Assembly: GCA_049297695.1 (NCBI GenBank)
Contig: JBAQUT010000004.1
Location: 1,170-65,169 of the forward strand
Direction: 5' to 3'
Length of the DNA: 64,000 nt
Source: Alphaproteobacteria bacterium
GTDB taxonomy: Bacteria > Pseudomonadota > Alphaproteobacteria > UBA2136 > UBA6156
The notes beneath the pieces were generated by a model, which saw only the letters and a list, made by a program, of their open reading frames with translations, had not been told where the DNA came from and made no database searches. Positions 1 through 64,000 of the stretch are shown in pieces. Every line of letters starts with the position of its first letter. Within the stretch, counting starts at the first letter, position 1. The translations under genes were made by a program, and so were the position numbers.

Positions 1-401
1 TTCGGTATGACCGTACTCAGCGTTTGGTGATTACTGATCGCGTGGGCGGCGAACCCCGTGCCACATCTGGTGTGGGTGTGGGTGGTAAATCTCCGGCAGG
101 ATACGATGTGGCGGTCACCGAAGCCGTGCTGAAAGAGGCCATTGTGAGCCTGCACTATGATGAAGTTCCCTTGGTAGATGCCCTTGAAAATATTGTGAAC
201 CAAGCAGGCAAAGGCCAATGGCGCCTGCGCATGTATGCTGGCACCGACCAAGTGCTGAAACCCGCCCACGTGGAAGAACCCTTTGGTGTAGCGGTGGAGC
301 GTATTTTGCGGGTGTTTAACTTGAAATACGAAATTTTCCCCGGCGGTAAACTGATTGTGGTGACGGCAGGGGATAGCTTTGGGTTTAGGGGAGTTCAATG
401 A
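1..401 (+). CDS. TcpQ/PilL-like type IVb pilus biogenesis protein, C-terminal part (5' end lies outside window)
   Basis: The open frame runs off the left edge. Its stop overlaps the secretin start (ATGA). Its C-terminal ~80 aa (..GKLIVVTAGD) resemble the C-termini of the lipoproteins at 11201 and 13938. Confidence 0.55.
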   Translation, partial: RYDRTQRLVITDRVGGEPRATSGVGVGGKSPAGYDVAVTEAVLKEAIVSLHYDEVPLVDALENIVNQAGKGQWRLRMYAGTDQVLKPAHVEEPFGVAVERILRVFNLKYEIFPGGKLIVVTAGDSFGFRGVQ

Positions 402-2323
402 TGAAACTGTGGCAAGTAGCCGTTTTGGGGTTACCGTTGGTGGCATTGGCGGCCTGCGGCGAAGTTTCGTTTGCGCAAAAGGTCAGCCCAGCCAAACAGT
501 TTAAAGATTACAAGGCCGAAAATGCCAAAAATGCCGCCGTGCTGGGTATCGGCGAACCCGTGTCGTCGCGCCAAATGAAGGCCGATGCCACGGTATCGGT
601 GAAAGGTATTTACGATATTGAGCAAGTGATGACCAAGCTGGCTGGCACCTACAACGTGGCCGTGCGGTGGGGGAATGGCGTGCGTAAAGGAAAGCGGAAA
701 GATATTATTATCACCAATCTTGGCTTCAACGAGGCCCGCGCCTATGTGGAAGATGTGTTTGATGTGCAAGTTATTCGCGAAGGTGACCGCCGCCTGTTAG
801 TGTTGCCTTCTGCCAGTGAGCCCCGCCTGAAATCCTTCAAGCCTGGTGATAACGTAAGCCTCAGCGAAGCCCTGCGCGGCTTGGCGGACCAATGTGGGTA
901 TAACTTGGTGATTACCGAAAACAAAGACCAAATCGCCAATACGCGCGTATCTACCAGCATGAAAGACGTAACCTGTTACGATGCGTTTGAAGCGTTGTTG
1001 AACCCTTATAATATGAGCCTTATTCAAGACGGTGATTACTTCACCATTGGTGGTCTGCCCCAACGCCAATGGAACGTACCTTTGCTGGAACCTGTTCGCG
1101 CCGAAGAACTGGAAGTGACTTATACCAGTGATTTTACCTCGGCTTCCGATTCTTCGGGTGGAAGCAACAGCCAAAATGCAGGCGGTTCCAACAAGGTTAC
1201 CATTAAATCGGAACGCGATTTGTGGAAAGAAATGAAGGAAAATCTGGAAGCTTTGATTGCCAGCAACTGCCCCAAAGTAGATGGGGAATCTGATCAAATG
1301 GACCAAAATCAGAGCCAGCAGGGTGGTGCAAACGTGAATTTGTTACCTCCCCCAACGCTGACAACCTTGCCCCAAAACCAAAGTGTTGCGACTTCATCTG
1401 CTTCGTCAACAGGCATCAGCAGTGGGGGCGATTCCGATACAACCAACCGTTGTGGATATGTGCGTATCAACAGTACAGTTGGGCTTGTCCAAATGCGGGC
1501 ACCTTTGTCTGTGTTGAACGAAGCCGATGATATTATCAACCGAGTGCAAGATATTGCCAACCGCCGCATTATGTTGGAAGCTCGGGTATTGGCCGTTACA
1601 AAGTACCGGGGATTTGACCAAGCGGGTTCTTTAAAACTTAACAAAGGGGATGGTTACGCGGGAAGCAGTGGTTCATCCACCAGCATTACCTCCGCCTTGG
1701 CAGGTAAATTGCTGGGGCTGCAAGAGGCTGGCGGGTTCCTGGCTGTTCAAACCCAATCGCTGGATGCCATTGTGCGCATGCTGGAAGAATACGGCACAAC
1801 GTATGAGCTGATGCACCCTATGCTGGAGCTGATGGATCGCCAGCGCGCAACCTTGATTGACGGCCGTAACGAGCGTTACTTTGTGCGGGAAATTGAATCT
1901 CAAACCTCGGATACTGGCCAAATCACACGGAATTTGAAGGCGACCGAAAAGATGCAGTTTGTTGGCCTTCAGTTTGCAGCGTCTGCCCAAATTTCGGGGG
2001 ATGAAAACCCCCATACCATCGCCTTGCAAATTCCAATGACATCAGTGGTTAAGTATGCCGATTTGAAACAAGTATTTGACAACGAAGAGATTGTTGACCA
2101 AATCCCCGTAGCCTCCACTCGACTTATCGACCAAAAAGTTCGTGTGCGAGATGGTGAAATCAAGGTGATTGGCGGCCTTACCAAAACCATTGCGGTAGAT
2201 CGGGAGTCGGGCCAGCCCTTGCTCCGGGAAGTTCCAGCGTTTGGTAAGTTGTTAGGAGATGAGACAGTAAGCTTTGAGGAGGTTGAATTTGTGGTACTTT
2301 TGCAAGTCAGGAAGCTGTTATAA
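398..2323 (+). CDS. Lipoprotein secretin of type IVb pilus (PilN/TcpC/BfpB-like)
   Basis: N-terminal lipobox LVALAAC. C-terminal secretin signature VRVRDGEIKVIGGL...REVPAFGKLLGD. Translationally coupled to the upstream gene. Confidence 0.85.
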   Translation: MMKLWQVAVLGLPLVALAACGEVSFAQKVSPAKQFKDYKAENAKNAAVLGIGEPVSSRQMKADATVSVKGIYDIEQVMTKLAGTYNVAVRWGNGVRKGKRKDIIITNLGFNEARAYVEDVFDVQVIREGDRRLLVLPSASEPRLKSFKPGDNVSLSEALRGLADQCGYNLVITENKDQIANTRVSTSMKDVTCYDAFEALLNPYNMSLIQDGDYFTIGGLPQRQWNVPLLEPVRAEELEVTYTSDFTSASDSSGGSNSQNAGGSNKVTIKSERDLWKEMKENLEALIASNCPKVDGESDQMDQNQSQQGGANVNLLPPPTLTTLPQNQSVATSSASSTGISSGGDSDTTNRCGYVRINSTVGLVQMRAPLSVLNEADDIINRVQDIANRRIMLEARVLAVTKYRGFDQAGSLKLNKGDGYAGSSGSSTSITSALAGKLLGLQEAGGFLAVQTQSLDAIVRMLEEYGTTYELMHPMLELMDRQRATLIDGRNERYFVREIESQTSDTGQITRNLKATEKMQFVGLQFAASAQISGDENPHTIALQIPMTSVVKYADLKQVFDNEEIVDQIPVASTRLIDQKVRVRDGEIKVIGGLTKTIAVDRESGQPLLREVPAFGKLLGDETVSFEEVEFVVLLQVRKLL

Positions 2324-2390
2324 ACACTCCCTGTCAGGCGTGTATTCGTAAGTTCGGGTATAAATGAGGGAATAAACAGAGGAGACCTCC

Positions 2391-3059
2391 ATGAGTTTTA
2401 TGTCCAAAAGCCGCCAATGTAACAGCTCCACGGCTGGCTATACCATTGATCAAACCATCTTGATCGTAGCCATTATCGCCATTCTGGTAACCCTGATTAT
2501 CATCTCGGTGGGTTGGCAGCTGATCAACCGCACCAGCGGTACCAAATTAGCCTCACAATTCAAACAGATTGAAGATGCCAACGGTTCGTTCTATTCCAGC
2601 TTCCGTGTCTGGGTGGATGAAGCCTATACGGCCCCCGCAACCGGTGCTGTTAACAACATTTTGGCTTTGGCAGGTGTAGCTACTACGTGGCAACAAACGG
2701 TACCATTAGCCCAACGCCGCAACTTTATCCCCGGTTTCCGTATCAACGGCACCACCAACGTGCAACATAACTTCTCGTCGGGCGGTATCCTGAGCATGCA
2801 ACGCCTAACCAACCCCTTCGGTTTAACGGGTGAGTACTTTGTGGTGCAGTTCACCGGAGTACCTTTTAGTGAAGTAGAAGAAGCCGAGAGTGCCATTGAC
2901 GCTGGTAAAGATGATACCTTGCGAGATTACGACGCTGGTCGTGTGGTCGCAAGTACGGGCGCCTCATGCTTGGCAGCTACCGTAGCATCTCCTGCAACCA
3001 CAGCAACAGCTCCTGGTGTGTTGGTAACCGTGTGCTACGCTGCTAACCTGACTCAATAA
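2391..3059 (+). CDS. Type IVb prepilin (major pilin candidate, PilS-like)
   Basis: RBS GAGGAG. ~16-aa polar leader ending in Gly, followed by a ~25-aa hydrophobic helix (YTIDQTILIVAIIAILVTLIII). Two Cys near the C-terminus (disulfide D-region). Mature size ~205 aa. Confidence 0.7.
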   Translation: MSFMSKSRQCNSSTAGYTIDQTILIVAIIAILVTLIIISVGWQLINRTSGTKLASQFKQIEDANGSFYSSFRVWVDEAYTAPATGAVNNILALAGVATTWQQTVPLAQRRNFIPGFRINGTTNVQHNFSSGGILSMQRLTNPFGLTGEYFVVQFTGVPFSEVEEAESAIDAGKDDTLRDYDAGRVVASTGASCLAATVASPATTATAPGVLVTVCYAANLTQ

Positions 3060-3088
3060 CAAAAAATAATAAAAACAATGGAGATCAC

Positions 3089-5143
3089 GTGGTCCACACT
3101 GCGGAGAAAGGGTTGAACCTCGAACAAGGATTCAACCCGCCCACACCGACCGACACCCAAGGCCCGCATCCAGAACAGGATGTGGGCCTTGGTGCGTTGC
3201 GCGATGCCGTACATCCATCAGATTTTCAACTCCCTGAAACACCCCTTGGGTTTCATGTGAAGGCCACCGAAAGTGCGGGGTTTTCCATTCCTCTCGAGCC
3301 TACGGTCAGTCTCCCCGATCTTCCCCCGCCTCCTGCATTCGATGCAGGTGAAACGTTTGCAAATGTCCAGGATATCAGCCGTGTCGAGTCAGTTAGCGAT
3401 ATCGCCCACGATGTAGGGGCTGCCTTGGCTACCACGCCGCAAGAACGGCATTATTACGAGGTTTTGAAGGTGCTGCTGGCAGCCAAAGATTTGGGGTTGG
3501 ACGCCGTAGCCCGCAGCCAGATAGAAAGCGGTATTGCTGCACGCAAACTTCCCCAACTGATTTGTCGGGATTTGGTATCTCAACGGGTGCTCAACCGCAT
3601 CCAGTTGGCCCGTGCCACCGCCCGTGCCAGCAATGCGCGCGAGATTATGTCGTTTTTGGATATTCCTGGTGAAGCCTTGGGTCTACGGCAAACGCTGGAT
3701 GCCCGCATCATCGCCCTTTTGCGCAAAAACCGTATTGTCCCTCTCAGCCTTAAAAAAAGTGACGATGGCACCCAACCGACGGAACTTCACTTGGCCCACG
3801 ACAAGGTTTCACGGGATATCGTGCTACAAAACCACGTGGCCGATTTCTTTCCTCCCGGCATGCGGTTTCATTGGCATTTCATTTTAAGAGAGGTGGCAGG
3901 GGCTTACTGGCTGGCGGGCGAATCGGAAAGCATCGATACAGGGATGGAAGCGGAAGCCCTGATTGACCGCATTGTGGGGAACGCTGCCGATGCCCGCGCC
4001 TCGGATATCCATATCGATCCGTCCATCAAAGGCGAACCCCGTGCCATCATCAAATACCGCGTGGATGGTTTTGTGCACCCCAAAGAGGTGATTACTATGG
4101 AGCAGCTGGATAGGCTGCGCGTGCGGATTGAAAACCTTGCCCGTATGCCCAAGGTGAACCTCAACCACGCCAACAAAGGCGCGTTTACACGGGCAGGGTA
4201 CGATTGGCGGGTACAAATCCAGCCCCACGCAGGCCGCTTGGGCCCCGTGCCTCGCATTGTGTTGCGCCGCCTGCAGCCCGAGGTTATGCCGTTGGAAGTT
4301 TTGGGCTATCCGCAAGATTATATTGATAAAATTAAATCTGCCGCCACATCGTCCAACGGGGTTATTTTATGGACTGGCCCCACGGGTTCGGGGAAAACCG
4401 AATCCATTCACGCCGCCGTGGTGAGTGTGAACCCCATGGCTAAAGGCCTGTCGGTTCATACCATTGAAGACCCGCCTGAAAAACGTGTACCCGGCTATGC
4501 CGTACAAATGGAAATGGCGGAAGATGATCCTGCCCGTACAGGTTTGCAGTTGTTGAAATCGTCCCTCCGGGCTGACCCGGATGTGGTGATTTTTGGTGAA
4601 ATCCGGGATACTGAAATGGCCAAGTTGGTGTTTGAAGCCGCCAACACGGGCCACTTGGTGTTCAGCACCTTGCACACCAACAGCGCCATCGATTCGGTGG
4701 TGCGTTTAAGTGAGCTTGGGATAAACGGTTATTTGCTGTCTTATGTGCGGGGGATTGCATCTCAAAGGCTCATTCGTCGTTTATGTGTGCATTGCAAAGT
4801 AAAACACGAAGGACCACCCGACGAGTACACACGTTATGTGTTTGATAAATATGACGTGCCTATTGAAGGCGCCGATTTGTACATGCCCAATTTGGAAGGT
4901 TGCCCCAGCTGTAACTTTACAGGTTATTACGGCCGCGTAGCCGTGGCGGAATGGTTGCGCCCGAACAAGGAGATTATTGAGGCTACCCTGAACAATAACT
5001 TTGACCAAATGGAAGATATGGCCCGCCGCACAGGCTGGCAGCCCATGGGCCGTATGGGGGTCGAACATATTTACAGGGGTATTACCGATGCTGTTGAGCT
5101 TTCCACCAAGATTTTAGAGCTGGGCAGGGAGCTGGCCCAATGA
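3089..5143 (+). CDS. GspE/PilB-family pilus assembly ATPase with long Pro-rich N-terminal extension
   Basis: Walker A GPTGSGKTE, Walker B/Asp box DPDVVIFGEIRD, His box GHLVFSTLHTN, tetracysteine CVHC..CPSC. GTG start with GGAGA RBS. Confidence 0.9.
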   Translation: MVHTAEKGLNLEQGFNPPTPTDTQGPHPEQDVGLGALRDAVHPSDFQLPETPLGFHVKATESAGFSIPLEPTVSLPDLPPPPAFDAGETFANVQDISRVESVSDIAHDVGAALATTPQERHYYEVLKVLLAAKDLGLDAVARSQIESGIAARKLPQLICRDLVSQRVLNRIQLARATARASNAREIMSFLDIPGEALGLRQTLDARIIALLRKNRIVPLSLKKSDDGTQPTELHLAHDKVSRDIVLQNHVADFFPPGMRFHWHFILREVAGAYWLAGESESIDTGMEAEALIDRIVGNAADARASDIHIDPSIKGEPRAIIKYRVDGFVHPKEVITMEQLDRLRVRIENLARMPKVNLNHANKGAFTRAGYDWRVQIQPHAGRLGPVPRIVLRRLQPEVMPLEVLGYPQDYIDKIKSAATSSNGVILWTGPTGSGKTESIHAAVVSVNPMAKGLSVHTIEDPPEKRVPGYAVQMEMAEDDPARTGLQLLKSSLRADPDVVIFGEIRDTEMAKLVFEAANTGHLVFSTLHTNSAIDSVVRLSELGINGYLLSYVRGIASQRLIRRLCVHCKVKHEGPPDEYTRYVFDKYDVPIEGADLYMPNLEGCPSCNFTGYYGRVAVAEWLRPNKEIIEATLNNNFDQMEDMARRTGWQPMGRMGVEHIYRGITDAVELSTKILELGRELAQ

Positions 5144-5186
5144 TGAACGCCTGCATAAAAACAAACATAAAAACAGGTAGGCATTC

Positions 5187-6269
5187 ATGGGCCTCCAGAT
5201 AGGTAAATCAGGTCTTTCCAACAGCGATAGGATTGATTTTTTCAAAACCTTGGCAGGCTGGTTGAACGCAGGGGAGGGGCGTACCTCGGTATCGGAAGCC
5301 GTTGCCAACACCTGCGATGCCTTTGCCCACGACGAATACATAACCCTCCGCCCCAAAATGGAGATGATCAAACGCGAAGTTCAAGGGGCCCAAACCCAGT
5401 TTTATGAAGCCTTGAACATGGCGGGTTTGGGTTTTAAAAGCCAAGAAATATCCATCATTGAAGCCGCCGAAAAAAGCAACCAGCTCCGCTATGCCGTCCC
5501 CTCGTTGGTGAAAGCTATGGAGATTCAATACAACGGCCAAAGTGAAATGCGGATGAAACTGATGGGCCCTCTCATCATTGGCGTCATGCTTATCATTATG
5601 TCGATGGGCGTACTCTATTTTATGCTCCCATTGGTGGTTCAACCGGTGGTCGACCGTAACCCGGGTGCGATTGATAAATTTCCTTTCATTCTCCGTTATT
5701 ACTGGTACGCATCCGTGTGGATGCGGGCCAACCCGTGGATGCCCGTAATGGTAATTCTCATCCCACTTACCATTTACTTTGCTCGGAACTCTGCATTTCT
5801 TAAGCCCATCATGCAACGAATCATCATGGGGTGGAGCGTAAGCCGTAAATTAGTATTGGGGTTTAACAGCGTGATTGTAGTGTATTTTATGCCAGCCCTT
5901 GTCCGTTCGGGGCTCCCCACGTACCGGGTTCTCCAATATCTGGCAGATTGTATCAACAATCCCACACTGTCCAACATGTTTCGCATTGCTGCCCAAGAGC
6001 ATGAAGAAGGTATCCGCATGAGCCAAGCGTTGGAAAATATCCCCTTCCGCGCCTCGTTTGTAAATGCCATTTCGGCAGGCGAATCCACGGGCGCCATTGC
6101 CGACAGGGTAGAAGATTTACAAGCCCCCTACGGAGTGGAGTTGGAGCGGAACATCAAAAGTGTGGTGGGCACACTTAAGTTTATCGTGATGGGCATCCTG
6201 TTGCCCTTCTTCATCGTTTCAACTTACACTGCGCTGGTAGGGCCCATATTTGCCCTTATGGAGTACTAA
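5187..6269 (+). CDS. GspF/PilC-family inner-membrane platform protein (R64 PilR-sized, 360 aa)
   Basis: Polytopic with hydrophobic helices. Size and position directly after the ATPase are typical of T4P platform proteins. Confidence 0.7.
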   Translation: MGLQIGKSGLSNSDRIDFFKTLAGWLNAGEGRTSVSEAVANTCDAFAHDEYITLRPKMEMIKREVQGAQTQFYEALNMAGLGFKSQEISIIEAAEKSNQLRYAVPSLVKAMEIQYNGQSEMRMKLMGPLIIGVMLIIMSMGVLYFMLPLVVQPVVDRNPGAIDKFPFILRYYWYASVWMRANPWMPVMVILIPLTIYFARNSAFLKPIMQRIIMGWSVSRKLVLGFNSVIVVYFMPALVRSGLPTYRVLQYLADCINNPTLSNMFRIAAQEHEEGIRMSQALENIPFRASFVNAISAGESTGAIADRVEDLQAPYGVELERNIKSVVGTLKFIVMGILLPFFIVSTYTALVGPIFALMEY

Positions 6270-6271
6270 AT

Positions 6272-7405
6272 ATGGATATGGTTCTGCTCACCAAACGCGG
6301 CATCTCCTTCCAAAGGCTCAAACGGGGTGAGCAAACGGTTATATTGATACCCGCTCCCGAGCAAATTAAAATTTACAAAGATGTATCAGATACCTCGACC
6401 ATTGCCGAGCGTTATGGGTCATCCAGCCAAATACCCTTGTGGCGCCAGCAAGAAGGCCAAACGGTGGTGTACGGTATTTTACCCGAATCCCTCTCTCAGC
6501 GCCGTCAAGCCATGAAGGTGTATTTGGCCCATGATTTTGCCCCTTCAAATACCACGGCTTTTTATTATGTGATGGACCCCCGCTGGGTGGTACACGGCCA
6601 GCGGGAGGTAGACGACGAAGGCCGTGAAGGCTGGCAGGTTATTCTTATGAAAGCGCCGGATGGTGAAGGCCCTGCTGAAATGATCCAAGAATCAGCCTCC
6701 GAACTGATGATGGAAAACGCCGAAAGCCGTTTGGTTGTTGCTGTATATGAAAATATGGGGTTGCTGGAAGAACTGAAAGACAAATTAAAGCCTCTTTCTG
6801 TTCAACCCGTACCGTTTTCATCCCTCAAACCAGGCCCGCGGGCGCGCCCGTTGTATCTGCAACGGGATTTTACGCCGCTGATGCTGCTGGGTTCGCTCCT
6901 CGCGGCCTTGTGCTTGGTATCGGCTATATTTTATTGGATGATGTACTGGAAAGAAACAGCGCGTTTAGAAGACGAGATGGAGTTGGTTCGCAACCAGATT
7001 ATGAACATCCAAATCAACCAAAGCATCGGTAATTTAAGAGAGCCCGATGCCATGCTCTCCAGCATGCAAAAAGCCTTCAACCAAAAGCCATCAGCCATTA
7101 TGTCGGCCGCCTCTACCTTTGGTAAAGAATTTGGTGAGCTTGAACAGTTGGTGTTTGATACGGCTTCTAATAACAAAGCTGGCAACGAGGCTACGGCAGT
7201 ACGCCCCATTTTACCAGGCCAACACGTGGTGCAGGTTATGGTGAGTAAAATCACGAACAAGCTTTTGGTAGACCAAGAACGCCTGGCCCAGATTTTGGTA
7301 AACAAAACCCCGTGGATACGCCGAGTTGAAAACTTACCCCAAGGCCAAGCCGAATTGGTGATGGATGTGGTGCTGCAAACCGAGCAACCCGGAGAAACCC
7401 CATGA
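6272..7405 (+). CDS. Bitopic inner-membrane pilus assembly protein (cytoplasmic N-domain, one TM, periplasmic C-domain; BfpC/PilO-like architecture)
   Basis: Single TM LMLLGSLLAALCLVSAIFYWMMYW at mid-protein. ATG lies 2 nt after the previous stop. Confidence 0.5.
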   Translation: MDMVLLTKRGISFQRLKRGEQTVILIPAPEQIKIYKDVSDTSTIAERYGSSSQIPLWRQQEGQTVVYGILPESLSQRRQAMKVYLAHDFAPSNTTAFYYVMDPRWVVHGQREVDDEGREGWQVILMKAPDGEGPAEMIQESASELMMENAESRLVVAVYENMGLLEELKDKLKPLSVQPVPFSSLKPGPRARPLYLQRDFTPLMLLGSLLAALCLVSAIFYWMMYWKETARLEDEMELVRNQIMNIQINQSIGNLREPDAMLSSMQKAFNQKPSAIMSAASTFGKEFGELEQLVFDTASNNKAGNEATAVRPILPGQHVVQVMVSKITNKLLVDQERLAQILVNKTPWIRRVENLPQGQAELVMDVVLQTEQPGETP

Positions 7406-7923
7406 AGACAGGGATGACACGCGCCAGTTTTCGTAACACATGGGTTTTATCCACGCTGCTTATTTTGGGGCTGGCGTTCATGGCTTTTCAAAACGGCCAA
7501 TCGGAACAAGAAACCATTGCCAACAACACGTTCCAGCTGAATGCGTTAAGGTCGGAGCTCGACAACGCTGCCCGCCGCTCGATAGCCTTGGAAGAACTAG
7601 ATAAACTCACCATTAATGAAAAAACGGCAACACGGTTGGATATTTTGCGCCACTTGGGGTTAGAGCAAAGCGGGTATGATTTTCAGGTAAACGCCCGCCA
7701 AATGAAAACCGTAGGCGATGGCAACCTGTACCTGCGGGTTGTGAAATTGCAAATGGATTTACCTTACGGTGAAGCTATGGCGCTGGTAGACCGCCTTCAT
7801 GAAACCCGTAAAATCGTTATCAGTAAGATTGAAATGAAACGTTCCGGAAAACCCGGTGACAACGTTTATATGATTCTAGAAGGCACCATTTATGGGTTGG
7901 AGAAAAACGATGTTCAAGCATAG
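7402..7923 (+). CDS. Small N-terminally anchored periplasmic pilus assembly protein (PilP/GspM-like)
   Basis: ATGA overlap with upstream gene. N-terminal TM WVLSTLLILGLAFMAF followed by a coiled-coil. Confidence 0.45.
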   Translation: MKTGMTRASFRNTWVLSTLLILGLAFMAFQNGQSEQETIANNTFQLNALRSELDNAARRSIALEELDKLTINEKTATRLDILRHLGLEQSGYDFQVNARQMKTVGDGNLYLRVVKLQMDLPYGEAMALVDRLHETRKIVISKIEMKRSGKPGDNVYMILEGTIYGLEKNDVQA

Positions 7924-8503
7924 TTCTCTCATTCTTTTATCCCTTATGCCATGGGTTTATGCCAATGCCCAAAGTGTCGAGGCCGAATGGCGGGTTACCA
8001 ACACAGAAAGCCCGACAGTTGTACCAGCTTACGCGGGGCAAGCTAACCCGTTTCCCACCATTACCGAGCAGGTGGTTGTTGTAGCCCCAACCCCCGAGGT
8101 AAGTGAAGCCGACCTTAAAAACCGCGAGAAAGCCGATATTCTCCAGCAAGCCCGTAATATCATTAACGGGAACCAAGCGTTTGTAGCGAATTTGGATAAC
8201 ATTCAATTTGATGGCTACATGGAGGGTTTGCGAGGTAAAAAAGTGTTGATGAAAGGGTCTTGGATCGGTATCGGGCAAACAATCAATGTTCCCGTCAAAG
8301 GGGCTAAAAATGCCTATGCCATGCTGGAAAAACTCCAAGCGTTGGATGTTTCCTTGGCCAACCAAGTGAAAGCCGAGTTGGACGCCAAACTGATTAAAAA
8401 AGCCGTAACAGACATAAAAGTTGTTGATATTACAAAAGAGAAGGTAACCTTGGTAGAAGGTTCTCAGCGTTACGAGGTAAGAATAAAACCTTCTACCTTG
8501 TGA
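7910..8503 (+). CDS. Secreted periplasmic protein of pilus operon
   Basis: Signal peptide MFKHSSLILLSLMPWVYANA. GGAG RBS 8 nt upstream of the 7910 ATG. The listed ORF starts at 7892. Confidence 0.45.
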   Translation: MFKHSSLILLSLMPWVYANAQSVEAEWRVTNTESPTVVPAYAGQANPFPTITEQVVVVAPTPEVSEADLKNREKADILQQARNIINGNQAFVANLDNIQFDGYMEGLRGKKVLMKGSWIGIGQTINVPVKGAKNAYAMLEKLQALDVSLANQVKAELDAKLIKKAVTDIKVVDITKEKVTLVEGSQRYEVRIKPSTL

Positions 8504-8539
8504 GGCTACCTATAAGAAGAATGAAGGAGAGCCCGTACC

Positions 8540-9598
8540 GTGCAAGCCATGTTGATTTTCGCCCTGTTTGGAGCGTTCATGGCAGCCATTGCAGGTATTA
8601 TTTCATCGGCAACCGATAGTACTTTGCAAATGATGAAAAACCAAGTTGCCCAAGCACGGAGCTACTTTGACAGTGCGGAAAAAGTATGGCTGTACAACAC
8701 CGTACCCGCACACTTGCAAATTCCGTTCAATTCATGCCCCGATGGTACCAACTACGGGGTCCACGATGTCAAATCGTACCTGTGCCAAAACCAGATTGCC
8801 AAACTTGCCCAATGGTTGGGGTCTCAACAGGGCACCAAAGACCCTTGGAAAAACGATATTACAGGCTATGTCCTCCGCAAAGAAGTTCCTATTTACGCAT
8901 CCGCCCCCGATTACGTGGTGTCGGTACCCGTAACGGCCATGGTGTTGGTATCCCCAGGGCCCGACCACCGTTTGGCACCAGCGTTGCAAGCCGATATCAA
9001 CGCGTTGTCGGGCAGTTCTCAAATTAGGGATGTTTTGCGTATTGCGGCGCCCAACCCAACGACATGCTCTGTGGCAACCGACGGTAGTTGTGATGATATT
9101 GTCCATACCTTCAGCGATATGAGCGCCCAGCAAAACCGTTGGCGTGGTGTTCAAGCGGCGGTAGACCGTATTGGTTCGGCCGCTGGCCGAGATTACGGCA
9201 TGCAGTTTCGCAGTTTCCAATCCCAGCTTCCGGGTATTTATGCGGCCAACATTGCAAGCTTGTTCGATGCCAGCGGTAACTTGTCGGTAACCGCAAGCAA
9301 CATCAACTTGTGGAAAAGCCAAGGCGTATCTCCCCCCACGTTTAACGATATCGACTTGAACGACCCCGAAGAGCGTGTACGTATCGGTGTGGATGCCGAG
9401 TTTGAGTATATTACCAACTCCGTCAGCGACGGCGGGAGCAGCTTGGCGTTGGCGTTTGCCGTATCAGATAGCCCAGGCGGTTACCAGGATGTTCTCACCA
9501 TTTCCCTTTCCAACAGCGCAAGCCCTTGGGGACTGTGGGATACACAGGGTGGTGTTCTTAAGTACCAAAACATTGTCAGTTTCACCCTCGTCAACTAA
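8540..9598 (+). CDS. Membrane-anchored periplasmic protein, possible pilin-like or minor pilus component
   Basis: GTG start 9 nt after an AAGGAGAG RBS. N-terminal hydrophobic helix MLIFALFGAFMAAIAGIIS. No canonical Glu5. Confidence 0.4.
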   Translation: MQAMLIFALFGAFMAAIAGIISSATDSTLQMMKNQVAQARSYFDSAEKVWLYNTVPAHLQIPFNSCPDGTNYGVHDVKSYLCQNQIAKLAQWLGSQQGTKDPWKNDITGYVLRKEVPIYASAPDYVVSVPVTAMVLVSPGPDHRLAPALQADINALSGSSQIRDVLRIAAPNPTTCSVATDGSCDDIVHTFSDMSAQQNRWRGVQAAVDRIGSAAGRDYGMQFRSFQSQLPGIYAANIASLFDASGNLSVTASNINLWKSQGVSPPTFNDIDLNDPEERVRIGVDAEFEYITNSVSDGGSSLALAFAVSDSPGGYQDVLTISLSNSASPWGLWDTQGGVLKYQNIVSFTLVN

Positions 9599-9608
9599 GG
9601 AGATACGT

Positions 9609-10703
9609 ATGAGCCACAAACCGTTCTTGTCCAAAGCGGGTTTTTCACTCCCCGAGATTATCCTTGTGGTGTCGGTCATGGCCATCATCGCCAGTTTGTC
9701 GGCCCCTCCCTTGATTGAGTTTATGAAACGTCGGGATATCCAGGTGGAAGAAAACACCCAAAACGAAATCGTGAAAGCGATGAAACTGTACTTGGCGGAT
9801 AGAAATACATTGCCTGCCGATACCAGCCTCACATGGGCCGACGAAGTTGCCCGTTACACCAATCTTTCGGCCCAGCAGATTGCGAACGATAAATGGGGCA
9901 AACCCCGTGTGTATGTGCGGTTGGTGGTTACCGAAACGTTTTTGGGTACGCCGGTGGATATTTTTTACGTAACTCTTCACTCATCAGGCCCCAATCGTAA
10001 GGCCGAAGGCGGGGCCGCCACCGCAGGGGGCGAAACCATTGCAAACAGCGGTATTTCAACCAGCAGCAACAATTTTGATGCCCTGACCTCGACAGGGTGG
10101 TGGAAAAACAAGGCAACCGATACCGTCCGGATTGATAGTTTTGTGGCGGCACAACCCGCTGTCGACGACATGATGATTCGCTTCACCGATTACGCCGATA
10201 AAATCGCAAAATACAACACGTCGCTTGAACGCTTGCAACGGATCTCCGAAGCTTTGGAGGTGTACTCCACAACCAAATATAACGAGGCAGCCATTGCTTG
10301 CATGACCGTGCCTTGCACGCCATCGGCCGAGAAATATATTTACTATCCCCGCTCGAACGACGGGGCCACAAACCCAGCCAGTTACTACGGAAGCAACACC
10401 GCAACCGACTTAACCACCTACAACAGCGGCAACGCTATTTATAACAGCGATACCGACGATACCAACCGACGCACCCACATGATTAACTTGATGCGGATTT
10501 TGGGGCTGCCCGATGAATACTGCTGCAATGCCATGGAAAACATTACGGGCACAAAAAACGAAGTTCCTTTCTTCTACTTCAGCAACCCTCGCCCACGTAC
10601 GGCCGCGGGCTGCGGTACCCGGCCCGACCCTGCTGTGGGCCGTACCTTGCCCGCCCGTATGACTGTGAAAGGCATTAACGAGGACACCAACGTGTGCGGC
10701 TAA
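9609..10703 (+). CDS. Minor pilin / PilV-like protein with class III (prepilin) signal
   Basis: RBS AAGGAG. N-terminus MSHKPFLSKAG-FSLPEIILVVSVMAIIASL has the G/F cleavage motif with Glu5. The upstream extension to 9375 is rejected because it overlaps the previous gene. Confidence 0.7.
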   Translation: MSHKPFLSKAGFSLPEIILVVSVMAIIASLSAPPLIEFMKRRDIQVEENTQNEIVKAMKLYLADRNTLPADTSLTWADEVARYTNLSAQQIANDKWGKPRVYVRLVVTETFLGTPVDIFYVTLHSSGPNRKAEGGAATAGGETIANSGISTSSNNFDALTSTGWWKNKATDTVRIDSFVAAQPAVDDMMIRFTDYADKIAKYNTSLERLQRISEALEVYSTTKYNEAAIACMTVPCTPSAEKYIYYPRSNDGATNPASYYGSNTATDLTTYNSGNAIYNSDTDDTNRRTHMINLMRILGLPDEYCCNAMENITGTKNEVPFFYFSNPRPRTAAGCGTRPDPAVGRTLPARMTVKGINEDTNVCG

Positions 10704-11110
10704 CCGAGCTGGCAGACGTGTGGGTTTACGTAGGTCAGGCCTACCCTTGGGTAGCTCCAATGCTTGGAGCATTGTTAGGGGCTGTCGCGGGTTCGTTTCT
10801 CACCTGCGCATTAGCCCGTATTCCCCGTGGAATCTCGTTGTGGCACCCGCCAAGCCAATGCGATACCTGCCAGCGCACGTTGGGTGTGGTAGATTTGATT
10901 CCGATTGTATCGTGGGTGGTGTTTCAAGGGAAATGCCGTAAGTGCAACGCATCTATTGGTAGCAGCGTCGTGTTGTGGGAGATTGTTTCCACAGCGGTGG
11001 GTGCTGGGTTGGGGTGGTGGTGGGGTCTGGCATGGAGTACGTTTCCAGCTCTTCTGATAGGCCTTTCCCTCTATGCAACAGTGGTACTGCTTATAAAAAA
11101 GGCATCTTGA
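10694..11110 (+). CDS. Prepilin peptidase-like protein, N-terminal TM plus zinc-ribbon region only (truncated; no aspartyl-protease domain)
   Basis: Contains GSFL..CxxC...DLIPIVSW..GKCRKC, the PilD/TadV N-terminal domain. The ORF ends after two further TM helices, before the catalytic Asp motifs. No peptidase-like sequence is seen in any downstream frame. Confidence 0.6.
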   Translation: MRLTELADVWVYVGQAYPWVAPMLGALLGAVAGSFLTCALARIPRGISLWHPPSQCDTCQRTLGVVDLIPIVSWVVFQGKCRKCNASIGSSVVLWEIVSTAVGAGLGWWWGLAWSTFPALLIGLSLYATVVLLIKKAS

Positions 11111-11200
11111 TGCTGATTTCCCACATACAGGTTTGCAAAAGCCCCCCAGGCTTAGGCTAAGGCTTGGTAAAATCCCACCATTCCCGCACAGTATGGGGGT

Positions 11201-13945
11201 ATGAACAAGGTCTGGTCACGGTGCTGCATTCCCACCGCGTTGGCGTTAAGCCTCGCGGGGTGTATGGTTGCATCGCAATCCCAAACCAGTCTTGGCGATT
11301 TCCAACTCCCCACGGCCCAACAAAATCAAGCCCAACAAACGGTGGTGGTAGAAAATCGCATGGCGGCGCTGACGCCCATGGTTCCAGCCAGCAAGCCAAT
11401 CCCGCGCAGCCTTGTGTTGCTCCGCCGGACCGAACCTGTGGAACGACCCCCAAGCCCGGAAGAGTTGGAAGCCAAAATCCAACGCATGGCCGGTGCCTTG
11501 GTGGCCGAGCGGGAGCAGGCTATTTTGGAAGCCGCCGCCGCTGCCAGCGCCCAACAAGCGGGCTTGATTGCTGCCCAAACAGGCCAACAACTGGCGGCCT
11601 CCGAGCAACGGTTGAAGCAGTACAGCGATGCCTTAACCCAGCAAGTGGCCACCGAAACCAAAACCTACGCCGCCCAAAATACCCAAGCCACGGCCGACCA
11701 ATTGAAAACCTTTGCCGAGGAAGCCGCCGCCCGCGCCGCCATGGCGGCCCAGCAAGCCGCCACTGCTACCTCCGAGCAACAAGCCAAACAAGCCGAAGCC
11801 CGCAGCAAAGCCTTTGTGGTGGGCGAGCTGGCCACGCGTGAAAGCATCACCGCCGCCAAACTGGGCGAACTTTCCGCCCAAGCCAGCGCCTCCGAAGCCC
11901 GTACCAAGGCGTTGCTAGAAACATCGTCCGCCCAACTGGCCGCGCTTACCCAAACCACGTCGGCCCAGCTTTCGGCGCAACAACAGGTGTTGGCGGCGCA
12001 ACTTTCCGCCCAGCAGCAAACGGCCAGCGCTACCAGCTCGGCTAAGTTGGAAGCCCTTGCCGCCAGCAACAACGCCTACTGGCAATCCACCCAAAGCCAA
12101 TTGGTGGGGTTGGATAACCAAACCACCAAAGCCTTGGCCGATGTGCGCATGCAACTGGCCGCCGCCAGCCAGCAAGGCAAAGAATATGCCCGCCTCCAGG
12201 CTTTGGAAGCCCAGCTGAAGGCCCAGCAAAACGCCATTGCTACCGCCCAAACCGAGGCCCAGCAAGCCGAATCCCGCGCCAAAACCTTTACAGCCGAGCA
12301 GATGGCCGCCCGCAACGAAGTGATAGGAAGCCAGATTGCGGCGTTGAAAGAAACCACGGGCATACGGTTTGATACCAACCAAAAACTTACCGAAGCCAAA
12401 TTGGAAAACGTGGCCACGCGCCTGAACGCGGCGGACGCCCAAACTCGCACCGAACTGGCCGCTAACCAGAAGGTGAACGAAGCGCGGTTCTCCAACGTGG
12501 TATCAAAATTGGAGCAAGGCCAACAGTTGACCAAAGCCGAATTGACCCAACTTCAGCAAGCAACAGCCAGCCAGCTAGGGGCCTTGGATAAGTCCACCGC
12601 CGACCGCATCCAAAACTTGGCCGATAACACCCGTACTGGCATCCAATGGCAGCAAGATATGACCGCCGCCCAATTGGCCGCGCTGGATGATAAAACCCAA
12701 TCCAATCTGCAAGCCATTCAACACACCACGGGCAGCCAGTTTGAAGCCATGAACGCCATTCAAGCCGCCCGCCACCAAGCTACGGTGCAACAGCTGGCAG
12801 GCGTGCAAGAAGCCACCAACGCCAAACTGGACGCTGCCGAAATGGCCAGCAGCTTGCGTAATGCCCAAACCGTGCAACGGCTGGAAGATTTGGAACAGCT
12901 TACCGCCAGCAACCAACGCCTGATGCAAGCCGAAAGCCGCCGGATGGCCAGTGTGCTCTCGCAATACACCGATACCCAGTTTGCGGCCCTTTCCCAGCAA
13001 ACCGATGCCACCATCGCCCATGTGGCCAGCGTGGGTAAAATGGATGTGGAAGACCTCCGCCACGATACCGCCAATCAATTGAAAACCTATTATCAAGCCG
13101 CCAAGCTGAAATCGGAGCAGCTCACCAAAGCCACCGAAACCAAGCTTGCTAACCGTATCGCCCAAGCCCAAACGGAAAGCGAAACCAAGCGCCTGAAACC
13201 GGAACAGGTGAAGGCCATGGCGAAAGAAACCTTTGCCGAATCCGCCCCCGAAGTCCGTGCGGTAACGTTGCAAACCTTGGCCGATGCCCAAGATTACATC
13301 CGCACCGTGGCCAGCAACGCCGTGAAAGATGGCGACCCCGAAATGGGCAAAGCCCTGCAGAAAGCCGCCCGCGACGTGATTGTGAAAGACAAAGATATCG
13401 TGTTCGCCATGCGCAAAGTGGCCGACAAACAGTTGGAAAAACGTTTGGTGGAACTCAACCAACCCACAGGCCCCGTGAAAGACGCCCAAGGCCGTACCAC
13501 CGTGTACAGCGCGGGGGATGACGTGAGCATCAACAGCAAAGGTTTGGGTGTGGCGCCGATTGGTGGCGATGCCGCCATTGAACCCGCCGCGGGCGACGTG
13601 AAACTGGCTGGCCTTGCCAAACCCAGCATGATGAAGGCCCGCCAGCGCCAAGATTGGATTGATTTGCGCAAATACCGCGTTATTGTGCACGAAGACGGTA
13701 AAACCTTGCCTCAACTGTTGGGCGACGTGATGGGCAAAGCCGAAACCTACACGGGACCGTGGGAAGTCAAATGGAAGATTGACCCCAAAAACAACGATGT
13801 GCTGAACGAAAAATTCAGTTTGGATGCCGAAACCACGTTTGAAGAGTTTGTGAACTATTTAGCCAACTACATGGTCAACGCCCGCGGGGTTAAGCTATCC
13901 TTCAGCTTGTTTGATAGCGAACGGGTGCTGGTGATCAGTGATTAA
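11201..13945 (+). CDS. Giant coiled-coil lipoprotein (914 aa) with TcpQ/PilL-like C-terminal domain
   Basis: Lipobox LSLAGC. About 650 aa of A/Q/T-rich heptad-like repeats (AQLSAQQQ..). Conserved C-terminal domain ..GVKLSFSLFDSERVLVISD. Confidence 0.7.
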   Translation: MNKVWSRCCIPTALALSLAGCMVASQSQTSLGDFQLPTAQQNQAQQTVVVENRMAALTPMVPASKPIPRSLVLLRRTEPVERPPSPEELEAKIQRMAGALVAEREQAILEAAAAASAQQAGLIAAQTGQQLAASEQRLKQYSDALTQQVATETKTYAAQNTQATADQLKTFAEEAAARAAMAAQQAATATSEQQAKQAEARSKAFVVGELATRESITAAKLGELSAQASASEARTKALLETSSAQLAALTQTTSAQLSAQQQVLAAQLSAQQQTASATSSAKLEALAASNNAYWQSTQSQLVGLDNQTTKALADVRMQLAAASQQGKEYARLQALEAQLKAQQNAIATAQTEAQQAESRAKTFTAEQMAARNEVIGSQIAALKETTGIRFDTNQKLTEAKLENVATRLNAADAQTRTELAANQKVNEARFSNVVSKLEQGQQLTKAELTQLQQATASQLGALDKSTADRIQNLADNTRTGIQWQQDMTAAQLAALDDKTQSNLQAIQHTTGSQFEAMNAIQAARHQATVQQLAGVQEATNAKLDAAEMASSLRNAQTVQRLEDLEQLTASNQRLMQAESRRMASVLSQYTDTQFAALSQQTDATIAHVASVGKMDVEDLRHDTANQLKTYYQAAKLKSEQLTKATETKLANRIAQAQTESETKRLKPEQVKAMAKETFAESAPEVRAVTLQTLADAQDYIRTVASNAVKDGDPEMGKALQKAARDVIVKDKDIVFAMRKVADKQLEKRLVELNQPTGPVKDAQGRTTVYSAGDDVSINSKGLGVAPIGGDAAIEPAAGDVKLAGLAKPSMMKARQRQDWIDLRKYRVIVHEDGKTLPQLLGDVMGKAETYTGPWEVKWKIDPKNNDVLNEKFSLDAETTFEEFVNYLANYMVNARGVKLSFSLFDSERVLVISD

Positions 13946-15392
13946 GAACAATAACCTTCACCGCTGCATGCTCGTAGGGGCCAGCTTGGCTTTGCCCAGT
14001 TTGGGGTTTGCCTTGGCGGAACGCCTCCCCGCCATCGAACGCGGTGTGAAAGACGGCGTGGTGATAGCCGAAACCCGCATGGCCCAAGGCGATAGCTCGG
14101 TGATTGATGCCCTTGGCCAACCCGCCGATTGCAACGGCCCCGCCCTGCAGGTGAAAGTGGCCAGCGCCTTGGGCGAAAGCCACGCCCTGTACGATGCCAG
14201 CGGCGAACCCTGCAGCGATGCCAGCTTGTTGTTTGATGGCACCAGCGCCCTGGGCCAGCGTGCGGCCGACCCCGCCGTGCAAATTGGCTTTGTGGATGCT
14301 TTGGGCGCGTTCCCCGCCGAAACCCTTCCCGCACTCCCCCGCATTGTGGTGAACAGCGACCTCATGCCCGCCGACGCTCCGTTGGCGACACCTACTAACC
14401 CCGTGGGCGCCCCAGCGGCCGATCCCTTGGCGGAAACCATCCGTGCCTGGCAAGGCAACGTGGCCCAACTGGACGACCAAACCCAACGGGATGAGATTAT
14501 CGGCCAAGGCGAAGCCACCCAAGCTGCCTTGCGGAGCCTAGACCGTCAAACCGTGGATGTTTCCAGCCAGCACGACAAAGTGAACACCCTGCTGGCCAGC
14601 CTGCGGGAAAAAGAACGGGAACTGGCCGCCGCCGAAGCCCGCGCCAAATCCAGCCGCTTGAACAGTCAACAGCAACGGAGCATGGCGGAAGCCACGCTCA
14701 CCAAAGCCCAACAGGCCGAACAAGCTATGCGGGCGGAACTTCAAGCCGCCAAAGAGCGCTTGGCCCTGCAAGAAACCCAAAACCAACAATTGGCCGCCAG
14801 CAAAGCGAAGCAGGAAAAACTCCTTACGGGCCAAATCGCCTCCATGGGGGATGATTTGAAAGCGGCGGAAGCCAAAGCCAACGCCGGCCGCCAAGAGCTG
14901 ATTGCCCAAGCCGCCGCCAAAATTGCCGAAGCCGAAGCCTTGGCCAACACCGCCCGCCTGCAGGAGGCCGATGCCAAAGCCCGCGAAGCCGCCCGCCTGA
15001 AACAAGAGGCCGAAACCATGCTGGCCCGCGCCATGGATTTGGCCAACAACAAGGCCGTGATTGCGAGCGGTATGGAAAACATCTCTCCCAAGGCCGCCCC
15101 TATGGCGCTGATGGACGTGCCCGTGGTGTTCCATGCCACCAACCAAACCCTGCCGGAGTTGCTGCAAGCCATCGTGAAGCAAGCCGAACCCCAAGCTGGC
15201 GCATGGAAAGCCGATTTCCAACTGACCAAAGCCAACAGCTTTATTTTATCTGAAAAATGGAGCCTCACCGCCGAAGCCCCCGTGAAAGACCTGCTGGATA
15301 TCCTTACCCAGCAAATCCAAACCGCCCATAAAGTGAAACTCACCTTCACCCAGTTTCCTCAAGCACGGTTGGTGGTGGTGACAGATAACTAA
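13938..15392 (+). CDS. Secreted coiled-coil protein (484 aa) with a C-terminal domain paralogous to the preceding gene
   Basis: Signal peptide. Coiled-coil middle region. C-terminus ..KVKLTFTQFPQARLVVVTDN aligns with the C-termini of 11201..13945 and 1..401. Confidence 0.65.
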   Translation: MIKNNNLHRCMLVGASLALPSLGFALAERLPAIERGVKDGVVIAETRMAQGDSSVIDALGQPADCNGPALQVKVASALGESHALYDASGEPCSDASLLFDGTSALGQRAADPAVQIGFVDALGAFPAETLPALPRIVVNSDLMPADAPLATPTNPVGAPAADPLAETIRAWQGNVAQLDDQTQRDEIIGQGEATQAALRSLDRQTVDVSSQHDKVNTLLASLREKERELAAAEARAKSSRLNSQQQRSMAEATLTKAQQAEQAMRAELQAAKERLALQETQNQQLAASKAKQEKLLTGQIASMGDDLKAAEAKANAGRQELIAQAAAKIAEAEALANTARLQEADAKAREAARLKQEAETMLARAMDLANNKAVIASGMENISPKAAPMALMDVPVVFHATNQTLPELLQAIVKQAEPQAGAWKADFQLTKANSFILSEKWSLTAEAPVKDLLDILTQQIQTAHKVKLTFTQFPQARLVVVTDN

Positions 15393-15397
15393 CAACG

Positions 15398-15532
15398 ACA
15401 TCGTCGTCATGGCGAGCGCAGCGTGGTCATCTCAAGCCAAGAGGTATAAACAAGGGTTAAGGGGGCGCTAGCCCCCTTACGCCGCAGGCGTCATTCCGGC
15501 CGCAGAGCCGGAATCCAGAGCTCACAACGAAG
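15398..15532. repeat. GC-rich palindromic intergenic repeat (copy A; REP/MITE-like family)
   Basis: Modules gtcgtcatggcgagcgcagcg...atctcaagcc and gggttaagggggcgctagcccccttacgccgcaggcgtcatt recur at 16.65, 22.25 and 53.9 kb. Confidence 0.6.
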
Positions 15533-15662
15533 CCACCATAAGGCATATTTTTGGTGCTATAAAGCAACACCTGCCTCCTGCTACCTGCTACCTGCCTCCT
15601 GCAAGGCCTTGCAAACCTCGCCCGCCGCCCCATAATGTATCTAACCAAAGGAGAAACAACCT

Positions 15663-16034
15663 ATGAAATTATCGTCCAACGCCCTTCTGACTGTAGCCTT
15701 AGTGGCTGTTCTAGTACTGGTGGGAACAGATGTACATGCCCAAACAACTGGTGTTCTTTATACAAAAACGCGTGATTTAGTTACTGGAAATATTGGGTTC
15801 TTTATTGGCCTGCTGCTTGCAGTATGGGGTATCTGGACTTGGGTTGTAAAACAAGAAACCATGGCTGGAATTTTTATGATTGTGGGTGGTGTTTTGATTA
15901 CCATTTCTCCGGGTGTACTTAACTTTATGAGCAGTATTGTTAACCCTGTTGCTAAGCTTGGTGCAACATCACTCACAGAAGTTAAAGGTTCTAATGAAAC
16001 TAAAGATTTGATTGGTATTGGTAGTGGGCAGTAA
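15663..16034 (+). CDS. VirB2/TrbC-like T4SS pilin (paralog 1)
   Basis: RBS AAGGAGAAA. Signal peptide ending AQ plus two hydrophobic helices. 123 aa. Confidence 0.7.
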   Translation: MKLSSNALLTVALVAVLVLVGTDVHAQTTGVLYTKTRDLVTGNIGFFIGLLLAVWGIWTWVVKQETMAGIFMIVGGVLITISPGVLNFMSSIVNPVAKLGATSLTEVKGSNETKDLIGIGSGQ

Positions 16035-16346
16035 ATGATTAAAAAACTAAATATCTTGTGTGTGGGGCTGCTGATATTTCAGCCCCTTTTTGTTTTTGCG
16101 GCTGAGTCTGATGTTGCAGGTAGTCGTGAATTGAGTGCATTGAGCAATGTTGTAACAGGCCAGTTAGGTTTTTTTGTAGCCCTTGTGTTGGCCATATGGG
16201 GTATTTGGAAAATGTTTGTGTCTGGGGAAAATGCGGCAGGTTTCATTCTGTTAATTTGCGGCGCGGCTCTAACAATATTCCCTGGGATATTTAATTTTGC
16301 TGAAAGTATAGTTGTTCCATTTGCAAAAGCGATTACAGGTGGTTGA
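16035..16346 (+). CDS. VirB2/TrbC-like T4SS pilin (paralog 2)
   Basis: ATG immediately follows the previous stop. Same signal-plus-2-TM architecture, 103 aa. The mature part (GFFVALVLAIWGIWKMF..) aligns with paralog 1. Confidence 0.7.
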   Translation: MIKKLNILCVGLLIFQPLFVFAAESDVAGSRELSALSNVVTGQLGFFVALVLAIWGIWKMFVSGENAAGFILLICGAALTIFPGIFNFAESIVVPFAKAITGG

Positions 16347-16355
16347 TATTTTATT

Positions 16356-16625
16356 ATGAATGCCCGCCCCGTCCCCCGCAACATTGACCGCCCCAACCGT
16401 ATCCCCGAATACGTCATTACATGGACGGCATCTTACTACGGCACCATGTTTGTCTCCCGTGAAGCCATTCTTGCCTTTTTGATTTCCTTCATGGCCGTCT
16501 ACCTCATGTACCGCTTCACGCTGGAAAAGCCCGAAGGCATCATGATGCGCATGCTGTACAAATACGTGCAAATCGGCAAGCTGCGGCCAAGCCCACGGTT
16601 TGTGAAACGGTTTGAGCTGTCGTGA
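16356..16625 (+). CDS. Small inner-membrane T4SS protein (VirB3/TraL-like)
   Basis: 89 aa with a single TM (ILAFLISFMAVYLMY). Positioned directly after the pilin genes, as in vir/tra operons. Confidence 0.45.
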   Translation: MNARPVPRNIDRPNRIPEYVITWTASYYGTMFVSREAILAFLISFMAVYLMYRFTLEKPEGIMMRMLYKYVQIGKLRPSPRFVKRFELS

Positions 16626-16649
16626 GTGAGGGGCTAGTCTAAGGTTGTG

Positions 16650-16835
16650 TCATGAGGGGGAGGGGGTTAAGGGGCGCAGCCCCTTACGCCGTAGGCGTCA
16701 TTGCGAGCGAAGCGCGGCAATCTCCCAAGCTTTGAGTTGACAGATTGCCGCGTCGGACGCGCTCCACGCGCTCCCTCCTCGCAATGACGCTCCGCGTTAT
16801 AAGGGGGTAACCCCCTTAACCCCCAACTTGTCGTG
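16650..16835. repeat. GC-rich palindromic intergenic repeat (copy B)
   Basis: Contains a ~100-bp imperfect palindrome (ggcgtcattgcgag ... ctcgcaatgacgc). Its terminal 50-bp module cgttataagggggtaacccccttaacccccaacttgtcg is nearly identical to 54093..54131. Confidence 0.65.
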
Positions 16836-17024
16836 GGTTAGCTATATCTTACCTAAAGACTGTATAAAATTTCAGGAAGGTTATGCAGAAGTTTGCAAAA
16901 TGCTCTATGGACTAAAAAATCGTAAACGCTAACGACATCTGCGTCATGCATCTTGGCGCTTGATTCTTGCATGTTTAACAAGCATTCCCTCGCTATATAC
17001 AATGTTCCGCGCTAGTCTGAGCTC

Positions 17025-17699
17025 ATGGATTTTGTCGCCCGCGCCGGTTCGTTTATCGATCGTGCCCACCGTATGGCAGGCGTGCTGCTGCTGATTGTCA
17101 TTTTACAAAGCCTGATTATCATCAACCAATGGAACAACAACAACGACATGGCCGAGCAATTGCGCTACGTGGCCGTGCGCATGCCTGTATATGTGGTACC
17201 CGGCGCCACCCGCGGGATTTACAGCCCCACGGAAGACGATTTGCTGATTAAAGCCTTTGTGGATCAAGTCACCCAAAGCTTTAAAACTTTCACGTACGAA
17301 ACATTGCCCAACCAGTACCAAGAAATGAAACAGTTCTTCACCCCCCAAATGCTGGTGAGTGCGGAAGGGTATTTCAGCAAGGCCTTGCGGGATAGCCAAG
17401 CCGACCGCCGCAGCAGCCTGTTCATCCCCGACCATCAAAGCATGAAGGTGGAGAAGGGGACTGAAAATGGATTGGAGGTGCGGGGCGTCACCATCCGCGG
17501 CAGCCTGCAAACCGTGATTGCCGGCAGTGTGGTAGAGAGTTTGCCCATTGAAATTGTTTTGAAAATCCAAAAATCCATGATTTCCAAAGCCAATCCGTTC
17601 GGGTTCCAGCTGGCCGAATACCGCGAACGCGCGGTTTCCCAGCAATCGGCCCAGCCGTTTATCCCCCAGCCCAGCCTTGAAGGAGGTACGCCCCAATGA
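17025..17699 (+). CDS. Bitopic T4SS protein (VirB8/TraE-like)
   Basis: N-terminal TM MAGVLLLIVILQSLIIINQW with a periplasmic domain. Gene order is pilin, B3-like, then this gene. Confidence 0.5.
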   Translation: MDFVARAGSFIDRAHRMAGVLLLIVILQSLIIINQWNNNNDMAEQLRYVAVRMPVYVVPGATRGIYSPTEDDLLIKAFVDQVTQSFKTFTYETLPNQYQEMKQFFTPQMLVSAEGYFSKALRDSQADRRSSLFIPDHQSMKVEKGTENGLEVRGVTIRGSLQTVIAGSVVESLPIEIVLKIQKSMISKANPFGFQLAEYRERAVSQQSAQPFIPQPSLEGGTPQ

Positions 17700-18412
17700 T
17701 GATGTTTGTACGTATGATGGTGGTGGCCTTGCTGCTGCCGTTGGCGGGGTTTGCCGATACCATGGTGTGGCGCGGCCCTACCCAAAGCCTCACCATCGGC
17801 CTCTCGCAAGATGACATTGCCCACATTGAAATGCCCGAAGCCATCACCAATGTAACTTTGGAAAACCAAGATTACGTGGATGTGCTGGTGGTAGAAGGCT
17901 ACAACAACCGTGCGTTCCGCATGCGCAGCCTGCTCCCTAAAATGGCCACACGGATGTTTTTAACCGGCGCCAGCGGCAACACGTACATTGCGGTGCTGAC
18001 CACCGATGTCCCTTACCGTGCTTTCGTGCAGGTAGTGAATGGACTGGAAGTTGACAACGTGGCCCGCAAAGTGAGTAAAAAATTTGGCCCGACCGATATG
18101 GTGCGCGGCATGGCCACCAACACGGATATGCCTGGCGTGCAGCGCGAAACCTACGTCATCCCCAACTGGTTCAAAGGTGGTGGATTGACGTTTGACCTCT
18201 CGGAAGTGTGGCAATCTCCCAAGCTCACAGGTATTGTGGTGAACGTGCGGAACGATACCCCTGCCGCCAACGAGGTGAACCTTCCCGCCATCACGCTCCC
18301 CCGTACCGACGAGTGGGGAACCCTGCGCTACGCCAGCATGGAAAACCTTCGCCTCGCCCCCAGCGGCCGCGCCAATGACCGTGGCGTGATGTTTCTTATA
18401 TTCGTGCGTTAA
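17696..18412 (+). CDS. Secreted T4SS core protein (VirB9/TraK-like)
   Basis: ATGA overlap with the upstream gene. Signal peptide MVVALLLPLAGFA. 238 aa. Confidence 0.5.
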   Translation: MMMFVRMMVVALLLPLAGFADTMVWRGPTQSLTIGLSQDDIAHIEMPEAITNVTLENQDYVDVLVVEGYNNRAFRMRSLLPKMATRMFLTGASGNTYIAVLTTDVPYRAFVQVVNGLEVDNVARKVSKKFGPTDMVRGMATNTDMPGVQRETYVIPNWFKGGGLTFDLSEVWQSPKLTGIVVNVRNDTPAANEVNLPAITLPRTDEWGTLRYASMENLRLAPSGRANDRGVMFLIFVR

Positions 18413-18467
18413 CCCTTGACAACCGCATCCAACCAAACTAGATTGTCTGCACGGTTAGTTGGGTAAC

Positions 18468-18505
18468 TAAAAAAAGGGCGGCTGCGTTAACAGTCCGCCC
18501 TTTTT
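18468..18505. terminator. Bidirectional rho-independent terminator
   Basis: A-run, then a 9-bp GC stem (gggcggctg/cagtccgccc, one bulge), then TTTTT. Confidence 0.6.
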
Positions 18506-18507
18506 GC

Positions 18508-18582
18508 TTATCTGCGGATGATAAGGACGATGGTGAATCGTACCTTGCTCAACCACAGAAGCAAGGCACCATAGAGGTCCAT
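18508..18582 (-). CDS. Candidate 24-aa hydrophobic small protein (MDLYGALLLWLSKVRFTIVLIIRR)
   Basis: AAGGAG Shine-Dalgarno lies 7 nt upstream of the ATG. The stop codon abuts the intrinsic terminator. Too short for the ORF track. Confidence 0.35.
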   Translation of the reverse strand: MDLYGALLLWLSKVRFTIVLIIRR

Positions 18583-18751
18583 GGTTATGCTCCTTTCGGT
18601 TAGGTTGGGTACGGAGCACCACGCCACTACGGCCATTATTTTGTATCATAAATCAAATATCCCTGCAACAGCCGGATGCTTAATTTCAATGCATGTGACG
18701 GTAAGTTTATATCTCCCACTCGCCAAACCTATCGTGGTGCCCTATAAGTAG

Positions 18752-19519
18752 ATGATGCTGCTGCGCGCCGCCCTGATGTTACTCTGCCTGCTGGCCCCTG
18801 TGGCCCATGCCGACTATGAGCGTGACCCCTACAGCGCCACCATTGCCCGCGAAAGCTGGAACCTGATTGGCCGCACCGAACAAACCAACAATATCCCCGC
18901 AGGCTTACTGCACGCCATGAGCCTCACCGAAACGGGCCAAGGCATGAGCGGCTGGATGATGCCCTGGCCCTACACCGTGGGCGTTAACAGCCCTGGTAAA
19001 AAAGATTACCTCAAACTCCAGCATGCCCTGAACGACCTTGCATGGTTCCGCAAAATGGGGTTCGCCCGGTTTGATGTCAGCGCCGGTGGTAAATCCGTGA
19101 ACGGCCTCAAGGTGGATGCCGCCGCCGTGCTGTTCAACCTGTACCCTACGGCCACCAGCTACACCATCAAGCCCCAGCCCTACGGCCGCCGGTTTGCCAA
19201 CGCGGTGGAAGCCCGCGCCTTTGTGGATAAAATGTTCAGTTTTGGCCATAAAAATTTGGATTTGGGCCTCATGCAAATCAATTACAAAGTGCACGGTTCC
19301 AAATTCCGCAGCGTGAACGACCTGTTCAACCCCGTGGTGAACGTGAATTACGCCGCCAGCTACCTGCTGGAACACAAACAAACCCGCGATTGGTGGGGCA
19401 GCGTGGGCCGCTACCACAGCGCCACTCCCACCTACGCCCGCAAATACATTACCAGCGTGTACAAGTGGTACAAACGGGTTCATGACTTCAACAATGGTCG
19501 CCAGATTGCGGCGCGGTAG
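18752..19519 (+). CDS. Specialised lytic transglycosylase (SLT domain; VirB1/PilT(R64)-like)
   Basis: Signal peptide. GLMQI motif plus the conserved E..S..GA..LMQ pattern. Confidence 0.85.
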   Translation: MMLLRAALMLLCLLAPVAHADYERDPYSATIARESWNLIGRTEQTNNIPAGLLHAMSLTETGQGMSGWMMPWPYTVGVNSPGKKDYLKLQHALNDLAWFRKMGFARFDVSAGGKSVNGLKVDAAAVLFNLYPTATSYTIKPQPYGRRFANAVEARAFVDKMFSFGHKNLDLGLMQINYKVHGSKFRSVNDLFNPVVNVNYAASYLLEHKQTRDWWGSVGRYHSATPTYARKYITSVYKWYKRVHDFNNGRQIAAR

Positions 19520-19583
19520 GGCTTGAAAGTGTCAGATCAGTTCCCCATATACCCTATAAAGGTAATGTAAAAGGAGCAAAATC

Positions 19584-19943
19584 ATGATTAAGCTTGGAAA
19601 TGTGACTATGGATGCCGAACGTTTAAAGTCGGTTATTCAAACCTTTCATGATGATCAAATTGAAGAAATGGCCTATTGGTTTTCATCGACCCTTGGATTT
19701 GGGTTACCCGAAGGTCATTCAAATGTAAAAGAAGCTCTTCTTTCTATTATTGATGAGAAAAGGATTCATCCAGAACTTGCAACAGCTCTTTACGCTGCGT
19801 TTATTGGTATGCGCATAGAAGAACAACGTGAAAAAGCACCAGAGAAGAAGCATTTTCGGATAACACGATTTGGTATTGTTGAAAAAGAAACGTCAAAAAC
19901 TTTCCGTATTGTTGATGATGGCCGAGATAATGAGCGCAGTTAA
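19584..19943 (+). CDS. Hypothetical protein, AT-rich islet gene
   Basis: Strong RBS AAGGAG. Clearly lower GC than flanking genes. Confidence 0.55.
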   Translation: MIKLGNVTMDAERLKSVIQTFHDDQIEEMAYWFSSTLGFGLPEGHSNVKEALLSIIDEKRIHPELATALYAAFIGMRIEEQREKAPEKKHFRITRFGIVEKETSKTFRIVDDGRDNERS

Positions 19944-20077
19944 TATCTTGTCTATGATCTTTGATCTCATACCTCTGACCATCTTCCCACACCCCCGTCA
20001 GTTTTCGAACCCTCAATCCTGACATCCCTCCCACACCTCTGCTAAGGTGCCCATAACAACAAAAAGGGTACTTTCGT

Positions 20078-22246
20078 ATGGCCAAAGCCAAACCTACCAA
20101 GGCCGCCAAGCATGTTGCCAAGGCTGCGCCTAGTGAGGTGGTTAAGGCGAAGGCCAAACCTGTCGCCATGCCTGCCGAGGACGACCTGAAAGCCGCCGAC
20201 GAAGGCTACCAACTGGCCCGCAAAGATGCCGCCAAATACCTTCACAGCCGCCGCCAAGCCATGTTTGCCCTCTCCCGCCGTTACCATTTGGAACCCGAGG
20301 ATGTGGAGCAAGAAGGTTTTGAAGTGCTGCTCACCTGTTTGCGGGATTTCAAACCCCAGTACACCAAAGCCAACGGCGAAACCATTCACGTACTGTTCAA
20401 CACGTTTTTTGGCAGCCGGTTGGATGGCAAGGCGCTGGAACTCCGTAACCGCGACCCCGAATACCAAGCCCGCCAAGCGCATTTGGAAGATATGTCGGAG
20501 GCCGATAAAACAGCTTTCCGCCAAGCCCCGCCGTTGTTAGTGCAACATCTCGACCAACAAACCTCCATGCAAGAACACCTTACCAGCGAGGCCTCCAACG
20601 CCCGCCGCAGCAATCAGGTGAGCACGGCCATGAAGATTGCCCACGACAGCTTCATTGATAAAAAACTCAACCAGCTGATAGCCCAAGAGCGCGATGACAA
20701 ACGCCGCGCTGCCCTGATGCATGTGAAGGTGGGCGGGGTGAGCAGCTTTGACGACATCGCCTACCACTTTGGGGTGACGGACAGCCGCGCCAGCCAGATT
20801 TTGAACGACCTGATGGACGCCTTTTACGTGCAACGCCTGCTGGATGGCGACCTGAAAAGCGTGGCGTACGATTGGAAAAAACTGAAAATGCAGCCCAAAC
20901 GCGCCGCCCGCCTTCTGGAAGACGCCGTGGCCAACAGCACGCGGGAACGCGCCAGCGAAATTGTGGCCGCCTTTGTGGCCGATTACCCCGAGGCGAAAAG
21001 CCTGCCGTTACCGGAACTCACGTCGGAGGCATCTGCCTCCGCCCCCGCCAAACTCACCACCGCAGGCACGGGCCGCACCTTTGCCGACCCCTTCACGGTG
21101 GACGACGATGCCCGCTACCCTTTGCTGGGTCTGGAATGGCGCAGCGTAGCCAGCCTGAACCCCCTGCACGTGCCCTTCCGCAACGGAGCAGATGACGCCC
21201 ACGAGCAACCCCACATCACCACCATCATGGCCACCGAGGCCGACCAATGGCCGCTCATCATCACCCACGAAGGCGGCGTGGTGGATGGCCAGCGCCGCTG
21301 GCATGCTGCCCAGCAGCGCGGCAAAGATAAAGTGCTATGCTTGGTGCGCCAAGTGCCCGAGCACGATGCTAAAATCATGCGTGTAGTAGCCAACTTGCGG
21401 CAAATCAAAGCCGACAAAATGGACGTGTACTTTGCCATCAGCGCCCTCAGCGATTTAGGGCTCTCCCAACAACGCATCGCTGCCGCCCTTGGTATTTCGC
21501 GCCCCAACGTGATTGTTTACGCCAAGGTGAAAGACAAAGCCACGCCCAAACTCCGTGCGTTGTTTGAGGATGGCTTCATCCAAATTACCAACGCCAGCGC
21601 CAGTGTGGATTTACCCGCCACCGCCCAAGACGGCATGGCGGAGTTCATCCGCAAACACGGTGCCACATGGGGCAAAGGCCCCCAGTTTAACGAGGTTTAC
21701 GAGGCCGCCGCCTCGGGCAAACTCTCCAAACTGGCCGCCATGCAACCGGAGCCTCAAGCCCCCAACACGACCGCAGCACCAACTCCCGCATGGGCGCCCG
21801 TTCCAGTATCCACCGCCATGGCCGTGGCCCCGGCCGACCAAAACGTGGTGCAAGCCCTGCGCAACCGTCAAACCGCCATGGAAACTGCCCTGCGCGACGC
21901 CGAAACCTGGGGCCAACAGCGGGAAGGGGTAGTAGCCCGCCAAACGTCAGAAATCACGGATTTAAAACAACAACTCGATGCCCTCAAGCGCGAACTTCAA
22001 GCCCACGACTTGCTGAAATACGGCGACGAAGCCACGGTGGCGGGTTTGATGAAAGAAATCAAAGGTTTTTACGCGGTGGTGGAACGCTTGGCTGGCGCCA
22101 GCTACCAACTGGATAAAGCCCATAAATCCCTGCGCGGCCAACCGTTAAGCTACAAACAAATCCAAGAGGTTCAAACGCTGACCGACACCATGGAAGCCAG
22201 CCTGTCCGCCCTGCGGGTGGAGCTTTCCAGCAAAAACCGTCGTTAA
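20078..22246 (+). CDS. Fusion protein: Lys/Ala-rich tail plus sigma-70 region2/region4-like plus ParB/Srx-like nuclease domain plus coiled-coil
   Basis: N-terminal AKAKPTKAAKHVAKA repeats. EDVEQEGFEVLLTCLRDFKP is region-2-like. VSSFDDIAYHFGVTDSRASQIL is a region-4 HTH. DGQRRWHAAQQ is a ParB GxxR motif. Confidence 0.6.
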   Translation: MAKAKPTKAAKHVAKAAPSEVVKAKAKPVAMPAEDDLKAADEGYQLARKDAAKYLHSRRQAMFALSRRYHLEPEDVEQEGFEVLLTCLRDFKPQYTKANGETIHVLFNTFFGSRLDGKALELRNRDPEYQARQAHLEDMSEADKTAFRQAPPLLVQHLDQQTSMQEHLTSEASNARRSNQVSTAMKIAHDSFIDKKLNQLIAQERDDKRRAALMHVKVGGVSSFDDIAYHFGVTDSRASQILNDLMDAFYVQRLLDGDLKSVAYDWKKLKMQPKRAARLLEDAVANSTRERASEIVAAFVADYPEAKSLPLPELTSEASASAPAKLTTAGTGRTFADPFTVDDDARYPLLGLEWRSVASLNPLHVPFRNGADDAHEQPHITTIMATEADQWPLIITHEGGVVDGQRRWHAAQQRGKDKVLCLVRQVPEHDAKIMRVVANLRQIKADKMDVYFAISALSDLGLSQQRIAAALGISRPNVIVYAKVKDKATPKLRALFEDGFIQITNASASVDLPATAQDGMAEFIRKHGATWGKGPQFNEVYEAAASGKLSKLAAMQPEPQAPNTTAAPTPAWAPVPVSTAMAVAPADQNVVQALRNRQTAMETALRDAETWGQQREGVVARQTSEITDLKQQLDALKRELQAHDLLKYGDEATVAGLMKEIKGFYAVVERLAGASYQLDKAHKSLRGQPLSYKQIQEVQTLTDTMEASLSALRVELSSKNRR

Positions 22247-22249
22247 AAC

Positions 22250-22335
22250 GTGTCGTCATGGCGCTTGTCCTCCGTAGCCTTGGCGAAGGAGGAAGCATAG
22301 TCATCTCATGCCAAAGGCAAATCCTGTAACTAGTA
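22250..22335. repeat. GC-rich intergenic repeat (copy C, variant of the gtcgtcatggcg..gtcatctca module)
   Basis: Shares gtcgtcatggcg and gtcatctcatgccaa with copy A. Confidence 0.5.
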
Positions 22336-22413
22336 ACCTGTCCCGCCACACCCCCACCCTCAAAACCCGCCCTACCCCTTGAACCCGCCCCCAAACCATC
22401 CCATCCTGTACCT

Positions 22414-24315
22414 ATGGCCCCAAAAAACCTAGGCTCGTGCGCGCATCTCATCACCGTTGTGGTGGTGGTGCTGTCTCTCACACTCTCTACACTGGTGCCG
22501 CAGGCGGCAGTGGCGGGCGGGTATTCCGGCAGCTACGAAAGCGGCAACCCCTCCCGTGGTAACTTGGGTGGATTTATCCCCAATTATGGCGGCGAGAGCG
22601 AACTTTTCAGCGTTAAATCGAGTAGTGGCGTCGGCGCAAACCTGGGCTGCGGAATGATGAACTACATGGATTTCGTCAAAGCCACGTTCAATGTGTCGGA
22701 TATGGCTGATCAGTTTAAGGGTATGATGCAAACATTTATGGCTAAGATTTTGTTAACATATTTAATGTCATTTCCTCCCATTGCAGCCGCATACGATGCC
22801 ATTAACTGGTTGGCCGATGCTAAGGCTAAGGTGTTTAACCAAAGTTGCGATATTGCCGAAGCCCGTAAAGACGGCGCCAAGTTGTACAAAGGGATTTGTA
22901 ACGATGCGTACAGCGCAGCAAAAACAGGTGATTGCACGAATATAAATTCTGTTGATCCTATGAGAGCCATCATGTTTTGCGAACAAGCGTTGAAAGATGG
23001 GCCTGATGTCTTCATTACCCGCTGCATGGCAAACTCGGAGCCTTTAAAACCTTTGATTGCTGCGGCTGATAAGGCTCTCCAACAGGTTAAAGAGGAGTTT
23101 TTTGGTGATCCTGTAGGTTGTCATAGAGGAGATATCTGCGACAGTGCAGAGGCTCCAGGTGCAGGAAGCAAGGTTGTAGCAGGTTGCTTGGCCATGAGTT
23201 ACATGCCTCGGATTTGTTTTGAAGCAAATGGAAGTCTTGGAAACAAGGGTATGGGTGGTAGTAAATGTGTTGGAGGTAAACGGCGTAAGCCACCTATCTC
23301 TATGGATGGAGTAACTCAAGCCTTTATCCAATATAGCATGTACACGATGGATGCCTGTGGGCGTGTGTGGGATGATATCCGCAAGGCCGACCCCAATATG
23401 GAAGCTTCTACCATTGAGAAAATTGGTACTGAGGCCATTGCTTTAGCTAATACTGACCAACTCACAATGTCCTCCAACCAAGTGGCACCATTAGCCCAAG
23501 GACCTCTGAAATTAGCCTTTACCGATATGTCTCTTGTTCTGAAAGCGTTTGGGGCGACGGCAACGAACGAATCCCGCAACAAAATGCTCCAAGATTATGT
23601 GGATAACGAGCTGCCGGGGATTGATTTGAACGGCCCCAGCAAAGAGTTGTTGAACCCCTTGCGGATGTGCAAATTTGTGGCGGAAGCTGCCCGTGCTGAA
23701 ATGGCGTTGCAGGGTAAAAACGCTCAGATATCTGATCCAGAAATGGGCGGTAAAGTGGATGCTGCCCAGTTCTTCAACCTTCCCAGCACAGGAGAAACTT
23801 CTGACAAGTTGGCGGCCGATGGGTTGGATGCCCAAACAGCTGCCCTGATGTTGGAATATACCTTTGGTTACATTGTGAATGTTCAAGGTGGAATTAACAT
23901 GACCAACCCTGTTGCTATGTCTAAGTTAGCGTTAAGTTCGGGCAGAGTGTGGGGTGATTGGGCGAGTGATAGAGGTATGGATGTTTCATGCATGGGTATG
24001 GATAAAATCTTGGACTATTTAAATGGTGTAATTATAAAAGCTCAAACCACAGCTGGGTCTCAAAATGTAACTAGTGGAAGTACCACAACCAAAGAAGGTG
24101 CAGATACAAGTACAAAAGCATGTAATGCACCTATTGAGGCTGTTAAAAAACAATCGGAAAAAACATTTGATTATTTAGAAAAGTATTTTAAAAGCTTAAA
24201 AGATAAAAATACGTTGTGGTGTTCTAACCGCCCTAAACTCCAAGAGCGCAACAGGCAGTTCTTTACCCCCGAGAACACCTTTGCCCCCACTCGCTCGGAT
24301 GCAGGTAACCTGTAA
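22414..24315 (+). CDS. Cys-rich secreted or membrane-anchored protein (633 aa), compositionally AT-rich
   Basis: N-terminal hydrophobic anchor. About 18 Cys. GC drops sharply from ~22.7 kb to the 3' end. Confidence 0.6.
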   Translation: MAPKNLGSCAHLITVVVVVLSLTLSTLVPQAAVAGGYSGSYESGNPSRGNLGGFIPNYGGESELFSVKSSSGVGANLGCGMMNYMDFVKATFNVSDMADQFKGMMQTFMAKILLTYLMSFPPIAAAYDAINWLADAKAKVFNQSCDIAEARKDGAKLYKGICNDAYSAAKTGDCTNINSVDPMRAIMFCEQALKDGPDVFITRCMANSEPLKPLIAAADKALQQVKEEFFGDPVGCHRGDICDSAEAPGAGSKVVAGCLAMSYMPRICFEANGSLGNKGMGGSKCVGGKRRKPPISMDGVTQAFIQYSMYTMDACGRVWDDIRKADPNMEASTIEKIGTEAIALANTDQLTMSSNQVAPLAQGPLKLAFTDMSLVLKAFGATATNESRNKMLQDYVDNELPGIDLNGPSKELLNPLRMCKFVAEAARAEMALQGKNAQISDPEMGGKVDAAQFFNLPSTGETSDKLAADGLDAQTAALMLEYTFGYIVNVQGGINMTNPVAMSKLALSSGRVWGDWASDRGMDVSCMGMDKILDYLNGVIIKAQTTAGSQNVTSGSTTTKEGADTSTKACNAPIEAVKKQSEKTFDYLEKYFKSLKDKNTLWCSNRPKLQERNRQFFTPENTFAPTRSDAGNL

Positions 24316-24392
24316 CCTGCCCACCACACATGCAAACAACCTGACAGCTTAAGGTTTCCCCTCTATACTTTCTCAAAACAAGGGGAGGGGGC

Positions 24393-26387
24393 ATGGCGCG
24401 GCGCAAGCAACACACCAGCATTGTGCCGCCGCAGGGCATCCCCGCCGTGGCGTTGCGGATTAACCTTGCCGAGGGCGAACACCCCAGCCAGCTTATCGCG
24501 TTTACCAGCCTGCATAATCTATCAGCTATCAACCCCGAAGCCGAAACGCTGTTGCTGGAACTGCCCGTAGCCCCACTCACTGACGGCCACCATCATATGG
24601 AGGATGAAGGCTACAAAGCCGCCATGGGCCAAGCCGACATATGGCCCCTTGCCCCCGTGTTTGTGCGGGATGTGGCGGGCCGCGTGGTGCACACGGGATT
24701 GAATCCGCTTCCCGTGCCCCCACCGTTCCCCATCATGCCGGAAACCTGCCAGTACGTGCCGCCGGAAACCGAAGGTTACGGCCTGTTGGATAAAACGTTT
24801 TTCACCAGCTTCCGCACGCTGGAGTGGGGTTACGGCGAAGGCACGGTGCTCACGGGTCGCCCTACCTACACCGCCCATGCCCTGTACCCCGCCCCCCAGC
24901 TGTACCCGTACAAGCTGCGGGTGGATAGTTTCTATCAGGATGGCTTCCGCCTGCCCCAAGTGGAGCGTTTGTACGTGCAGCCCTCAAATCCCTTGGAGGC
25001 CACCAAGCACGGCGATGAGCTGATAGCCCGCTGGAACGCCCGACCCGCAGGGCAAACGTACCAAGAGTTTTACGAAGCCAACGAAGGCGACGCGTGGTTT
25101 GAAACGATGTTCCAAGCAGGCTGCACGGTAGTGCCCACGCTGGAAGCCACCAACGGCAGCTACGTGGTGGATGATGCCTACGGCTTGGTGGATGCCTGGC
25201 CAGGCTGCGTGGTAGAAGGTTTGCACGAGGTGGCGGATTACAAACCAGATGCCAGCCCTGCGGGCACCATTGTGGAGGTGCTCCAACCCGGCTACGCCAC
25301 CCGTGCAGGTGTGGTGCCCGCCAAGGTAGTAGCCAGCGATGGCAGCGGGTATGTCTCCCGCGTGGGAGATGTACCCGAACCCATGCAGCCCGACCCCCAA
25401 CTCCCCCACCCCCGCGTAGGCAACTTTGCAGGCGTGTGGTTGCCTACCCATCCCGGTCATTTTGAGCTTCCCGCCCTGTGGGATTGGAACGCCCAAGGTC
25501 ATTTTCAGCAAATGGCTGGCCCCTTGTGGGACCCCGTGCATTACACCTACACTAGCACCCCTCGCATCCTCAAAGCCTTCCGTAGCGTGGAGGCCAGCAC
25601 CCCCCACCAAGCGCCGGTGCCGGAAGATATGCTCCCCCGCTTTCACCCCGTGTGCGGCCTTAAAACCTACGATACCTTCAACACCGCCACCGCCCGTATG
25701 CGAGGGTTGCAGGCAGGGGCTTCTCCGTTGCATGATACATGGATTGATGCCGTGCCCTTGGGCCGCACCGTGGCCGATGTTGGTTACCATCCATTGCCCC
25801 CCGCGTTGGAGTACGAGCTAGACCCTGCGGTGTTTCCCAACCTCAGTCCACGGAACATCACCGCCGAAGCAGGCGCCAACCTTGCGCCTGTTATTACCAG
25901 CATGGTGACAGCGGAAGAAGCTGCTAAACTCATGGTCATCCATGCCGAACCTGACCGCCGGTTCATGCTCAACCCCACAAACTTTGAAGGCGGATACGGG
26001 TTAGAACGCTTCACCCAACCCGAACCACCTACCGAACGCCAACCCCAAGGCTGGATGATGTTGCCCGACATAACCACCAGCGATTTGATGGTGAACGTGA
26101 AGCGGTTTTTCATGAGCAAAGCGTATGTGGATAGGTTGAAAAAACTCCACCCCACCTTGTACAAGCAGTTTTACGTGTTTCGTGAACAAGCTTTGGCGTG
26201 GCGCCGCCTGCGCCACCGGTTGGCCCGCAAGTACGTGGGGTGGTATCAACATATGTGGTGGTTTGGGCACACACCCACCCATACCGAAACACAGGTACGG
26301 GAACAGCTAGAATACCGAATGTTGGAGGCTGAACGCAGCCTTAAAGCCCAAACAGGCTTGATGGTAAGGGATTTTAAGAGGGAGTAG
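24393..26387 (+). CDS. Large hypothetical protein (664 aa), no TM or signal peptide, Trp/Pro-rich
   Basis: GGAGG RBS. Continuous ORF in operon orientation inside the T4SS module. Confidence 0.55.
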   Translation: MARRKQHTSIVPPQGIPAVALRINLAEGEHPSQLIAFTSLHNLSAINPEAETLLLELPVAPLTDGHHHMEDEGYKAAMGQADIWPLAPVFVRDVAGRVVHTGLNPLPVPPPFPIMPETCQYVPPETEGYGLLDKTFFTSFRTLEWGYGEGTVLTGRPTYTAHALYPAPQLYPYKLRVDSFYQDGFRLPQVERLYVQPSNPLEATKHGDELIARWNARPAGQTYQEFYEANEGDAWFETMFQAGCTVVPTLEATNGSYVVDDAYGLVDAWPGCVVEGLHEVADYKPDASPAGTIVEVLQPGYATRAGVVPAKVVASDGSGYVSRVGDVPEPMQPDPQLPHPRVGNFAGVWLPTHPGHFELPALWDWNAQGHFQQMAGPLWDPVHYTYTSTPRILKAFRSVEASTPHQAPVPEDMLPRFHPVCGLKTYDTFNTATARMRGLQAGASPLHDTWIDAVPLGRTVADVGYHPLPPALEYELDPAVFPNLSPRNITAEAGANLAPVITSMVTAEEAAKLMVIHAEPDRRFMLNPTNFEGGYGLERFTQPEPPTERQPQGWMMLPDITTSDLMVNVKRFFMSKAYVDRLKKLHPTLYKQFYVFREQALAWRRLRHRLARKYVGWYQHMWWFGHTPTHTETQVREQLEYRMLEAERSLKAQTGLMVRDFKRE

Positions 26388-26493
26388 GCCTGCCACCCGT
26401 GCCTATTTAACCGCCACAGGCGTAGGCAGGGGCGTGGCGGGCGGTGCGTTTATCCCGTAGGATGAACTCCAAACAATGGGATAACCCTATCCA

Positions 26494-27933
26494 ATGGCCG
26501 ACCCTTTACTTCCCCAACAGCCCAAAACCCCGTCTGAGGGCGGGATGAACATTGTGGAGCGTCTTCGGGAACTTCCAACTCCTGCCAAAGCCGCGTTGGG
26601 CGTGGTGGGTATGGGCGTGTTGTACTTGCTGGTGGGCGGCGGCGGTGATAATGCCGTGCAACAAGGCGCTGCCGTGAACACCACCAGCCAAGCCGCGTTG
26701 CAGCAAGATGGCCAGCCTCAAGGCGATGGCGTGTTCAGCGGAATCGAATCCGACAGGCCCGTGCTAATGCAAGGTTGGTTGGAACAAAACCGCCGTGAAA
26801 TGAGCGAGCTGAAAGAAACGATTCAAACCAAGTTTGACGAAAAAGACAAAGCCTTGGCCGATGCCTTGCAAAACAACGCCGACCTGCAAGCCCAAATGCG
26901 CCAAATGATGGCCGATTTTACCGCCGAAGTACGCAACATTCAAACCAGCAACCAGCGGGACAAGGAAATGCTGGACCAGCTGGCGGAAGAGCAACGTAAA
27001 CTTCAGTTGGACGCCCCTGTGGATGGCGTAACAGGCGTAGGCCCCGTGATGCGCACCCAAAAACGGATTGAACAAACCCCCTTGGGCGGCGGTGGAGGAG
27101 GGCAAGTGCAGGGGCAGCCCCTGTTAGCCCCTTTAGGGGCGGTGGCCGGTAGGGCCACGCAAAGCAACGGGGCTGCCATGGCCACGGTGTCGGGGGATGG
27201 TGATGGGGTAGAGCCTGTTCAAAACCTGCCCTTCGTGCCCCCTTTGGGCTTCATTAAAGGCACGCTGTTGAACGGGGTGGATGCTTTGGTGGGAGGGCAA
27301 CCCACGCCGTCGTTGGTCCGTCTTTCGGGCAACTACAAAACCGCCATGGGCACCACCGTGCAGTTGGATGGTTGCTATGCTCTGGTTGAATTTCAAGGCG
27401 AAATCTCCACCGAGCGGGCCGTGGGTAAACCCGCTCGCATGACGTGCGTGTACCCCGACCAAGGGGCGGTTACTTACAGTTTGTCGGGGTATGTGGTGGA
27501 TAGCGAAGATGGCATTATCGGCATCCCCGGTATCTTTTACGAAGGCGATGCCAGCCGCATAGCCGCCGCCATGATGGCCGACTTTGCCGCAGGCGTAAGC
27601 GCCGTGGTAAAAGACAGTCAAACCACCACCAGCGTGGATAGCGCCGGTAACGCCACCCAAAGTATTACGGGCAGCGAACTGAAGGGCGAGATTGCCGGTG
27701 GCGTGGAAAAAGCCGTGGGAAGTTTGCGTGATTACCTGCTGCAACGCGTAACCCGCGTGTTGCCGTTTGTGCGGCTGGATGCTACCCGCCAAGTGCACCT
27801 TGTGTTCCTTTCAGGCACCGAATTGCGGGCCGAAGGTTCCCCTTGGACCTTGCTGTTTGATGCCGAAGCGGCTGACCAAGCCCGTGCTGGCGCTGCGGCC
27901 CAAACACCATCTAACGAGAACAACGGAGGCTAA
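26494..27933 (+). CDS. VirB10/TraB-like bitopic T4SS protein
   Basis: Short cytoplasmic N-terminus, one TM, low-complexity linker, coiled-coil, then a C-terminal beta-rich domain. An alternative start at 26545 has a better RBS. Confidence 0.5.
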   Translation: MADPLLPQQPKTPSEGGMNIVERLRELPTPAKAALGVVGMGVLYLLVGGGGDNAVQQGAAVNTTSQAALQQDGQPQGDGVFSGIESDRPVLMQGWLEQNRREMSELKETIQTKFDEKDKALADALQNNADLQAQMRQMMADFTAEVRNIQTSNQRDKEMLDQLAEEQRKLQLDAPVDGVTGVGPVMRTQKRIEQTPLGGGGGGQVQGQPLLAPLGAVAGRATQSNGAAMATVSGDGDGVEPVQNLPFVPPLGFIKGTLLNGVDALVGGQPTPSLVRLSGNYKTAMGTTVQLDGCYALVEFQGEISTERAVGKPARMTCVYPDQGAVTYSLSGYVVDSEDGIIGIPGIFYEGDASRIAAAMMADFAAGVSAVVKDSQTTTSVDSAGNATQSITGSELKGEIAGGVEKAVGSLRDYLLQRVTRVLPFVRLDATRQVHLVFLSGTELRAEGSPWTLLFDAEAADQARAGAAAQTPSNENNGG

Positions 27934-27936
27934 CCC

Positions 27937-28383
27937 ATGAAACGTACCCTGATGCTCGGCACCTTGGTAGCCTTGGCTGGCTGCAAATACTATGGCAGCG
28001 CCCTACCGCCCGAATACCCCATGAGCATGGACGATGCCGCCAGCGTGGCCAGCGACATGGGCGCTGGTAGTGGTGGTGTGCAACGCTCGGTTATCAAACA
28101 AGGCGTGCGCCCCCGCATGGAGCGCCCCAGCTATTTGCCGGAAAAAGAACTGGCCATCGTAGCCCCGCCCAAAACCTTGCTGGTATGGACCTACCCCCAC
28201 GTGACGGACGACAACACCCGCGTGTTTGGTAACTGGAGCACAATTTTCCTGACCGACCGTTACGAATGGGTACGCCCCGGCAACGAAGTTGGTATGGCCG
28301 AAGACGATGCCGGAACCGATGCTGGCCGCCCCAACCTTGGCTCCAGCAAAGAAGCTGAAAGGATTATGCCCGTTAAAAAGTAA
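27937..28383 (+). CDS. Small lipoprotein (VirB7/TraV-like)
   Basis: Lipobox LVALAGC. GGAGG RBS. Located immediately before the VirB4 ATPase. Confidence 0.55.
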   Translation: MKRTLMLGTLVALAGCKYYGSALPPEYPMSMDDAASVASDMGAGSGGVQRSVIKQGVRPRMERPSYLPEKELAIVAPPKTLLVWTYPHVTDDNTRVFGNWSTIFLTDRYEWVRPGNEVGMAEDDAGTDAGRPNLGSSKEAERIMPVKK

Positions 28384-28420
28384 ACATGCCCGTTTGGTTT
28401 GAACAAAAACAAAGAACATC

Positions 28421-38225: not shown

Positions 38226-39271
38226 TACACCACCGCTTTATGCCATGCCTGAAGAAGGTACGGCAAAATCACGCTCACCACCACGGCCACGGGAATGGCC
38301 ACCACCATCCCCATAATCCCCCCAACCTCGCCCCCCACCAGAAGCGCAAAAATAACCCATACGGGGTGAAGCCCCACCTTGTTGCCTACCAGCGTAGGCG
38401 TTAAAATGGAGCCTTCCAACACATGCCCCACCACATAAATACACCCCACCACGGCAAAGGGCTGCCAGTCGGTAAACTGGTACTGCACAAAGGCCATGGC
38501 CATCATGCCCGTTACCGCAATCATGGCCCCTACCACGGGAATAAACGCCAAAAAACCGGCAACCAAACCCAACACCCACCCAAGCTCCAGCCCAATCATT
38601 TCGAGGGCCGTAGCATAAAATACCGCCAAAATGCTGCACACCATAAGCTGGCCCCGCAAGTAGGCGGAAAGGCGGGTATCAATGCTGGCCATAATCTCTA
38701 CCACTGTGGGGCGCCAGCGGCGGGGCAAGGCCCGTAACATGCGGGTTTCCATATCGGGCCAATCGTGCAGCAGGTAAAAAGCCACCAAGGGGGTCATCAC
38801 TACCAACATGGCCATGTTGAACGCCGCCAAAGCACCACTGTACAGCCTCGTCATGTTGGTGGCCAACCACCCCGCACCGTCGGTGCTGATAATACCTAAA
38901 AGCTTCAGCACGGCCTCTTGGTTCATAGTTTTCATATGCAAAGCACGCGCAACCTTGGGTGGCACGACCGATTGCTGAAGTTGGTTGATGTACATAGGCA
39001 CTTTTTGGATGAACAGGGTTACCTGCTCCACCAGCAACGGGAGTACAAAAGCCAGCCCAACGCCAATAACAACAATGGCCAGCGCTACAGGCAAAGCACT
39101 TGCCAAACTACGTGGTAGACCAAGGCTAATCATACGCTCGACCAAAGGCGATAAAATATAAGCCAACACCAACCCTGCAACAAATGGCGTGAGCACGGAT
39201 TGGCTTACGATGATTAATGTTAGGGTTAAAAGAGCAGCCAGTATTGTTAAAATCCAAGCCGATATGCTCAT
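38225..39271 (-). CDS. AI-2E family transporter (PerM/YhhT-like)
   Basis: Polytopic membrane protein. Start MSISAW with CAGGAGG RBS. ATGA overlap with the upstream membrane fusion protein gene. Confidence 0.7.
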   Translation of the reverse strand: MSISAWILTILAALLTLTLIIVSQSVLTPFVAGLVLAYILSPLVERMISLGLPRSLASALPVALAIVVIGVGLAFVLPLLVEQVTLFIQKVPMYINQLQQSVVPPKVARALHMKTMNQEAVLKLLGIISTDGAGWLATNMTRLYSGALAAFNMAMLVVMTPLVAFYLLHDWPDMETRMLRALPRRWRPTVVEIMASIDTRLSAYLRGQLMVCSILAVFYATALEMIGLELGWVLGLVAGFLAFIPVVGAMIAVTGMMAMAFVQYQFTDWQPFAVVGCIYVVGHVLEGSILTPTLVGNKVGLHPVWVIFALLVGGEVGGIMGMVVAIPVAVVVSVILPYLLQAWHKAVV

Positions 39272-40368
39272 GGGGCCTCCTGTGTATGGATGGTTGCCCC
39301 GTCTTTCAAGGCAGCTTGGCCAAGGGTAATCAGGTGGGTTGATGCCTCTAAACCATCCACCCAAACGCCGTCAGGCGTATCCGCCAACAAGGTCACGGGT
39401 ACAAAACGGGCCAACGTGGGGCTGGTGGTGGTTGCAGTCATAACGCCAAGGCTTCCCGTATCGTTCAGCACCATCCACGCATGGTTCAGGCGTGTGGCGG
39501 TTATGGTGCCCGCAGGTATCAACACGTCGGCACTCATACCTGTCGGTATGGGGTTCCGCCCACCATCCACCACGGCTTCCACACGGTAGGTGCGGGTGGC
39601 GGTGTCGGCATCGGTAGCCACGGCACGCAAGGTTGCGGGCACATCGGTACCGTTTATCAAGGTAACGCTAACAGGCACGTTCACATCCACCAGGTTGCGG
39701 TCGGTTTGGGCTACATATGCCACCACCAAAATGTTCTCACGGCTCACCAGCTTTACCATGGGTGTGCCTATGGCGACAAAATCACCTTCCGACACCTTCA
39801 CGTCCTCCACAACTCCTTCAAACGGAGCAATCAGTTTGGTGTAGGCAAGGTCTAGGTTGGCGGCAGCCAGTTTTTCTTGGGCAGCCTGATAATCCGCCTC
39901 CCTCTGGGCTAGCACTGTGCCGGCCATATATCCTTCTTTGGCCAAAGCGCGGGCGGCGTGGGCAAGCTTGCGGGTGCGGGTAAGCTCGGCTTGGGCGGCG
40001 CGCTGGCGGATAAGCCGGTCCGCAGGGTCAAGTTCGGCCAACACGTTGCCAGCTTTGACGGTTTGGCCGCGCACGACAGGCACACGCACCACGCGTCCAG
40101 CCGTTTGGGCGGATAACATGGCGTTTTGCTCAGACTCTGTAAAACCACTGGCTTTCACCGTGCGGCTGTAAGATTCAGGGGTTACGGTGTGGGTTTGTAC
40201 TTCGGGGATGGGCGTTGATATAACCTTTGCAACCTCGCCACGGCCCACCATGCCACTGCCCACCCACACTAAAAGGGCCACTGCGGCACCCACTGACCAT
40301 TTGGCCTCGATTGAAAGATTATCCCACCACCTCATGCCGCCACCTTGCCATAAGGCGGGAATGGGCAC
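39268..40368 (-). CDS. RND membrane fusion protein (HlyD family)
   Basis: N-terminal TM, coiled-coil, and the lipoyl/beta-barrel motifs of membrane fusion proteins. Confidence 0.8.
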   Translation of the reverse strand: MPIPALWQGGGMRWWDNLSIEAKWSVGAAVALLVWVGSGMVGRGEVAKVISTPIPEVQTHTVTPESYSRTVKASGFTESEQNAMLSAQTAGRVVRVPVVRGQTVKAGNVLAELDPADRLIRQRAAQAELTRTRKLAHAARALAKEGYMAGTVLAQREADYQAAQEKLAAANLDLAYTKLIAPFEGVVEDVKVSEGDFVAIGTPMVKLVSRENILVVAYVAQTDRNLVDVNVPVSVTLINGTDVPATLRAVATDADTATRTYRVEAVVDGGRNPIPTGMSADVLIPAGTITATRLNHAWMVLNDTGSLGVMTATTTSPTLARFVPVTLLADTPDGVWVDGLEASTHLITLGQAALKDGATIHTQEAP

Positions 40369-40380
40369 AATGTTTCTTCC

Positions 40381-41016
40381 ATGAGATGTAAGGTTGTTGC
40401 AGGTTGGGTGGCGGTGGTAGCCGTAGAGGCTGTTTTGTTAGGATTATGTGGCTGGCAAATAGCCCGTATGGTGGAAAAAAACCATCTGGCGGAACAGGAA
40501 TCTCAACGTACCCCCATGGTTTTGGAAGGTACATGGGAAGCATTTACTACAACGGCCTTGGATAACCAACCTAACCCCCTGAGTCCCGACAAGGTGGGGT
40601 GGCGTGTGTTAACCGCGTTTCACACTCCAAGCGGAACCGTGGTGGTAGATAGAGGGTGGGCGCCATTACCAGCCGACCGTACGGCTCCGCCTGATTTGAC
40701 GAAGTACACCCCTTCGGGAATAACCGTTACAGGTGTATGGGCTTCATTTCCTCAGCGTAAAGGCTGGTTGTCGGGGCCGGATACCACCACACATCCCCGT
40801 ATTCTGGCATGGCTGAATCCCACCCTGATTACTTCCTCTACGTTAGGCCCCATGTACCTTCAGGCAACCTACCCTGCCGACGCAGGTTTAATAGCCCAGC
40901 CGCCCGCACCGCCCGATGGTTCCCGTCATGCCAGCTATGCTTTGCAATGGTTGGTGATGGCGTTGGTATTTCCCATCCTGATGTGGATTCGGGTACGGAA
41001 AACCCCTAAAGTTTAG
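40381..41016 (+). CDS. SURF1-family protein
   Basis: GWQIxR motif (GLCGWQIARMVEK) with two terminal TM helices. Confidence 0.65.
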   Translation: MRCKVVAGWVAVVAVEAVLLGLCGWQIARMVEKNHLAEQESQRTPMVLEGTWEAFTTTALDNQPNPLSPDKVGWRVLTAFHTPSGTVVVDRGWAPLPADRTAPPDLTKYTPSGITVTGVWASFPQRKGWLSGPDTTTHPRILAWLNPTLITSSTLGPMYLQATYPADAGLIAQPPAPPDGSRHASYALQWLVMALVFPILMWIRVRKTPKV

Positions 41017-41695
41017 CCAACGTCGCCACAACAGCCGTGTCGGTTCGTAACACGGTAGAGCCGAGCGATATGGGAACAACATACAGTTGGGTTTCCAACC
41101 ATGCTTGTTCATCGGGGGAAAACCCGCCTTCTGGCCCCACCAACACGGCCGTAGCGGTGGGGATGGGGGTGGGTGTTGAAAGCCGTTCATCCGCCCATAA
41201 AATCTTCTCATTTGGGTTAGCCGTATGCCATGCTGCTAAGGCTTTCTGGAGAGGTTGCGGAGGGGTAAGGGTTGGCAAACACATCCGCTCGCATTGCTCG
41301 GCCGCTTCCACCATCAGGGCATGGGCGCGGGCGGTGTTGATGGTGCTGGCCACGGTGTAATCGGTATGAAGTGGCACAAGCGTTGTCACCCCCAGTTCCG
41401 TTGCTTGCCGCAGCACAGTTTCCCAAGCGTCTCGTTTGGGTTGCCCCAAAAACAACGTGCGGGGTGGCAAGGCCGAAAAAGGTTTGGTTTGGTCTGTTAC
41501 GGTGGCCCAGCGGGCTTTGCCATCTTCCAACATCGCCGTAAAAACACCATCTTTGCCATTCATCAAGTTCAGTTCAACGCCTTCGCGGTTCCGCAGCACG
41601 GTGCGCAAGCGGTGCTGAAGGTTTTCCGGCAAAGCCACGCGGTTACCCACCGCCAACGGCGCATCCACATAAAACTGTTTAAATCCTTGCGTCAT
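41006..41695 (-). CDS. rsmE: 16S rRNA m3U1498 methyltransferase RsmE
   Basis: DUF558/RsmE-like N-terminal PUA domain and C-terminal SPOUT fold pattern. 229 aa. Confidence 0.65.
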   Translation of the reverse strand: MTQGFKQFYVDAPLAVGNRVALPENLQHRLRTVLRNREGVELNLMNGKDGVFTAMLEDGKARWATVTDQTKPFSALPPRTLFLGQPKRDAWETVLRQATELGVTTLVPLHTDYTVASTINTARAHALMVEAAEQCERMCLPTLTPPQPLQKALAAWHTANPNEKILWADERLSTPTPIPTATAVLVGPEGGFSPDEQAWLETQLYVVPISLGSTVLRTDTAVVATLAKL

Positions 41696-42675
41696 ATGCC
41701 AACATTCACATGGGTGTCAGCGGTCATCCACACGGCCTTGGGGTCGGGAAGGCGTGGCCCGAGGGTTTGAATGACAGCCCCACCCAGCAAATGCCCCCGA
41801 CGCAAAGCCAATGAAGGCGAGGCCCCTTCGGCAAACGCGGCCAAAAATCCGGCAGCAAACGCATCTCCCGCGCCTGTGTTGTCCACAGGAACATCCACGT
41901 TGCGACTGAGTTCGGTAAAGGTGGTGCCATCGGCCGCAACATACATGGCACCTTGGCTGCTGTTGGTTACCACACGGGCGGTACGGGCAAGGGTGGCACG
42001 CAGGGGGATGGGTAAATGTGTCTCCAAAGCCTTAAATTCATGAGTATTTCCAACAATCAAAGTAACACCATGTTCCAGCACATGCCCCAAGGCATCCGCC
42101 GTAGCCGCACATACATGGGGGGCTGGTAACAGCAAGGCAACGGCCATGCTTTGCTCGCGGGCAATGTTCAGGCACGCTACCGTTGCCGCAGGCCAGTCAC
42201 GGGCTATGTACCCTTCTACCACCAGCCATGTGGCGGGGCGGATAACCGCTTCATCCACCCAGTCGTCATGTTGGTGGGGCACAGGGGGTATGGGTTGCAC
42301 CATCGTGCGGGTACCATCGGGGGTCACCAACACAAACAGTTCCGTGGTGCGGTAGGTATCGTGGGGGGTTACTGTGGTAAGGCCTGCGGCTAGCAAGTCT
42401 TTAAAAAAATGCCGGCCCGCGGGGTCGGTCCCTATCGGCCCAGCAAAGCACGTAGAATATCCAAGTTTTGCCAACGTATAGGCAACGTTGGCCCCTGCGC
42501 CTCCGCTTTGAAACTTTTGCACGTTAGCCTGGGCACTTATTTGGATCATGGATTCGGGAGTTACCATGTTGGCATCGCCCGCTTTAAGGTTGTGGGCGGT
42601 AACAAACGCCGCATCCATGGGCGCCAAGGCATCTACAACGGGGTTGCCAATCACGGCAAAACGGATGGTTGTCAT
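41692..42675 (-). CDS. PfkB-family carbohydrate/nucleoside kinase
   Basis: GG motif near the N-terminus and DNTGAGDAFAAGFL PfkB signature 2. Confidence 0.8.
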   Translation of the reverse strand: MTTIRFAVIGNPVVDALAPMDAAFVTAHNLKAGDANMVTPESMIQISAQANVQKFQSGGAGANVAYTLAKLGYSTCFAGPIGTDPAGRHFFKDLLAAGLTTVTPHDTYRTTELFVLVTPDGTRTMVQPIPPVPHQHDDWVDEAVIRPATWLVVEGYIARDWPAATVACLNIAREQSMAVALLLPAPHVCAATADALGHVLEHGVTLIVGNTHEFKALETHLPIPLRATLARTARVVTNSSQGAMYVAADGTTFTELSRNVDVPVDNTGAGDAFAAGFLAAFAEGASPSLALRRGHLLGGAVIQTLGPRLPDPKAVWMTADTHVNVGI

Positions 42676-43102
42676 GGTTTTCAGTGTGGCGCGAGGCTTA
42701 CTGAATGTCCAGCGTCAAAGATGTAGGTTGTATGACTTTTAGGTGATGCGAAAACAAAGCACCTTCAATGTTCCGCGATTATTTAATGTATAAAACGTTG
42801 TTTGAAATTTATACAGACATACATAACGAAAACGATAGAATCATGTCATATGTTTCACGGTTGTTTATTAAGATAAAGGAAGCTCCTTGGTCCAAGCGTA
42901 TATTGGCTGAGAAGTTTTTCCTTTTAGAATATGCTCACCCACAAGGCAGACGAAGAATGCCCCCTGAGGGGGGGTGTGGCGGAAATACAGGAATCTGACG
43001 GGGTGAGTGCCACAAAAAAGGTCATTACATAAGTAAGTACATACTCTCTTTCACGGACTTGCCACTGTTATAGAGGCTGGGAGTGCTCTATAAGAATGAA
43101 GC

Positions 43103-44287
43103 ATGACTCTCAAACAGCCTCTCCGTGTTCTTCAGTTGATACCTGCCTTACATGAAGGGGGTACCGAGCAGGGCGCTGTGGATATGGCTTTTTATACTCG
43201 CACACATGGTGGAGTGCCCTTCATGGCTTCGGCAGGAGGGCGTTGGGCTGAGCACGTGAAGGCCCAAGGCATTCATCATACAACCCTCTCGTTGAACAGT
43301 AAAATGCCATGGTCTGTCGTGTGGAACATTTGGCGGATTTGGTACCTTATCCGTAAAAATAACATACATATTGTACACGCCCGCAGCCGCTTGCCAGCAT
43401 GGTGTGGGTGGGTAGCTTGTAAGTTGACTGTTTTCAGGTGTGTTCGTTTTATAACAACCTTCCACGGAACCTATGGCCACGGGTCGTCCCTTAAAAAAGG
43501 GTACAACCGTGTTATGCTGAAAGGCCCCTATGTGATTGCTAACTCCAATTTTATTGCGCGCCATATTACCACCGAATATGGCTACCCGCCCGACCATATT
43601 GTGGTAGCGGAGAGAGGGGTGGACACCGCTGTGTTCAACCCAACCCTCTATTCATCCCGTCAGCAAAACGGTCTTCGTGCGGAGCTCAAAGTTCCCCCCC
43701 AAACGCCTCTCTTTGTTATGGTCGGGCGTTTAACCCGTTGGAAGGGGCACACGGTGCTGCTGGAAGCCTTGTCTCATTTAAAGGATATACCGTGGGTGTT
43801 GGCGCTTGCTGGAGACAGTAAAAATCAGGCGTATCTGGATGAACTAAAGGCGTTGACGGTAACTTACGGTATTGCCGACCGTGTGCGGTTTTTGGGGCCG
43901 CGTCAGGATGTTGCTTTGCTAAATGTTACAGCGGACATCGCCCTGAGTTGTTCGGTGGAGCCCGAAGCCTTTGGGCGTGTGGCTATTGAGGCGATGGCGA
44001 TGGGAACGCCCATTGTTGCCAGTGCCCACGGCGGCAGCCTGGATACGGTGGTGGATGGTACAACAGGTTGGCTTGTACCCCCGGGCGACGCGGATGCTTT
44101 GGCCCATACCATCTGTAGGGCTCTAAAAACTCCCAAAACACTGGAAAACATGGGCAAGAAAGCCCGAACCCATGTTCTGGCGCGCTTTACCAGCGCCCAT
44201 ACCTGCGCCGCCGAGTGGAGCGCTTATGAGAAGGTGATGGGTAGCCCTGCCACAGGTGGGTATGCCAAGCGTAAGCCGAAGACTTGA
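43103..44287 (+). CDS. Glycosyltransferase family 4
   Basis: EAFGRVAIEAMAMGTPIVAS...GGSLDTV, the GT4 C-terminal E-X7-E region. Confidence 0.85.
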   Translation: MTLKQPLRVLQLIPALHEGGTEQGAVDMAFYTRTHGGVPFMASAGGRWAEHVKAQGIHHTTLSLNSKMPWSVVWNIWRIWYLIRKNNIHIVHARSRLPAWCGWVACKLTVFRCVRFITTFHGTYGHGSSLKKGYNRVMLKGPYVIANSNFIARHITTEYGYPPDHIVVAERGVDTAVFNPTLYSSRQQNGLRAELKVPPQTPLFVMVGRLTRWKGHTVLLEALSHLKDIPWVLALAGDSKNQAYLDELKALTVTYGIADRVRFLGPRQDVALLNVTADIALSCSVEPEAFGRVAIEAMAMGTPIVASAHGGSLDTVVDGTTGWLVPPGDADALAHTICRALKTPKTLENMGKKARTHVLARFTSAHTCAAEWSAYEKVMGSPATGGYAKRKPKT

Positions 44288-44331
44288 CCCAAACCGAACT
44301 TGCCCACAACCATGGCGGGTAACAAGAAAGC

Positions 44332-44811
44332 TTGGGTATGAAACGTTGTTTGCTGGCTGTGGATATGCAAGGGTTTTTCCGCCCGTCACCGGGCATGGTG
44401 TCCCAAATCAACCAAATGGCCCAAACCATGCCGACGGCGGCCACCATGATGAAGCACGATGAATCGAAGGTGCCGCTGGCCAAATTTGGCAAGCCTGTGC
44501 CCATGGATACGGGGCTGGTGATTGGGTGCAGCAACGTATTTGATAAGTTCGGGTTTGCCGTACCGCCTGCTGCGTTGGAGTGGCTGAAAGCCCAAAACCC
44601 TGACGAGGTGTTGGTGGCGGGCGGGCATACCGATGGCAATGTGCTCTCGGCGGGGTTGGATGTGTTCAACGCCGGCATGAAACCCGTGATTGTACCCCTG
44701 CTGTGCTACGGAAACGATTGGTACATGCACACCGTGGCCGCCAAAATATGGGAACAAGAGCTGGGTAAGGTGTACCAAAGCGTGGCCGAACTGAAGTTTG
44801 GAGGTTTTTGA
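44332..44811 (+). CDS. Isochorismatase-family hydrolase-like protein
   Basis: LLAVDMQGFF and VLVAGGHTDGNV..PVIVPLLCYG patterns. Confidence 0.45.
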   Translation: MGMKRCLLAVDMQGFFRPSPGMVSQINQMAQTMPTAATMMKHDESKVPLAKFGKPVPMDTGLVIGCSNVFDKFGFAVPPAALEWLKAQNPDEVLVAGGHTDGNVLSAGLDVFNAGMKPVIVPLLCYGNDWYMHTVAAKIWEQELGKVYQSVAELKFGGF

Positions 44812-45149
44812 TGCGGATGCTGCTGGTGGTTGCAGGTTCCCTTCTCGCCACAGGCTGCAGCCCCGCGTTGCAGGAAAACTTTAACCATGCTTACCGGAAA
44901 GACATGGAGCAGCTTCAAACCCGGGAATGGGCAGCTGAATTTAAACAGTTTTTTGCGGTGGACGAAGTGTATCGCTCGTACGCGCTGAAAGAAAAAGAAG
45001 CCGAACGGGATGTATGCTTCCACTCCAACAGCCAGCGCCGCATTATCCGCCAAGAAGGCATCTCGGACCATATGGATTACACATGGTGCGTGATGGCTCC
45101 TCCGGCGGATAACCTCGGCAGCCGAATGGATGGCCGGCCGGATGTTTAA
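44808..45149 (+). CDS. Small lipoprotein
   Basis: Lipobox LLATGC. ATGA overlap with the upstream gene. Confidence 0.5.
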   Translation: MMRMLLVVAGSLLATGCSPALQENFNHAYRKDMEQLQTREWAAEFKQFFAVDEVYRSYALKEKEAERDVCFHSNSQRRIIRQEGISDHMDYTWCVMAPPADNLGSRMDGRPDV

Positions 45150-45949
45150 CGACTCTGGGCAATATCAAAGGTAATTTTTGAAATTCGCCGCCGCTCTTCT
45201 TTTTGTGATGCTTGTTTGTTGGTATCAAAGCACGGTGCATCAGGCACGAGTGTATGAGAGCGTGTAGGGTCTCCATTGGCTGCTTTTTTTGTAAACCGCT
45301 GGTTTACTATTGTGTCGCCTCTTAAATCGCGACGAAAGTTATCTGTTTGGTTATGGCCATTTTTGTAAATCATGATTTTGTCCTTTGGTAGGTTGAAAGT
45401 GTAAATAGAGAAAAAATGATAAATACGTTTAAAAGGCCCCTAGCGGGGCATCAACATGGCCATGGAAGCGTGTTGATGAATCATGAGTGGTTTTATAATG
45501 TATCCACATGAGGTGCGTCAACTAAAAAAACACCCAAAGGTGGTTTTCCTCCAATATAAGGAACATTAATCGGTGATGCTCTTACCGTCGTCCGTTAACC
45601 GCGCAGGAATAAGGGATACGGATACAGTGCCGCGGGCCAAGGGTTCCTCACGAGATTGAGGCTCATGCGGTGTCGTTGAAAGTGCCGTACCGAGTTGTCT
45701 CCAATAAGTTTGGCATTCTTGGAGGGAGGCCCTTCCACCCAAGCTACGAAGGTTGCGGTTCATAACTTCGTCGGAGGGTTTGTGCATGGTCGTTTCTTTC
45801 TTCAGTCATACGGAATTCCCTTCCGCTTGGGGTACGTGGATATAACAAAAATATGTGAAATGAAGCTGCCCTTAGGGCAGAATAAACAGGCTTACGCGAG
45901 TGTTTAAATGCATCATTTCAAGCAGTGTATAAAACCCCAAACAACCTTG

Positions 45950-46903
45950 TCAACCAGAAATCTTCCTCAACATATCCTTCACGGCCTTCACCCGTGCTTT
46001 TTGCCCTGCCGCGTTAGCGCGGTGGCCGCACAACTCCACCCAATACAGGCGGCTGATGGGGTGGGCGGCATGCAAGGCCAAGGCGCTTTCGGGCGGGCAC
46101 ACCATATCCAACGCGCCTTGCACGATGTGGAGCGGGATGTGGGCGATTTTGGAAATATTGTTCAAAAGTTGATTGGGGGCGAGGAAACACCCTTGGCTAT
46201 GGTAGTGGGCGCCCACTAGGTTCATGGCCATTGCGGCAGGAGTAGGTGTTACAGCTTCTTCAATCTCCATCAAATTGGGGACTGGTTCGCAACAGGCTAA
46301 GGCGTATCGCGACCATGCACTGCAAGCATTTTTGGCCTTAGTTTTATCTTTACCTTGAAGGGTTTTTAACAGTTTGGCCATAACATGTTTGCCGTCGGGC
46401 GCACCCACCGATTCGCACATTTGGCGGTACGCCACAGGGTGAAACCGTGCAACACCATTTGGCCCTTCAAACCATGCGTTCTCTCGGGATGTGCCCAAAT
46501 AGGCCCCGCACACCACTAAACCCAACACACGAGAAGGGTAAGCCTCGGCATAGGCTAAGCCCAAAGCGCATCCCCAACTATATCCCATAACAATCCATGA
46601 TTGGATTCCAAGGTGGTGACGAAGCTTTTCGATATCCGCTACTAAGTGGTGCGCGGTGTTATTCTGTAAACGTCCCAATGGTTTACTTTTTCCACATCCA
46701 CGTTGGTCAAAAGCGATGATATGGCAGCGTATGGGGTCGGCCGAACGGCGATGTTTGTCCGAGATACCTCCTCCCGGCCCCCCATGCAACATCAACACAG
46801 GAACCCCCTTCGGATTCCCGCTCTGCTCATAGTACATGGTGTGGCCGTCGGAGAGTTTCAGGTGGCCGGTTTTGAACGGCTGGATGTCGGGATAAAGGCT
46901 CAT
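45950..46903 (-). CDS. pip: Proline iminopeptidase (S33 alpha/beta hydrolase)
   Basis: HGGPGGG oxyanion motif and the GYSWG nucleophile elbow. Confidence 0.85.
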   Translation of the reverse strand: MSLYPDIQPFKTGHLKLSDGHTMYYEQSGNPKGVPVLMLHGGPGGGISDKHRRSADPIRCHIIAFDQRGCGKSKPLGRLQNNTAHHLVADIEKLRHHLGIQSWIVMGYSWGCALGLAYAEAYPSRVLGLVVCGAYLGTSRENAWFEGPNGVARFHPVAYRQMCESVGAPDGKHVMAKLLKTLQGKDKTKAKNACSAWSRYALACCEPVPNLMEIEEAVTPTPAAMAMNLVGAHYHSQGCFLAPNQLLNNISKIAHIPLHIVQGALDMVCPPESALALHAAHPISRLYWVELCGHRANAAGQKARVKAVKDMLRKISG

Positions 46904-46993
46904 AGGGGCACTTTGTACCAGAACATCTTGGCGGGCAAGCCGATTTGCGCTAGGTTGCAGCGGTTAACCCCATTCATAACAGGAGAGAGTGCC

Positions 46994-49057
46994 ATGGTGC
47001 GCATTACGTTGCCCGACAGTTCCATCAAAGAGTTTGCGGGCACCACCACCGGTACTACCGTGGCGGAAAGCATTGGGGCAGGTTTGGCCAAAGCCGCGCT
47101 GGCCGTGGAAGTGAATGGCAAACCGCAGGATATGGACAGCCCCATTGCGGTCGATGCCACCCTGAGCATTGCCACCCTGAAATCTCCCCTTGGGCTGGAT
47201 ACCGCCCGCCACACGCTGGCCGCCCAAGTGCTGGCCCGCACCGTGAAAGAGATGTACCCCACCGCCAAACTGGCCATTGGCCCCACCATTGAGAACGGCT
47301 GCTATTACGACATTGAATTTGCCAAAGCTATTTCCAGCGATGACTTGCCGAAGATTGAGGAACGGATGAAAGCCATCATCGCCCAAGGGTTTGCGGTGAA
47401 GCGCGAGCATTGGGAACCTGCCAAGGTGCGAGCATATTTTGAATCCAAGGGCGAGCCCTACAAGGTGGAACTTGTGGACGGCGCGGTGGAAAAAGGCGAG
47501 TTGGTGGAGGGGAAATATCTTTCCGTGTACCGCCAGATGGACGGGGAGAACGAGGTGTTTCTCGACCTCTGCCGCGGGCCCCACGTACCGAGTTTTGGCA
47601 AGCTGACGCTGGCGTTCAAGGTGAACACGTTGGCCGGTGCCTACTGGCGCGGAGATAGTACCAAACAACAATTGACCCGCATTTACGTGGTAGCCTTTGC
47701 CACGCAGAAAGAGCTGGATGCCTACCTGACCATGCGGGAAGAAGCCGAAAAGCGCGACCACCGGAAGATTGGCCCCGCGCTGGATTTGTTCCACTTCCAA
47801 GAAGAAGCGCCCGGACAAGCATTTTGGCATGCGGGGGGCTGGACACTGATGCTGGAAATGGAACACTTCATCCGTGAAAACCTGCGCCGCTACGATTATA
47901 AGGAAGTTAATACGCCGAAATTGGTTAATAAACGGCTCTATGAAGCCAGTGGGCATTGGCAAAATTACCGCGAAAATGGTTTTGTGTTTTCAGACCCTGT
48001 TATTCAACCCATTATTGAACCTTCCAACTACCCAGACCAACAGAAAAAGACGATTGGTGACTTAGCCAAACAGCTCGATGCGTTGGATATCCATATGCTG
48101 AAGCCGATGAACTGCCCTTGCCACGTGCAGATTTTCAACCAAGGGATTAAAAGTTACCGTGATTTGCCGTTACGGATGTCTGAATTTGGCTGCTGCATGC
48201 GGAATGAAGCGAAGGGCGCATTGCATGGGTTGATGCGTGTCACATCCATGACCCAAGATGATGCCCATATCTTCTGTACTGCTCAGAATATGGAAGAGGA
48301 AATCATTACCCTGTGCAAACTCATTGATGAAGTTTATAAGCCGTTTGGTTTTACTCAATACAGCGTACGTTTAGCCACACGTCCTGAAAAACGTGTTGGA
48401 GATGATGCCTTGTGGGATGCTGCCGAGAAAGGGTTAGCGGATGCCTGCGCAAAACGAGGAATACCTTTGACCATTGCTGCTGGTGATGGGGCATTTTATG
48501 GGCCCAAATTGGAGTATCACCTTACCGATGCCATTGGCCGCAGCTGGCAATGTGGTACCATTCAATTGGACTTCAATTTACCTCAGCGCCTAAGTGCATT
48601 TTATACAAATGAACAAGGCGAAAGGGTGAACTGCGTGATGATTCACCGTGCTCTGTTTGGTTCAATTGAACGCTTCATCGGCATTTTGATTGAAAACTAC
48701 GAAGGCAAATTCCCCGTGTGGTTGGCGCCGACGCAAGCGGTGGTGATTCCGATTTCCGACAAGCAGTCCGAGTATGCCGAGACGGTGCGGAAGGCGTTGT
48801 TTGAGGCCCCAGTTGTAACCGCCACGGGCGGGTTGCGCGTGGAAGTAGATGCCAGCAACGAACGCATGCAGAAGAAGATTCTGGTGGCCCAGCAACGGAA
48901 GGTTCCCTACATGTTGGTGGTAGGGGCTAAGGAGGCCGAAACCGGCACCGTGGCCGTACGCCTGCGGGATGGTACCGACCTTGGCGCCATGCCGCTGGCC
49001 GATTTTGTGGCCCGCGTGAAGGGCGAGGTGGATGGGCGTAAAGACCAAGGATGCTAG
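46994..49057 (+). CDS. thrS: Threonyl-tRNA synthetase
   Basis: Class II aaRS motifs and the C-terminal anticodon-binding domain. AGGAGAGAG RBS. The listed ORF start at 46703 is an upstream read-through. Confidence 0.95.
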   Translation: MVRITLPDSSIKEFAGTTTGTTVAESIGAGLAKAALAVEVNGKPQDMDSPIAVDATLSIATLKSPLGLDTARHTLAAQVLARTVKEMYPTAKLAIGPTIENGCYYDIEFAKAISSDDLPKIEERMKAIIAQGFAVKREHWEPAKVRAYFESKGEPYKVELVDGAVEKGELVEGKYLSVYRQMDGENEVFLDLCRGPHVPSFGKLTLAFKVNTLAGAYWRGDSTKQQLTRIYVVAFATQKELDAYLTMREEAEKRDHRKIGPALDLFHFQEEAPGQAFWHAGGWTLMLEMEHFIRENLRRYDYKEVNTPKLVNKRLYEASGHWQNYRENGFVFSDPVIQPIIEPSNYPDQQKKTIGDLAKQLDALDIHMLKPMNCPCHVQIFNQGIKSYRDLPLRMSEFGCCMRNEAKGALHGLMRVTSMTQDDAHIFCTAQNMEEEIITLCKLIDEVYKPFGFTQYSVRLATRPEKRVGDDALWDAAEKGLADACAKRGIPLTIAAGDGAFYGPKLEYHLTDAIGRSWQCGTIQLDFNLPQRLSAFYTNEQGERVNCVMIHRALFGSIERFIGILIENYEGKFPVWLAPTQAVVIPISDKQSEYAETVRKALFEAPVVTATGGLRVEVDASNERMQKKILVAQQRKVPYMLVVGAKEAETGTVAVRLRDGTDLGAMPLADFVARVKGEVDGRKDQGC

Positions 49058-50172
49058 GTACGAGGATGCTAGGTACTAGGTTGCGGGCTACTCCAGTTGA
49101 TGGGGCGGCCTTGGTGCTGCTTGTGGTTGCGTGTGTTTATGCGTGGATGAAACCCATGTGGGATTGGGATGTCATTCCCTACCTTGCGTTGGCGTTTCAT
49201 GCCCAAGGGCTGGATTGGCCCGCGGCCCATGCCGCCGTATATGCTTGGGTAGCCGCGTTGCCAGAACCGTGGAGCACCGATTTGCTGACCCGCGACGTGT
49301 ACCGCGCCAGCGTGGCGGCGGATGCCGAGAGTTTGCGGCAGGTGGGCGGGTTTTATCAGGCTCGGGTGGGGTATTACGGGCTGCTGGCGGCGTTGGAATA
49401 TGTGGGGGTTACCCCTGCCATAGCCGTGCAGGGTATCAACCTTGTGGGGCAGGTGGTGTTGGGAGGCACGATATGGGCATGGTTGCGGCCCTATGTGCGC
49501 GGGGTGTGGTGGCAGGTAGGGTTATGGATGCTGTTGTACGCGGTTTTGCTGTTCAACCCCACGGTGATGAAACTGGCCCGCTGGAGCAGCCCCGATGGGT
49601 TGGTGGCCGCGTTGTACGTGCTGGGCATGTACGGCGTGGTGCGGCACCGTTCTCCATGGGCGGCAGCGGCGTGGCTGGTCATGGTGCTGTTGCGGCCCAA
49701 CACGGCCTTGTGGCTGGCCCCTGTGGCGATGTGGGCGTGGTGGCAGGCACGGTACATGATGTGGCCCTTGCTGGGTGTGGGCATGGTGGCGGTGGCCATA
49801 CAATGGCTTTTCCCCAACTACCCCCTCAGCGTGGTGTGGCAACACACGTTTGGCTTCCCTTACACCCACCCCGCCGAGGTGCATTTAGCGTGGACGCACG
49901 ATGTTTACATGGCCACCTTCAAAAACCGCATAGGCCTGCTGCACGGGCGGGATGCCGTGGTGTGGGGCCTGATGGCCGCCTGCACGGGGCTTATGTGGGC
50001 CACCCAAGCCCCTGTGCGCTGGCTGGCCACGGCCGTGATGGCGGGGGCGTGCCTGCAACTTGCAGTGTTCCCCGCCTTTTGGGAGCGGTATTTTGGTGGA
50101 ATAGCGATTTGTTTAGTACTTATGGCTCTATCGGCACTCATAAAGCCCAAACCATACCGCGCTGAACCTTAA
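49051..50172 (+). CDS. Trp-rich polytopic membrane protein
   Basis: Multiple TM helices. Begins within a 15-bp tandem duplication at the thrS stop. Confidence 0.5.
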   Translation: MLGTRMLGTRLRATPVDGAALVLLVVACVYAWMKPMWDWDVIPYLALAFHAQGLDWPAAHAAVYAWVAALPEPWSTDLLTRDVYRASVAADAESLRQVGGFYQARVGYYGLLAALEYVGVTPAIAVQGINLVGQVVLGGTIWAWLRPYVRGVWWQVGLWMLLYAVLLFNPTVMKLARWSSPDGLVAALYVLGMYGVVRHRSPWAAAAWLVMVLLRPNTALWLAPVAMWAWWQARYMMWPLLGVGMVAVAIQWLFPNYPLSVVWQHTFGFPYTHPAEVHLAWTHDVYMATFKNRIGLLHGRDAVVWGLMAACTGLMWATQAPVRWLATAVMAGACLQLAVFPAFWERYFGGIAICLVLMALSALIKPKPYRAEP

Positions 50173-50741
50173 TGCCGTGTTGAAGATATGGTTGGCTCTG
50201 GTGCGTTTGTTGGGCGTTTATCCTCAAACCCCGCAGCTGTTATTTCTTCGGCACGTTTTTGGGCTTGCGCGTAACGGCCCCGAACGAGTTCATGTTTGGT
50301 ATAGAGACTCAACCTCGTGTTGATAACGCGCTCCCGTTTTTCCTGAGATAATTCCACGGCCTCCACATACAGCTTGGATGCCGCGATTTCATCCATCAGG
50401 CTTTTAAGCATGAGATTGCGCGCCATGTGTGGTTTTTGCTCAAAGAATCTTTGACGGGCTCGGTGATATTCATAACTTCCACGAGAGTCTAAAATTGTTA
50501 CCGATAAAAATTTCTTTATGTCAATAATTTGAATGGGCGATGAATCATTCGGATCAAGTACTTGGAAACTTTTAATGCTGGCATTACCAGTTAACTTACT
50601 CAGAAACTCCAAATAGAAATCTGACACTCTTTGGGCATTATATATAGCCAGTGTACGACCACTTTCATCGAGAGATTCTAATTCTTTCTTCAACTCATCC
50701 ATTGGATTTTGGATGGTTTGGTTGGACTTTGTGACGAACAT
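50169..50741 (-). CDS. Hypothetical protein, AT-rich islet gene
   Basis: 190-aa ORF with distinctly lower GC, lying between the thrS-adjacent membrane protein gene and infC. Confidence 0.5.
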   Translation of the reverse strand: MFVTKSNQTIQNPMDELKKELESLDESGRTLAIYNAQRVSDFYLEFLSKLTGNASIKSFQVLDPNDSSPIQIIDIKKFLSVTILDSRGSYEYHRARQRFFEQKPHMARNLMLKSLMDEIAASKLYVEAVELSQEKRERVINTRLSLYTKHELVRGRYAQAQKRAEEITAAGFEDKRPTNAPEPTISSTRH

Positions 50742-50850
50742 GGAACACCTCTTTATGTATACTTGTATTTATAAAAAAACAAGGCTTCGTCAACCCCCTT
50801 GCTTTTTGGCCATTTGTTTGGCATAGCTAACCCAACATCAATCAACAGGA

Positions 50851-51447
50851 GTGACTCCCATCGGTCGTTTTCGCGGTAAACCAGACAGAAACTGGCAGTA
50901 CGAGCATCGCATCAACGAAATGATCCGCATCCCGCAAATCCGCGTGGTGGGGCCCGAAGGCGAGAACTTTGGCATTATGGCCACCCGCGACGCGCTGTTC
51001 AAAGCCCGCGAGTTTGAGCTGGATCTGGTGGAAATCTCCCCTAACGCCTCGCCGCCTGTGTGTAAAATATTGGATTACGGCAAATTCCGCTTCCAAGAGC
51101 AAAAACGTAAGCGCGAAGCTAAAAAGAACCAGATTATCCAAGAAACCAAAGAGCTGGTGTTCCGCCCTGGTACGGAAGAAAACGATTATCAGGTGAAACT
51201 CCGCAAAATCAAAGAGTTTTTAGCCGAGGGCAACAAAGCCAAAATCAACCTGCGCTTCAAAGGCCGCGAGGTAACCCACATGGAGATTGGCCAAGAGATG
51301 CTGACCCGTTTGGTGAACGACACCGCCGACGTGGCCAAGGTGGATTTCCGCTCCGCCAAGGTGGAAGGGCGGTTTTTGGTGCTGATTCTCTCTCCAGGTG
51401 GTAAAGGCGGTAATGCTCCTAAAAAACCTGAAACGCCTACCGCGTAA
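50851..51447 (+). CDS. infC: Translation initiation factor IF-3
   Basis: RINEMIRIPQIRVVGPEGENFGI and the C-terminal domain. The start codon is atypical, as is usual for infC. Exact start uncertain. Confidence 0.85.
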   Translation: MTPIGRFRGKPDRNWQYEHRINEMIRIPQIRVVGPEGENFGIMATRDALFKAREFELDLVEISPNASPPVCKILDYGKFRFQEQKRKREAKKNQIIQETKELVFRPGTEENDYQVKLRKIKEFLAEGNKAKINLRFKGREVTHMEIGQEMLTRLVNDTADVAKVDFRSAKVEGRFLVLILSPGGKGGNAPKKPETPTA

Positions 51448-52954
51448 CGTTTTGACAGGTTAGAAGTCCCCCATACCCTCCATCCATCGGCACGGTGCAG
51501 CCTGTGAGGCTGGGCAAGGTGATGAGGATGTGGTTGCGGCGGTAGAGGGGGATGTAGGGCAGCGTTTCCGTTTGGAGTTTTTGAGCGGTTATCGCCGCCT
51601 CGGTTTGGGCTTGGGGAGTGGTGGCCGCGGCCAGGTTGTCCAGCGCGGCGTCCAGCTGGGGCAGGTTCACGCGGCCACGGTTCATACCCTTGGGCGGGGC
51701 CATGGTGCTGTGGAAGGTTTTGACCACAAAGTCGGGTGGCATAAGGCCTGTCCAACTGGCCAGGGCCATGTCAAACCGCCCTGCTTTCAAGGCCTCGTAA
51801 AAAGCACCCCACTCCAACGGGCGGAGTTTGATTTGGATGCCGATTTTCAGCACATCGTCTTGGATCACTTGCGCCACTTTTTGGCTCAAGGCATCGGTGC
51901 TGGTCAGCAACGTCAGTTCAAACCGTGGGCTGTTGGCATCCCCCACCAAGCCCATATCGTCCAGCGCATCAAAGGCTTCGCGGGGGTTGTACGCAGGTTC
52001 AGGGGCGTTCCATGCCGCGGGGTGATTGGGGGGCAACAACGTGCCCGCATAGGTGGCCATGCCCCCCAGCAGGTATTGCCGTAAAGCGGCGGTATGGATG
52101 GCCTGTTGCAGCGCGTGGCGGATGTGGTGGTTGGCCACATATTCGTTGCGGAAGTTCAGGGCCAAATAGCTGTAACTGCTGCTGGGAGTATTTACCACGT
52201 TCCAGCCTTGGCGGGTGGCCCATGTGGCCAGTTCGGGGGGGATGTCGTTCAACACCACGTCCACCTCACCACGTTTCAGTTTGAGTAGGCGGGTGGTGGG
52301 GTCGGAGAGGGGGAGGAAGGTTAAGGGTTGGTTGGACGGCTTTGTGGGTATCAAGGTAACGCTACCCAGAGTATCGGTGGCGCCAAGTTTGTACAAACCT
52401 AGGCCTGCGCGGGGTTCGCCCAAGGTGTCATTTGTGGGGGCGGGGGCAAGGGGGATGTCCGCCAACGTGGTGAGAAACCCCAAGGTTGTGCGGGGCAAGG
52501 TGAAGCGGAGGAGTGTGGGGGTTGGGGACTCCATGCGTACATCCGCCAAAACACCCGAAAGCGGGCTGCGGGGAGTGCGTTGCAGATACTCCAGCCAGCC
52601 TTTCACTTCGGTGGATGTAAGGGCGGTGCCGTTGTGGAAGGCCCAGCCCGTGGGCAGCGTGCAGGTGAACACCGTAAACGTGGTGTTGGCAGTGCAGCGT
52701 TCCGCCACCAAGGGGGTGGGTTGGAACTGGCTATCGATTTTCAACAATGCAGGGTTGGTGAGTTGCAACAGGCGGGCACCCGCGGCATCGGTGGCCAGAG
52801 CGGGGTCCAGGCTTTTGGGCGCGCTGGAGACGGCCACCACCAGCAGTTTGGAGGGTTGGGGGGCGGGGTACAGCATTTCAAGGGGATAAATGCCTACCAT
52901 AAAGGCACACATCCCCACTTGAAACCACCGTGCTGGCTTGTGAAACAGGCTCAT
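51437..52954 (-). CDS. ABC transporter substrate-binding protein, family 5 (peptide/nickel)
   Basis: Mature domain begins LVVAVSSAPKSLDP. The long upstream extension in the ORF track overlaps the LysM gene and is rejected. Confidence 0.8.
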   Translation of the reverse strand: MSLFHKPARWFQVGMCAFMVGIYPLEMLYPAPQPSKLLVVAVSSAPKSLDPALATDAAGARLLQLTNPALLKIDSQFQPTPLVAERCTANTTFTVFTCTLPTGWAFHNGTALTSTEVKGWLEYLQRTPRSPLSGVLADVRMESPTPTLLRFTLPRTTLGFLTTLADIPLAPAPTNDTLGEPRAGLGLYKLGATDTLGSVTLIPTKPSNQPLTFLPLSDPTTRLLKLKRGEVDVVLNDIPPELATWATRQGWNVVNTPSSSYSYLALNFRNEYVANHHIRHALQQAIHTAALRQYLLGGMATYAGTLLPPNHPAAWNAPEPAYNPREAFDALDDMGLVGDANSPRFELTLLTSTDALSQKVAQVIQDDVLKIGIQIKLRPLEWGAFYEALKAGRFDMALASWTGLMPPDFVVKTFHSTMAPPKGMNRGRVNLPQLDAALDNLAAATTPQAQTEAAITAQKLQTETLPYIPLYRRNHILITLPSLTGCTVPMDGGYGGLLTCQNVTR

Positions 52955-52975
52955 ATAAGGGCATGATACGGCAGG

Positions 52976-53833
52976 ATGAACCGTAAAGCCACCCTGTTCG
53001 CCATGGTATGTGCCCTTGGGGTAAGCGCCGCCGTACCCGCCCATGCGGGGATGATGGAATGGGTGGACGATGTGTTTACGTTTCGGGAAGACCAGAAAGA
53101 GCGGGTTTCCCCCCGCCGTGCCCTGCCCCCCAAAGTGGTGGTAAGCCCCTATTACGACGAACGCCAGCACGACAGCTGGAGCAATTATTACACCCGCACC
53201 GATTTGCAGGTGCAAAACGCAGCCTCGGGCAGTGCCAGCAAGGTGATGCGGCCCGCCACGCCGCCCGATGGCCAAGGTGGGTATGACCGTGGCTTTGGCC
53301 AAACCCGCAGTGCGGCGTACATTGGTGAACCCGGCACCGGCCCTGGCATGAACTTGGGTGCGGCGGATGCCCGTGTGAACGGCGATACCCGCATTGGCAA
53401 CGCCGTGCGGGATTGGCGCGATGGCGCCCCCAGCGACCCCTTGGGTGGCCGCGCGGGCGATTACAACTACCGCCTGCATGCAGGTAACGCTGATGATGGT
53501 TACAGCGGCCAGCGCGTGTACCGTGGAGATGGTTCTGGCAGTATTGAAAACGGCGAAGGCGGCAACGGTTGGAGCGGCGGCAAAGCAGATACCTACACGG
53601 TGGAACGCGGCGATACTCTGAGCGGCATTGCCGACAAACCCCAAATTTACGATAACTGGAAGCTGTGGCCCTTGATTTACAGCGCTAACCGCAAGGTGAT
53701 TGGCCGCGACCCCGACAATTTGAAACCCCAGCAGAACTTGGATATCCCCCGTGATTACACCGACAAGCAAGCCCGCGCCGCCGAGCGTAAGGCCGGGGCG
53801 CATGGGCGGGGGGTGTATGGGGATGGGCGGTAA
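52976..53833 (+). CDS. Secreted Gly/Asp-rich protein with C-terminal LysM domain
   Basis: Signal peptide. YTVERGDTLSGIA...IYSANR LysM motif. Confidence 0.75.
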   Translation: MNRKATLFAMVCALGVSAAVPAHAGMMEWVDDVFTFREDQKERVSPRRALPPKVVVSPYYDERQHDSWSNYYTRTDLQVQNAASGSASKVMRPATPPDGQGGYDRGFGQTRSAAYIGEPGTGPGMNLGAADARVNGDTRIGNAVRDWRDGAPSDPLGGRAGDYNYRLHAGNADDGYSGQRVYRGDGSGSIENGEGGNGWSGGKADTYTVERGDTLSGIADKPQIYDNWKLWPLIYSANRKVIGRDPDNLKPQQNLDIPRDYTDKQARAAERKAGAHGRGVYGDGR

Positions 53834-53865
53834 TCTATCTAAATAACTTTATTTTAAGGCATGTA

Positions 53866-54131
53866 TGGGGGTTGAGGGGGCATCAGCACCCTCACGCCAA
53901 CGGCGTCATTACAGCAAAGCTGTTGGTCTCCGCTACGCTACGGCTCCAGGGAGCACGACCCCTCACACATCCAGAAACCCGCAGGCCAACCTGCCGCGCG
54001 CAACCTGGACCCGTAGGGCAACGCACGTGCGTATCCAGTACTGCTCGTGCCGTAAGCCCTGGATTCCAGCCTGCGCTGGAATGACGCTTCGCGTTATAAG
54101 GGGGTAAACCCCCTTAACCCCCAACTTGTCG
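53866..54131. repeat. GC-rich palindromic intergenic repeat (copy D), abutting tRNA-Arg
   Basis: Carries the ggggttgaggggg..cgtcatt module and a terminal 50-bp module matching 16796..16834. Confidence 0.6.
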
Positions 54132-54165
54132 CAAACCAAAGTTATTTAGCTATAGCATCCTCACA

Positions 54166-54240
54166 TGGCGTCCCCGACAGGAATCGAACCTGTATCTGCC
54201 GCTTAGGAGGCTACCGTACTATCCATTGTACTACGGGGAC
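54166..54240 (-). tRNA. tRNA-Arg (anticodon CCU)
   Basis: Cloverleaf folded by hand: 7-bp acceptor stem, GTAC D-stem, T-arm ACAGG/TTCGATT/CCTGT, anticodon loop CU-CCU-AA. One A.G mismatch in the anticodon stem. No encoded CCA (the genomic sequence 5' of 54166 on the plus strand is not tgg). Confidence 0.8.
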
Positions 54241-54320
54241 GTTGTTCAACCTGTGGCAGAAGCTTGGAAAAACGTCAAGAACAGGGTGACTTGGCGGGCG
54301 ATTTCGGCTAGGTTTGGGCC

Positions 54321-55139
54321 ATGACACGCTCCACCTTGCGCTTGCTGCTGGCCATTTCCCTTATCCCGTTGTTGGCCTTTGCGGCCAGCCACAAAGCCAA
54401 ACGGGAACGGGTGGAGAAAGAACTGCCTCTCCCTGCCCCCATAGAAGCCCGTGTGGTGCAGGTGTTGGATGGTGATACGTTGGTGCTGGCCAGCGGCGAG
54501 CGGGTGCGGCTGGTGGATATCAACACTCCCGAAGGCCCCCATGATGGCGCCCCCGCCGAACCCTTTGCGGAAGAGGCCAAACAGCGGTTGAAAGACCTTG
54601 CGCTGGATAAAACGGTGCGGCTGGAGACCTCTCGCAAAGAGCGCGACGTGTACGGCCGCCGTTTGGCCCATGTGTACGCGGGCAGCACGTGGGTAAACGG
54701 CACCTTGGTGCGTGAAGGTTTGGCCGTGGCCTACACCTTTGCCGACAACCAGATGAAAGCCCCCGACATCCTCAAAGCCGAAAACGAGGCCCGCACCGCC
54801 CAGCGTGGCCTGTGGAGCCACCCGCGGTGGAACATCAAACCCGCCGCCGCCTGCTGCACCGAGACCGAGATGGGGCGTTTTCAGCTGGTGGAAGGCACGG
54901 TGGTGGATAGCGGAGGCGACAAAGACCATATTTACCTGAACTTCGGGCCGGATTACCGCACCGACTTTACCATCCGCATTGCCCGCAAAGATGCGAAGAA
55001 ATACTTCCTGAAATCCGGTATCAAAGACATTCCCGCTACCTACGTAGGCCGCACCGTGCGCGTTCATGGTCAAGTGGTGCCCGTGTATGGGGCGATGGTG
55101 GTGGTGAGCCATCCGGCGCAGGTGGAGATTTTGAAATAA
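54321..55139 (+). CDS. Thermonuclease (SNase-like) family protein
   Basis: Signal peptide. VLDGDTL...RLVDINTPE and VYGRRLAHVY motifs. Confidence 0.8.
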   Translation: MTRSTLRLLLAISLIPLLAFAASHKAKRERVEKELPLPAPIEARVVQVLDGDTLVLASGERVRLVDINTPEGPHDGAPAEPFAEEAKQRLKDLALDKTVRLETSRKERDVYGRRLAHVYAGSTWVNGTLVREGLAVAYTFADNQMKAPDILKAENEARTAQRGLWSHPRWNIKPAAACCTETEMGRFQLVEGTVVDSGGDKDHIYLNFGPDYRTDFTIRIARKDAKKYFLKSGIKDIPATYVGRTVRVHGQVVPVYGAMVVVSHPAQVEILK

Positions 55140-57731
55140 ATGGCCATGCCCGATACCCCTGTGATGCAGCAATACGGCCGTTTGAAGGCGGCGCATGCGG
55201 GGTTTTTGGTGTGGTTCCGTATGGGGGATTTTTACGAGCTGTTTGGCGACGATGCCGTGGCGGCAGCCGAGGTGTTGGGTATAACACTCACCGCGCGACG
55301 CACGGCGAAGGAGGGGGATGCGGGCATCCCCATGTGTGGCGTGCCCTACCACGCGGCGGAAGGGTACATTGCCAAATGCTTGCACGCGGGCTTTAAAGTG
55401 GCGTTGGCCGAACAAACCGAAAGCCCCGAAGCCGCCCGCAAAGCCCGTGGCAGCGGCGCGTTGGTGAACCGCGAGGTGGTGCGGTTGTACACCCCCGGAA
55501 CCTTGACCGAAGACACGTTGTTAGAGGCTGGAAAACCCACCTATTTGGCCGCCGTGGCGGGGGATGACGGCGTGGGTGCGGCGTGGCGCGGTGCGCTGGC
55601 ATGGTTGGAATTGAGCACGGGGGAAGTGGGGTATCGGGCGGTTTCGGCCAGCACCTTGGGGGCAGTCGTGGCAGCATTGGCCCCGGGCGAGGTGGTGGTG
55701 CCGCCGGCCTTGGAAGACAACCTGTTGAGTTTGATGACCCGCAAACAAGTGAGTGTGCAAGAAAGTTTGTTCCATCCCGCCCGTACGGAAGATACCTTGA
55801 AGCGCGCCTACGGCGTAACCCACGTGGATGGTTTGGGTGTGGACGATGCCGTGGCCCGCACCGCCTTGGGGGCGTTGATGGGCTATGCCGAACTGACCCA
55901 GATGGGCAAATTGCCCGTGTTCCAAAACCCCCGTGTGGTGGCAACCCGAGGCGTGCTGCATATGGATGCCGCCACGCGCCGCAACTTGGAACTGACCGAA
56001 AGTTTGGCGGGGCAGAGGAAAGACAGTTTGCTGGGCGAGTTGGATGGGTGCATCACCGCTGCTGGCGCCCGTTTGCTGGCCCGCTGGGTGGCTGAGCCCA
56101 GTGCGGATGTGGGGGTTATCAATGGCCGTTTGGATTCCGTGGCATGGGCTGTGGCCAATCCCTCCGTGCGTGCCGACCTGCGGAGATTGCTGAAGCTGAC
56201 GGGTGATGTGGCACGGTGCGTGAGCCGCATTTTGCTGAACCGTGGCGGCCCGCGGGATATGGCCGTGCTGCGGCAAACGGGTGTGCAGTTGCCCGCGTTG
56301 GCACAGGTGCTGGAAGGGGCCTTACCACCCTTGCTGGCCCACCACCGCACGGGGCTTATGGGACTGGGCGATTTGACCACTTTGCTGTCCCGCGCCTTGG
56401 CAGATGACCCCTTGCCTGCCCTGTTGCGGGAAGGTTGGTTTATGCGAGATGGATATGACGCCGAGTTGGACACCCAGCGCCACATGGTGAAGCACGGCCA
56501 CGAACTTTTGGAGGCTTTGGAACGGGATGAAAGCGCTGCCAGCGGCATGGTGCTGAAAGCCCGTTACAACCAAGTATGGGGATATTATTTGGAAGTAACC
56601 AAAGCGCAGATGAAGGAGGTGCCTCCGCATTTTATTCATCGCCAAACCACCACCAACGCCCACCGGTACACCACGCCGAAACTTCAGGAGTTGGAGCGCA
56701 ATTTGGGAAGTGCCGGGGCCGCCGCCCAAGCCTTGGAAGAGCGCCTGTTTGCTGAGTTGGGCGAGGCCGTGCGGAAACACAGTTACGCGTTGCTCGCCGC
56801 CAGCGAAAGTTTGGCCACGCTGGACGTGCTGACCACCTTGGCCGAACATGCCGCCCGCCGTGGCTGGGTACGGCCCGTGGTGGATGATAGCACGGCGTTT
56901 GAGGTGGTGGCAGGACGCCACCCCGTGGTGGATACCCGCGTGAGTACGTTTGTACCCAACGATTGCGCGTTGACGGGTGGGCAGGTGTGGTTGTTGACGG
57001 GGCCGAACATGGCGGGGAAGAGCACGTTCCTCCGCCAAAACGCCTTGCTGGTGGTGTTGGCCCATATGGGGAGTTTTGTACCCGCCCAAAGCGCGCACAT
57101 CGGCGTGGCGGATAACCTGATGAGCCGCATTGGTGCGGCGGATAATCTGGCTGCGGGCCAAAGCACGTTTATGGTAGAGATGGTGGAAACCGCCGCCATT
57201 TTGAACAAGGCCACCCCCCGCAGTTTTGTGATTTTGGACGAACTTGGCCGTGGCACGGCCACGTACGATGGCTTGGCCATTGCGTGGGCGTGCGTGGAGC
57301 ACATTGCCAACTCCCTGCACTGTCGCACCCTGTTTGCCACCCATTACCATGAGTTGACGGCGTTGGGTGATAACATTCCCACCGTAACCCCCCACCACGT
57401 GGCGGTGAAGGAATGGAAGGGGGATGTGGTATTTCTCCACAAGGTTCAGGCAGGGGCGGCCACAGGAAGTTATGGAGTTCATGTGGCCAAATTGGCGGGA
57501 GTACCAGCGCCCGTGGTGGCGCGGGCAGCGGGGTTGCTGGAAGGCTTCACCAAGGCCGCCAAAGGCAAAGGTGCCGTGCGGGTGGATGATTTGAGTTTGT
57601 TTACGGCGCCTCAACCCAAGGCGCAGAACGACAACCTGATTGAGCAACGCTTGCGGGGGTTGGATGTGGATGGGTTGAGCGCCCGTGAAGCTTTGGAGAA
57701 ACTGTACGAGCTGCGGGGGATGGTGGTGTAA
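55140..57731 (+). CDS. mutS: DNA mismatch repair protein MutS
   Basis: N-terminal mismatch-binding domain, Walker A GPNMAGKST, and TLFATHYHEL. Confidence 0.95.
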   Translation: MAMPDTPVMQQYGRLKAAHAGFLVWFRMGDFYELFGDDAVAAAEVLGITLTARRTAKEGDAGIPMCGVPYHAAEGYIAKCLHAGFKVALAEQTESPEAARKARGSGALVNREVVRLYTPGTLTEDTLLEAGKPTYLAAVAGDDGVGAAWRGALAWLELSTGEVGYRAVSASTLGAVVAALAPGEVVVPPALEDNLLSLMTRKQVSVQESLFHPARTEDTLKRAYGVTHVDGLGVDDAVARTALGALMGYAELTQMGKLPVFQNPRVVATRGVLHMDAATRRNLELTESLAGQRKDSLLGELDGCITAAGARLLARWVAEPSADVGVINGRLDSVAWAVANPSVRADLRRLLKLTGDVARCVSRILLNRGGPRDMAVLRQTGVQLPALAQVLEGALPPLLAHHRTGLMGLGDLTTLLSRALADDPLPALLREGWFMRDGYDAELDTQRHMVKHGHELLEALERDESAASGMVLKARYNQVWGYYLEVTKAQMKEVPPHFIHRQTTTNAHRYTTPKLQELERNLGSAGAAAQALEERLFAELGEAVRKHSYALLAASESLATLDVLTTLAEHAARRGWVRPVVDDSTAFEVVAGRHPVVDTRVSTFVPNDCALTGGQVWLLTGPNMAGKSTFLRQNALLVVLAHMGSFVPAQSAHIGVADNLMSRIGAADNLAAGQSTFMVEMVETAAILNKATPRSFVILDELGRGTATYDGLAIAWACVEHIANSLHCRTLFATHYHELTALGDNIPTVTPHHVAVKEWKGDVVFLHKVQAGAATGSYGVHVAKLAGVPAPVVARAAGLLEGFTKAAKGKGAVRVDDLSLFTAPQPKAQNDNLIEQRLRGLDVDGLSAREALEKLYELRGMVV

Positions 57732-59329
57732 TGGCGATTTTAAAAAACAGCCTGATTGTGTCGCTGTGGACCATGGTGAGCCGCGTGCTGGGTTTTGCCC
57801 GCGACCTGTTGATTGCCAACAAATTGGGGGCGGGGTTGGCCAGCGATGCGTTTTTTATCGCCCTCCAACTGCCTAACTTGCTGAGGCGGTTGCTGGGGGA
57901 AGGCGCCTTCAATGTAGCTTTTGTGCCCTTGCTGGCGCGGGAGCAAGCCAAAGGCCATGCCGAAGCCAAAGCGTTTGCCGAAAGTGTGTTGGGGTGGCTT
58001 ACCGTTGTGTTGGTGGTAATTAGCATGTTGGGGGTTATCTTCATGCCTGCCGTGGTGGGCACCATGATGCCCGGCTGGGTGGGCGATGCGGACAAGTTTG
58101 GCCTGACCGTGGCGTTGGGGCGTATCACGTTCCCTTACGTGTTGATGATTTGCCTTGCGGCCTTTATGGGGGCCATTTGCAACACGGCGGGGCGGTTTGC
58201 CGCCTATGCCATGGTGCCCAGTTTGTTGAACTTGGCGTTCATCGTCGGGTTGTTTGCCTTGCCCGCGGGTGGGCTGGAGCCTGCCTACGCGGCGGCGTGG
58301 AGCGTACCCATCGGCGGCCTTGCCCAAGTGGCCTACATGGTGTGGGAAATGAACCGTGCGGGCTACCGTTTGCGGTTGGGCGTGCCCAAACCCCACCCGT
58401 TGTTGAAACCCATGCTGTACCGCATGGGCCCTGCCGCATTGGGAGTAGGCGTTTTGCAACTGAGCATTTTGCTGGATAACTTTGTGGCCAGCTGGGTGGG
58501 CGATGGCGCGGTGAGCTACCTGCAATACGCCAACCGCTTTTACCAATTTCCGCTGGCCCTGATTGGCATCGCTGTGGCCACGGTGCTGCTGCCCCACCTT
58601 TCCACCTTGTTGGGCAAGGGCGATAAGGCGGGGGCCAGCCAAAGTTTTATGGATGCGTTGATGGGATGCCTCACCTTAGCGGCGGGAGCTACGGCAGGGT
58701 TGCTGATGCTGGCACCGGAACTGATGGTAACCCTGTTGCACCACGGGGCGTTTACCGTGCACGCCGCCCATGCTTCGGCGTGGGCCATGATGGCGTTTGT
58801 GCTGGGTTTACCCGCGTACATTCTCACCAAAGTAACCGCCCCCGCTTTTTTTGCGAACGAAGATGCCAAAAGCCCCGTGATGGCCAGTGCCTTAGCTTTG
58901 GGGGTAAACTTGGTGTGCAATTTTGGGTTGGCGTTCGGGCTTATCCATCTGGGGTATCCGCACGTAGCCCACGTGGGGATTGCTGTGGCCACGGCCATCG
59001 GCGGTTATGTGAACGCAGGATTGCAATGGTACTGGTTACGTAAGCAGGGTGTGTTTGTTCTGGCCGAAACCAGCATGGTAAAACCCCTGTGTGCCATGAT
59101 GGCCGTAGCGGGGAGCATGATGCTGGCGTTGGCGGTGTTCAAACTTGCCATGCCGTACCCGATGGAAGCCCATCTTCTTCTCCGCACCGCATGGCTTGCA
59201 GCCGCCATAACGCTGGCAACAGGTGTGTTTGTGGCAGGGGTTGAAGTTACCAAATTGCTCAATCTACGCGCCTTGCTGGCATCCCTCCGTCATCGGAAGC
59301 AGGCTACCATATCCGAAGATACAATTTAA
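57731..59329 (+). CDS. murJ: Lipid II flippase MurJ
   Basis: N-terminal ..SRVLGFARDLLIA..G..A.DAF MurJ/MviN signature. 14-TM protein. Confidence 0.9.
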   Translation: MAILKNSLIVSLWTMVSRVLGFARDLLIANKLGAGLASDAFFIALQLPNLLRRLLGEGAFNVAFVPLLAREQAKGHAEAKAFAESVLGWLTVVLVVISMLGVIFMPAVVGTMMPGWVGDADKFGLTVALGRITFPYVLMICLAAFMGAICNTAGRFAAYAMVPSLLNLAFIVGLFALPAGGLEPAYAAAWSVPIGGLAQVAYMVWEMNRAGYRLRLGVPKPHPLLKPMLYRMGPAALGVGVLQLSILLDNFVASWVGDGAVSYLQYANRFYQFPLALIGIAVATVLLPHLSTLLGKGDKAGASQSFMDALMGCLTLAAGATAGLLMLAPELMVTLLHHGAFTVHAAHASAWAMMAFVLGLPAYILTKVTAPAFFANEDAKSPVMASALALGVNLVCNFGLAFGLIHLGYPHVAHVGIAVATAIGGYVNAGLQWYWLRKQGVFVLAETSMVKPLCAMMAVAGSMMLALAVFKLAMPYPMEAHLLLRTAWLAAAITLATGVFVAGVEVTKLLNLRALLASLRHRKQATISEDTI

Positions 59330-62300
59330 GCCACATCCAACTCGCGTAACCGCCCCAGCAACACCGCCGCCATGGTAAGGGTGGGGTTGGCCAGTTTGGT
59401 AAATTCTCGTGCGATGGTTTGGTAGCGCTGGCAGGCGGCACCACAGGCTTTGTGCCAGTTGGTGGGGGCCATGTGTTTTACCAACAGTTGTTCGGTCAGG
59501 CGGGCTTGGCGGGCCTGAATTTCACGCTCCATGGCGTACATGGCAGACCGGCTGTGTTTGTCGGTAAGGGGTAAACCGCGCAGTTTGCGGGTAATGGCGG
59601 GCAGGTGCAGCTCCTCGCCCAAGGCCATCAGCAGCTCCAGCACTTTGCTGGGTGGGGCCTTGTGCCGTTGGGCCAACACCACCGCTTGGGGCACCATGGT
59701 GCTGGCGGAAAGATGACCCAGTTTTTCGGCCAACGCAGGTGTAAGCCCTTGTTTAGCCCATTGCTTTTGGAAGCTCCCCGTATCCGCCAGCATAGTGGGG
59801 GGCAGCAAGCGTGCCATGGTTTTGTAAAGCTTGTGGCATTCTGCTTCAAACGCGCCACCCCAGCGGGAAGCCTCCACAGGCTGACCGTGGGCCAAAATCC
59901 ATCCTGCCAGCGTGAAAATGCTCACCCTCCAGCGCAACGCGGCTTCCACCTGCGTGGCCATGGGCAAGGTGGGGGCAAGGGCATCAAATTTGGCCCAGAA
60001 GGGCACCAAACCCAACAGGCTGATGGCCGCCAAACGGGCCTTGATGGCATCTTGCGGAGTACAACCAAAGTCGGCTTGCAACCGCTGGCCCATCACCAAC
60101 CCGCAGCGGTTGATAATCATGTTGGATACCAAGGTATCCATCATTTCGTTGGCTAACGGGTGGTGGGGAATGATGCTGGCGAATTGCTGTTGCAATGTGG
60201 CGGGGAAGTAGGCCATCAACATGTCTTGCAGCAAGGGGCTGGTGTAATCCAACTTGCCCGCAATCTGGCTGCGCAAAGCAGCTTTGGTGCCTGCCAGCAA
60301 AGCTGCTAACTCGGGCCGTACGAAGTGGGGCTTATCTCGCTGTTTCAATATATCGGCGGTGGGGAGGTTGTCCACCTTCACATCCACCAAACCCCGCTTC
60401 AACATCTCCAGCTGCCATGCGTACATGTCGGCATGGTCGGCGGTGTCGGCTTTCTCGGATAACGTGAGGGCCATGTTTTGCAACCGGTTGTCATCCAGCA
60501 CCAAATGGGCCAAATCTTCGGTCAGGGTGGGCAAAAGTTTCAGGCGTTGGGGTTCGGTCAACAATTTACGGGCTTTGGCATCTTCCAGCAAAATTTTCAC
60601 ATTCACTTCGTGGTCGCTGGTGCTCACACCAGCCGAATTATCCAAGGCATCGGTGTTCAAACGCACGCCGTTCAGGGCCAGTTCGGTACGGCCTTTGGGG
60701 GTAATACCCAGGTTACCGCCTTCCCCAATCACGCGGGCCTGCACGTCTTTGGCGTTCACGCGCACGGCATCGTTGGCGCGGTCGGCTACGTCGGCATGGC
60801 TTTCGGTGGTGGCTTTGATGTACGTACCAATACCGCCGTTCCACAGCACATCAACCTCAAGCCGAAGAATGGCTTGAATCACGGTATCCGGCGCGGCTTC
60901 CTTGCTATCAATCCCCAGCAGTTTTTGGGCTTGGGGAGAAAGGGGCACGGTTTTAGCCGACCGTTCCAACACACCACCACCTGCCGAGATGAGTTTGGTG
61001 TTATACCCATCCCAACCCAGTTTGGCGGTAAACATGCGCGTGCGCTCGGCGTAGCTGGTGGCGGGGGTGGGGGTAGGGTCAAGGAAGATATGTTTGTGGT
61101 TAAAGGCGGCTAGAAGTTTCACATGGGGGCAGCGCAACAAGCCGTTGCCAAACACGTCGCCGCTCATGTCGCCAATGCCGGTCATGGTGATGGGCGTTTT
61201 GGCGGAAGGAACAACCCCCAGCGTTTGCAAATGGTGCTGCACACTCACCCACGCCCCGCGGGAGGTAATGCCCATCTCCTTGTGGTCGTAGCCCAAAGCC
61301 CCGCCGCTGGCAAAGGCATCGCCCAGCCAAAAGCCCTTGGCGGCGTTTTTGGTGGGTTTATCCCAAAAATCAGCCGCAATGGCCGTGGTGTTGGCAAGGT
61401 CGCTAAACGTGGCCGTGCCTTTATCGGCTGCCACCACAAAGTAAGGGTCAAATCCGTCGTGGCACACCACGTTGCGGGGGTGAACCACAGCATCGCCCGC
61501 ACGGGTATCCGTAATGCTCAGCATGGCGTTCACGTAGGCCGCGTACACGTTGCGAATGGCGGTGTGCGCTTCCGCCCGTTGAGGAGGCAACGGCATCTTC
61601 ACCACAAACCCGCCTTTGGCACCGGTGGGCACGATGATGACGTTTTTGCGCACTTGGGTTTGTTGCAGGCCCAGCACTTCGGTGCGGTAGTCGGTCAGGC
61701 GGTCGCTGTGGCGGATGCCCCCCCGCGCCAGCGGCCCGCCGCGCAAATGCACCCCTTCAAACTCGGCGCCGCCGTACACAAACATTTCGCGCCAAGGGCG
61801 GGGGGTGGGCATGCTGTCCATCAGGCTGCAATCAAATTTGAACGCCAAAGCTGCGCCAGCACCTTGCCAAAAATTGGTGCGGAGACTGGCTTGGATCATT
61901 TCCAACATTAAGCTGGCCATACGGTCGTGGTCCACATCCGGCAAGGTGGCCCAAAGCTCGCGGGTTTGGCCTTCCAGCTGGTGCACCAGTTTGGTGCGGG
62001 CATGGGGGGCGTAGGCGGGGTTGTGGCGGGCGTCAAATATCTCCCACAGGTGTTTGGCAACGGCGGGGTAATGGCGCAGCACTTTGCGCATTTGCCACGG
62101 GTTGCAACGGCCATCCAACTGGGAGGCATAGGCCACCAAGGCCCGCAGCACATGCAGGGCGGCAAAGGGCACGCCTTTGCGGGTAAGGCTGTTCAGGCTA
62201 TCCACTTCGGTAGTGCGCAGCAGGCAGGCCGTGAGGGCTTTGGCAAGTTCATCGGCCACGGTGCCTGAAACGGGCTGGCTGGGGTTGGCACAAGTAAGCA

Positions 62301-62592
62301 CATGCAGCCACAGTTGCTGTTTGCCGCTGCGGTGATGGAACACATCTTCCCGGATGGCTTCCAGCCGGAACGAATGCACCACGGGCATCATTTCGGCCAA
62401 GGTAAGCTGGGCATGGGTGCTGTAAATGTGGATGGTAAAGGCTTGGTTGCTGGCGTTGATTACCACCTGCACCGAAGGGGCATGGGGGGCGGTTAAGGCG
62501 GCCACGGCGGCGGCATCCGCACGGGTGGTGGCGGGGGTGGTTTTCAGCCATGTCGCAAGGGCGGTGGGGAGGGTGGGGGCGGATGTTTTCAT
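59326..62592 (-). CDS. NAD-specific glutamate dehydrogenase, large (Bac_GDH) family, ~115 kDa class
   Basis: VHLRGGPLARGGIRHSDRLTDYRTEVLGLQQTQVRKNVIIVPTGAKGGFVVK catalytic-core motif. Confidence 0.85.
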   Translation of the reverse strand: MKTSAPTLPTALATWLKTTPATTRADAAAVAALTAPHAPSVQVVINASNQAFTIHIYSTHAQLTLAEMMPVVHSFRLEAIREDVFHHRSGKQQLWLHVLTCANPSQPVSGTVADELAKALTACLLRTTEVDSLNSLTRKGVPFAALHVLRALVAYASQLDGRCNPWQMRKVLRHYPAVAKHLWEIFDARHNPAYAPHARTKLVHQLEGQTRELWATLPDVDHDRMASLMLEMIQASLRTNFWQGAGAALAFKFDCSLMDSMPTPRPWREMFVYGGAEFEGVHLRGGPLARGGIRHSDRLTDYRTEVLGLQQTQVRKNVIIVPTGAKGGFVVKMPLPPQRAEAHTAIRNVYAAYVNAMLSITDTRAGDAVVHPRNVVCHDGFDPYFVVAADKGTATFSDLANTTAIAADFWDKPTKNAAKGFWLGDAFASGGALGYDHKEMGITSRGAWVSVQHHLQTLGVVPSAKTPITMTGIGDMSGDVFGNGLLRCPHVKLLAAFNHKHIFLDPTPTPATSYAERTRMFTAKLGWDGYNTKLISAGGGVLERSAKTVPLSPQAQKLLGIDSKEAAPDTVIQAILRLEVDVLWNGGIGTYIKATTESHADVADRANDAVRVNAKDVQARVIGEGGNLGITPKGRTELALNGVRLNTDALDNSAGVSTSDHEVNVKILLEDAKARKLLTEPQRLKLLPTLTEDLAHLVLDDNRLQNMALTLSEKADTADHADMYAWQLEMLKRGLVDVKVDNLPTADILKQRDKPHFVRPELAALLAGTKAALRSQIAGKLDYTSPLLQDMLMAYFPATLQQQFASIIPHHPLANEMMDTLVSNMIINRCGLVMGQRLQADFGCTPQDAIKARLAAISLLGLVPFWAKFDALAPTLPMATQVEAALRWRVSIFTLAGWILAHGQPVEASRWGGAFEAECHKLYKTMARLLPPTMLADTGSFQKQWAKQGLTPALAEKLGHLSASTMVPQAVVLAQRHKAPPSKVLELLMALGEELHLPAITRKLRGLPLTDKHSRSAMYAMEREIQARQARLTEQLLVKHMAPTNWHKACGAACQRYQTIAREFTKLANPTLTMAAVLLGRLRELDVA

Positions 62593-62669
62593 CGCCCCAA
62601 CCTACGCCACAGCCCGTGAACGTCAAGAGTGAGAGCTAGGAAAAACGATGGTGCGTTGCACGATGGTTA

Positions 62670-62978
62670 TTATGTTTCGACATCCACCAAGTGACGGGGG
62701 GTTTTTGGGTCAACGGCCTCGTCGTGGGTGGTTTCATCTTCCGGCACCGGCACACGGCGTTTTTGGTTGGAGTTGGCTGTTTTTTGGGTTTGAAGCTGGC
62801 TGGGCACGCCATAAGCAGCGCCAAGGTTAATAGCTGATTCGGCGGGTTGGGGTGTGGCTCCTTGGGCTTGGGCAACGCTGGCGCGGCGGGCGTGCTCGCG
62901 CCCGTGGGTTAAGTCGGTGCTTTTGTGCGTAGCGGCCAACGCTACCGGGTTGGGGCCGCCACTGAGGGCTGTCACCAT
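62670..62978 (-). CDS. Small hydrophilic protein, possibly stress-induced; unknown function
   Basis: AAGGAGAG RBS before the ATG. Low-complexity polar sequence. Confidence 0.45.
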   Translation of the reverse strand: MVTALSGGPNPVALAATHKSTDLTHGREHARRASVAQAQGATPQPAESAINLGAAYGVPSQLQTQKTANSNQKRRVPVPEDETTHDEAVDPKTPRHLVDVET

Positions 62979-63034
62979 GTCTCTCTCCTTGTGATGTTAT
63001 GGAAAGAAACATAAATAAACCTGACACTTCTCTA

Positions 63035-63331
63035 TTATTTTTCGTGTGAGAACGTGAGAAAAAGATAGCGGTCTTTTTCGGGGTCAAAGGGTTTGAAATG
63101 CATAACGAGGTTTTTGGGAAAAACCTCACCTTTTAAAAGATTGAAAATTGAATTTAAAGCCGTGGTAGCTTGTTGTCTTTTTTGAAGAATAATCTGACGT
63201 TTGGGCATTTCTCCGTAATAAACTTGGATTTGAAAACCATGAGAACTTTCCCGATGATATTGCAACTGATGCGCCAGTGAGGACATGATAAACAAGGCTT
63301 CCGTGACGTAACGGTTATGTTCGATCGGCAT
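63035..63331 (-). CDS. Hypothetical protein (98 aa), AT-rich islet gene
   Basis: AAGGAG RBS 7 nt before the ATG at 63331. Lower GC than the surrounding sequence. Confidence 0.45.
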   Translation of the reverse strand: MPIEHNRYVTEALFIMSSLAHQLQYHRESSHGFQIQVYYGEMPKRQIILQKRQQATTALNSIFNLLKGEVFPKNLVMHFKPFDPEKDRYLFLTFSHEK

Positions 63332-63408
63332 AACAAACTCCTTTGTATTAAAGTATACGGAAAATAGGTCTACTTGTAAATTAATATAAATCCATATAAA
63401 AACCAATC

Positions 63409-64000
63409 ATGAACCACCCCCTTACCCTCGCGCTGGAATGTACCTTGGGCGGCTTGCACATGGCGCTGGCGGGTGGGCCGTTGAAGGAGGCTGTTCTCCA
63501 CACCGACACCACCCCCCGCGCGGCGGATGGTTTGCACACCACGCTTCAAGCGTTGCTCACCGCCCATAACCTGAAGCTGGCCGACGTGCAGCGCGTTGTC
63601 ACCACAATCGGCCCCGGAAGTTTTACGGGCATCCGCATGGGCGTTGCCGTGGGCGAAGCCCTGAAGCTGCTGAACCCTGCCGTTCAGCTCATCGGCCTTG
63701 GCACGTTGGAAGCCCTCGCCGCCAACCTGATAACGTACCAACCTACCAACCTAGCCTTCACAATTGCCACCGATGCCGCGGGCCAAACCCTGTACACCCA
63801 AACCTTCCACCCCGATGGCACCCCGGCCACCGAACCCACGTGCGTTGCGGCGGAAGATTTCCACAGCGACCACCCCGTGTATTGCCCCACCACGTGCCTG
63901 CTGCTGCCTGCCGCGCACTATCTGCCACCATTCTCCCCCACAACCCTGCTGGCCATGGCCAAAAACCCCGCCACCCACAAACCCTTTGCCCCGCTGTACG
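63409..64000 (+). CDS. tsaB: tRNA t6A biosynthesis protein TsaB (YeaZ), 3' end outside window
   Basis: GPGSFTGIRMG motif. The ORF runs off the right edge and is therefore absent from the ORF track. Confidence 0.8.
   Translation, partial: MNHPLTLALECTLGGLHMALAGGPLKEAVLHTDTTPRAADGLHTTLQALLTAHNLKLADVQRVVTTIGPGSFTGIRMGVAVGEALKLLNPAVQLIGLGTLEALAANLITYQPTNLAFTIATDAAGQTLYTQTFHPDGTPATEPTCVAAEDFHSDHPVYCPTTCLLLPAAHYLPPFSPTTLLAMAKNPATHKPFAPLY

Follow-up and report, generated by a model that had tools for sequence, protein, structure and literature searches.

A conserved stand-alone gene for the N-terminal module of prepilin peptidases closes a type IVb-like pilus operon of uncultured Alphaproteobacteria

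A string of type IV pilus genes in this alphaproteobacterial DNA ends with a gene that encodes only the first part of a prepilin peptidase, and the question is whether a peptidase has been broken at this locus or whether the short protein serves a function of its own. An earlier note took the gene to be a prepilin peptidase reduced by deletion to its N-terminal part. We examined the 138-aa protein, its operon and its relatives, and conclude that it is a conserved, functional stand-alone N-module and not a remnant, a reading to which we assign a probability of roughly 0.9. What the module does is a separate matter, on which our conclusions are more guarded. Throughout, the window is the whole stretch of DNA that was analysed, 64 kb in length; its relevant features are collected in Table 1.

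Table 1. Features of the A24_N gene, its product and the surrounding island (positions are those of the window)
Feature	Position	Strand	Remarks
Lipoprotein secretin	398-2323	+	Pfam/NCBIfam scans
Major prepilin, 222 aa	2391..3059	+	leader ...STAG↓YTIDQTILIVA (arrow, cleavage site); presumed substrate
T2SSE ATPase	3089-5143	+	Pfam/NCBIfam scans
T2SSF platform	5187-6269	+	Pfam/NCBIfam scans
Four genes	between T2SSF platform and PilV-like gene		without Pfam matches
PilV-like minor prepilin, 364 aa	9609..10703	+	leader MSHKPFLSKAG↓FSLPE; presumed substrate
Ribosome-binding site GAGGA	10680..10684	+	9 nt 5' of GTG start; read from sequence
Stand-alone A24_N gene	10694..11110	+	GTG start, 138 aa; stop codon included
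N-terminal helix	aa 3-16	+	AlphaFold2 model
TM1, aa 20-45	10751..10828	+	G29, G33-S34-F35, Cys38; R42-x-P44 at cytoplasmic end
Cytoplasmic Cys loop, aa 46-89	10829..10960	+	C56xxC59-X21-C81xxC84; G79-K80 beside third Cys
Cys codons	10859-61, 10868-70, 10934-36, 10943-45	+	C56, C59, C81, C84
TM2 (aa 90-110) and TM3 (aa 116-137)	10961..11104	+	invariant E96 in TM2; TM3 ends KKAS
Intergenic spacer, 90 nt	11111..11200	.	peptidase-like remnant in no frame
Coiled-coil lipoprotein d914, 914 aa	11201-13945	+	directly after A24_N gene
Coiled-coil protein d484, 484 aa	13938-15392	+	after d914
T4SS-like module	3' of d484		weak TrbC/VirB2-like match, SLT transglycosylase, ParB_N-like 722 aa, TrbI/VirB10, TraC/VirB4-like

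The sole Pfam domain of the 138-aa protein is PF06750 (A24_N_bact, IPR010627), which spans residues 27-107 and model positions 1-81 of 84 with a score of 86.2 bits (cut-off 23, E=1.6e-24), placing the protein in that family. The peptidase domain PF01478 (Peptidase_A24, IPR000045) had no Pfam match in the protein, and NCBIfam offered no fitting model for it. AlphaFold2, supplied with 39 family sequences, folded the protein with a pLDDT of 92 and a pTM of 0.80. From this model and hydropathy we count three transmembrane helices, compared with about eight in prepilin peptidases. We describe the module as one helix running from periplasm to cytoplasm, then a zinc loop of four cysteines in the cytoplasm, and one or two helices that lead back. 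The cysteines of the protein are the four of the loop, spaced CxxC-X21-CxxC, plus C38. The third helix corresponds to the one on which full-length enzymes bear their first catalytic Asp; its cytoplasmic end, where the alignment places IDLEHxxIPD in those enzymes, here reads VVLLIKKAS followed by the stop codon. Both catalytic Asp residues, the one at the start of the A24 domain and the one in GxGD, are missing from the protein. PF01478, the Asp pair and about eight transmembrane helices, which characterize the MEROPS A24A enzymes (PilD/GspO/PilU), are all missing, and compared with TadV/CpaA-type enzymes, in which PF01478 is present and PF06750 absent, the protein shows the opposite architecture.

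We also searched for the missing part in the surrounding DNA. An HMM of full-length prepilin peptidases was built from 121 full-length relatives (264 positions, with the catalytic Asp residues at columns 123 and 185) and run with filters off and E<=10 against all six-frame stop-to-stop segments of the window. It gave a single significant match, at 10679-11107, covering HMM positions 7-121, and nothing in the six frames of the 64-kb window matched positions 122-264. Peptidase-like sequence was likewise not found in the three reading frames of 11040-11400, and further Pfam scans of 46 window ORFs, including every plus-strand island ORF of at least 100 aa, detected no peptidase. The anatomy given in the earlier note is therefore borne out by the model, the cysteine positions and these searches: TM1, the CxxC..CxxC domain and two more helices are present, the ORF ends before the aspartyl-protease motifs, and nothing peptidase-like follows before 11201. 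The check it had proposed on the PF06750/PF01478 boundary returned the first domain only. The two catalytic Asp residues, had they lain within the 138 aa, would have contradicted that description; their columns are not covered, and the ORF stops ahead of them.

Upstream, the PilV-like gene runs 10 nt into the A24_N gene, past its GTG start to a stop codon at 10701-10703, an overlap that suggests translational coupling between the two. The true start of the PilV-like gene is at 9609, as called in L003. Ordinary chromosomal genes start at about 35 kb of the window. The island does not stand out as foreign by its base composition (GC 0.54 versus 0.56 in the flank).

Twenty-one related loci were retrieved through the A24_N gene (A24N), and in 20 of them the order pilV-like, A24N, d914, d484, TrbC-like is kept. 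The stop-to-stop ORF comprises 116-198 codons in these 21 loci, and HMM coverage ends at or before position 147 of 264. Identity of A24N to the window is 35-53%, comparable to or above that of u377, u203 and u352, nearby pilus genes whose function is not known (22-36% outside the closest loci). Since these loci had all been found through A24N itself, an independent retrieval was made through u238 (17696-18412), a T4SS gene that is well conserved. This gave 18 metagenome loci, five of which reach far enough upstream to be informative; in all five, pilV-like and d914 flank a short A24N-only gene (HMM end <=149), and no peptidase sequence was found within these loci. For all related loci combined, the gene is short in 26 of 26 and lies between pilV-like and d914 in 25. 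The single exception is L016, in which the A24_N member lies away from any pilus genes. Some of the contigs retrieved with u238 measure 0.99-1.78 Mb, and the island is therefore chromosomal. This combination of a type IV pilus with type IV secretion is a widespread island of uncultured Alphaproteobacteria, and the A24_N gene is the fixed and apparently translationally coupled last gene of its type IVb-like pilus operon, beside the T4SS-like module.

The protein also belongs to a large family of short proteins. Its nearest non-identical relative (51% identity, 147 aa) is PF06750-only, overlaps a PilV-like gene and has the same large gene next to it. A HMMER search of 1.84 billion representatives returned 16,101 matches, the best 38 or so being almost all 98-170 aa long. 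With a family profile, the top 39 matches (141-188 bits) were all PF06750-only proteins of 108-183 aa, and proteins with both PF01478 and PF06750 first appeared at 133 bits or below. At least 80 short, protease-less cluster representatives of 108-183 aa exist, 30-60% identical. Among 264 homologues collected, 80 are short representatives with the motif GSFxxC, none of which has both Asp residues or reaches the second Asp column. A degenerate DNA pattern (GSFxxCA..R..SL..PPSxCxxC) located 14 loci in a collection of species-representative genomes, all of them MAGs and mostly labelled Alphaproteobacteria or 'Proteobacteria'; a single-protein scan of that collection gave no match. Matches in sequenced plasmids were ordinary full-length peptidases only, less than 45% identical over the N-domain, and the T2SSE ATPase of the window had no close relative in sequenced plasmids.

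The short family falls into three length classes, in which HMM coverage ends at about 100, 120 or 147 and the loop is followed by one, two or three helices; only the TM1-loop-TM2 part is constant across them. Cys38, in the motif GSFxxC, is invariant in the score-selected short sequences (39/39), but 12 full-length enzymes have it too, and the clade thus shares it with others. Of the full-length GSFxxC enzymes, the two closest that were examined have unrelated surroundings: one is an orphan chromosomal gene, the other belongs to a T4a/MSH-like operon. Homologues keep the N-terminal extension with its P18-W19 motif; Pro18, before TM1, is 91% conserved in the short family and often followed by Trp, and Leu49 is conserved too. 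In a neighbour-joining tree of the N-domain, a weak one built on 89 columns and contaminated by fragments, the largest clade free of full-length enzymes holds 49 of 120 short sequences, that of the window included. Databases label some short members 'prepilin peptidase' or 'leader peptidase/N-methyltransferase'; as to activity, the label 'prepilin peptidase' is wrong for them.

How strongly the N-domain is constrained was assessed by comparing conservation per column in 80 short proteins and 111 full-length enzymes. Nineteen N-domain positions are conserved at 85% or more in the full-length enzymes, and the short family conserves the same residue at all 19 (numbered as in the window protein: G29, G33, S34, F35, R42, P44, S48, P52, S54, C56, C59, D67, P70, S73, G79, C81, R82, C84 and E96). 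Apart from one Leu and the catalytic Asp, the short family has lost no strongly conserved position, and column entropies of the two sets correlate with r=0.78. The four loop cysteines are invariant in 39/39 and 80/80 family members, with the spacing found in PilD. Beside the third of them the window protein has G79-K80-C81; across the short family this Gly is 93% conserved, and Arg is the commonest residue at the basic position (68%). Prepilin peptidases are bimodular, with a methylase module (IPR010627) and a peptidase module (IPR000045); leader cleavage relies on two Asp residues of the C-terminal module, and TadV-type enzymes are without IPR010627 (PMC10191384). In PilD, CxxC-X21-CxxC forms a zinc site, removal of the zinc abolishes methylation and spares cleavage, and the Gly and basic residue beside the third Cys are determinants of methylation, substitution of which specifically lowers this activity (PMC3584216). 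All of these published methylase determinants, namely the spacing of the zinc-site cysteines and the Gly/basic pair, are kept in the 138-aa protein. The catalytic role of IPR010627 in N-methylation nevertheless 'remains to be formally demonstrated' (PMC4471445).

The presumed substrates are conserved as well. Both prepilins to which the earlier note had drawn attention, the PilV-like protein and the one at 2391, do have class III leaders. The major pilin's mature N-terminus is identical in the divergent loci L005-L007, where the pilins are 39-41% identical overall, and the PilV-like motif G↓F(T/S)(L/I/M)(P/V/I)E is kept in 8/8 loci matched by a motif scan. In type IV filaments, such leaders are removed at the cytoplasmic face by an A24 aspartyl peptidase, and none is encoded in the 64-kb window or in the related loci. 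Lacking both catalytic Asp residues, the 138-aa protein cannot cleave leaders by the known mechanism. Since the canonical leaders are kept and neither the window nor the related loci encode an A24 peptidase, the cleavage enzyme must be encoded elsewhere in the genome. The earlier note was thus right to expect a peptidase elsewhere, or another role for the short protein, given that both prepilins need cleavage. In Alphaproteobacteria the common candidate would be a peptidase of the CpaA/TadV type, which is without a methylase domain. There is a parallel in the type IVb pilus encoded by pil2 of PAPI-1, an ICE of Pseudomonas aeruginosa: its operon is also without a leader peptidase of its own, and cleavage is carried out by the host PilD (PMC8565334). 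PAPI-1, however, is described as relying simply on the chromosomal enzyme, whereas the island described here retains half an enzyme as a conserved gene.

We propose that the short protein is a functional zinc/methylase module that acts on pilins cleaved by a peptidase encoded in trans; with the methylation step included, we consider the odds of this proposal to be even. The trans-encoded peptidase would remove the leaders from the island's prepilins. The module would bind Zn at CxxC-X21-CxxC, as the same module does in PilD, and would perform or support SAM-dependent N-methylation, the presumed targets being Tyr1 of the major pilin and Phe1 of the PilV-like pilin. It may also dock onto the trans-encoded peptidase and so constitute a 'split PilD', a speculative idea made attractive by the absence of a methylase domain from the candidate CpaA/TadV enzymes. 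The chance that the protein is itself a methyltransferase is even at best and perhaps a little lower. Only tentatively do we put forward the more specific proposal that the protein methylates pilin N-termini autonomously and in a Zn-dependent manner, or that it supplies the methylase part of a 'split PilD' by docking onto an A24-only host peptidase such as CpaA/TadV. Two points weigh against a methylase: residues of the protease module could be needed for SAM or substrate binding in PilD, and the three length classes with their constant TM1-loop-TM2 part would also fit a purely structural or binding role. The position of the L016 member, away from pilus genes, weighs against the proposal as well.

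The main rival to a methylase is a non-catalytic pseudo-enzyme, which might bind or chaperone pilins, form a subunit of the assembly machinery, or act as an adaptor that brings the host peptidase to the prepilins. Such a role would account for a family that is conserved and constrained and yet consists of a domain without a known methyl-transfer catalytic motif; no SAM-binding motif is known in the A24_N domain, and we found no solved structure of it. It would also be in keeping with the literature, in which sufficiency of the domain for methylation has never been demonstrated (PMC3584216, PMC4471445). The variable number of C-terminal helices suggests that a small binding core is what matters, and the family-specific P18, C38 and L49 hint at some change of function. 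However, the short family has kept all the residues that are conserved in active N-domains, including the Gly/basic pair tied to methylation, and in a pure scaffold one would expect constraint to have loosened on at least some of them. We regard a pseudo-enzyme as unlikely, although it is the alternative to be taken most seriously.

Very improbable, by comparison, is a reading built on the deletion suggested in the earlier note, namely a functionless and decaying remnant of a prepilin peptidase produced by a recent deletion in this genome. The protein does align with the first 121 of the 264 positions of full-length enzymes, and some relatives retain an Asp-less vestige of the first catalytic motif (e.g., GLEHKR in P0010 versus IDLEH), from which it follows that the family descends from a full-length ancestor. 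Yet the ORF is intact at 26 loci that are 35-53% identical, 25 of which share the operon position, and the analysis of stop-to-stop ORFs excludes a fragment of a longer gene at all 26. The ribosome-binding site and the start/stop overlap are in place, and the 80 short cluster representatives show a pattern of constraint equal to that of active enzymes. The terms 'reduced' and 'remnant' consequently do not fit this gene. The preference of the earlier note for a deletion over a frameshift holds insofar as no domain is hidden in any of the six frames, but a deletion in this genome is contradicted by the short architecture of the whole family. Any truncation dates far back, and purifying selection has acted on the product ever since.

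We give just as little credence to a cryptic protease, in which the 138-aa protein would cut the leaders by means of other catalytic residues. The operon has prepilins and no recognisable peptidase, and two acidic residues, D67 and E96, are nearly invariant and might be considered for such a role. However, both are equally invariant in full-length enzymes, in which cleavage depends on the C-terminal Asp pair (PMC10191384) and is unaffected by removal of Zn (PMC3584216), and the short family has conserved no acidic pair of its own. Finally, although the window derives from a metagenome-assembled genome, a frameshift or misjoin that arose in sequencing or assembly and conceals a downstream peptidase domain, which the earlier note had named as a possible objection, can be dismissed: the six-frame HMM search over 64 kb found no peptidase sequence, a lipoprotein gene follows directly after the 90-nt spacer, the homologues are all short, and an independent Logan assembly of SRR28011690 is identical to positions 5959-12375 of the window (0 mismatches in 6417 bp, stop codon and spacer included), which rules out an artefact of assembly as the source of the stop codon.

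A functional stand-alone N-module, the reading we prefer, resembles several known systems in part. In the thin-pilus operon of R64 (IncI1), the prepilin peptidase gene pilU lies beside pilV, and PilU is an active Asp peptidase. Both that operon and the one described here end with an A24-related gene beside a PilV-like pilin and have a conjugation-type secretion system adjacent, a likeness of layout and Pfam domains; the difference lies in the peptidase activity of PilU. The protein shares with PilD/XcpA, the bifunctional A24A enzyme of P. aeruginosa, the GSF...R.P signature of TM1, the CxxC-X21-CxxC loop, the Gly and basic residue before the third Cys and the Glu of TM2. Unlike PilD, it is without PF01478, both Asp residues and five of about eight transmembrane helices (138 versus ~290 aa), and it has in addition the invariant Cys38 and, at the N-terminus, a helix that carries a P-W motif. 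TadV/CpaA/FppA of type IVc systems and the archaeal FlaK/PibD belong to the same superfamily and demonstrate that PilD's two modules can occur separately (PMC10191384), but these are peptidases without the methylase domain, of which the 138-aa protein is the mirror image. For the replacement of a two-domain filament component by single-domain genes, the fission of the TadB/TadC platform is a precedent (PMC10191384), although in Tad systems both halves are adjacent, whereas here the second half lies outside the island.

In the papers searched, we found no description of stand-alone PF06750/IPR010627 proteins. The family naturally separates two activities that are normally fused, and the domain alone, at about 110-180 aa, amounts to a separation-of-function allele. 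A protein this short, with a confident in silico fold, is a minimal natural construct for a question that reviews call open (PMC4471445). If the protein is a methyltransferase or part of a 'split PilD', methylation and leader cleavage would be naturally uncoupled in this short family, which would then provide a minimal unit for proving which domain catalyses the N-methylation of pilins and what purpose methylation serves. The pilus of the island itself depends on a leader peptidase from elsewhere in the genome, a dependence that would restrict the hosts that are able to make it.

The short A24_N family, that is, the protease-less members carrying only this domain among the collected proteins P0001-P0184, falls into three length classes according to the number of helices that follow the Cys loop. 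Proteins of the first class (~110-125 aa) have one such helix, those of the second (~132-147 aa), to which the protein in the window belongs, have two, and those of the third (~150-183 aa) have three. Several of the longest proteins in the short family retain a vestige of the first catalytic motif, in the form 'xLEH' or 'VESRH', without the Asp. A short family member with A24_N as its only domain also occurs in L016, a locus from a MAG labelled Bdellovibrionales, where the ORF stands away from any pilus or T4SS genes; its neighbours are a glycosyltransferase on one side and rpsF-rpsR-rplI-dnaB on the other. Therefore, the stand-alone module can also be an orphan chromosomal gene.

Coordinates of the features discussed (window positions unless a related locus, L005, L007 or L016, is named)
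Feature	Position	Strand
Region grouping weakly with the coiled-coil pair	24-401	
Major pilin	2391-3059	
Major pilin, L005	104-763	
Major pilin, L007	619-1233	
PilV-like ORF, mechanical ORF list	9375-10703	
PilV-like gene, likely start	9609	
A24_N-only gene	10694-11110	+
First coiled-coil protein	11201-13945	
Second coiled-coil protein	13938-15392	
Antisense ORFs	11246-15349	-
T4SS-like module	15663-34571	
238-aa secreted protein	17696-18412	
Region of raised GC	52000-60000	
tRNA-Arg(CCT)	54166-54240	-
Short A24_N-only ORF, L016	1292-1654	

In the major pilin, the mature N-terminus, YTIDQTILIVA (Tyr +1, Asp +4, Gln +5), is unchanged between the islands despite pilins that are 39-41% identical overall. 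Glu5 is usual in pilins, and the island's major pilin has Gln at this position. For the PilV-like gene, the mechanically listed ORF runs on for 78 codons upstream of the likely start; this start gives an 11-residue leader, MSHKPFLSKAG, and agrees with the gene call on the independently assembled Logan contig.

The A24_N gene is followed by two genes for large, Gln/Ala-rich coiled-coil proteins, the first a lipoprotein, which overlap by 8 nt and whose synteny is kept in nearly all related loci. A C-terminal domain of ~93 aa is common to both proteins (32% identity, E=2.7e-15), and it matches nothing in Pfam. Opposite these genes lie many long antisense ORFs, of up to 379 aa, most likely a by-product of the genes' repetitive, GC-rich codon usage and not real genes.

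The island ends at ~34.6 kb. Further on, a lone tRNA-Arg gene adjoins mutS and murJ, and GC rises to ~0.60 compared to ~0.54 elsewhere; we saw no link between this region and the island boundary. Pfam picks up hardly anything of the T4SS-like module: the matches to TrbC/VirB2 and TraE are weak, and the other recognised parts are SLT, TrbI, a ParB_N-like protein of 722 aa and a TraC/VirB4 P-loop. Neither a relaxase nor a coupling protein was recognised within the module. A UvrD-type helicase gene, absent from the window, precedes the ParB-like gene in related islands. The best-conserved island gene encodes a 238-aa secreted protein with no Pfam family, which shows 50-79% identity across metagenomes and an invariant 'LLPKMATR' motif; the gene can usefully serve as a marker when looking for the island.

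Follow-up and report, generated by a model that had tools for sequence, protein, structure and literature searches.

At the junction of a block of pilus genes and a block encoding an F-like type IV secretion system (T4SS), the analysed 64,000-nucleotide (nt) stretch of DNA from an uncultured alphaproteobacterium (the window) carries two open reading frames (ORFs), CC914 and p484 (Table 1). The two overlap by 8 nt, and p484 is translationally coupled to CC914. Directly 5′ of the pair, here and in all related loci, L029 included, lies an ORF for the A24_N domain. The secretin gene of the pilus block stands at the left edge of the window; its product also has weak STN and Secretin_N_2 matches and an MshL-type NCBIfam match whose score is under the family cut-off, and its N-terminus reads as that of a lipoprotein. 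Its start at 398 overlaps a TcpQ-like gene ending at 401, the upstream part of which was inferred, like all sequence to the left of the window, from the orthologous locus L006. In the preliminary description, modules of this type were said to accompany lipoprotein secretins of type IVb pili; that the secretin here is a lipoprotein, like those of such pili, supports the distant TcpQ kinship described below. Between its lipid-bearing Cys and its N0 domain, the secretin has a conserved ..A[VI][LV]G[IV]GEP[VI]S.. segment. The type IVb class is recognised by a lipoprotein secretin with a TcpQ-like partner and by a prepilin with a long leader and a first residue other than Phe; the first two features are seen, and the pilin-like ORF has a short leader with Phe at +1 (..SKAG/FSLPE). 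CC914 and p484 are not adjacent to the secretin gene, lying about 9–11 kb downstream of it and directly 5′ of the T4SS pilin genes.

Table 1. Coordinates of genes and protein segments at the locus, with the basis of each assignment where one is given
Feature	Position (nt, strand)	Residues (aa)	Description	Basis
Upstream fragment	3..401 (+)		C-terminal 132 aa of a ~430-aa secreted protein; gene directly 5′ of secretin	
Fragment, module 1	3–38		Last 12 aa of N0-like module 1 (..RLVITD)	
Fragment, module 2	126–368		Complete N0-like module	
Secretin	398..2323 (+)		Lipoprotein secretin of type IV pilus-like machine; lipobox LALAAC	Pfam Secretin E 4e−17
A24_N ORF	10694..11110 (+)		A24_N domain of prepilin peptidases only	PF06750 E 1.6e−24
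CC914	11201..13945 (+)		914-aa lipoprotein, ATG start	
CC914, signal peptide and lipobox		1–21	LSLAGC, Cys21	
CC914, motif		70–79	SLVLLRRTEP	
CC914, stalk	11459–13198	87–666	A/Q/T-rich, proline-free, predicted helical	
CC914, conserved segment		~667–760	Predicted helical	
CC914, motif	13577–13594	793–798	IEPAAG	
CC914, module	13661–13942	821–914	N0-like	
p484	13938..15392 (+)		484-aa secreted protein, GTG start	
p484, motif			DGVVIAETRM	
p484, N-domain	14043–14312	~36–125	Conserved, two Cys	
p484, conserved segment	14490–15062	~185–375	~190 aa, predicted helical	
p484, module	15102–15389	389–484	N0-like	
Hairpin	15458..15479 (.)		GC-rich, 3′ of p484	Consensus scan only
Promoter-like site	15609..15636 (+)		5′ of traA-like gene	9/12 consensus matches
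Pilin genes	15663..16346 (+)		Two tandem TraA/VirB2-like genes, opening F-like T4SS block	
Candidate T4SS lipoprotein	27937..28383 (+)		148 aa (LALAGC), between TraB-like and TraC-like genes	Position only

Between p484 and traA lie a hairpin, at which the pilus transcription unit may end, and a promoter-like site, from which that of the F-like T4SS may start; both were called by a consensus scan in which sites are no more numerous than in shuffled sequences. Like that of F, the F-like block opens at traA; neither a relaxase nor a coupling protein was recognised in it. A TraK-like gene lies at 17696–18412 and the TraB-like gene at 26494–27933. Further downstream, a short lipoprotein with no Pfam match occupies the TraV position of F-type operons, which makes it a candidate outer-membrane lipoprotein for the T4SS itself. 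Pilus and T4SS blocks are adjacent in every locus with enough flanking sequence. In the locus L005, the CC914/p484 pair stays with the traA block and the remainder of the T4SS is inverted; in L026, from a marine genome, the pair has two type IV pilin-like genes as neighbours, and no T4SS gene lies closer than 10 kb.

The upstream fragment, CC914 and p484 had been described as sharing a C-terminal module. For CC914 and p484 this similarity survives pairwise alignment: their last ~95 residues are 32% identical over 93 aa (BLASTP E 3e−15), and the modules of the two families align at 99.8% (hhalign E 2e−28). For the fragment it is weaker than stated, since pairwise BLASTP gives no better than E 0.067 against p484 and no match to CC914, and a hidden Markov model (HMM) built from the CC914 and p484 families alone matches the fragment at E 7.7e−6 over the first 36 positions only. 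Its kinship is secured instead by module 1 of the full-length upstream protein, which matches at E 1e−9 to 1e−13 (hhalign, HMM) and lies almost entirely outside the window, to its left. The full-length orthologues (P0077–P0080 and an ORF at 3271–4572 of L006) are ~430 aa long and consist of a signal peptide, a P/Q-rich region and two modules in tandem; there are therefore four modules in three proteins at the locus. The modules have the β-α-β-β-α-β-β order of the N0-like fold. The three paralogues also share an [ILV]EPAAG motif and, near the N-terminus, short motifs that resemble β-strands.

How these modules relate to the TcpQ domain, the type to which they had been assigned, depends on the depth of the comparison. 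Membership in the existing families did not hold up: the three modules in the window have no match to PF10671 at E up to 10, nor do 28 members of the p484 family at E up to 1, and none of the three proteins matches TIGR03748 (conj_PilL) at E up to 1. PilL of plasmid R64, run as a control against PF10671 in the same library, scores 57.7 bits (1.3e−15). The best PF10671 score in the family, 13.6 bits (E 0.075) for module 1 of the full-length upstream protein P0077, is in register and falls below the gathering score of 27 bits. At the level of profiles the assignment stands. A small TcpQ-domain profile (five sequences) aligns end to end with the module profile (A3) over 80 columns at 90.4% and E 1.4e−6 (hhalign), while no control, reversed or column-shuffled (30 shuffles), exceeds 2% probability or betters E 0.024. 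Together with the P0077 match and the UniRef name of the orthologue P0040, TcpQ C-terminal domain protein, this alignment with its clean controls supports the modules as distant relatives of the TcpQ/BfpG/PilL domain, at a remote level only. The module profile hit PDB sequences only as chance matches to designed proteins, and the Pfam HMM for DotD (PF16816) matched neither the proteins nor their modules.

The lipobox reported for CC914 is present, ending in Cys21, as is the A/Q-rich region (A 22% and Q 14% over residues 90–700), which includes a 580-residue stretch without a proline. Heptad-like repeats, also claimed for this region, were not recovered. Self-BLAST finds no internal sequence repeats, and the dominant hydrophobic period is 3.65 (about 11/3), remaining at 3.6–3.8 in every 120-residue segment, versus the 3.5-residue heptad period of a canonical left-handed coiled coil. 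This periodicity fits hendecad-type packing or plain amphipathic helices; from it and from the composition, we infer that the stalk is helical or coiled coil. As one extended helix it would measure about 87 nm; a bundle folded back on itself is the alternative arrangement. The protein p484 has an ordinary signal peptide without a lipobox. Its N-domain gave a poor AF2 model (pLDDT 59.7) and, as a profile, no match among PDB sequences. R64 PilL shows no N-terminal similarity to p484 (hhalign probability below 1%), and a search of its middle region for a second module was negative (probability at most 4%).

Both ORFs are real, conserved genes, and the module family is closed, with 213 clusters among 1.84 billion representatives; searches of plasmids and Escherichia coli genomes (megablast, tblastn) found nothing. 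A 3161-aa mucin-like protein, P0096, gave 18 weak matches and was dismissed as unrelated. Every locus keeps the order pilin, A24_N, CC (the CC914 orthologue), p484, including those with a short CC such as L029, where A24_N precedes the short form. Against this fixed background, CC orthologues range from about 170 to 1028 aa, their stalks from 0 to about 850 residues, and about 40 family clusters have no stalk at all, while p484 orthologues span only 461–564 aa. This spread in constant gene order leads us to reject a fixed molecular ruler, and it conflicts with a tether of defined length; a ruler and a tether had both been suggested in the preliminary description. By inspection, CC length does not obviously vary with the lengths of the other ORFs in the pilus block. 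A heterodimeric coiled coil of CC and p484 stalks was likewise rejected, as stalk-less CC forms still adjoin full-length p484 genes. Scored as [LVI][ASTVI][GAS]C ending a signal peptide, the lipobox occurs in 51 of the 103 clusters of CC and in 56 of the 77 of p484, so it is not a conserved family feature.

The reading that we favour, at a probability of roughly 0.5, is that CC914 and p484 serve the pilus machine of the lipoprotein secretin as accessory subunits, their modules docking on the secretin and the stalk acting as an elastic spacer. The precedent is BfpG, which binds strands of the lipoprotein secretin BfpB in a 17:17 complex, forming a 17-membered hoop (PMC12531336). By analogy, three paralogous periplasmic proteins, each with one or two ~95-residue N0-fold modules at its C-terminus, would most likely dock onto the neighbouring lipoprotein secretin, pairing β-strands with its periplasmic part, and the docked modules would build or stabilise accessory rings there. 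The two-module protein encoded 5′ of the secretin would be the positional counterpart of TcpQ, BfpG and PilL, and the coupled CC914 and p484 genes would close the pilus gene block. A lipid anchor would hold CC914 at the outer membrane, and the protein would bear its module on a long, non-repetitive, amphipathic helical stalk, probably an evolutionarily elastic spacer and not a fixed ruler; p484 would add its conserved N-domain, apparently of disulfide type, and its conserved 190-residue helical segment. We infer the binding partner, the rings and the role of the stalk from module homology, remote TcpQ kinship, the BfpG precedent, the lipoprotein secretin and operon placement, which together support a secretin partner. 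Several observations weaken it. The pair is far from the secretin and directly 5′ of the T4SS pilin genes, and in L005 it stays with the traA block; the promoter and terminator calls come from a consensus scan whose counts do not exceed those of shuffled sequences; DotD and Xanthomonas VirB7 use the same fold in T4SS outer-membrane complexes; and a dedicated TcpQ-like protein already lies beside the secretin, leaving the need for two more unexplained.

A role in the T4SS is another reading, although we consider it unlikely. In DotD and Xanthomonas VirB7, an N0 domain is added to a lipoprotein anchor and forms an outer ring, and CC914 and p484 might be analogous accessory subunits of the F-like T4SS outer-membrane core complex. 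However, the profile evidence points to TcpQ and not to DotD, the T4SS block has a lipoprotein of its own at the TraV position, the pair in L026 keeps company with pilin-like genes away from any T4SS, and A24_N precedes even the short CC form in L029. It is more doubtful still that the pair couples the pilus secretin and the T4SS in one envelope super-complex, with the N0 modules bound to one machine and the stalks, or the parts near the N-terminus, bound to the other; this is the tether of the preliminary description. Its location exactly at the junction of blocks that are adjacent wherever flanking sequence suffices would be in keeping with such coupling, and the shared N-terminal strand-like motifs and [ILV]EPAAG motif could be docking peptides; yet a stalk of 0 to about 850 residues sets no defined spacing, stalk-less forms leave the gene order unchanged, and in L026 the pair has no T4SS beside it. 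More elaborate, and a long shot, is a multi-layer scaffold in which the three paralogues, through four N0 modules and the N-terminal strand motifs, would join the secretin and the F-like T4SS outer-membrane complex into one dual-filament envelope machine, its geometry set by the species-specific CC914 stalk.

The two remaining alternatives concern CC914 alone. A surface-exposed fibre or adhesin would accord with a long helical region behind an N-terminal lipid anchor, but it is very improbable: the N0 module at its C-terminus is of a periplasmic fold class, searches of Pfam and NCBIfam found no β-barrel, autotransporter or sorting domain, and about 40 family clusters have no stalk. Nothing in the analysis points to the fibre that had been suggested earlier. 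Least credible of all, and already refuted by conservation, is that the 914-aa ORF is spurious, a reading-frame artefact produced by GC-rich, low-complexity DNA. This objection had been raised at the outset, and biased composition and long opposite-strand ORFs overlapping CC914 lend it some colour. Nonetheless, CC914 shares 46% identity over 647 aa with an orthologue of 771 aa, itself without a lipobox, whose ORF is intact; the gene is syntenic in >10 species; its position and C-terminal domain are kept in >100 clusters; and no DNA tandem repeats were found in the ORF.

Among known systems, the secretin partners proposed here share features with PilL of the IncI plasmid R64 and of type IVb pilus clusters in integrative conjugative elements (ICE), relatives of TIGR03748. 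PilL is likewise a lipoprotein, with a TcpQ domain at its C-terminus behind a long N-terminal region, and its gene likewise lies 5′ of a lipoprotein secretin gene, that of PilN, in a locus pairing a type IV pilus with a T4SS. The accompanying T4SS is F-like here and I-type in R64, however, the N-terminal regions are dissimilar, no protein here matches TIGR03748, and PilL has no coiled-coil-like stalk. BfpG of the enteropathogenic E. coli bundle-forming pilus (EPEC BFP) and TcpQ of the Vibrio cholerae toxin-coregulated pilus (TCP) are single-domain proteins of about 130–150 aa, present once in each system; the locus studied here has three paralogues with four modules, two of them on long helical regions about 9 kb from the secretin, and no PF10671 match at threshold. 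DotD (of Legionella Dot/Icm; TraH in R64) and Xanthomonas VirB7 are short, about 110–160 aa, and without a helical stalk, and share no sequence-profile similarity with the present modules. The N0/STN domains of secretins and TonB-dependent receptors, and those of phage baseplate hubs, are built into the channel or hub protein, whereas here the module is free-standing, at the C-terminus of accessory proteins.

The family thus represents an unnamed, divergent offshoot of a known protein type and not a new machine, and it merits a domain-database profile of its own because current Pfam and NCBIfam models miss it. Type IVb pilus secretins need one small N0-fold partner, such as TcpQ or BfpG. To our knowledge, the elaboration of this partner outside enteric pathogens is unexplored; at this locus, its domain is triplicated, tandemly duplicated inside one protein and fused to helical regions. 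The locus further draws attention to uncultured Alphaproteobacteria in which a type IV pilus block and an F-like T4SS form a conserved chromosomal pair, and the family is a natural series for probing the function of a periplasmic stalk on a secretin accessory protein.

The module common to CC914 (a 914-aa stalked lipoprotein), its neighbor p484 (484 aa, identical to NCBI protein WAZ18_00295) and the protein ending at 401 is a ~95-residue C-terminal N0-like domain. The ORFs at 11201 and 13938 are both present as first described. Their C-termini share 32% identity over 93 residues (BLASTP, E 3e-15), and hhalign relates the CC914 family (CC) to the p484 family at 99.8% probability. The third protein, which the preliminary description had counted among the carriers, matches more weakly in its windowed fragment, reaching only E 0.067 against p484 and giving no BLASTP match to CC914. 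Full-length orthologues of this fragment (~415-438 aa) have two modules in tandem besides a signal peptide and a P/Q-rich stretch; hence, as read from sequence, there are four modules in three proteins at the locus, with no additional module elsewhere in the window. Module 1 of the two-module protein lies almost entirely to the left of the window. An HMM made only from the CC and p484 families detects it at E 1e-9 to 1e-13. The match of this HMM to module 2, inside the window, has E 7.7e-6 and covers only the first third of that module.

Searched with a profile combining the four module types, 1.84 billion representative proteins yielded only 213 matches, 209 of them below 1e-10. By this measure the module family is closed, and ordinary sequence search makes no connection to TcpQ. 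The 18 weak matches of the module profile within P0096, a mucin-like and probably eukaryotic protein of 3161 aa, probably reflect repeats of a small alpha/beta domain that is similar but unrelated. The TcpQ/PilL-like identity proposed earlier fails at the Pfam/NCBIfam level: no match to TcpQ, PilL (TIGR03748) or DotD was found in the module proteins, though R64 PilL and TraH score strongly as controls against the same library. PF10671 aligns in register with module 1 at a sub-threshold E of 0.075. Five TcpQ domains (R64, IncK, IncI2, Yersinia pGDT4 and Burkholderia) were combined into a profile, which hhalign aligns with the module profile from one end to the other (90.4%, E 1.4e-6); the reversed control and the 30 column-shuffled ones stay at or below 2%. 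One orthologue (P0040) is already named a TcpQ C-terminal domain protein in UniRef. Because of these three observations, the modules are placed by profile comparison in the TcpQ/BfpG superfamily, and the earlier reading is right only at that level.

Gene layout of the window, which derives from a metagenome-assembled Alphaproteobacteria genome; two blocks fill its first 34.6 kb (block 1, 1-15.4 kb, type IV pilus-like gene set; block 2, 15.7-34.6 kb, distant F-like T4SS)
Feature	Position	Strand	Location or remark
End of secreted protein	3-401	+	Block 1
Lipoprotein secretin	398-2323	+	Block 1
T2SSE ATPase, T2SSF platform protein, several unnamed ORFs		+	Block 1
Prepilin-like ORF	9375-10703 (as listed)	+	Block 1
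A24_N-only ORF, 138 aa	10694-11110	+	Block 1; PF06750, N-terminal domain of prepilin peptidases
CC914	11201-13945	+	Block 1, followed by p484
p484	13938-15392	+	Last gene of block 1
Two tandem TraA/VirB2-like pilin paralogues	15663-16346	+	Start of block 2
TraL weak match	16356-16625	+	Block 2, after pilin pair
TraE weak match		+	Block 2, after TraL match
238-aa ORF and SLT transglycosylase		+	Block 2
ParB-like protein and further unnamed ORFs		+	Block 2
TraB/TrbI-like protein		+	Block 2
148-aa lipoprotein, LALAGC	27937-28383	+	Between TraB-like and TraC-like genes (TraV position)
TraC/VirB4 ATPase		+	Block 2
Housekeeping genes			After block 2
Single tRNA gene	54169-54240	-	Sole Rfam match in window

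The 914-aa ORF might have been a frame artefact of repetitive DNA. Judged by its conservation it is a real gene, since it shares 46% identity with a 771-aa orthologue across 647 residues, holds a fixed position across more than ten species, and contains neither DNA tandem repeats nor internal protein repeats. The described lipobox (LSLAGC) is present, though not conserved in the family, and p484 bears a plain signal peptide only. The stalk is A/Q/T-rich and proline-free from residue 87 to 666; its supposed heptad-like repeats are not borne out, the hydrophobic period being 3.65 rather than 3.5. The initial observation is real, and partly overstated. As one continuous helix the stalk would measure a calculated ~87 nm (580 residues x 0.15 nm). 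In both families, ~20-28% of clusters carry an [ILV]EPAAG motif whose relative position is fixed (aa ~155-165 in p484 orthologues); a six-frame translation of the whole window contains it just once, within CC914 (aa 793-798, 13577-13594).

In the GTDB representative genomes scanned, the locus occurs in 11 species, all uncultured Alphaproteobacteria MAGs, some labelled otherwise. Homologues of p484 span 461-564 aa. The CC family includes a stalkless group (~170-260 aa) and otherwise spreads continuously over 316-1028 aa, with CC914 near the top; the neighbors of short forms are unchanged. Such a spread argues against any fixed-distance ruler, a role suggested earlier, and short CC forms beside full-length p484 genes argue against obligatory stalk-stalk pairing.

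Among the neighbors, the A24_N-only ORF keeps its position in all related loci (orthologues 108-169 aa), with no Peptidase_A24 catalytic domain seen nearby. The listed start of the prepilin-like ORF is probably too far upstream; from the Met before SHKPFLSKAG/FSLPEIILV it encodes a ~365-aa prepilin whose short leader and Phe at +1 are unlike classical type IVb prepilins. In the T4SS block (15600-34600) neither a relaxase nor a coupling protein (VirD4/TraD) was recognised by Pfam/NCBIfam, the large ORFs at 22414-24315, 24393-26387 and 31546-33627 have no family match, and the 148-aa lipoprotein has no Pfam match. In related loci L001 (15003-16748), L003 and L004 a UvrD-like helicase gene separates the SLT gene from the ParB-like gene, and in L005 it adjoins SLT. 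The window lacks this gene; the corresponding region (19520-20078) has a 119-aa ORF instead, and tblastn found no remnant of the helicase gene anywhere in the window.

The best precedent for docking is the N0-like BfpG, which pilus biogenesis requires; 17 copies of it pair by beta-augmentation with strands of the lipoprotein secretin BfpB (PMC12531336). The window's modules are inferred to attach likewise to the lipoprotein secretin encoded beside the two-module protein, which would be the direct TcpQ/BfpG/PilL counterpart, while CC914 and p484 would form extra accessory layers. The main rival has the pair acting on the T4SS outer-membrane complex, like DotD or Xanthomonas VirB7, and draws on its adjoining traA and on L005, where the pair adjoins the traA block while the remaining T4SS is inverted. 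Several features place the pair with the pilus genes. The order A24_N, CC, p484 is constant, running from pilus block to traA block in every locus with enough flanking sequence; the T4SS gene order, beginning with traA, mirrors that of the F plasmid (traA-traL-traE-traK-like ... traB-lipoprotein-traC), and the T4SS block carries a lipoprotein of its own in the place of TraV; and, as a weak indication, a hairpin and promoter-like site precede traA. Moreover, L026, a TARA marine contig (30% GC), has the pair with no T4SS, secretin or pilus ATPase gene within 10 kb. There, at 10001-13749, the pair (CC 316 aa, p484 509 aa, lipobox in both) precedes two type IV pilin-like genes that are paralogues, with housekeeping genes around. 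What stands out is the triplication of a partner domain and a very elastic stalk, together with a conserved locus, in an uncultured lineage, that combines a pilus with an F-like T4SS.

Follow-up and report, generated by a model that had tools for sequence, protein, structure and literature searches.

Intergenic hairpin repeats resembling the Neisseria NTS/dRS3 repeat, joined to additional terminal hairpins, at four sites in an uncultured alphaproteobacterium-like lineage

In Neisseria, the 20-bp dRS3 repeat (ATTCCCN8GGGAAT) flanks the RS spacers of the arrays known as NIMEs (PMC1797815). The same sequence lies at the core of NTS (consensus CGTCATTCCCGCGMAVGCGGGAATCYRG), a 28-nt hairpin repeat with a defined orientation, and the small GIY-YIG protein SsnA binds and cuts NTS only when it is single-stranded DNA; the ssn gene encodes a GIY-YIG protein of the cd10448 type and is often flanked by NTS copies (PMC11893778). 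Cleavage by SsnA is dominated by the GTC that precedes the palindrome, and the C that follows the palindrome is the most critical position for binding (PMC11893778). NTS was generalised in 2025 to a wider set of NTS-like, Ssn-related motifs (SRMs), which occur in many Pseudomonadati and, within the Alphaproteobacteria, in Rhizorhabdus, Wolbachia, Rickettsia, Sphingomonas and Devosia (PMC11893778).

Here we describe hairpin-forming repeats at four sites (A to D) in a 64-kb stretch of DNA, referred to below as the window, from an uncultured alphaproteobacterium-like lineage. The first 34.5 kb of the window carry a type IV pilus and type IV secretion cluster, with genes for a secretin, PilQ/PilR-like proteins, a prepilin peptidase, two TrbC/VirB2-like pilins and TraE-like, SLT, TrbI and TraC/VirB4-like proteins, and the remainder is occupied by housekeeping genes (AcrB, ThrRS, IF3, tRNA-Arg, MutS, MurJ and GDH). 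MutS (55140-57731) has its next relatives at 81% and 71% identity, and when genome contigs were scanned with it only Alphaproteobacteria were found, at no more than 49% identity among the matches listed. A first-pass annotation had reported a repeat family at these four sites, and when the sequence was read again the repeats were present as it had described them. All copies are intergenic: those at A, B and C lie 3′ of the stop codon of a plus-strand gene and that at D lies 3′ of the stop of a LysM-like gene, and A and B are in addition upstream of promoter-like sites of the next gene.

Two kinds of unit make up the repeats. The H unit is an oriented hairpin consisting of CGTCAT, a palindrome and ATC, and seven such units (u1 to u7) are spread over all four sites. 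The T module, which is placed directly 5′ of an H unit, is a 40-nt sequence composed of two small GC hairpins, hp1 (TTAAGGGGG-loop-CCCCCTTA, with the stem AAGGGGG/CCCCCTT) and hp2 (CGCC-NNN-GGCG or CGC-NNN-GCG, then TCATT), followed by GCGTCATT. The arrangement is u1-T-u2 at site A, T-u3-loop-u4-T at site B, u5 alone at site C and T-u6-interior-u7-T at site D, with the following coordinates.

15403-15438, plus strand: H unit u1 of site A, GTCGTCATGGCGAGCGCAGCGTGGTCATCTCAAGCC; degenerate, NTS-like; 11 nt beyond the stop codon (15390-15392) of the gene before it.
15454-15495, plus strand: T module of site A; hp1 TTAAGGGGG-CGCTAG-CCCCCTTA, hp2 CGCC-GCA-GGCG, then TCATT; scored at 64 bits by the covariance model.
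15489-15520, plus strand: H unit u2 of site A, CGTCATTCCGGCCGCAGAGCCGGAATCCAGAG; NTS-like, with a perfect 8-bp stem.
15570-15602, plus strand: putative right inverted-repeat remnant of an IVS-like S23p cassette, CCTGCC-rich; from the alignment with positions 3040-3145 of the relative L086.
16662-16833, no strand assigned: element B, an inverted doublet made up of T-H (16662-16730), an 11-nt loop and H-T (16742-16824), plus the 3′ extension AACTTGTCG.
16696-16730, plus strand: H unit u3 of element B, CGTCATTGCGAGCGAAGCGCGGCAATCTCCCAAGC; 5+3-bp stem.
16742-16789, minus strand: H unit u4 of element B, CGTCATTGCGAGGAGGGAGCGCGTGGAGCGCGTCCGACGCGGCAATCT; long interior.
16834-16975, plus strand: putative remnant of the 3′ part of an IVS-like S23p (PF05635) cassette, with the final ~30 codons (...KFQEGYAEVCKMLYGLKNRKR*), a stop codon at 16930-16932 and a right inverted repeat that is degenerate.
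22252-22312, plus strand: H unit u5 of site C, GTCGTCATGGCG...GTCATCTCATGCC; long bulged inner stem; 6 nt after a stop codon (22244-22246).
53835-53850, no strand assigned: left arm of an outer, AT-rich inverted repeat around element D, CTATCTAAATAACTTT; from an inverted-repeat search.
53867-54131, no strand assigned: element D, made up of T-H (53867-53931), an unrelated interior of ~125 nt and H-T (54059-54122), plus AACTTGTCG.
53904-53931, plus strand: H unit u6 of element D, CGTCATTACAGCAAAGCTGTTGGTCTCC.
54059-54086, minus strand: H unit u7 of element D, CGTCATTCCAGCGCAGGCTGGAATCCAG; perfect 8-bp stem.
54138-54155, no strand assigned: right arm of the outer inverted repeat around element D, AAAGTTATTTAGCTATAG; from the same kind of search.
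54166-54240, minus strand: tRNA-Arg(CCT), adjoining element D; context, outside the repeat.

These four sites hold a real, non-random family of non-coding repeats. The pattern GGGTTRAGGGGN{3,9}CCCYYAN{6,12}GCGTCATT, written for T, gave five matches at three loci of the window (15454 and 16664 on the plus strand, 16783 on the minus strand, 53869 on the plus strand and 54080 on the minus strand), compared with none in 100 dinucleotide-preserving shuffles. The right-hand ends of B and D, 37 kb apart, are 96% identical over 52 nt and elements B and D have the 3′ extension AACTTGTCG in common, while A and the left-hand end of B are 96% identical over 23 nt. Site C (22252-22312) has an H unit only, and its similarity to A, a 12-nt exact stretch and a 3′ motif, is weak by itself. 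No Rfam family was found for any element at gathering or E-value thresholds, and six-frame translations of the modules, compared with a protein database to look for spurious ORFs annotated over other copies, returned nothing at E <= 10. The description of the family as modular, dispersed, GC-rich and palindromic was thus borne out, although its division into three modules was not, since on the present reading there are only the two types, T and H. What had been listed as the third module (cgttataagggggtaaccc...) is a reverse-complement variant of the second, and the first (gtcgtcatggcg...atctcaagc) belongs to the same H class as the parts written gcgtcattgcgagcg...gcaatctc and gcgtcattcc...ggaatcc.

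The seven H units were compared with the Neisseria repeats. Each has the 5′ flank CGTCAT, keeps the GTC before the palindrome and has a C immediately 3′ of it (AAT-C, CAT-C or GGT-C). They are oriented in the same way as NTS and the SRMs, with CGTCAT at the 5′ end, a palindrome of the form ATT..AAT and a C directly after it, and like those repeats they occur as clustered copies in intergenic regions; u2 shares both flanks with NTS and ends, as NTS does, in AATCCAG. The stems differ from one another by compensatory changes (ATTCCGGC/GCCGGAAT, ATTCCAGC/GCTGGAAT, ATTGC/GCAAT and ATGGC/GTCAT), and the base of the u1 stem (ATGGC/GTCAT) covaries with that of u3 (ATTGC/GCAAT). Unit u7 departs from the NTS consensus at two positions, which together make up one compensatory stem pair, where one mismatch is allowed in the published matching (PMC11893778) and 0 matches are expected by chance. 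The published regular expression for SRMs fits u7 as the only one of the seven, with 0.3 matches expected by chance, and the other six units match neither the NTS consensus nor the regular expression. The exact dRS3 core ATTCCCN8GGGAAT is present in none of the seven, the closest sequences being ATTCCAGCGCAGGCTGGAAT in u7 and ATTCCGGCCGCAGAGCCGGAAT in u2. To judge from these flanks and stems, the core H unit closely resembles the NTS/dRS3 repeat and would be a known kind of repeat rather than a new system.

There are also differences. Most of the H units have stems of the GCGAG or ATGGC type, which lie outside the SRM regular expression, those linked to T are preceded by the extra hairpins hp1 and hp2, and no ssn gene was found within the 64-kb window. 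At the level of the arrays, B and D are inverted hairpin repeats around unrelated spacers of 20-150 bp, comparable to the dRS3-RS-dRS3 units of NIMEs, and both systems form mosaic modular arrays that are associated with variable loci (PMC1797815). The arrays described here are, however, short (one to three units), their termini carry the additional T hairpins, and the host is an uncultured alphaproteobacterium-like lineage rather than Neisseria. The likeness of the core unit to NTS/dRS3 had been missed in the first-pass annotation.

REP, BIME and REPIN elements are extragenic palindromes that form inverted doublets and mosaic arrays and are presumed to be mobilised as single-stranded hairpins; they reportedly have a conserved GTAG 5′ of the palindrome and are associated with RAYT transposases, the genes of which are flanked by REPs. 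The present repeats share with them the position of the palindromes after stop codons, the inverted doublets (B and D) that form long hairpins, and the mosaic arrays, which in the metagenome contigs described below resemble BIMEs. It could therefore be proposed that the repeats are REP/REPIN-type elements mobilised by a RAYT of the IS200/IS605-like kind, with the hairpins as recognition sites and the doublets B and D as REPINs, and a GTAG is indeed found 5′ of the H hairpin in the left half of B. This GTAG is not conserved, however, the other copies reading GCAG, GGAG, AACG or GAAG, and none of the 61 window ORFs scanned against Pfam encodes a Y1 transposase, a RAYT, any other transposase or a GIY-YIG (ssn) protein. 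To our knowledge, moreover, the flanks that are conserved here, CGTCAT...ATC, characterise NTS and no described class of REP. A parallel between NTS-type repeats and REP/BIME has been noted (PMC11893778) and speaks for this proposal, but on balance we regard it as unlikely.

The T modules were also examined by fold prediction. Both T hairpins were predicted in every variant folded as DNA (z = -2.9 to -3.9), and hp1 in the left half of D differs by one compensatory change from A-T to G-C; covariation over the six copies of T was not significant, the observed value being reached in 76 of 500 shuffles. Among the H units, u2 gave a predicted DNA fold of -8.0 kcal/mol (z = -2.6), and u1, u4, u5 and u6 are predicted to form weak local hairpins as DNA. 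The first-pass annotation had taken copy B to be an imperfect palindrome of about 100 bp and had proposed RNA structure prediction as a check. B is indeed an imperfect palindrome, but it extends over ~165 nt (16662-16824), and as RNA its predicted fold has an energy of -104 kcal/mol (z = -7.7). For element D, which lies between the stop of the LysM-like gene (53833) and the 3′ end of tRNA-Arg (54166), the predicted RNA fold of positions 53867-54122 has z = -5.2, the two ends pairing around the unrelated interior.

Such stable predicted RNA stems, together with the position of all copies after stop codons and of A and B upstream of promoter-like sites, would also be expected of ordinary terminators or mRNA-stabilising hairpins that had evolved in place at each site. 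On the sense strand, however, no terminator-like run of T follows the hairpins of any element, a result that also speaks against the role in termination suggested by the first-pass annotation; no terminator-like site coincides with the elements on the plus strand, and relatives lack elements at the same sites. That two loci separated by 37 kb are 96% identical over 52 nt, taken with near-identical units in unrelated taxa, excludes an independent local origin, and we consider this explanation scarcely credible.

Scans beyond the window separated the two kinds of unit. H units were found in the relatives L082, L090, L092 and L095, at orthologous as well as other sites; those at site A read CGCCGCAGGCGTCATTCCCGCG... 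in L095 and TCATGCCCGCGCAGGCGGGTATCC in L092, and that at site C of L090, in the same position as u5, reads CGTCATTGCGAGCGTTTACGCGAAGCAATCTCC. In PLSDB, u3 was matched at 26/27 nt by an intergenic sequence of a Psychrobacter plasmid. When metagenomes were scanned with hp2 and the start of H (CGCCGYAGGCGTCATTSC), at least 120 stretches were obtained; most were chance matches in coding sequence, and about 12 of the stretches listed were true H units (tgaCGCCGCAGGCGTCATTGCGAG...GCAATC) that immediately followed a stop codon. These units often formed inverted doublets or three-unit arrays with a layout like that of B and D (L104, L112, L139, L175, L202 and L217), and the inverted-partner layout of the u4 type was likewise present in L175, L112 and L104. 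The H unit is therefore widespread.

For T the picture was different. Exact-pattern scans of the genome and metagenome contig collections gave no match to the full module, and the T covariance model found no further copies in ~130 kb of relatives. A looser T pattern gave one match in viral contigs, which was a chance match within a recombinase gene. In the collections scanned, the sole T outside the window is a single diverged T+H copy in L082 (20090-20135), so that T is an addition so far seen only in the present lineage. The question of whether the family is unique to the window, raised in the first-pass annotation, thus has a divided answer: H is widespread, and the full T is known from the window and the one diverged copy.

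The T modules of B and D could also be read as terminal inverted repeats, which would make these elements MITEs derived from a DDE-type IS and mobilised in trans. In keeping with this, T forms inverted termini of ~45 nt on both elements, which measure 165 and 256 bp; B and D share their ends and differ in their interiors, and presence or absence varies at orthologous sites. Neither B nor D is flanked by a target-site duplication or by direct repeats, however, and site A has a T by itself; nested hairpins make up the ends, which sets them apart from typical IS termini. The genome and metagenome scans showed no parent IS, and a 181-nt query spanning B with both its T modules found nothing T-like in PLSDB plasmids. 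An origin of this kind is in our view quite improbable.

The sites themselves were compared with those of relatives, among which L086 (82%) is the closest, with the following outcome.

Site A, from the stop of the upstream gene to the pilin promoter: u1-T-u2 in the window; an S23p/23S_rRNA_IVP gene with ~35-nt inverted repeats in L086; an H unit only in L095 and L092; nothing in L090 and L093.
Site B, from an 89-aa gene to the TraE-like gene: element B in the window; a second S23p cassette in L086; 47 nt in L095-97; a DUF1428 gene and a tRNA in L093.
Site C, after a 722-aa gene: u5 in the window; not covered in L086; an H unit in L090; empty in L092 and L095.
Site D, from the stop of the LysM-like gene to tRNA-Arg: 332 nt including element D in the window; not covered in L086; 14 nt in L218/L219.

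Repeats have thus been gained and lost at orthologous sites among the relatives. As these sites are empty, hold only an H unit or are occupied by S23p cassettes, they are hotspots of insertion and loss, and the suggestion in the first-pass annotation that elements of this kind act as insertion hotspots was upheld. In every relative fetched, the secretion and pilus cluster is found in synteny with the housekeeping genes that accompany it in the window, indicating that it is a lineage-conserved chromosomal cluster and not a recent island. An att site of an integrative element was rejected as an identity for the repeats for the same reason and because no integrase is present; an oriT was rejected because the sequence is repeated at unrelated loci, and CRISPR or attC arrays because spacing and motifs did not fit.

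The intact S23p cassettes of L086, bounded by inverted repeats of 28-35 nt, lie exactly at sites A and B, and the window appears to keep parts of both. At site A, the conserved pilin promoter (TTGCAA-16-CATAAT, 15609-15636), which aligns with L086, lies 3′ of the putative cassette remnant. To the right of B, the putative S23p remnant was not detected by Pfam or BLASTP, and its assignment rests on a near-gapless DNA alignment with L086 4375-4590 that runs through the stop codon into the beginning of the following gene. Since 3′ remnants of the cassettes are retained beside A and B, the palindromic modules would sit where the 5′ parts of older cassettes had been. No ORF of the PF05635 type was found inside B or D. 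When the left flanks of these two elements were aligned with that of the L086 cassette, the three-way result was not convincing, so that element D is not claimed to lie in a cassette remnant.

This arrangement raised the alternative that the elements are themselves IVS-like S23p/23S-rRNA-IVP cassettes that have decayed and lost their ORFs, and that act at the RNA level through stems which RNase III cleaves, excising the element and processing the operon transcript. The terminal inverted repeats of IVSs are cut by RNase III and their ORFs decay; with them the present elements have in common long terminal inverted repeats, a stem of at least 100 kcal/mol and a selfish, neutral-looking character (PMC4990558). 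The very long stems into which B and D are predicted to fold, the intact cassettes at A and B in the nearest relative and the remnants beside both sites in the window are all consistent with such an origin. B and D, however, have no ORF and lie outside rRNA, and T and H show no sequence relationship with the inverted repeats that bound the cassettes in L086. Part of the cassette ORF has been replaced by B, which does not derive from it; H units stand alone at cassette-free sites (site C, L090, L095 and metagenome contigs), and conservation of the NTS-type flanks does not depend on long-range pairing. Taken together, these observations make decay from such cassettes an improbable source of the repeats.

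The explanation that we favour, with modest confidence, is that the four sites hold intergenic mosaic elements composed of NTS/SRM-type H units and T modules, the spread of which would be driven by an Ssn nuclease or a hairpin transposase. At A and C the units stand singly, and at B and D they form inverted doublets that enclose unrelated spacers, in the manner of NIMEs and recalling REPINs. A cognate GIY-YIG Ssn nuclease, presumably encoded elsewhere in the genome, may bind and cut the H hairpins in DNA that becomes single-stranded during replication, repair, transformation or conjugative transfer; a search for a GIY-YIG gene with a rough six-frame motif expression (not validated on known Ssn) over the window and all loci found none. 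Either this nuclease or a hairpin-specific transposase would then be responsible for spread through single-stranded intermediates. As a side effect, transcribed copies could give very stable 3′ stem-loops that might block exonucleases or be cleaved by RNase III, and an effect of the repeats on mRNA stability is plausible in view of the very stable predicted folds. Because H matches NTS/dRS3, a known single-stranded DNA target of Ssn nucleases, the action that is best supported is nevertheless at the level of DNA and not of RNA.

A more far-reaching and, we think, doubtful idea is that the T-H...H-T elements are ORF-less members of a class of hairpin-bounded selfish cassettes, to which NTS-ssn-NTS and the S23p/IVS cassettes would also belong, and which would share a hairpin-targeted route of insertion, as single-stranded DNA, into the same landing pads just 3′ of stop codons. 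If this were so, the alternation of S23p and NTS-like elements at two sites of the T4SS/T4P operon would represent direct competition or replacement, and the mobility of IVSs, long unexplained, would gain a mechanism.

The findings extend NTS/NIME-type repeats, once thought to be specific to Neisseria, to an uncultured alphaproteobacterium-like lineage without a close cultured relative, and show such repeats fused to extra hairpins seen only in this lineage. The filled and empty orthologous sites document the turnover of repeats at fixed intergenic hotspots. What is unusual is the combination of lineage-restricted terminal hairpins with alternation with S23p cassettes at two operon sites, and this alternation lies inside a DNA-transfer gene cluster, a plausible setting for the single-stranded DNA that is the substrate of Ssn. 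In other respects this is an ordinary repeat family, which matters for annotation, where it may give rise to spurious ORFs and assembly breaks, and for the choice of new pairs of Ssn and target. A link between the two types of cassette, if real, would provide a handle on how IVSs move.

The intact IVS-like cassettes were found in L086, a contig of a relative whose SLT protein is 82% identical to that of the window. Each consists of a four-helix-bundle ORF (S23p / 23S_rRNA_IVP) bounded by inverted repeats of 28-35 nt, which are themselves composed of short tandem repeats:

L086 2620-3090, intact IVS-like cassette 1, S23p / 23S_rRNA_IVP ORF within inverted repeats
L086 4082-4530, intact IVS-like cassette 2, S23p / 23S_rRNA_IVP ORF within inverted repeats

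Both cassettes are located not in rRNA but between protein-coding genes of the cluster for type IV pilus and type IV secretion (T4SS/T4P), which occupies 1-34571 of the window, where their counterparts are 3' remnants only (15570-15602 and 16834-16975). In another relative, L093, site B (7807-8529) is occupied by an opposite-strand DUF1428 gene together with a putative tRNA gene, which adds a third type of insert to those seen at hotspot B.

The flanks of the inverted doublets B and D share the sequence TTAGCTATA (16838-16846 and 54147-54155, respectively), a short way past the common extension AACTTGTCG. In addition, D is surrounded by an AT-rich inverted repeat of 16-18 nt (arms at 53835-53850 and 54138-54155), as though the loop of a pre-existing hairpin had been its insertion site. 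The second hairpin of the T module, hp2, was present as TGACGCC-GYA-GGCGTCA in many environmental contigs (L104, L112, L136, L139, L175 and L217); in these metagenome loci its opening TGA serves as the stop codon for the preceding gene, and the unit therefore abuts or supplies that codon.

The repeats also create spurious ORFs:

53865-54107, plus strand, repeat-created spurious ORF
53963-54139, minus strand, repeat-created spurious ORF
16645-16740, plus strand, repeat-created spurious ORF

Peptides encoded by such ORFs include WIPACAGMT, VIPAQAGIQ and VIASEARQS, and similar strings probably occur in hypothetical proteins of many Proteobacteria.

Comparison with the relatives L218 and L082 showed that the region spanning the RNA methyltransferase gene through murJ (window ~41000-59330) is inverted; in both relatives murJ adjoins SURF1 / RND-pump genes. 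In the window, 680 nt (50169-50851) separate the 373-aa gene from infC, compared with ~75-120 nt in L218 and L082, and the gap contains a minus-strand ORF of 190 aa for which Pfam gave no match. L082 also has a partial duplicate of tRNA-Arg (8545-8625) adjoining the intact gene; this duplicate resembles a scar left behind by integration. On the 3' side of the SLT gene, the relatives carry a UvrD-like helicase gene, whereas the window has just a 119-aa ORF (19584-19943).

The T4SS/T4P cluster itself is retained, and is syntenic with housekeeping genes, in every relative fetched; it thus appears to be a lineage-conserved chromosomal system rather than an integrative element.

What the first reader, a model, noticed from the sequence alone, without database searches (positions are those of the whole stretch)
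18413..18751. Intergenic region with a strong bidirectional terminator and a candidate 24-aa hydrophobic peptide gene
Between the VirB9-like and lytic transglycosylase genes sits a near-consensus TTGACA-17-TAGATT element (18416..18444) followed by a 9-bp GC hairpin plus a T-run. On the opposite strand there is a perfectly spaced AAGGAG-7nt-ATG opening a 24-codon ORF (MDLYGALLLWLSKVRFTIVLIIRR) that stops exactly at the terminator. Size and hydrophobicity match type I toxin or small membrane regulator genes. Such a gene could stabilise the island or modulate the T4SS.
Basis: seen in the sequence. Interest (0 to 1): 0.5.

Follow-up and report, generated by a model that had tools for sequence, protein, structure and literature searches.

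The report
Candidate RNA-controlled small toxin gene
The spacer between two type IV secretion genes holds a compact 257-bp module, a 24-residue hydrophobic peptide gene facing a tiny antisense RNA gene across a shared terminator, and it looks like a previously undescribed type I toxin-antitoxin pair, though this rests on sequence comparison with a single other lineage and no experiment.

Summary
The peptide ORF is probably real. A second lineage (L040-L043, flanking genes about 80% nt identical) carries a homologous module, which matches window 18416-18672. In that lineage the TTGACA and TAGATT hexamers are invariant around a diverged 17-nt spacer. The terminator stem is kept while its loop differs. 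AAGGAG-7-ATG and the stop codon are kept. The peptide differs by L3Y plus four synonymous changes.

It should produce a ~55-nt RNA that ends at the shared terminator. The 5' tail of that RNA is complementary to the apical loop of a hairpin in the peptide mRNA that sequesters the SD and AUG. Both partners changed together between the lineages: cognate duplexes are -21 kcal/mol and swapped pairs are -12 to -15.

This is the layout of par (Fst/RNA II) type I toxin-antitoxin loci, but the peptide matches no known toxin family.

Weak points:
- Only two informative lineages exist.
- No convincing promoter was found for the peptide mRNA.
- Toxicity is untested.
- Seven other close-relative lineages and 31 GTDB species lack the module.

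I classify it as a new member of a known kind, of moderate interest.

The parts
18416..18444 (+). Promoter of the antisense sRNA: -35 TTGACA (18416-18421), 17-nt spacer, -10 TAGATT (18439-18444)
   Evidence: Scanner score 10/12. The motif class occurs 2 times in 64 kb against 0.15 expected. Both hexamers and their immediate flanks are identical in L040-L043, while the middle of the spacer is diverged at equal length.
18451..18505 (+). Predicted ~55-nt antisense RNA (candidate antitoxin): a single-stranded 5' tail plus the terminator hairpin. The transcription start is inferred as A18451, 7 nt after the -10
   Evidence: Inferred from the promoter and terminator positions. The fold gives a free 5' tail and the terminator hairpin. 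The same arrangement, 49 nt long, is present in L040. No transcript data.
18452..18465 (+). Direct-repeat copy A, the sRNA seed CGGTTAGTTGGGTA at the very 5' end of the sRNA
   Evidence: It is the top direct repeat in the spacer in both lineages, at homologous positions but with different sequence. Duplex with copy B on the mRNA is -21.0 kcal/mol, against a shuffled mean of -9.7, p about 0.0005.
18471..18505 (.). Shared bidirectional intrinsic terminator, flanked by A7 on the left and T5 on the right
   Evidence: Free energy -21.5 on plus and -22.3 on minus, z -4.5 and -4.9. The stem is conserved and the loop differs in L040 (CGTTAA against CTTCTA). The U-run is longer for the minus transcript in both lineages.
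18508..18582 (-). 24-codon ORF MDLYGALLLWLSKVRFTIVLIIRR with stop TAA (candidate toxin)
   Evidence: L040 encodes MDYYGALLLWLSKVRFTIVLIIRR, which is 4 synonymous changes plus L3Y. In codons 1-9, pS is 0.62 and pN 0.10, like the flanking genes (pS 0.45-0.56). In codons 10-24, 0 of 10.7 synonymous sites changed. It meets the Fozo 2010 hydrophobicity criterion of 10 of 15 residues (PMC2887945; by inspection). Maximum 19-residue Kyte-Doolittle mean is 1.74 and net charge is +3.
18590..18595 (-). Shine-Dalgarno AAGGAG, 7 nt before the ATG
   Evidence: Identical in L040. All five other AAGGAG-N5-9-ATG sites in the window start ORFs of 98 aa or more.
18597..18612 (-). Direct-repeat copy B, the sRNA target GUACCCAACCUAACCG, lying in the 19-nt apical loop directly 5' of the SD
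   Evidence: The target is unpaired with probability 0.97 (0.80 in L040). It co-varies with copy A: GG to TA in both copies, and an A present in both window copies is absent from both L040 copies.
18613..18617 (-). Anti-SD GCUCC, part of the 5' strand of a long stem (18633->18613) that pairs with the SD, the AUG and codons 3-5
   Evidence: The consensus fold of the window and L040 shows it. The three one-sided changes in stems all keep pairing. The AUG is unpaired with probability only 0.06 and 0.04.
18467..18640 (-). Predicted peptide mRNA, about 170 nt, 5' end uncertain
   Evidence: MFE -74.0 kcal/mol with z -7.1 (L040: -71.3, z -5.8). The same DNA read on the plus strand folds 8-11 kcal/mol worse, with z -4.2 and -3.8.
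18641..18672 (-). Conserved block upstream of the mRNA, presumed promoter region. The best -10 candidate is TATGAT (18651->18646), which is TATGTT in L040. There is no recognisable -35
   Evidence: Homology with L040 runs to about 18672 and then drops to 32-50% identity. The scanner finds no minus-strand promoter in either lineage, so this part is inferred and weak.

Best explanation
The spacer contains a self-contained, convergently transcribed two-gene module (18416-18672) that works like a par-type type I toxin-antitoxin system.

The minus strand gives a highly folded mRNA of about 170 nt. It encodes a 24-residue hydrophobic, cationic peptide. Its Shine-Dalgarno sequence and AUG are locked in a long stem by an upstream anti-SD, so the full-length message is poorly translatable.

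The plus strand carries a strong sigma-70-type promoter that gives a ~55-nt RNA. The two RNAs end at the same bidirectional terminator, so their 3' hairpins are fully complementary. In addition, the first 14-15 nt of the small RNA pair with the apical loop of the SD-sequestering hairpin, immediately 5' of the SD. Binding there should block 30S access and/or trigger duplex cleavage, keeping the peptide off. If the short RNA decays or is not replenished, the peptide is made and inserts in the inner membrane.

What is shown: conservation and co-variation of all these sequence elements, and the folding energetics. What is inferred: both transcripts, translation, toxicity and the direction of regulation.
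For: Selection on the module:
- A 257-bp block is about 82% identical between the window and L040-L043, with a 100% identical stretch. The rest of the same spacer is 32-50% identical and flanking genes are about 80-82% identical with pS 0.45-0.56.
- Promoter hexamers are invariant around a diverged spacer of equal length. The terminator stem is kept and its loop changed.

Coding evidence:
- SD, ATG and stop are conserved, while the upstream in-frame ATG is lost (ATT) and frameshifted in L040.
- Six nucleotide differences amount to 4 synonymous changes plus one L-to-Y codon.
- The probability of at most 1 aa change is about 0.001 when 7 substitutions are placed at random. That simulation used 7 rather than the observed 6, so the true value is somewhat higher. 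It is 0.11 when positions are fixed at those observed and only the replacement bases are randomised.
- Codons 1-9 have pS 0.62 against pN 0.10.
- The other five reading frames take 2-5 aa changes or contain stops.
- AAGGAG-N5-9-ATG otherwise marks only real gene starts in the window.

Antisense pairing:
- The best direct repeat in the spacer falls at homologous sites in both lineages but has a different sequence.
- Cognate duplexes are -21.0 and -21.1 kcal/mol, swapped pairs are -14.9 and -12.4, and shuffled tails average -9.7 and -8.4.
- The target loop is 0.97 and 0.80 unpaired, and the AUG is 0.06 and 0.04 unpaired.

Strand:
- The minus RNA folds with z -7.1 and -5.8, against -4.2 and -3.8 for the plus strand.
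- The longer U-run is on the minus side.

Architecture: it matches par as described in the review PMC7472228, namely convergent promoters, a shared bidirectional terminator, direct repeats giving a second complementary region at the translation initiation site, and an intramolecular stem-loop hiding the SD.

Peptide: it meets the published screening criteria for short type I toxins, that is at least 10 of 15 hydrophobic residues and a charged C-terminus (PMC2887945).
Against: - Only two informative lineages exist. L033 is nearly identical to the window and lies in a recombination block, so the statistics rest on six ORF substitutions and two or three co-varying repeat positions.
- No consensus promoter is found for the peptide mRNA in either lineage.
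- The peptide's hydrophobic stretch is interrupted by K13 and R15.
- It has no Pfam, NCBIfam or Rfam match.
- Codons 10-24 show no synonymous change at all, so much of the conservation is at RNA level. A non-coding role could therefore be argued.
- The module is absent from seven other close-relative lineages (L002, L034-L037, L038, L039, L044/L045, L046/L047, L048/L049) and from all 31 GTDB species loci. It was not found in JGI metagenomes, viral contigs, plasmids or phages.
- There are no transcript, translation or toxicity data.
Confidence: 0.6

Rival explanations
1. The module is a real antisense-controlled small-protein gene, but the peptide is not a toxin. It would be a small inner-membrane regulator or accessory factor, for example one acting on the neighbouring T4SS or lytic transglycosylase, whose level is tuned by the sRNA.
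For: All the gene-level evidence for the best explanation applies equally. The module sits inside a T4SS cluster. Hydrophobicity is modest, with central K and R residues.
Against: Double locking of translation, by SD/AUG sequestration plus an antisense RNA sharing a terminator, is the hallmark of toxic peptides (PMC7472228). The module is missing from most relatives that keep the same T4SS genes, so it is not a needed T4SS part. It is transcribed against the operon.
Confidence: 0.17
2. The module encodes two convergent non-coding RNAs, or one structured RNA plus its antisense regulator, and the 24-codon ORF is not translated.
For: Codons 10-24 have 0 of 10.7 synonymous sites changed, against about 55% in flanking genes. 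That points to nucleotide-level rather than protein-level constraint there. Very strong folding, z -7.1 and -5.8. Most ORF substitutions fall in predicted loops or linkers. The coding test conditional on the observed positions gives only p = 0.11.
Against: AAGGAG-7-ATG and the stop are conserved, and that motif otherwise marks only true starts in the window. Codons 1-9 show a neutral synonymous rate with a low non-synonymous rate. The in-frame upstream ATG is not conserved, so the ORF boundaries coincide with the SD-proximal ATG. An anti-SD/SD/AUG stem has a purpose only if translation is at stake.
Confidence: 0.1
3. The plus-strand promoter, short leader and terminator form a transcription-attenuation or long-leader control element for the downstream SLT gene. 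The minus-strand ORF would be incidental.
For: The order on the plus strand is promoter, hairpin with T-run, 245 nt, then the SLT gene. The plus-strand T-run is short (5 T, and 4 T in L040), so read-through is likely.
Against: The leader before the terminator is only about 20 nt, variable, and offers no alternative antiterminator fold. SLT has its own conserved T.GCCA-17-TATAAG element 5-6 nt before its ATG, including in relatives that lack the module. The sequence between 18673 and 18719 is not conserved. The structure is better on the minus strand. Co-variation of two direct repeats has no role in a single plus-strand RNA. No Rfam cis-regulatory family matches.
Confidence: 0.05
4. Nothing is here beyond an operon-end terminator. 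The promoter match and the short ORF would be chance features of a fast-evolving spacer, or the remnant of a mobile insert whose direct repeats are a target-site duplication.
For: Several relatives have a plain hairpin right after the VirB9-like gene. Spacer length varies from about 5 to about 770 bp, and other inserts occur at this site, such as a GIY-YIG ORF in L006. The module is patchy.
Against: The 257-bp block is conserved at the level of the coding flanks, or above it, between genomes whose neutral sites are about 50% changed, and it has sharp borders. The promoter motif is a 0.15-per-window event. A target-site duplication would not change in concert in both copies after the lineages split. 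There is no second copy in the window or in 50 loci, so it is not a repeat family.
Confidence: 0.04

Closest known systems
par locus of Enterococcus faecalis plasmid pAD1 and its chromosomal homologues (Fst toxin mRNA RNA I with antitoxin RNA II; type I TA)
   Same: The toxin mRNA and a very short antitoxin RNA are transcribed convergently. They share a bidirectional intrinsic terminator, which gives complementary 3' hairpins. DNA direct repeats on either side of the terminator give a second complementary region next to the toxin's ribosome-binding site. An intramolecular stem-loop hides the SD. RNA sizes are similar: about 40 nt (RNA II) and about 230 nt (RNA I) in par, as described in PMC7472228, against about 55 and about 170 nt predicted here.
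   Different: The peptide is shorter (24 aa against 33 aa). It has no Fst/Ldr signature and no Pfam or NCBIfam hit. There is one repeat pair rather than DRa plus DRb. The target lies in the hairpin loop just 5' of the SD rather than over the initiation site. The host is a Gram-negative uncultured alphaproteobacterium, whereas the par organisation is described for Gram-positives. The toxin promoter was not identified.
Other 3'-overlapping or convergently transcribed type I TA systems (Bacillus subtilis txpA/RatA and bsrG/SR4; Streptococcus mutans Fst-Sm/srSm)
   Same: A small hydrophobic peptide gene lies in an intergenic region with a convergently transcribed antisense RNA overlapping the 3' end or terminator. 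The S. mutans case (PMC3543317) appeared in the literature search. The rest is from my own knowledge.
   Different: In those systems the long 3' overlap drives RNase III-dependent decay. Here the 3' overlap is only the terminator hairpin (about 39 nt), and a separate 5' seed is present. There is no sequence similarity.
SD-sequestering type I toxin mRNAs of Gram-negatives (hok/sok, tisB/istR-1, aapA1/isoA1)
   Same: The full-length mRNA is folded so that the SD and start are inaccessible, and a short antisense RNA acts near the translation initiation or standby region. The peptide is short, cationic and hydrophobic with a basic C-terminus. (Own knowledge.)
   Different: Those antitoxins are encoded divergently or overlap the 5' region, and do not share a terminator with the toxin gene. 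There is no homology. No evidence here for 3' or 5' processing-dependent activation.

Membership tests
Type I toxin-antitoxin systems (generic) | Short ORF (under about 60 aa) encoding a hydrophobic, putatively membrane-inserting peptide with a polar or charged C-terminus | tested here: met
   24 aa. Residues 6-20 (ALLLWLSKVRFTIVL) contain 10 of 15 residues from I, V, L, F, C, M, A, which is the Fozo 2010 rule (PMC2887945), and the C-terminus is RR. Maximum 19-residue Kyte-Doolittle mean is 1.74. K13 and R15 interrupt the stretch.
Type I toxin-antitoxin systems (generic) | A cis- or nearby-encoded small RNA with extended complementarity to the toxin mRNA | tested here: met
   In silico only. 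There is a conserved promoter and terminator for a ~55-nt RNA. It has 39 nt of terminator overlap plus a 14-15-nt seed duplex of -21 kcal/mol that co-varies between lineages. No expression data.
Type I toxin-antitoxin systems (generic) | The peptide is toxic when over-expressed, and the RNA neutralises it by blocking translation and/or destabilising the mRNA | not testable with these tools
   Needs inducible expression, co-expression of the sRNA, and reporter or toeprint assays.
par-type organisation (Fst/RNA II-like loci) | Convergent promoters at the two ends of the locus | tested here: inconclusive
   The sRNA promoter is strong and conserved. For the peptide mRNA there is only a conserved upstream block with a weak -10 candidate (TATGAT/TATGTT) and no -35. 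The scanner finds nothing.
par-type organisation (Fst/RNA II-like loci) | A shared bidirectional intrinsic terminator between the two genes | tested here: met
   Hairpin at 18471-18505 with A7 and T5 flanks, about -22 kcal/mol on both strands. The stem is conserved and the loop varies. The ORF stop is 2 nt from it.
par-type organisation (Fst/RNA II-like loci) | DNA direct repeats transcribed in opposite directions, giving complementarity at the toxin's translation initiation region | tested here: met
   There is one repeat pair (18452-18465 and 18597-18612), not two. The target ends 1 nt before the SD. It co-varies in L040.
par-type organisation (Fst/RNA II-like loci) | An intramolecular stem-loop in the toxin mRNA that sequesters the SD | tested here: met
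   In the predicted consensus fold, GCUCC pairs with GGAGC and the AUG is also paired. All three one-sided substitutions preserve pairs. The AUG is unpaired with probability at most 0.06. This is prediction only.
Fst/Ldr toxin superfamily (Pfam Fst_toxin, Ldr_toxin) | Sequence signature: a TM helix of about 20 residues with a P/D/S/T-XXX-G motif, then a conserved Trp, then a highly charged C-terminal tail. Detectable homology | tested here: not met
   No Pfam or NCBIfam hit at E up to 10. W10 is preceded by only 8 hydrophobic residues and followed by another hydrophobic stretch. D2-X-X-G5 is not DXXXG. The signature is as given in PMC7472228. It is not filed as an Fst/Ldr member.
Known RNA families (Rfam antitoxin or toxin-mRNA models, cis-regulatory leaders) | A covariance-model match at or near the gathering score | tested here: not met
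   Only tRNA passes in the window. In 18300-18900 the best hits are 8-16 bits against thresholds of 38-80.

The most novel reading that the evidence does not exclude
The module may be wired into the T4SS operon rather than merely parked in it. The sRNA promoter and seed lie between the VirB9-like stop codon and the only terminator. Every transcript of the upstream T4SS operon therefore ends with the antitoxin sequence as its 3' UTR. Toxin translation would be held off as long as the T4SS operon is transcribed or present, and released when that operon is silenced or deleted. This would be an addiction device that enforces retention or expression of a secretion or conjugation apparatus, in a bacterial class where no type I TA has been characterised to my knowledge. 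That gap reflects my own knowledge plus an unproductive literature search, not a proof of absence.
Probability: 0.1. Interest if true: 0.65.

Novelty: new member of a known kind. Interest (0 to 1): 0.42.

Why it matters
[quoted passage not shown] The peptide is too short for gene callers: none of the small ORFs here is on record among about 15 billion proteins. The families are also narrow. [quoted passage not shown]

A par-like module in an uncultured alphaproteobacterium would extend that regulatory design to a new bacterial class and add a new toxin family. It would also give a compact, testable example of intermolecular co-variation between an sRNA seed and its loop target.

Its position inside a lineage-wide T4SS plus type IV pilus cluster gives a concrete hypothesis about the maintenance of that cluster. 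If the peptide turns out not to be toxic, it is still an unannotated, sRNA-controlled small-protein gene.

Tried and rejected
Searches for more homologues:
- Near-identical DNA in E. coli genomes and plasmids: none.
- Distant blastn of the module against plasmids and phages: none.
- Exact look-up of the 24-, 42-, 60- and 56-aa spacer ORFs among 15 billion proteins: none on record.
- Back-translated peptide patterns, strict and hydrophobic-relaxed, in JGI metagenomes: 0 hits.
- The relaxed peptide pattern and a gapped anti-SD...SD pattern in viral contigs: 0 hits.
- GTDB species scan with the VirB9-like profile: 31 loci, none with the module.
- Contigs of the closest protein relatives: the module is present only in L033 and L040-L043. 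It is absent in L034-L039, L044-L049 and L002. L050 is cut 97 bp after the VirB9-like gene and no module DNA is visible. The 90%-identity cluster of the VirB9-like protein has no further members.

Comparisons that gave no usable signal:
- L033 turned out to be uninformative for selection because it sits in a near-identical recombination block.
- Looked for analogous but non-homologous peptide-plus-terminator modules in the longer spacers of other relatives: none.
- L046's spacer may hold a deletion remnant (CTATCTGC..ATGA, GCAACAGCC), but the match is too short to trust.

Readings considered and rejected:
- MITE or REP element: no second copy.
- oriT: no adjacent relaxase, and the conserved features are translational signals.
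- Riboswitch or attenuator: no Rfam hit, and the leader is too short.
- Longer ORFs across the spacer (the 42-aa extension, 60 aa on minus, 56 aa on plus): broken by indels or a start-codon loss in L040, or they run through the terminator.
- The 13-codon plus-strand ORF antisense to the peptide gene: both of its changes are non-synonymous.

Not resolved: I tried to find a sigma-70 promoter for the peptide mRNA by eye and by scanner, and none was convincing.
Full report
**1. What is in the sequence**

The 339-bp spacer 18413-18751 lies between two plus-strand genes.

- The downstream gene (18752-19519) has an SLT lytic transglycosylase domain.
- The upstream 238-aa gene (17696-18412) has no Pfam or PDB sequence match.
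- An AlphaFold model of that protein, built on 34 homologues (pLDDT 84), matches the F-plasmid and pED208 outer-membrane core complexes, Xanthomonas VirB9, DotH, TrwF/VirB9 and CagX (Foldseek E 1e-12 to 3e-4). The 'VirB9-like' label is therefore right at fold level.
- The wider window carries a type IV pilus-like gene set (secretin, T2SSE ATPase, T2SSF, prepilin peptidase).
- It also carries further T4SS parts: weak matches to VirB2-type pilin and TraE, and matches to TrbI/VirB10 and a VirB4/TraC-like ATPase.

- TTGACA-17-TAGATT lies at 18416-18444.
- A hairpin lies at 18471-18505. It folds at -21.5 kcal/mol on the plus strand and -22.3 on the minus strand, with no shuffle folding as well. It is flanked by A7 and T5.
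- On the minus strand, AAGGAG is followed by 7 nt, then ATG, then 24 codons (MDLYGALLLWLSKVRFTIVLIIRR) and TAA. The stop lies 2 nt before the terminator.

These features are not trivial by chance.

- TTGACA-N16-18-TANANT occurs twice in the window, against 0.15 expected.
- The five other AAGGAG-N5-9-ATG sites in the window all open ORFs of 98 aa or more.

**2. Who else has it**

The VirB9-like/SLT gene pair is syntenic in about 30 species-level MAGs of an uncultured alphaproteobacterial lineage, on contigs up to about 1 Mb. It is a lineage-wide cluster rather than an obvious recent island.

The spacer between the two genes varies from about 5 to about 770 bp. Most relatives have only 60-160 bp and no trace of the module. 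This includes relatives whose VirB9-like protein is about 82-91% identical to the window's (L002, L034, L038, L039, L044, L046, L048).

Two sets of contigs do carry the module.

- L033 differs by one base in the spacer. However, it sits in a block (from about 18296 to the contig end) that is 99.3% identical, while the 5' part of the same gene is 10% diverged. That is a recombination mosaic, so L033 says nothing about selection.
- L040-L043 are four contigs from four different samples and are informative. Their flanking genes are 80-82% identical at nucleotide level, with 45-56% of synonymous sites changed. Their spacer is 335 bp and aligns with window 18416-18672.

No other homologue was found in JGI metagenomes, viral contigs, plasmids, phages or the protein collection.

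**3. Pattern of conservation**

Homology has sharp borders. It starts at the -35 hexamer, 3 nt after the VirB9-like stop codon. It ends near 18672, after which identity falls to 32-50%.

Inside the block:

- (a) TTGACA and TAGATT and their immediate flanks are invariant. The middle of the 17-nt spacer is almost completely different, but the same length.
- (b) The terminator stem is identical, while the loop differs (CGTTAA against CTTCTA).
- (c) The 56 nt after the terminator are 100% identical.
- (d) AAGGAG-7-ATG and the stop are kept.
- (e) The in-frame upstream ATG that would give a 42-aa ORF is ATT in L040 and is followed by a frameshift. The conserved unit is therefore exactly the 24-codon ORF.

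**4. Is the ORF coding?**

L040 encodes MDYYGALLLWLSKVRFTIVLIIRR. The six nucleotide differences are GCC to GCA, TTG to CTG, CTT to CTG and CTG to TTG, all synonymous, plus CTC to TAC (L3Y).

- In codons 1-9, synonymous sites have changed at the neutral rate (pS 0.62, against 0.45-0.56 in the flanking genes). Non-synonymous sites have not (pN 0.10).
- I estimated the probability of at most one amino-acid change with no stop. It is about 0.001 when 7 substitutions are placed at random. That simulation used one more substitution than the six observed, so the true figure is somewhat higher. It is 0.11 when positions are fixed at those observed and only the replacement bases are randomised.
- A simple binomial calculation on codons 1-9, which I did by hand, gives about 0.01-0.03.
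- The other five frames take 2-5 changes or contain stops.
- Codons 10-24 show no change at all in 10.7 synonymous sites. That means an additional nucleotide-level constraint. This segment forms a long, perfectly conserved hairpin in the predicted mRNA.

The coding evidence is consistent and moderately significant, but not conclusive.

**5. The mRNA**

- The minus-strand RNA 18636->18467 folds at -74.0 kcal/mol (z -7.1). The L040 counterpart folds at -71.3 (z -5.8).
- The same DNA read as plus-strand RNA is 8-11 kcal/mol weaker (z -4.2 and -3.8). The structure, which contains several G-U pairs, therefore belongs to the minus transcript.
- In the consensus fold, the 5' segment GCCGUAG.UGGCGUGGUGCUCC pairs with GGAGC (the SD), ACCAUG (the start codon) and codons 3-5.
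- The three substitutions that fall in stems all preserve pairing: G-C to G-U, G-U to A-U, and C-G to U-G.
- The AUG is unpaired with probability 0.06 and 0.04.
- The stem is capped by a 19-nt loop.

**6. The antisense RNA**

Transcription from the plus-strand promoter should start at A18451 and stop at the hairpin's T-run. That gives a 55-nt RNA (49 nt in L040) with a free 5' tail.

- The repeat finder reports the best direct repeat in the spacer at 18452-18463 and 18597-18608 in the window. In L040 the best repeat lies at the homologous positions but has a different sequence: CGGTTAGTTGGG / CGGTTAGGTTGG against CGGTTGGTTTAG / CGGTCGGTTTAG.
- The two copies lie on opposite sides of a terminator toward which both genes are transcribed. 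The sRNA tail is therefore complementary to the mRNA at copy B. Copy B is the apical loop described above, and the pairing ends 1 nt before the SD.
- Cognate duplexes are -21.0 and -21.1 kcal/mol. Swapped partners give -14.9 and -12.4. Shuffled tails give -9.7 ± 2.6 and -8.4 ± 2.1, with p at most 0.0005.
- The target is unpaired with probability 0.97 and 0.80.
- GG to TA occurred in both copies, and a further position changed in both. These are compensatory changes in an intermolecular helix.
- A target-site duplication left by an insertion would not evolve in concert in this way.

**7. Interpretation**

The elements are convergent genes, a shared bidirectional terminator, a direct repeat giving a second pairing site at the ribosome-binding region, and an intramolecular stem hiding the SD. 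This is the organisation described for par of pAD1 and its homologues (review PMC7472228).

The peptide meets the screening rule used for short type I toxins (PMC2887945). That rule asks for at least 10 of 15 hydrophobic residues and a charged C-terminus, and I checked it by inspection.

K13 and R15 interrupt the hydrophobic stretch.

[quoted passage not shown] There is no Pfam or NCBIfam hit and the published signature is not met. No Rfam family matches.

I therefore read it as a new type I toxin-antitoxin candidate with par-like regulation, at confidence about 0.6. I put about 0.8 on the weaker claim that it is a functional sRNA plus small-ORF module of some kind.

**8. Weak points and rivals**

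- There are only two informative lineages.
- No convincing promoter for the peptide mRNA was found. The best candidate -10 is TATGAT at 18651->18646, which is TATGTT in L040. There is no -35, and the scanner is negative in both lineages.
- Toxicity and both transcripts are inferred.

Rivals:

- A non-toxic, sRNA-tuned small membrane protein (0.17).
- A purely non-coding RNA pair (0.10). The frozen synonymous sites of codons 10-24 argue for it; the SD, ATG and stop conservation and codons 1-9 argue against.
- An attenuator or leader for SLT (0.05). This is contradicted by the short variable leader and by SLT's own conserved promoter-like element in relatives that lack the module. It is also contradicted by the strand asymmetry of folding and by the repeat co-variation.
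- Chance features or an insertion remnant (0.04). This is contradicted by the conservation profile.

**9. Distribution and role**

The module is present in two lineages of the clade closest to the window and absent from the next-closest ones (L044, L046). That fits a single gain or repeated loss. L046 may hold a deletion remnant, but the match is too short to rely on.

The same spacer carries a GIY-YIG ORF in L006. L040 has two 23S_rRNA_IVP genes elsewhere in the cluster. The spacers of this cluster therefore collect small accessory elements.

Whether the module stabilises anything is untested. One structural point is worth noting. The sRNA seed lies between the VirB9-like stop codon and the only terminator, so operon read-through transcripts would also carry the antitoxin sequence in their 3' UTR. 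This is inference only.

**10. Verdict**

This is a new member of a known kind, of moderate interest.

Noticed in passing
window 17758-18977 compared with L033 1-1316: The comparison is a mosaic: 54 substitutions (about 10%) in 17758-18295 but only 5 (0.7%) from 18296 to the contig end. This implies a recent recombination breakpoint inside the VirB9-like gene, with the TA-like module in the near-identical block (coordinates printed there are 1 too low).
   Followed up: partly
window 18720-18757; also L040 about 3968-4003, and directly upstream of the SLT start in L034, L038, L002, L044 and L046: TCGCCA-17-TATAAG ends 3 nt before ATG 18752 and 6 nt before ATG 18755. A TATAAG/TATAAA hexamer 5-6 nt before the SLT start codon recurs in relatives with otherwise unalignable spacers. 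SLT probably has its own promoter and a leaderless mRNA. The true start in the window may be 18755.
   Followed up: partly
L006 6826-7149 (spacer between the VirB9-like and SLT genes): In this relative the same spacer is 766 bp and carries a 107-aa GIY-YIG domain ORF (Pfam E 1.5e-5) flanked by GC-rich hairpins. The spacer is a recurrent landing site for small inserts.
   Followed up: partly
L040 364-729 and 1822-2187: Two 121-aa genes with the 23S_rRNA_IVP (PF05635) domain are inserted between T4SS genes in the L040 lineage. They have no counterpart in the window.
   Followed up: no
window 398-11110 and 26494-31015: A type IV pilus-like set (secretin, T2SSE ATPase, T2SSF platform protein, prepilin-peptidase N-domain) lies directly upstream of very divergent T4SS genes. 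Those genes include TrbI/VirB10 and a VirB4/TraC-like ATPase. Several large neighbours (914, 484, 633, 664 and 693 aa) have no Pfam match at all. The cluster is conserved across an uncultured alphaproteobacterial lineage.
   Followed up: partly
window 19584-22246 compared with L034 4607-6349 and L038 3494-5224: Gene content downstream of SLT differs between lineages. The window has a 119-aa ORF and a 722-aa protein with weak ParB_N/HTH matches. L034 and L038 have a UvrD-like helicase at that position.
   Followed up: no
window 45953-45924 (minus strand): This is the only other exact TTGACA-N16-18-TANANT site in the window. I did not examine it further.
   Followed up: no
window 18508-18552 (codons 10-24 of the small ORF): There are no substitutions at any of about 10.7 synonymous sites between lineages whose flanking genes have about 50% of synonymous sites changed. 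The segment forms a long conserved hairpin that includes the stop codon. Its role is unexplained; possibilities include mRNA stability, a processing site or a translation brake.
   Followed up: partly

What the first reader, a model, noticed from the sequence alone, without database searches (positions are those of the whole stretch)
20078..22246. Sigma-70-like / ParB-nuclease-like fusion protein with histone-H1-like tail embedded in the T4SS operon
One polypeptide combines four unusual parts. There is an AK-rich basic tail. There are ECF sigma region-2-like and region-4-like segments. There is a ParB/sulfiredoxin-type domain with the GxxR motif. There is a C-terminal coiled-coil. The architecture suggests a novel transcription or partition factor dedicated to this island, or an anti-silencing factor.
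Basis: inference. Interest (0 to 1): 0.7.

Follow-up and report, generated by a model that had tools for sequence, protein, structure and literature searches.

The report
Sigma-like/ParB fusion regulator in T4SS cluster
A single, strongly conserved 722-residue protein in the middle of a type IV secretion gene cluster joins a remote relative of a bacterial sigma factor to a ParB/KorB-type DNA-clamp module; it is most likely the cluster's own transcription regulator, and this domain combination has not been described in such a setting.

Summary
ORF 20078-22246(+) is one intact 722-aa gene. At least 140 full-length homologues (41-100% identity) exist, all from uncultured alphaproteobacterial MAGs, and all sit at the same place in a divergent T4SS/type IV pilus cluster.

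All four parts are real:
- a variable, disordered Ala/Lys-rich tail;
- a ParB N-domain plus HTH (Foldseek/HMM E~1e-5; G404-x-R406-R407 conserved);
- long C-terminal helices.

The sigma relationship is remote. It scores below curated cut-offs, has no PDB sequence match, and Foldseek is not significant. The N-terminal half never occurs alone among 1.84 billion representative proteins.

New here: the hexamer CTGACA is the most enriched intergenic word. 29 of 30 copies lie in promoter-like sites upstream of only two genes, this gene and the 24393 operon, alongside TGTCAG and CCACAC boxes.

Best reading: a BisD/KorB-like, locus-dedicated transcription regulator whose effector domain derives from a sigma factor. 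Whether it is a true sigma factor is open.

The locus is a resident chromosomal cluster, not a recent island. Verdict: new variant of a known kind, interest about 0.65.

The parts
19987..19992 (+). CCACAC box, upstream element of the gene's own promoter region (a second copy lies at 20031-20036 inside the spacer)
   Evidence: Sequence read. CCACA[CG] boxes occur upstream of the homologous gene in 9 loci (11 boxes, about 3.2 per kb).
19996..20001 (+). CGTCAG, the window's one-mismatch copy of TGTCAG, the inverted copy of the -35-like hexamer
   Evidence: The arrangement TGTCAG-N16-27-CTGACA is conserved upstream of the gene in most loci with 48% identity or more. TGTCAG occurs 22 times in intergenic DNA against 3.3 expected, in 17 of 19 loci.
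20019..20024 (+). CTGACA, -35-like hexamer of the gene's own promoter
   Evidence: Most enriched intergenic hexamer: 30 observed against 2.0 expected, in 16 of 19 loci. 18 of the 30 copies precede this gene. It lies 45-64 nt before the ATG in 12 of 32 loci by a strict pattern.
20040..20048 (+). TGCTAAGGT, extended -10-like element (TG-n-TAAGGT), 18-nt spacer from CTGACA
   Evidence: The same GCTA(A/G)G(G/T)T type appears in the thrS housekeeping promoter.
20078..22246 (+). Coding sequence of the 722-aa sigma-like/ParB fusion protein (stop codon 22244-22246)
20078..20185 (+). Residues 1-36: disordered Ala/Lys/Pro-rich basic tail
   Evidence: Composition. pLDDT below 50 for residues 1-28. Conservation 0.28.
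20186..20455 (+). Residues 37-126: sigma region-2-like domain (D-V-x-Q-E-G-F motif at 75-81; F107-x-T109-F110)
20456..20692 (+). Residues 127-205: helical middle segment (possible sigma-3-like or linker) with the invariant PPLLVQHLD motif at 151-159
   Evidence: Foldseek aligns 230-300 columns to group 1/2 sigma factors, but the scores are not significant.
20693..20851 (+). Residues 206-258: sigma region-4-like HTH; AYHFGVTDSRASQ (228-240) is invariant
   Evidence: TIGR02937 match extends to model position 158 of 165. HTH hits at 222-256. Conservation 0.87, the highest in the protein. FliA region 4 aligns in register at E=0.005.
20852..21097 (+). Residues 259-340: helical extension (259-310) followed by a disordered linker (311-340)
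21098..21412 (+). Residues 341-445: ParB N-terminal (CTPase-fold) domain. Box I F367-R368; Box II D403-G404-Q-R406-R407; Box III R435, N439, R441
21413..21742 (+). Residues 446-555: ParB/KorB-type HTH DNA-binding domain (GLSQQRIAAALGISRPNV)
   Evidence: The Pfam KorB domain is hit in 11 of 41 members and HTH_ParB in 7 of 41. Conservation 0.70.
21743..22243 (+). Residues 556-722: Pro/Ala-rich linker (556-586) and three long C-terminal helices (587-646, 651-687, 692-720), presumed coiled-coil dimerisation module
22346..22351 (+). CCACAC box in the intergenic region between this gene and the 22414 gene
24324..24369 (+). Second promoter of the same class, upstream of the 24393 gene: CCACAC (24324-24329), CTGACA (24341-24346), 17-nt spacer, TATACT (24364-24369)
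   Evidence: Present upstream of the homologous gene in 13 of 20 loci.

Best explanation
The gene encodes a locus-dedicated transcription regulator of the T4SS cluster, built like the ParB-family regulators KorB (plasmid RK2) and BisD (ICEclc).

The proposed parts and roles are:
- A ParB-type N-domain (nucleotide-binding switch) with its HTH DNA-binding domain.
- A C-terminal coiled coil that makes a dimer able to load on DNA and possibly clamp or slide.
- An N-terminal half derived from a sigma-70-family factor (sigma-2-like, a helical middle part, sigma-4-like). This is the effector module. It contacts RNA polymerase and/or reads a -35-like hexamer.

Its targets are most likely the two conserved CTGACA promoters, its own at 20019-20048 and the one at 24341-24369 in front of the operon that runs into the VirB10-like and VirB4-like genes. 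The TGTCAG inverted copy and the CCACAC boxes would be additional contact sites.

Shown here: the domain folds, their conservation, the strict synteny, and the specific cis-element signature.
Inferred: DNA and nucleotide binding, dimerisation, contact with RNA polymerase, the direction of regulation (activation or auto-repression), and whether the protein replaces the housekeeping sigma or works alongside it.
For: Architecture:
- ParB N-domain plus HTH: profile against Spo0J E=8e-6 with DGxRR aligned on GERR. Foldseek returns only ParB, Noc and KorB structures. Pfam KorB domain in 11 of 41 members.

Conservation:
- The sigma-4-like HTH is the most conserved segment (0.87, with 13 invariant residues in a row). 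The sigma-2-like domain scores 0.72 and the ParB DNA-binding domain 0.70.
- D-[LV]-x-Q-E-G at 75-80 matches the region 2.2 core-binding motif of sigma factors (established knowledge, hand alignment).

Context:
- The same position and strand between SLT and the VirB10/VirB4-like genes in every locus with enough flank.
- No ParA gene nearby.

Cis elements:
- CTGACA is the most enriched intergenic hexamer, 30 observed against 2.0 expected.
- 29 of 30 copies precede only this gene or the 24393 homologue.
- There are 0 hits upstream of seven other conserved cluster genes.
- The base before TGACA is C in 17 sites, G in 2 and T in none.
- In the 64-kb window the full motif occurs on the coding strand only at these two promoters.
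- The pilin promoter is of a different class, TTGCAA-N17-CATAAT.

Precedent: BisD is a ParB-like CTP clamp with an added activation/dimerisation domain. It activates 11 ICE transfer promoters while spreading over about 50 kb (PMC12409273). KorB and VirB are ParB-family transcription regulators (PMC11790492 and PMC10770331, listed).
Against: The sigma relationship is remote:
- The match is below the curated cut-off (32.1 against 42.9 bits).
- The N-half profile has no PDB sequence match even at E=10.
- Foldseek's best score is E=0.47.
- hhalign to sigmaE finds nothing, and to FliA only E=0.005 at 7% probability.

No parS-like palindrome or other loading site was found conserved within 10 kb either side.

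The -10 element of the gene's own promoter (GCTAAGGT) is of the same type as the housekeeping thrS promoter of this lineage, and CTGACA is 5/6 of TTGACA. Both promoters could therefore be ordinary RpoD promoters, and the link to this protein is only circumstantial.

The catalytic Glu of GERR is present in only 15 of 41 members, and the Glu of ENxxR is not conserved. A CTPase cycle is therefore uncertain.

No experiment exists, and the organisms are uncultured.
Confidence: 0.55

Rival explanations
1. It is a bona fide alternative sigma factor. The N-terminal half binds core RNA polymerase and directs initiation at CTGACA-N17-18-(TG)n(T/C)A..T promoters, including its own (positive autoregulation, as for many ECF sigmas). 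The ParB module tethers or loads this sigma onto the locus DNA, so promoter search is confined to the T4SS cluster: a 'sigma on a sliding clamp'.
For: - Sigma-2 and sigma-4 folds appear in the right order.
- Q78 and E79 are invariant in a region 2.2-like D-[LV]-x-Q-E-G motif. F107-x-T109-F110 resembles the region 2.3 F-x-T-Y motif. GVTDSRASQ resembles the FliA region 4.2 sequence GESRVSQ (hand alignment, from memory of the FliA and sigma-70 sequences).
- The promoter class is found upstream of the protein's own gene and one target operon only.
- The invariant sigma-4-like helix is matched by an invariant hexamer across 42-100% protein identity.
- C, never T, precedes TGACA.
Against: - The residues that read the -35 element in sigma-70 (R584, E585, R588) correspond here to D, S and S (hand alignment), yet the hexamer is nearly TTGACA.
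- The -10 element is of the housekeeping type.
- The inverted TGTCAG...CTGACA arrangement looks like an operator for a dimer rather than a directional -35 element.
- No anti-sigma gene is adjacent.
- The sigma similarity is sub-threshold, and no canonical sigma is retrieved by the profile.
Confidence: 0.22
2. The two CTGACA promoters are ordinary RpoD promoters, and the protein is a KorB-like auto-repressor or silencer. As a dimer it binds TGTCAG...CTGACA and/or the CCACAC boxes and occludes the -35 element. The sigma-derived HTH has been re-used as a plain DNA-binding domain that mimics sigma-4.
For: - The -10 element is of the housekeeping type and the spacing matches RpoD promoters.
- An inverted repeat overlaps the -35 element only at the protein's own promoter.
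- KorB is a ParB-family repressor that autoregulates and controls transfer genes (PMC11790492).
- The predicted C-terminal helices and the ParB N-domain suggest a dimer.
Against: - The spacing between the inverted hexamers varies from 16 to 27 nt, which is unusual for a rigid dimer operator.
- The sigma-2-like domain and the middle segment are also strongly conserved (0.72 and 0.69). That is not expected if only the HTH mattered.
- The 24393 promoter lacks the TGTCAG copy.
Confidence: 0.2
3. It is a DNA-handling factor for the T4SS substrate or for locus maintenance: a ParB-like partition, relaxosome-accessory or DNA-condensing protein. It would bind a site in transferred DNA and deliver or organise it at the secretion machine. 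The basic tail and coiled coil would serve DNA condensation.
For: - It has a ParB fold plus HTH.
- The basic tail is a plausible non-specific DNA binder.
- In most relatives a UvrD-like helicase gene lies directly upstream.
- ParB-like proteins are common on conjugative elements (PMC12704722).
Against: - There is no ParA gene and no ParA-binding N-terminal motif.
- No relaxase or coupling protein was recognised in the cluster.
- No parS-like site was found.
- The locus is chromosomal with a conserved neighbourhood.
- The helicase gene is absent in the window itself.
- This model gives no role to the strongly conserved sigma-like half.
Confidence: 0.1
4. It is a VirB-like anti-silencer. It loads at a site in the cluster, spreads, and displaces a nucleoid-associated silencer from the T4SS genes.
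For: VirB is a ParB-family CTP switch that counteracts H-NS (PMC10770331).
Against: - The cluster is not compositionally foreign in any clear way (GC 0.49-0.60 across the window) and appears vertically inherited.
- No silencer is known in this lineage.
- The model does not explain the sigma-like half.
Confidence: 0.05

Closest known systems
BisD of ICEclc (Pseudomonas), a ParB-like BisD-CTP clamp that activates ICE transfer-competence promoters together with BisC (PMC12409273)
   Same: Both are orphan ParB-family proteins (N-domain with a GxxR patch, plus an HTH) joined through long disordered linkers to an extra helical domain. Both are encoded among conjugation/T4SS genes, and both control or are presumed to control several promoters of the same gene cluster (for BisD; here).
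   Different: In BisD the extra domain is C-terminal, of unknown origin, and works with a separate FlhC-like partner, BisC. Here the extra module is N-terminal and sigma-factor-like, and no BisC/FlhC-like gene was detected in the neighbours. No NCBIfam ICE/PFGI-1-class ParB model appears among the hits at E<=10. BisD keeps E136-N137 of ENxxR, whereas here only the Asn is kept. No bisS/parS-like site was found.
KorB of plasmid RK2, a ParB-family CTP-dependent sliding clamp and transcriptional repressor (PMC11790492; PDB 8qa8/8qa9, 1r71)
   Same: KorB structures are among the Foldseek hits (E=2e-4 to 5e-3). The Pfam KorB DNA-binding domain is hit by 11 of 41 members. Both are regulators of conjugative-transfer genes.
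   Different: KorB has a ParA (IncC) partner and the co-repressor KorA, binds a 13-bp palindrome, and has no sigma-like domain. The protein here has no partner gene nearby and no palindromic operator was identified.
Sigma-70 family factors of groups 3 and 4 (FliA/sigma-28 type, ECF type)
   Same: Sigma-2-like and sigma-4-like domains occur in the canonical order. Motifs resembling regions 2.2, 2.3-2.4 and 4.2 are present. A candidate cognate promoter lies upstream of the protein's own gene. C-terminal extensions are known in several ECF groups (established knowledge).
   Different: It scores below the curated thresholds and is not retrieved with, nor does it retrieve, any canonical sigma at the sequence-profile level. 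It is about 450 residues longer. No anti-sigma gene is adjacent. The extension is a complete DNA-binding ParB module. Binding to RNA polymerase is untested.
ParB-CTPase fold fused to a Pfam Sigma70 domain, noted in the survey by Kaljevic et al. 2025 (PMC12704722); the tested example is gut-phage protein uvig_297896_22, which bound ATP
   Same: A ParB-CTPase fold and a sigma-70-type domain occur in one polypeptide.
   Different: The published example is a phage protein with Box II GEHRVRA. Its full architecture and function are not described in the text I could read. The family here has Box II DGxRR, is absent from IMG/VR, INPHARED and PLSDB, is chromosomal in Alphaproteobacteria, and is tied to a T4SS. 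Both of its domains fall below Pfam thresholds, so a Pfam-based survey would mostly miss it.

Membership tests
Sigma-70 family (TIGR02937; Pfam Sigma70_r2/r4) | Score above the curated family threshold | tested here: not met
   TIGR02937 gives 32.1 bits against a cut-off of 42.9, although E=8.2e-8. Pfam Sigma70_r2 is hit by only 2 of 41 members at E<0.1. Sigma70_r4 is weak, and in the window protein that hit falls on the ParB HTH.
Sigma-70 family (TIGR02937; Pfam Sigma70_r2/r4) | Sigma-2 and sigma-4 domain folds in canonical order | tested here: met
Sigma-70 family (TIGR02937; Pfam Sigma70_r2/r4) | Binds core RNA polymerase and directs promoter-specific initiation | not testable with these tools
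   The only support is indirect: invariant Q78-E79 in a region 2.2-like motif.
Sigma-70 family (TIGR02937; Pfam Sigma70_r2/r4) | Cognate promoter motif, typically also upstream of its own gene | tested here: inconclusive
   A conserved CTGACA-N17-18-(extended -10) site lies upstream of its own gene and of the 24393 operon only. However, the -10 element is of the housekeeping type.
ECF (group 4) sigma factors specifically | Two-domain sigma-2/sigma-4 protein with a short linker, usually next to an anti-sigma gene | tested here: not met
   About 80 residues of conserved helices lie between the two domains. The neighbouring genes are T4SS components, and no anti-sigma-like hit was found.
ParB/Spo0J/KorB family (ParB-CTPase fold plus HTH) | ParB N-terminal domain fold followed by the ParB-type HTH DNA-binding domain | tested here: met
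   The family profile hits Spo0J 1vz0 at E=8e-6 and B. subtilis ParB 6sdk at 2e-5. Foldseek hits 6sdk at 8.7e-6, Noc 7nfu at 1.1e-5 and KorB 8qa9 at 2e-4, each over about 200 columns. The Pfam and NCBIfam scores themselves are below their cut-offs.
ParB/Spo0J/KorB family (ParB-CTPase fold plus HTH) | Box II GxxR arginine patch | tested here: met
   G404 and R407 are invariant and R406 is present in 38 of 41 members. They align to G-E-R-R.
ParB/Spo0J/KorB family (ParB-CTPase fold plus HTH) | Box I and Box III (ENxxR) nucleotide-pocket residues and the catalytic Glu | tested here: inconclusive
   The Box I position is Arg in 29 members and His in 9. N439 is present in 40 of 41. The Glu of ENxxR is replaced by hydrophobic residues. 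The Glu of GERR is present in 15 of 41. The 2025 survey reports that nucleotide specificity cannot be predicted from sequence (section heading).
ParB/Spo0J/KorB family (ParB-CTPase fold plus HTH) | CTP (or other NTP) binding and hydrolysis, DNA clamping and sliding | not testable with these tools
   No computation available here addresses this.
Canonical ParABS partition systems | Adjacent parA gene and an N-terminal ParA-stimulating peptide | tested here: not met
   No ParA-type hit was found among the cluster ORFs scanned. The N-terminus is a basic tail followed by the sigma-like half.
Canonical ParABS partition systems | Palindromic parS site near the gene | tested here: not met
   No palindrome or non-coding k-mer is shared across loci within 10 kb either side. 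The intragenic palindromes are a codon artefact. Sites farther away were not examined.
BisD family (ICEclc / PFGI-1-class ICE ParB) | BisD-type C-terminal activation domain and a BisC (FlhC-like) partner gene on an ICE | tested here: not met
   No corresponding NCBIfam hit at E<=10. No FlhC-like hit in the neighbours. The locus is chromosomal with a conserved neighbourhood.

The most novel reading that the evidence does not exclude
The protein is a true alternative sigma factor covalently joined to a ParB-type nucleotide-gated DNA clamp. It loads at a site in the T4SS locus, slides along the DNA, and delivers RNA polymerase only to CTGACA promoters within reach. Its sigma activity would therefore be restricted in space to one chromosomal region. 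This would be a way of confining a sigma regulon that has not been described before.
Probability: 0.15. Interest if true: 0.9.

Novelty: new variant of a known kind. Interest (0 to 1): 0.65.

Why it matters
ParB-family proteins have recently been recognised as nucleotide-gated DNA clamps that can regulate transcription at a distance (KorB, VirB, BisD). How such clamps communicate with RNA polymerase is still open.

In this family the clamp module is fused directly to a sigma-factor-derived module, so the link to RNA polymerase may be built into one polypeptide. That makes the question testable with a single protein and two short promoter fragments.

The family also marks a deeply divergent T4SS/type IV pilus cluster that is conserved and vertically inherited in an uncultured alphaproteobacterial lineage. 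Only the VirB4-like, VirB10-like and SLT components of that cluster are recognisable. The protein is probably the entry point for understanding when this machine is expressed.

If the sigma-like half proves to be only a re-used DNA-binding domain, the result is still a clear case of a sigma factor being turned into a conventional transcription-factor module.

Tried and rejected
1. Sequencing-error fusion of two genes. Rejected: at least 140 full-length homologues exist.
2. Plasmid, phage or viral origin. No relatives in PLSDB, INPHARED or IMG/VR beyond one weak ParB-domain hit.
3. A sequence-level link of the N-terminal half to solved sigma factors. No profile hit in the PDB at E<=10. phmmer gives only a spurious hit. 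hhalign to E. coli sigmaE (sequence from memory) finds nothing, and to FliA only a weak region-4 match.
4. A stand-alone or differently fused N-terminal half. None found among 1.84 billion representative proteins; all 16 hits are this family or fragments of it, apart from one marginal repeat protein, P0130.
5. A parS/operator search. Perfect palindromes and shared 10-12-mers across loci gave only coding-sequence words. The palindromes inside the gene at residue ~375 are explained by the codons of a D-M-x-H-I peptide. The 14-bp palindrome at 15600 is part of the pilin promoter region and is not conserved as a palindrome.
6. The CTGACA sites at 50621 and 63021 outside the cluster. They are within chance expectation and have the wrong spacing or position for a promoter.
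7. Typing the T4SS through its neighbours. Proteins 22414, 24393 and 31546 have no Pfam, NCBIfam or meaningful PDB sequence match.
8. AFDB50 fold search. The library was not available.
9. Literature searches for a sigma-ParB fusion in T4SS or ECF contexts. Nothing specific was found.
Full report
**Observation**

The window has a single ORF at 20078-22246 on the + strand: 722 aa with an ATG start. It matches in full an NCBI MAG protein annotated 'ParB N-terminal domain-containing protein [Alphaproteobacteria bacterium]' on a 74,285-bp contig.

The large protein database holds at least 140 relatives with E<=0.001. The 120 listed are mostly 687-797 aa and cover 94-100% of the query, down to 41% identity. 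All come from metagenomes or MAGs. The fusion is therefore real and old, not an assembly or frameshift artefact.

**Domain anatomy**

An alignment of 41 diverse members (A1) and an AlphaFold2 model (mean pLDDT 78.8) divide the protein as follows:

| Residues | Segment |
|---|---|
| 1-36 | disordered basic tail |
| 37-126 | confident helical domain with a small hairpin |
| 127-205 | helical middle part |
| 206-258 | HTH |
| 259-310 | helical extension |
| 311-340 | disordered linker |
| 341-445 | mixed alpha/beta domain |
| 446-555 | helical DNA-binding domain |
| 556-586 | Pro/Ala-rich linker |
| 587-720 | three long helices |

*ParB part.* The family profile matches Thermus Spo0J (E=8e-6) and B. 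subtilis ParB (E=2e-5). 'DGxRR' aligns to the Box II motif GERR, and the ParB HTH is in register. Foldseek with the full model returns only ParB, Noc, KorB and pNOB8-ParB structures, with a best E of 8.7e-6 over about 200 aligned columns. Thirty of 41 members hit TIGR00180, and 11 hit the Pfam KorB domain. In the nucleotide pocket:
- G404 and R407 are invariant, and R406 is present in 38 of 41 members.
- The Box I position is Arg in 29 members and His in 9.
- N439 of Box III is kept.
- The Glu of GERR is present in only 15 of 41 members, and the Glu of ENxxR is not kept.

*Sigma-like part.* This is the weaker claim, so I tested it separately.
- NCBIfam TIGR02937 matches residues 46-246 over model positions 13-158 of 165, with E=8.2e-8. 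The score of 32.1 bits is below the curated 42.9. Thirty-eight of 41 members hit this model, best E=1.5e-12.
- Foldseek on the same model also ranks sigma factors first (sigmaS, sigmaA, sigmaB over 230-300 columns), but with non-significant scores, best E=0.47.
- The N-half profile finds no PDB chain even at E=10.
- Among 1.84 billion representative proteins it retrieves only 16, essentially all members or fragments of this same fused family.

The N-terminal half is therefore a remote, isolated offshoot of the sigma-70 family that is only ever seen fused. By eye its motifs resemble sigma regions:
- region 2.2: D-V-E-Q-E-G-F at 75-81, with Q78 and E79 invariant;
- regions 2.3-2.4: F107-N-T-F-F-G-S-R-L-D-G-K-A-L-E-L-R-N-R-D;
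- region 4.2: G-V-T-D-S-R-A-S-Q-I, close to the FliA sequence G-E-S-R-V-S-Q-L.

These are hand alignments against sequences recalled from memory. A profile comparison with FliA only weakly supports the region-4 register (E=0.005). 'ECF' as such is not established.

*Conservation.* The per-segment majority fractions are: sigma-4-like HTH 0.87 (13 consecutive invariant residues, AYHFGVTDSRASQ), sigma-2-like 0.72, ParB DNA-binding domain 0.70, middle segment 0.69, ParB N-domain 0.52, C-terminal helices 0.54, and tail and linkers 0.23-0.30. The basic tail is 9-73 aa long. It is strongly Lys/Ala/Pro-rich in closer relatives and almost absent in the distant clade.

**Context**

Upstream of the gene lie an R64-type thin-pilus set and T4SS genes:
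- secretin 398-2323, PilQ-like ATPase 3089-5143, PilR-like 5187-6269, and a prepilin-type protein 9375-10703;
- two small pilin-like ORFs (15663-16034 and 16035-16346), an 89-aa ORF, two conserved unknown genes, and an SLT transglycosylase (18752-19519).

Downstream lie two unknown genes, then a TrbI/VirB10-like gene (26494-27933) and a TraC/VirB4-like gene (28421-31015). All are on the + strand.

tblastn of the window proteins against 33 related loci shows the same gene order in every locus with enough flank.

To the right of ~34.6 kb the window carries housekeeping genes: AcrB, RsmE, PfkB-family kinase, ThrRS and IF-3. ThrRS similarity ranks the same MAGs in a similar order, and no cultured relative exceeds ~55% identity. 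In three other genomes, thrS with its divergent hydrolase neighbour lies 26-52 kb downstream of the homologous gene. In the window the distance is ~24.5 kb. The cluster is thus a resident, apparently vertically inherited chromosomal locus of a deep uncultured alphaproteobacterial lineage, not an evident island.

No relatives exist in PLSDB, INPHARED or IMG/VR. No ParA gene, relaxase, coupling protein, anti-sigma factor or FlhC-like gene was recognised among the neighbours.

**Cis elements (found here)**

A de novo count of bipartite words in the intergenic DNA of 34 loci picked out GCTGACA-N14-GGGCAT, present in up to 10 loci against a maximum of 6 in shuffles. Follow-up showed two orthologous promoter-like sites.

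| Site | Conserved form in relatives | Window copy |
|---|---|---|
| Upstream of this gene | (C)CACAC-N3-4-TGTCAG-N16-27-CTGACA-N14-TGC(C/T)A..T | CCACAC 19987, CGTCAG 19996, CTGACA 20019-20024, TGCTAAGGT 20040-20048, ATG 20078 |
| Upstream of the 24393 homologue | CCACAC-N11-13-(G)CTGACA-N17-CAT(T/A)(A/G)T | CCACAC 24324, CTGACA 24341-24346, TATACT 24364-24369, ATG 24393 |

The window copies were read.

The evidence that these sites are specific is as follows:
- CTGACA is the most enriched of all hexamers on the coding strand of intergenic DNA (30 observed against 2.0 expected, in 16 of 19 loci). TGTCAG follows (22 against 3.3). TTGACA occurs only 4 times.
- Twenty-nine of the 30 copies precede either this gene (18) or the 24393 homologue (11).
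- The strict motif is found upstream of this gene in 12 of 32 loci at 45-64 nt before the ATG, and upstream of the 24393 homologue in 13 of 20. It is never found upstream of seven other conserved cluster genes.
- The base before TGACA is C in 17 sites, G in 2 and T in none.
- In the whole 64-kb window the full motif occurs on the + strand only at these two places.
- CCACA(C/G) boxes cluster in the same intergenic regions, including 22346.
- The distant AT-rich clade keeps CTGACA, preceded by TTGCAA, farther upstream of its gene.

Two controls limit the interpretation. The pilin promoter is of a different class, TTGCAA-N17-CATAAT. The conserved thrS promoter is CTTGGC-N16-GCTA(G/A)GTT. Its -10 type is the same as that of this gene's own promoter in the window's subclade. 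The special features are therefore the CTGACA hexamer, its inverted copy and the CCACAC boxes, not the -10 element.

**Interpretation**

The closest documented analogues are ParB-family transcription regulators.
- BisD of ICEclc is a ParB-like CTP clamp with an added activation/dimerisation domain. It loads at bisS sites, spreads over about 50 kb, and with BisC activates 11 transfer promoters (PMC12409273).
- KorB of RK2 is a CTP-dependent clamp and repressor (PMC11790492).
- VirB is a CTP-dependent anti-silencer (PMC10770331).
- A 2025 survey lists a ParB-CTPase fold fused to a Pfam Sigma70 domain that bound ATP. The tested example is a gut-phage protein with Box II GEHRVRA, and its function is not described (PMC12704722).

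I found no description of the present architecture or of its T4SS association.

The best-supported model is a locus-dedicated regulator in which a ParB/KorB-type module and a coiled-coil dimeriser are joined to a sigma-derived effector module, acting on the two CTGACA promoters (confidence about 0.55). Within that frame, two sharper versions compete:
- a true alternative sigma tethered to a clamp (about 0.2);
- a KorB-like auto-repressor that uses a sigma-4-like HTH to occupy a -35 element of ordinary RpoD promoters (about 0.2).

A DNA partition or DNA-processing role (about 0.1) and a VirB-like anti-silencing role (about 0.05) are less likely. The rival confidences overlap with the general model rather than adding to it.

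**Limits**

- Nothing here shows DNA binding, nucleotide binding, dimerisation or contact with RNA polymerase.
- No loading site was found.
- Only 10 kb on each side of the gene was available for most loci.
- The link between the protein and the CTGACA promoters rests on co-occurrence and matching conservation only.

**Verdict**

This is a new variant of a known kind (ParB-family transcription regulators of conjugation/T4SS genes), with an unusual sigma-derived module and a clear, testable promoter signature.

Noticed in passing
window 15458-15500, 16667-16730, 16800-16820: A repeated GC-rich palindromic element, TTAAGGGG(G)CGC..GCCCCTTACGCCG(C/T)AGGCGTCATT.., lies in the intergenic DNA flanking the small pilin-like genes. 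It could be a REP/MITE-like repeat or a set of terminator hairpins.
   Followed up: no
window 15663-16034, 16035-16346, 16356-16625: Two tandem small ORFs (123 and 103 aa), each with a signal peptide and two hydrophobic segments, look like duplicated VirB2/TraA-type T4SS pilins. They are followed by an 89-aa TraL/VirB3-like ORF. The first is preceded by a classical TTGCAA-N16-CATAAT promoter at 15609-15636 that is conserved in L003, L012 and L023.
   Followed up: partly
window 19520-20077; L001 8103-9833; L002 8044-9789: In relatives, a ~580-aa UvrD-like helicase gene lies between the SLT gene and the sigma-ParB gene. The window lacks it and instead has a 119-aa ORF (19584-19943) with no tblastn match in any related locus.
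   Followed up: partly
window 1-34600: The T4SS/type IV pilus cluster is extremely divergent. Only the secretin, T2SSE and T2SSF proteins, a prepilin N-terminus, SLT, TrbI/VirB10 and a TraC/VirB4-like ATPase (E=1.7e-58 to F-type TraC, far below the cut-off) are recognisable. No coupling protein or relaxase was detected. The large proteins 11201-13945, 13938-15392, 22414-24315 (Cys-rich), 24393-26387 and 31546-33627 have no family or meaningful PDB match.
   Followed up: partly
window 50621-50641: CTGACActctttGGGCATTAT combines the cluster's -35-like hexamer with the exact GGGCATTAT block seen in the 24393-type promoters of relatives, but with a 6-nt spacing. It lies inside a minus-strand ORF (50169-50741), 230 nt upstream of infC. 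The hexamer alone is within chance expectation, but the juxtaposition is odd.
   Followed up: partly
window 49051-50741: The usual thrS-infC pair is separated by a 373-aa membrane-protein ORF (49051-50172) and a 190-aa minus-strand ORF of unknown function (50169-50741).
   Followed up: no
window 46904-46993; L034 and L035 ~900-1000: The thrS promoter region is conserved across genomes as CTTGGCGGGCAAGC(C/G)G(A/C)TTTGCGCTA(G/A)GTTGC(A/G)GCGGTTAACCC. This gives a lineage-specific example of the housekeeping -35/-10 form.
   Followed up: partly
protein P0130 (792 aa): This is the only hit of the N-half profile outside the family. Eight stretches match the sigma-4-like segment (profile positions 176-225) at E=2.7e-4, so it may be a protein with repeated HTH units.
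   Followed up: no
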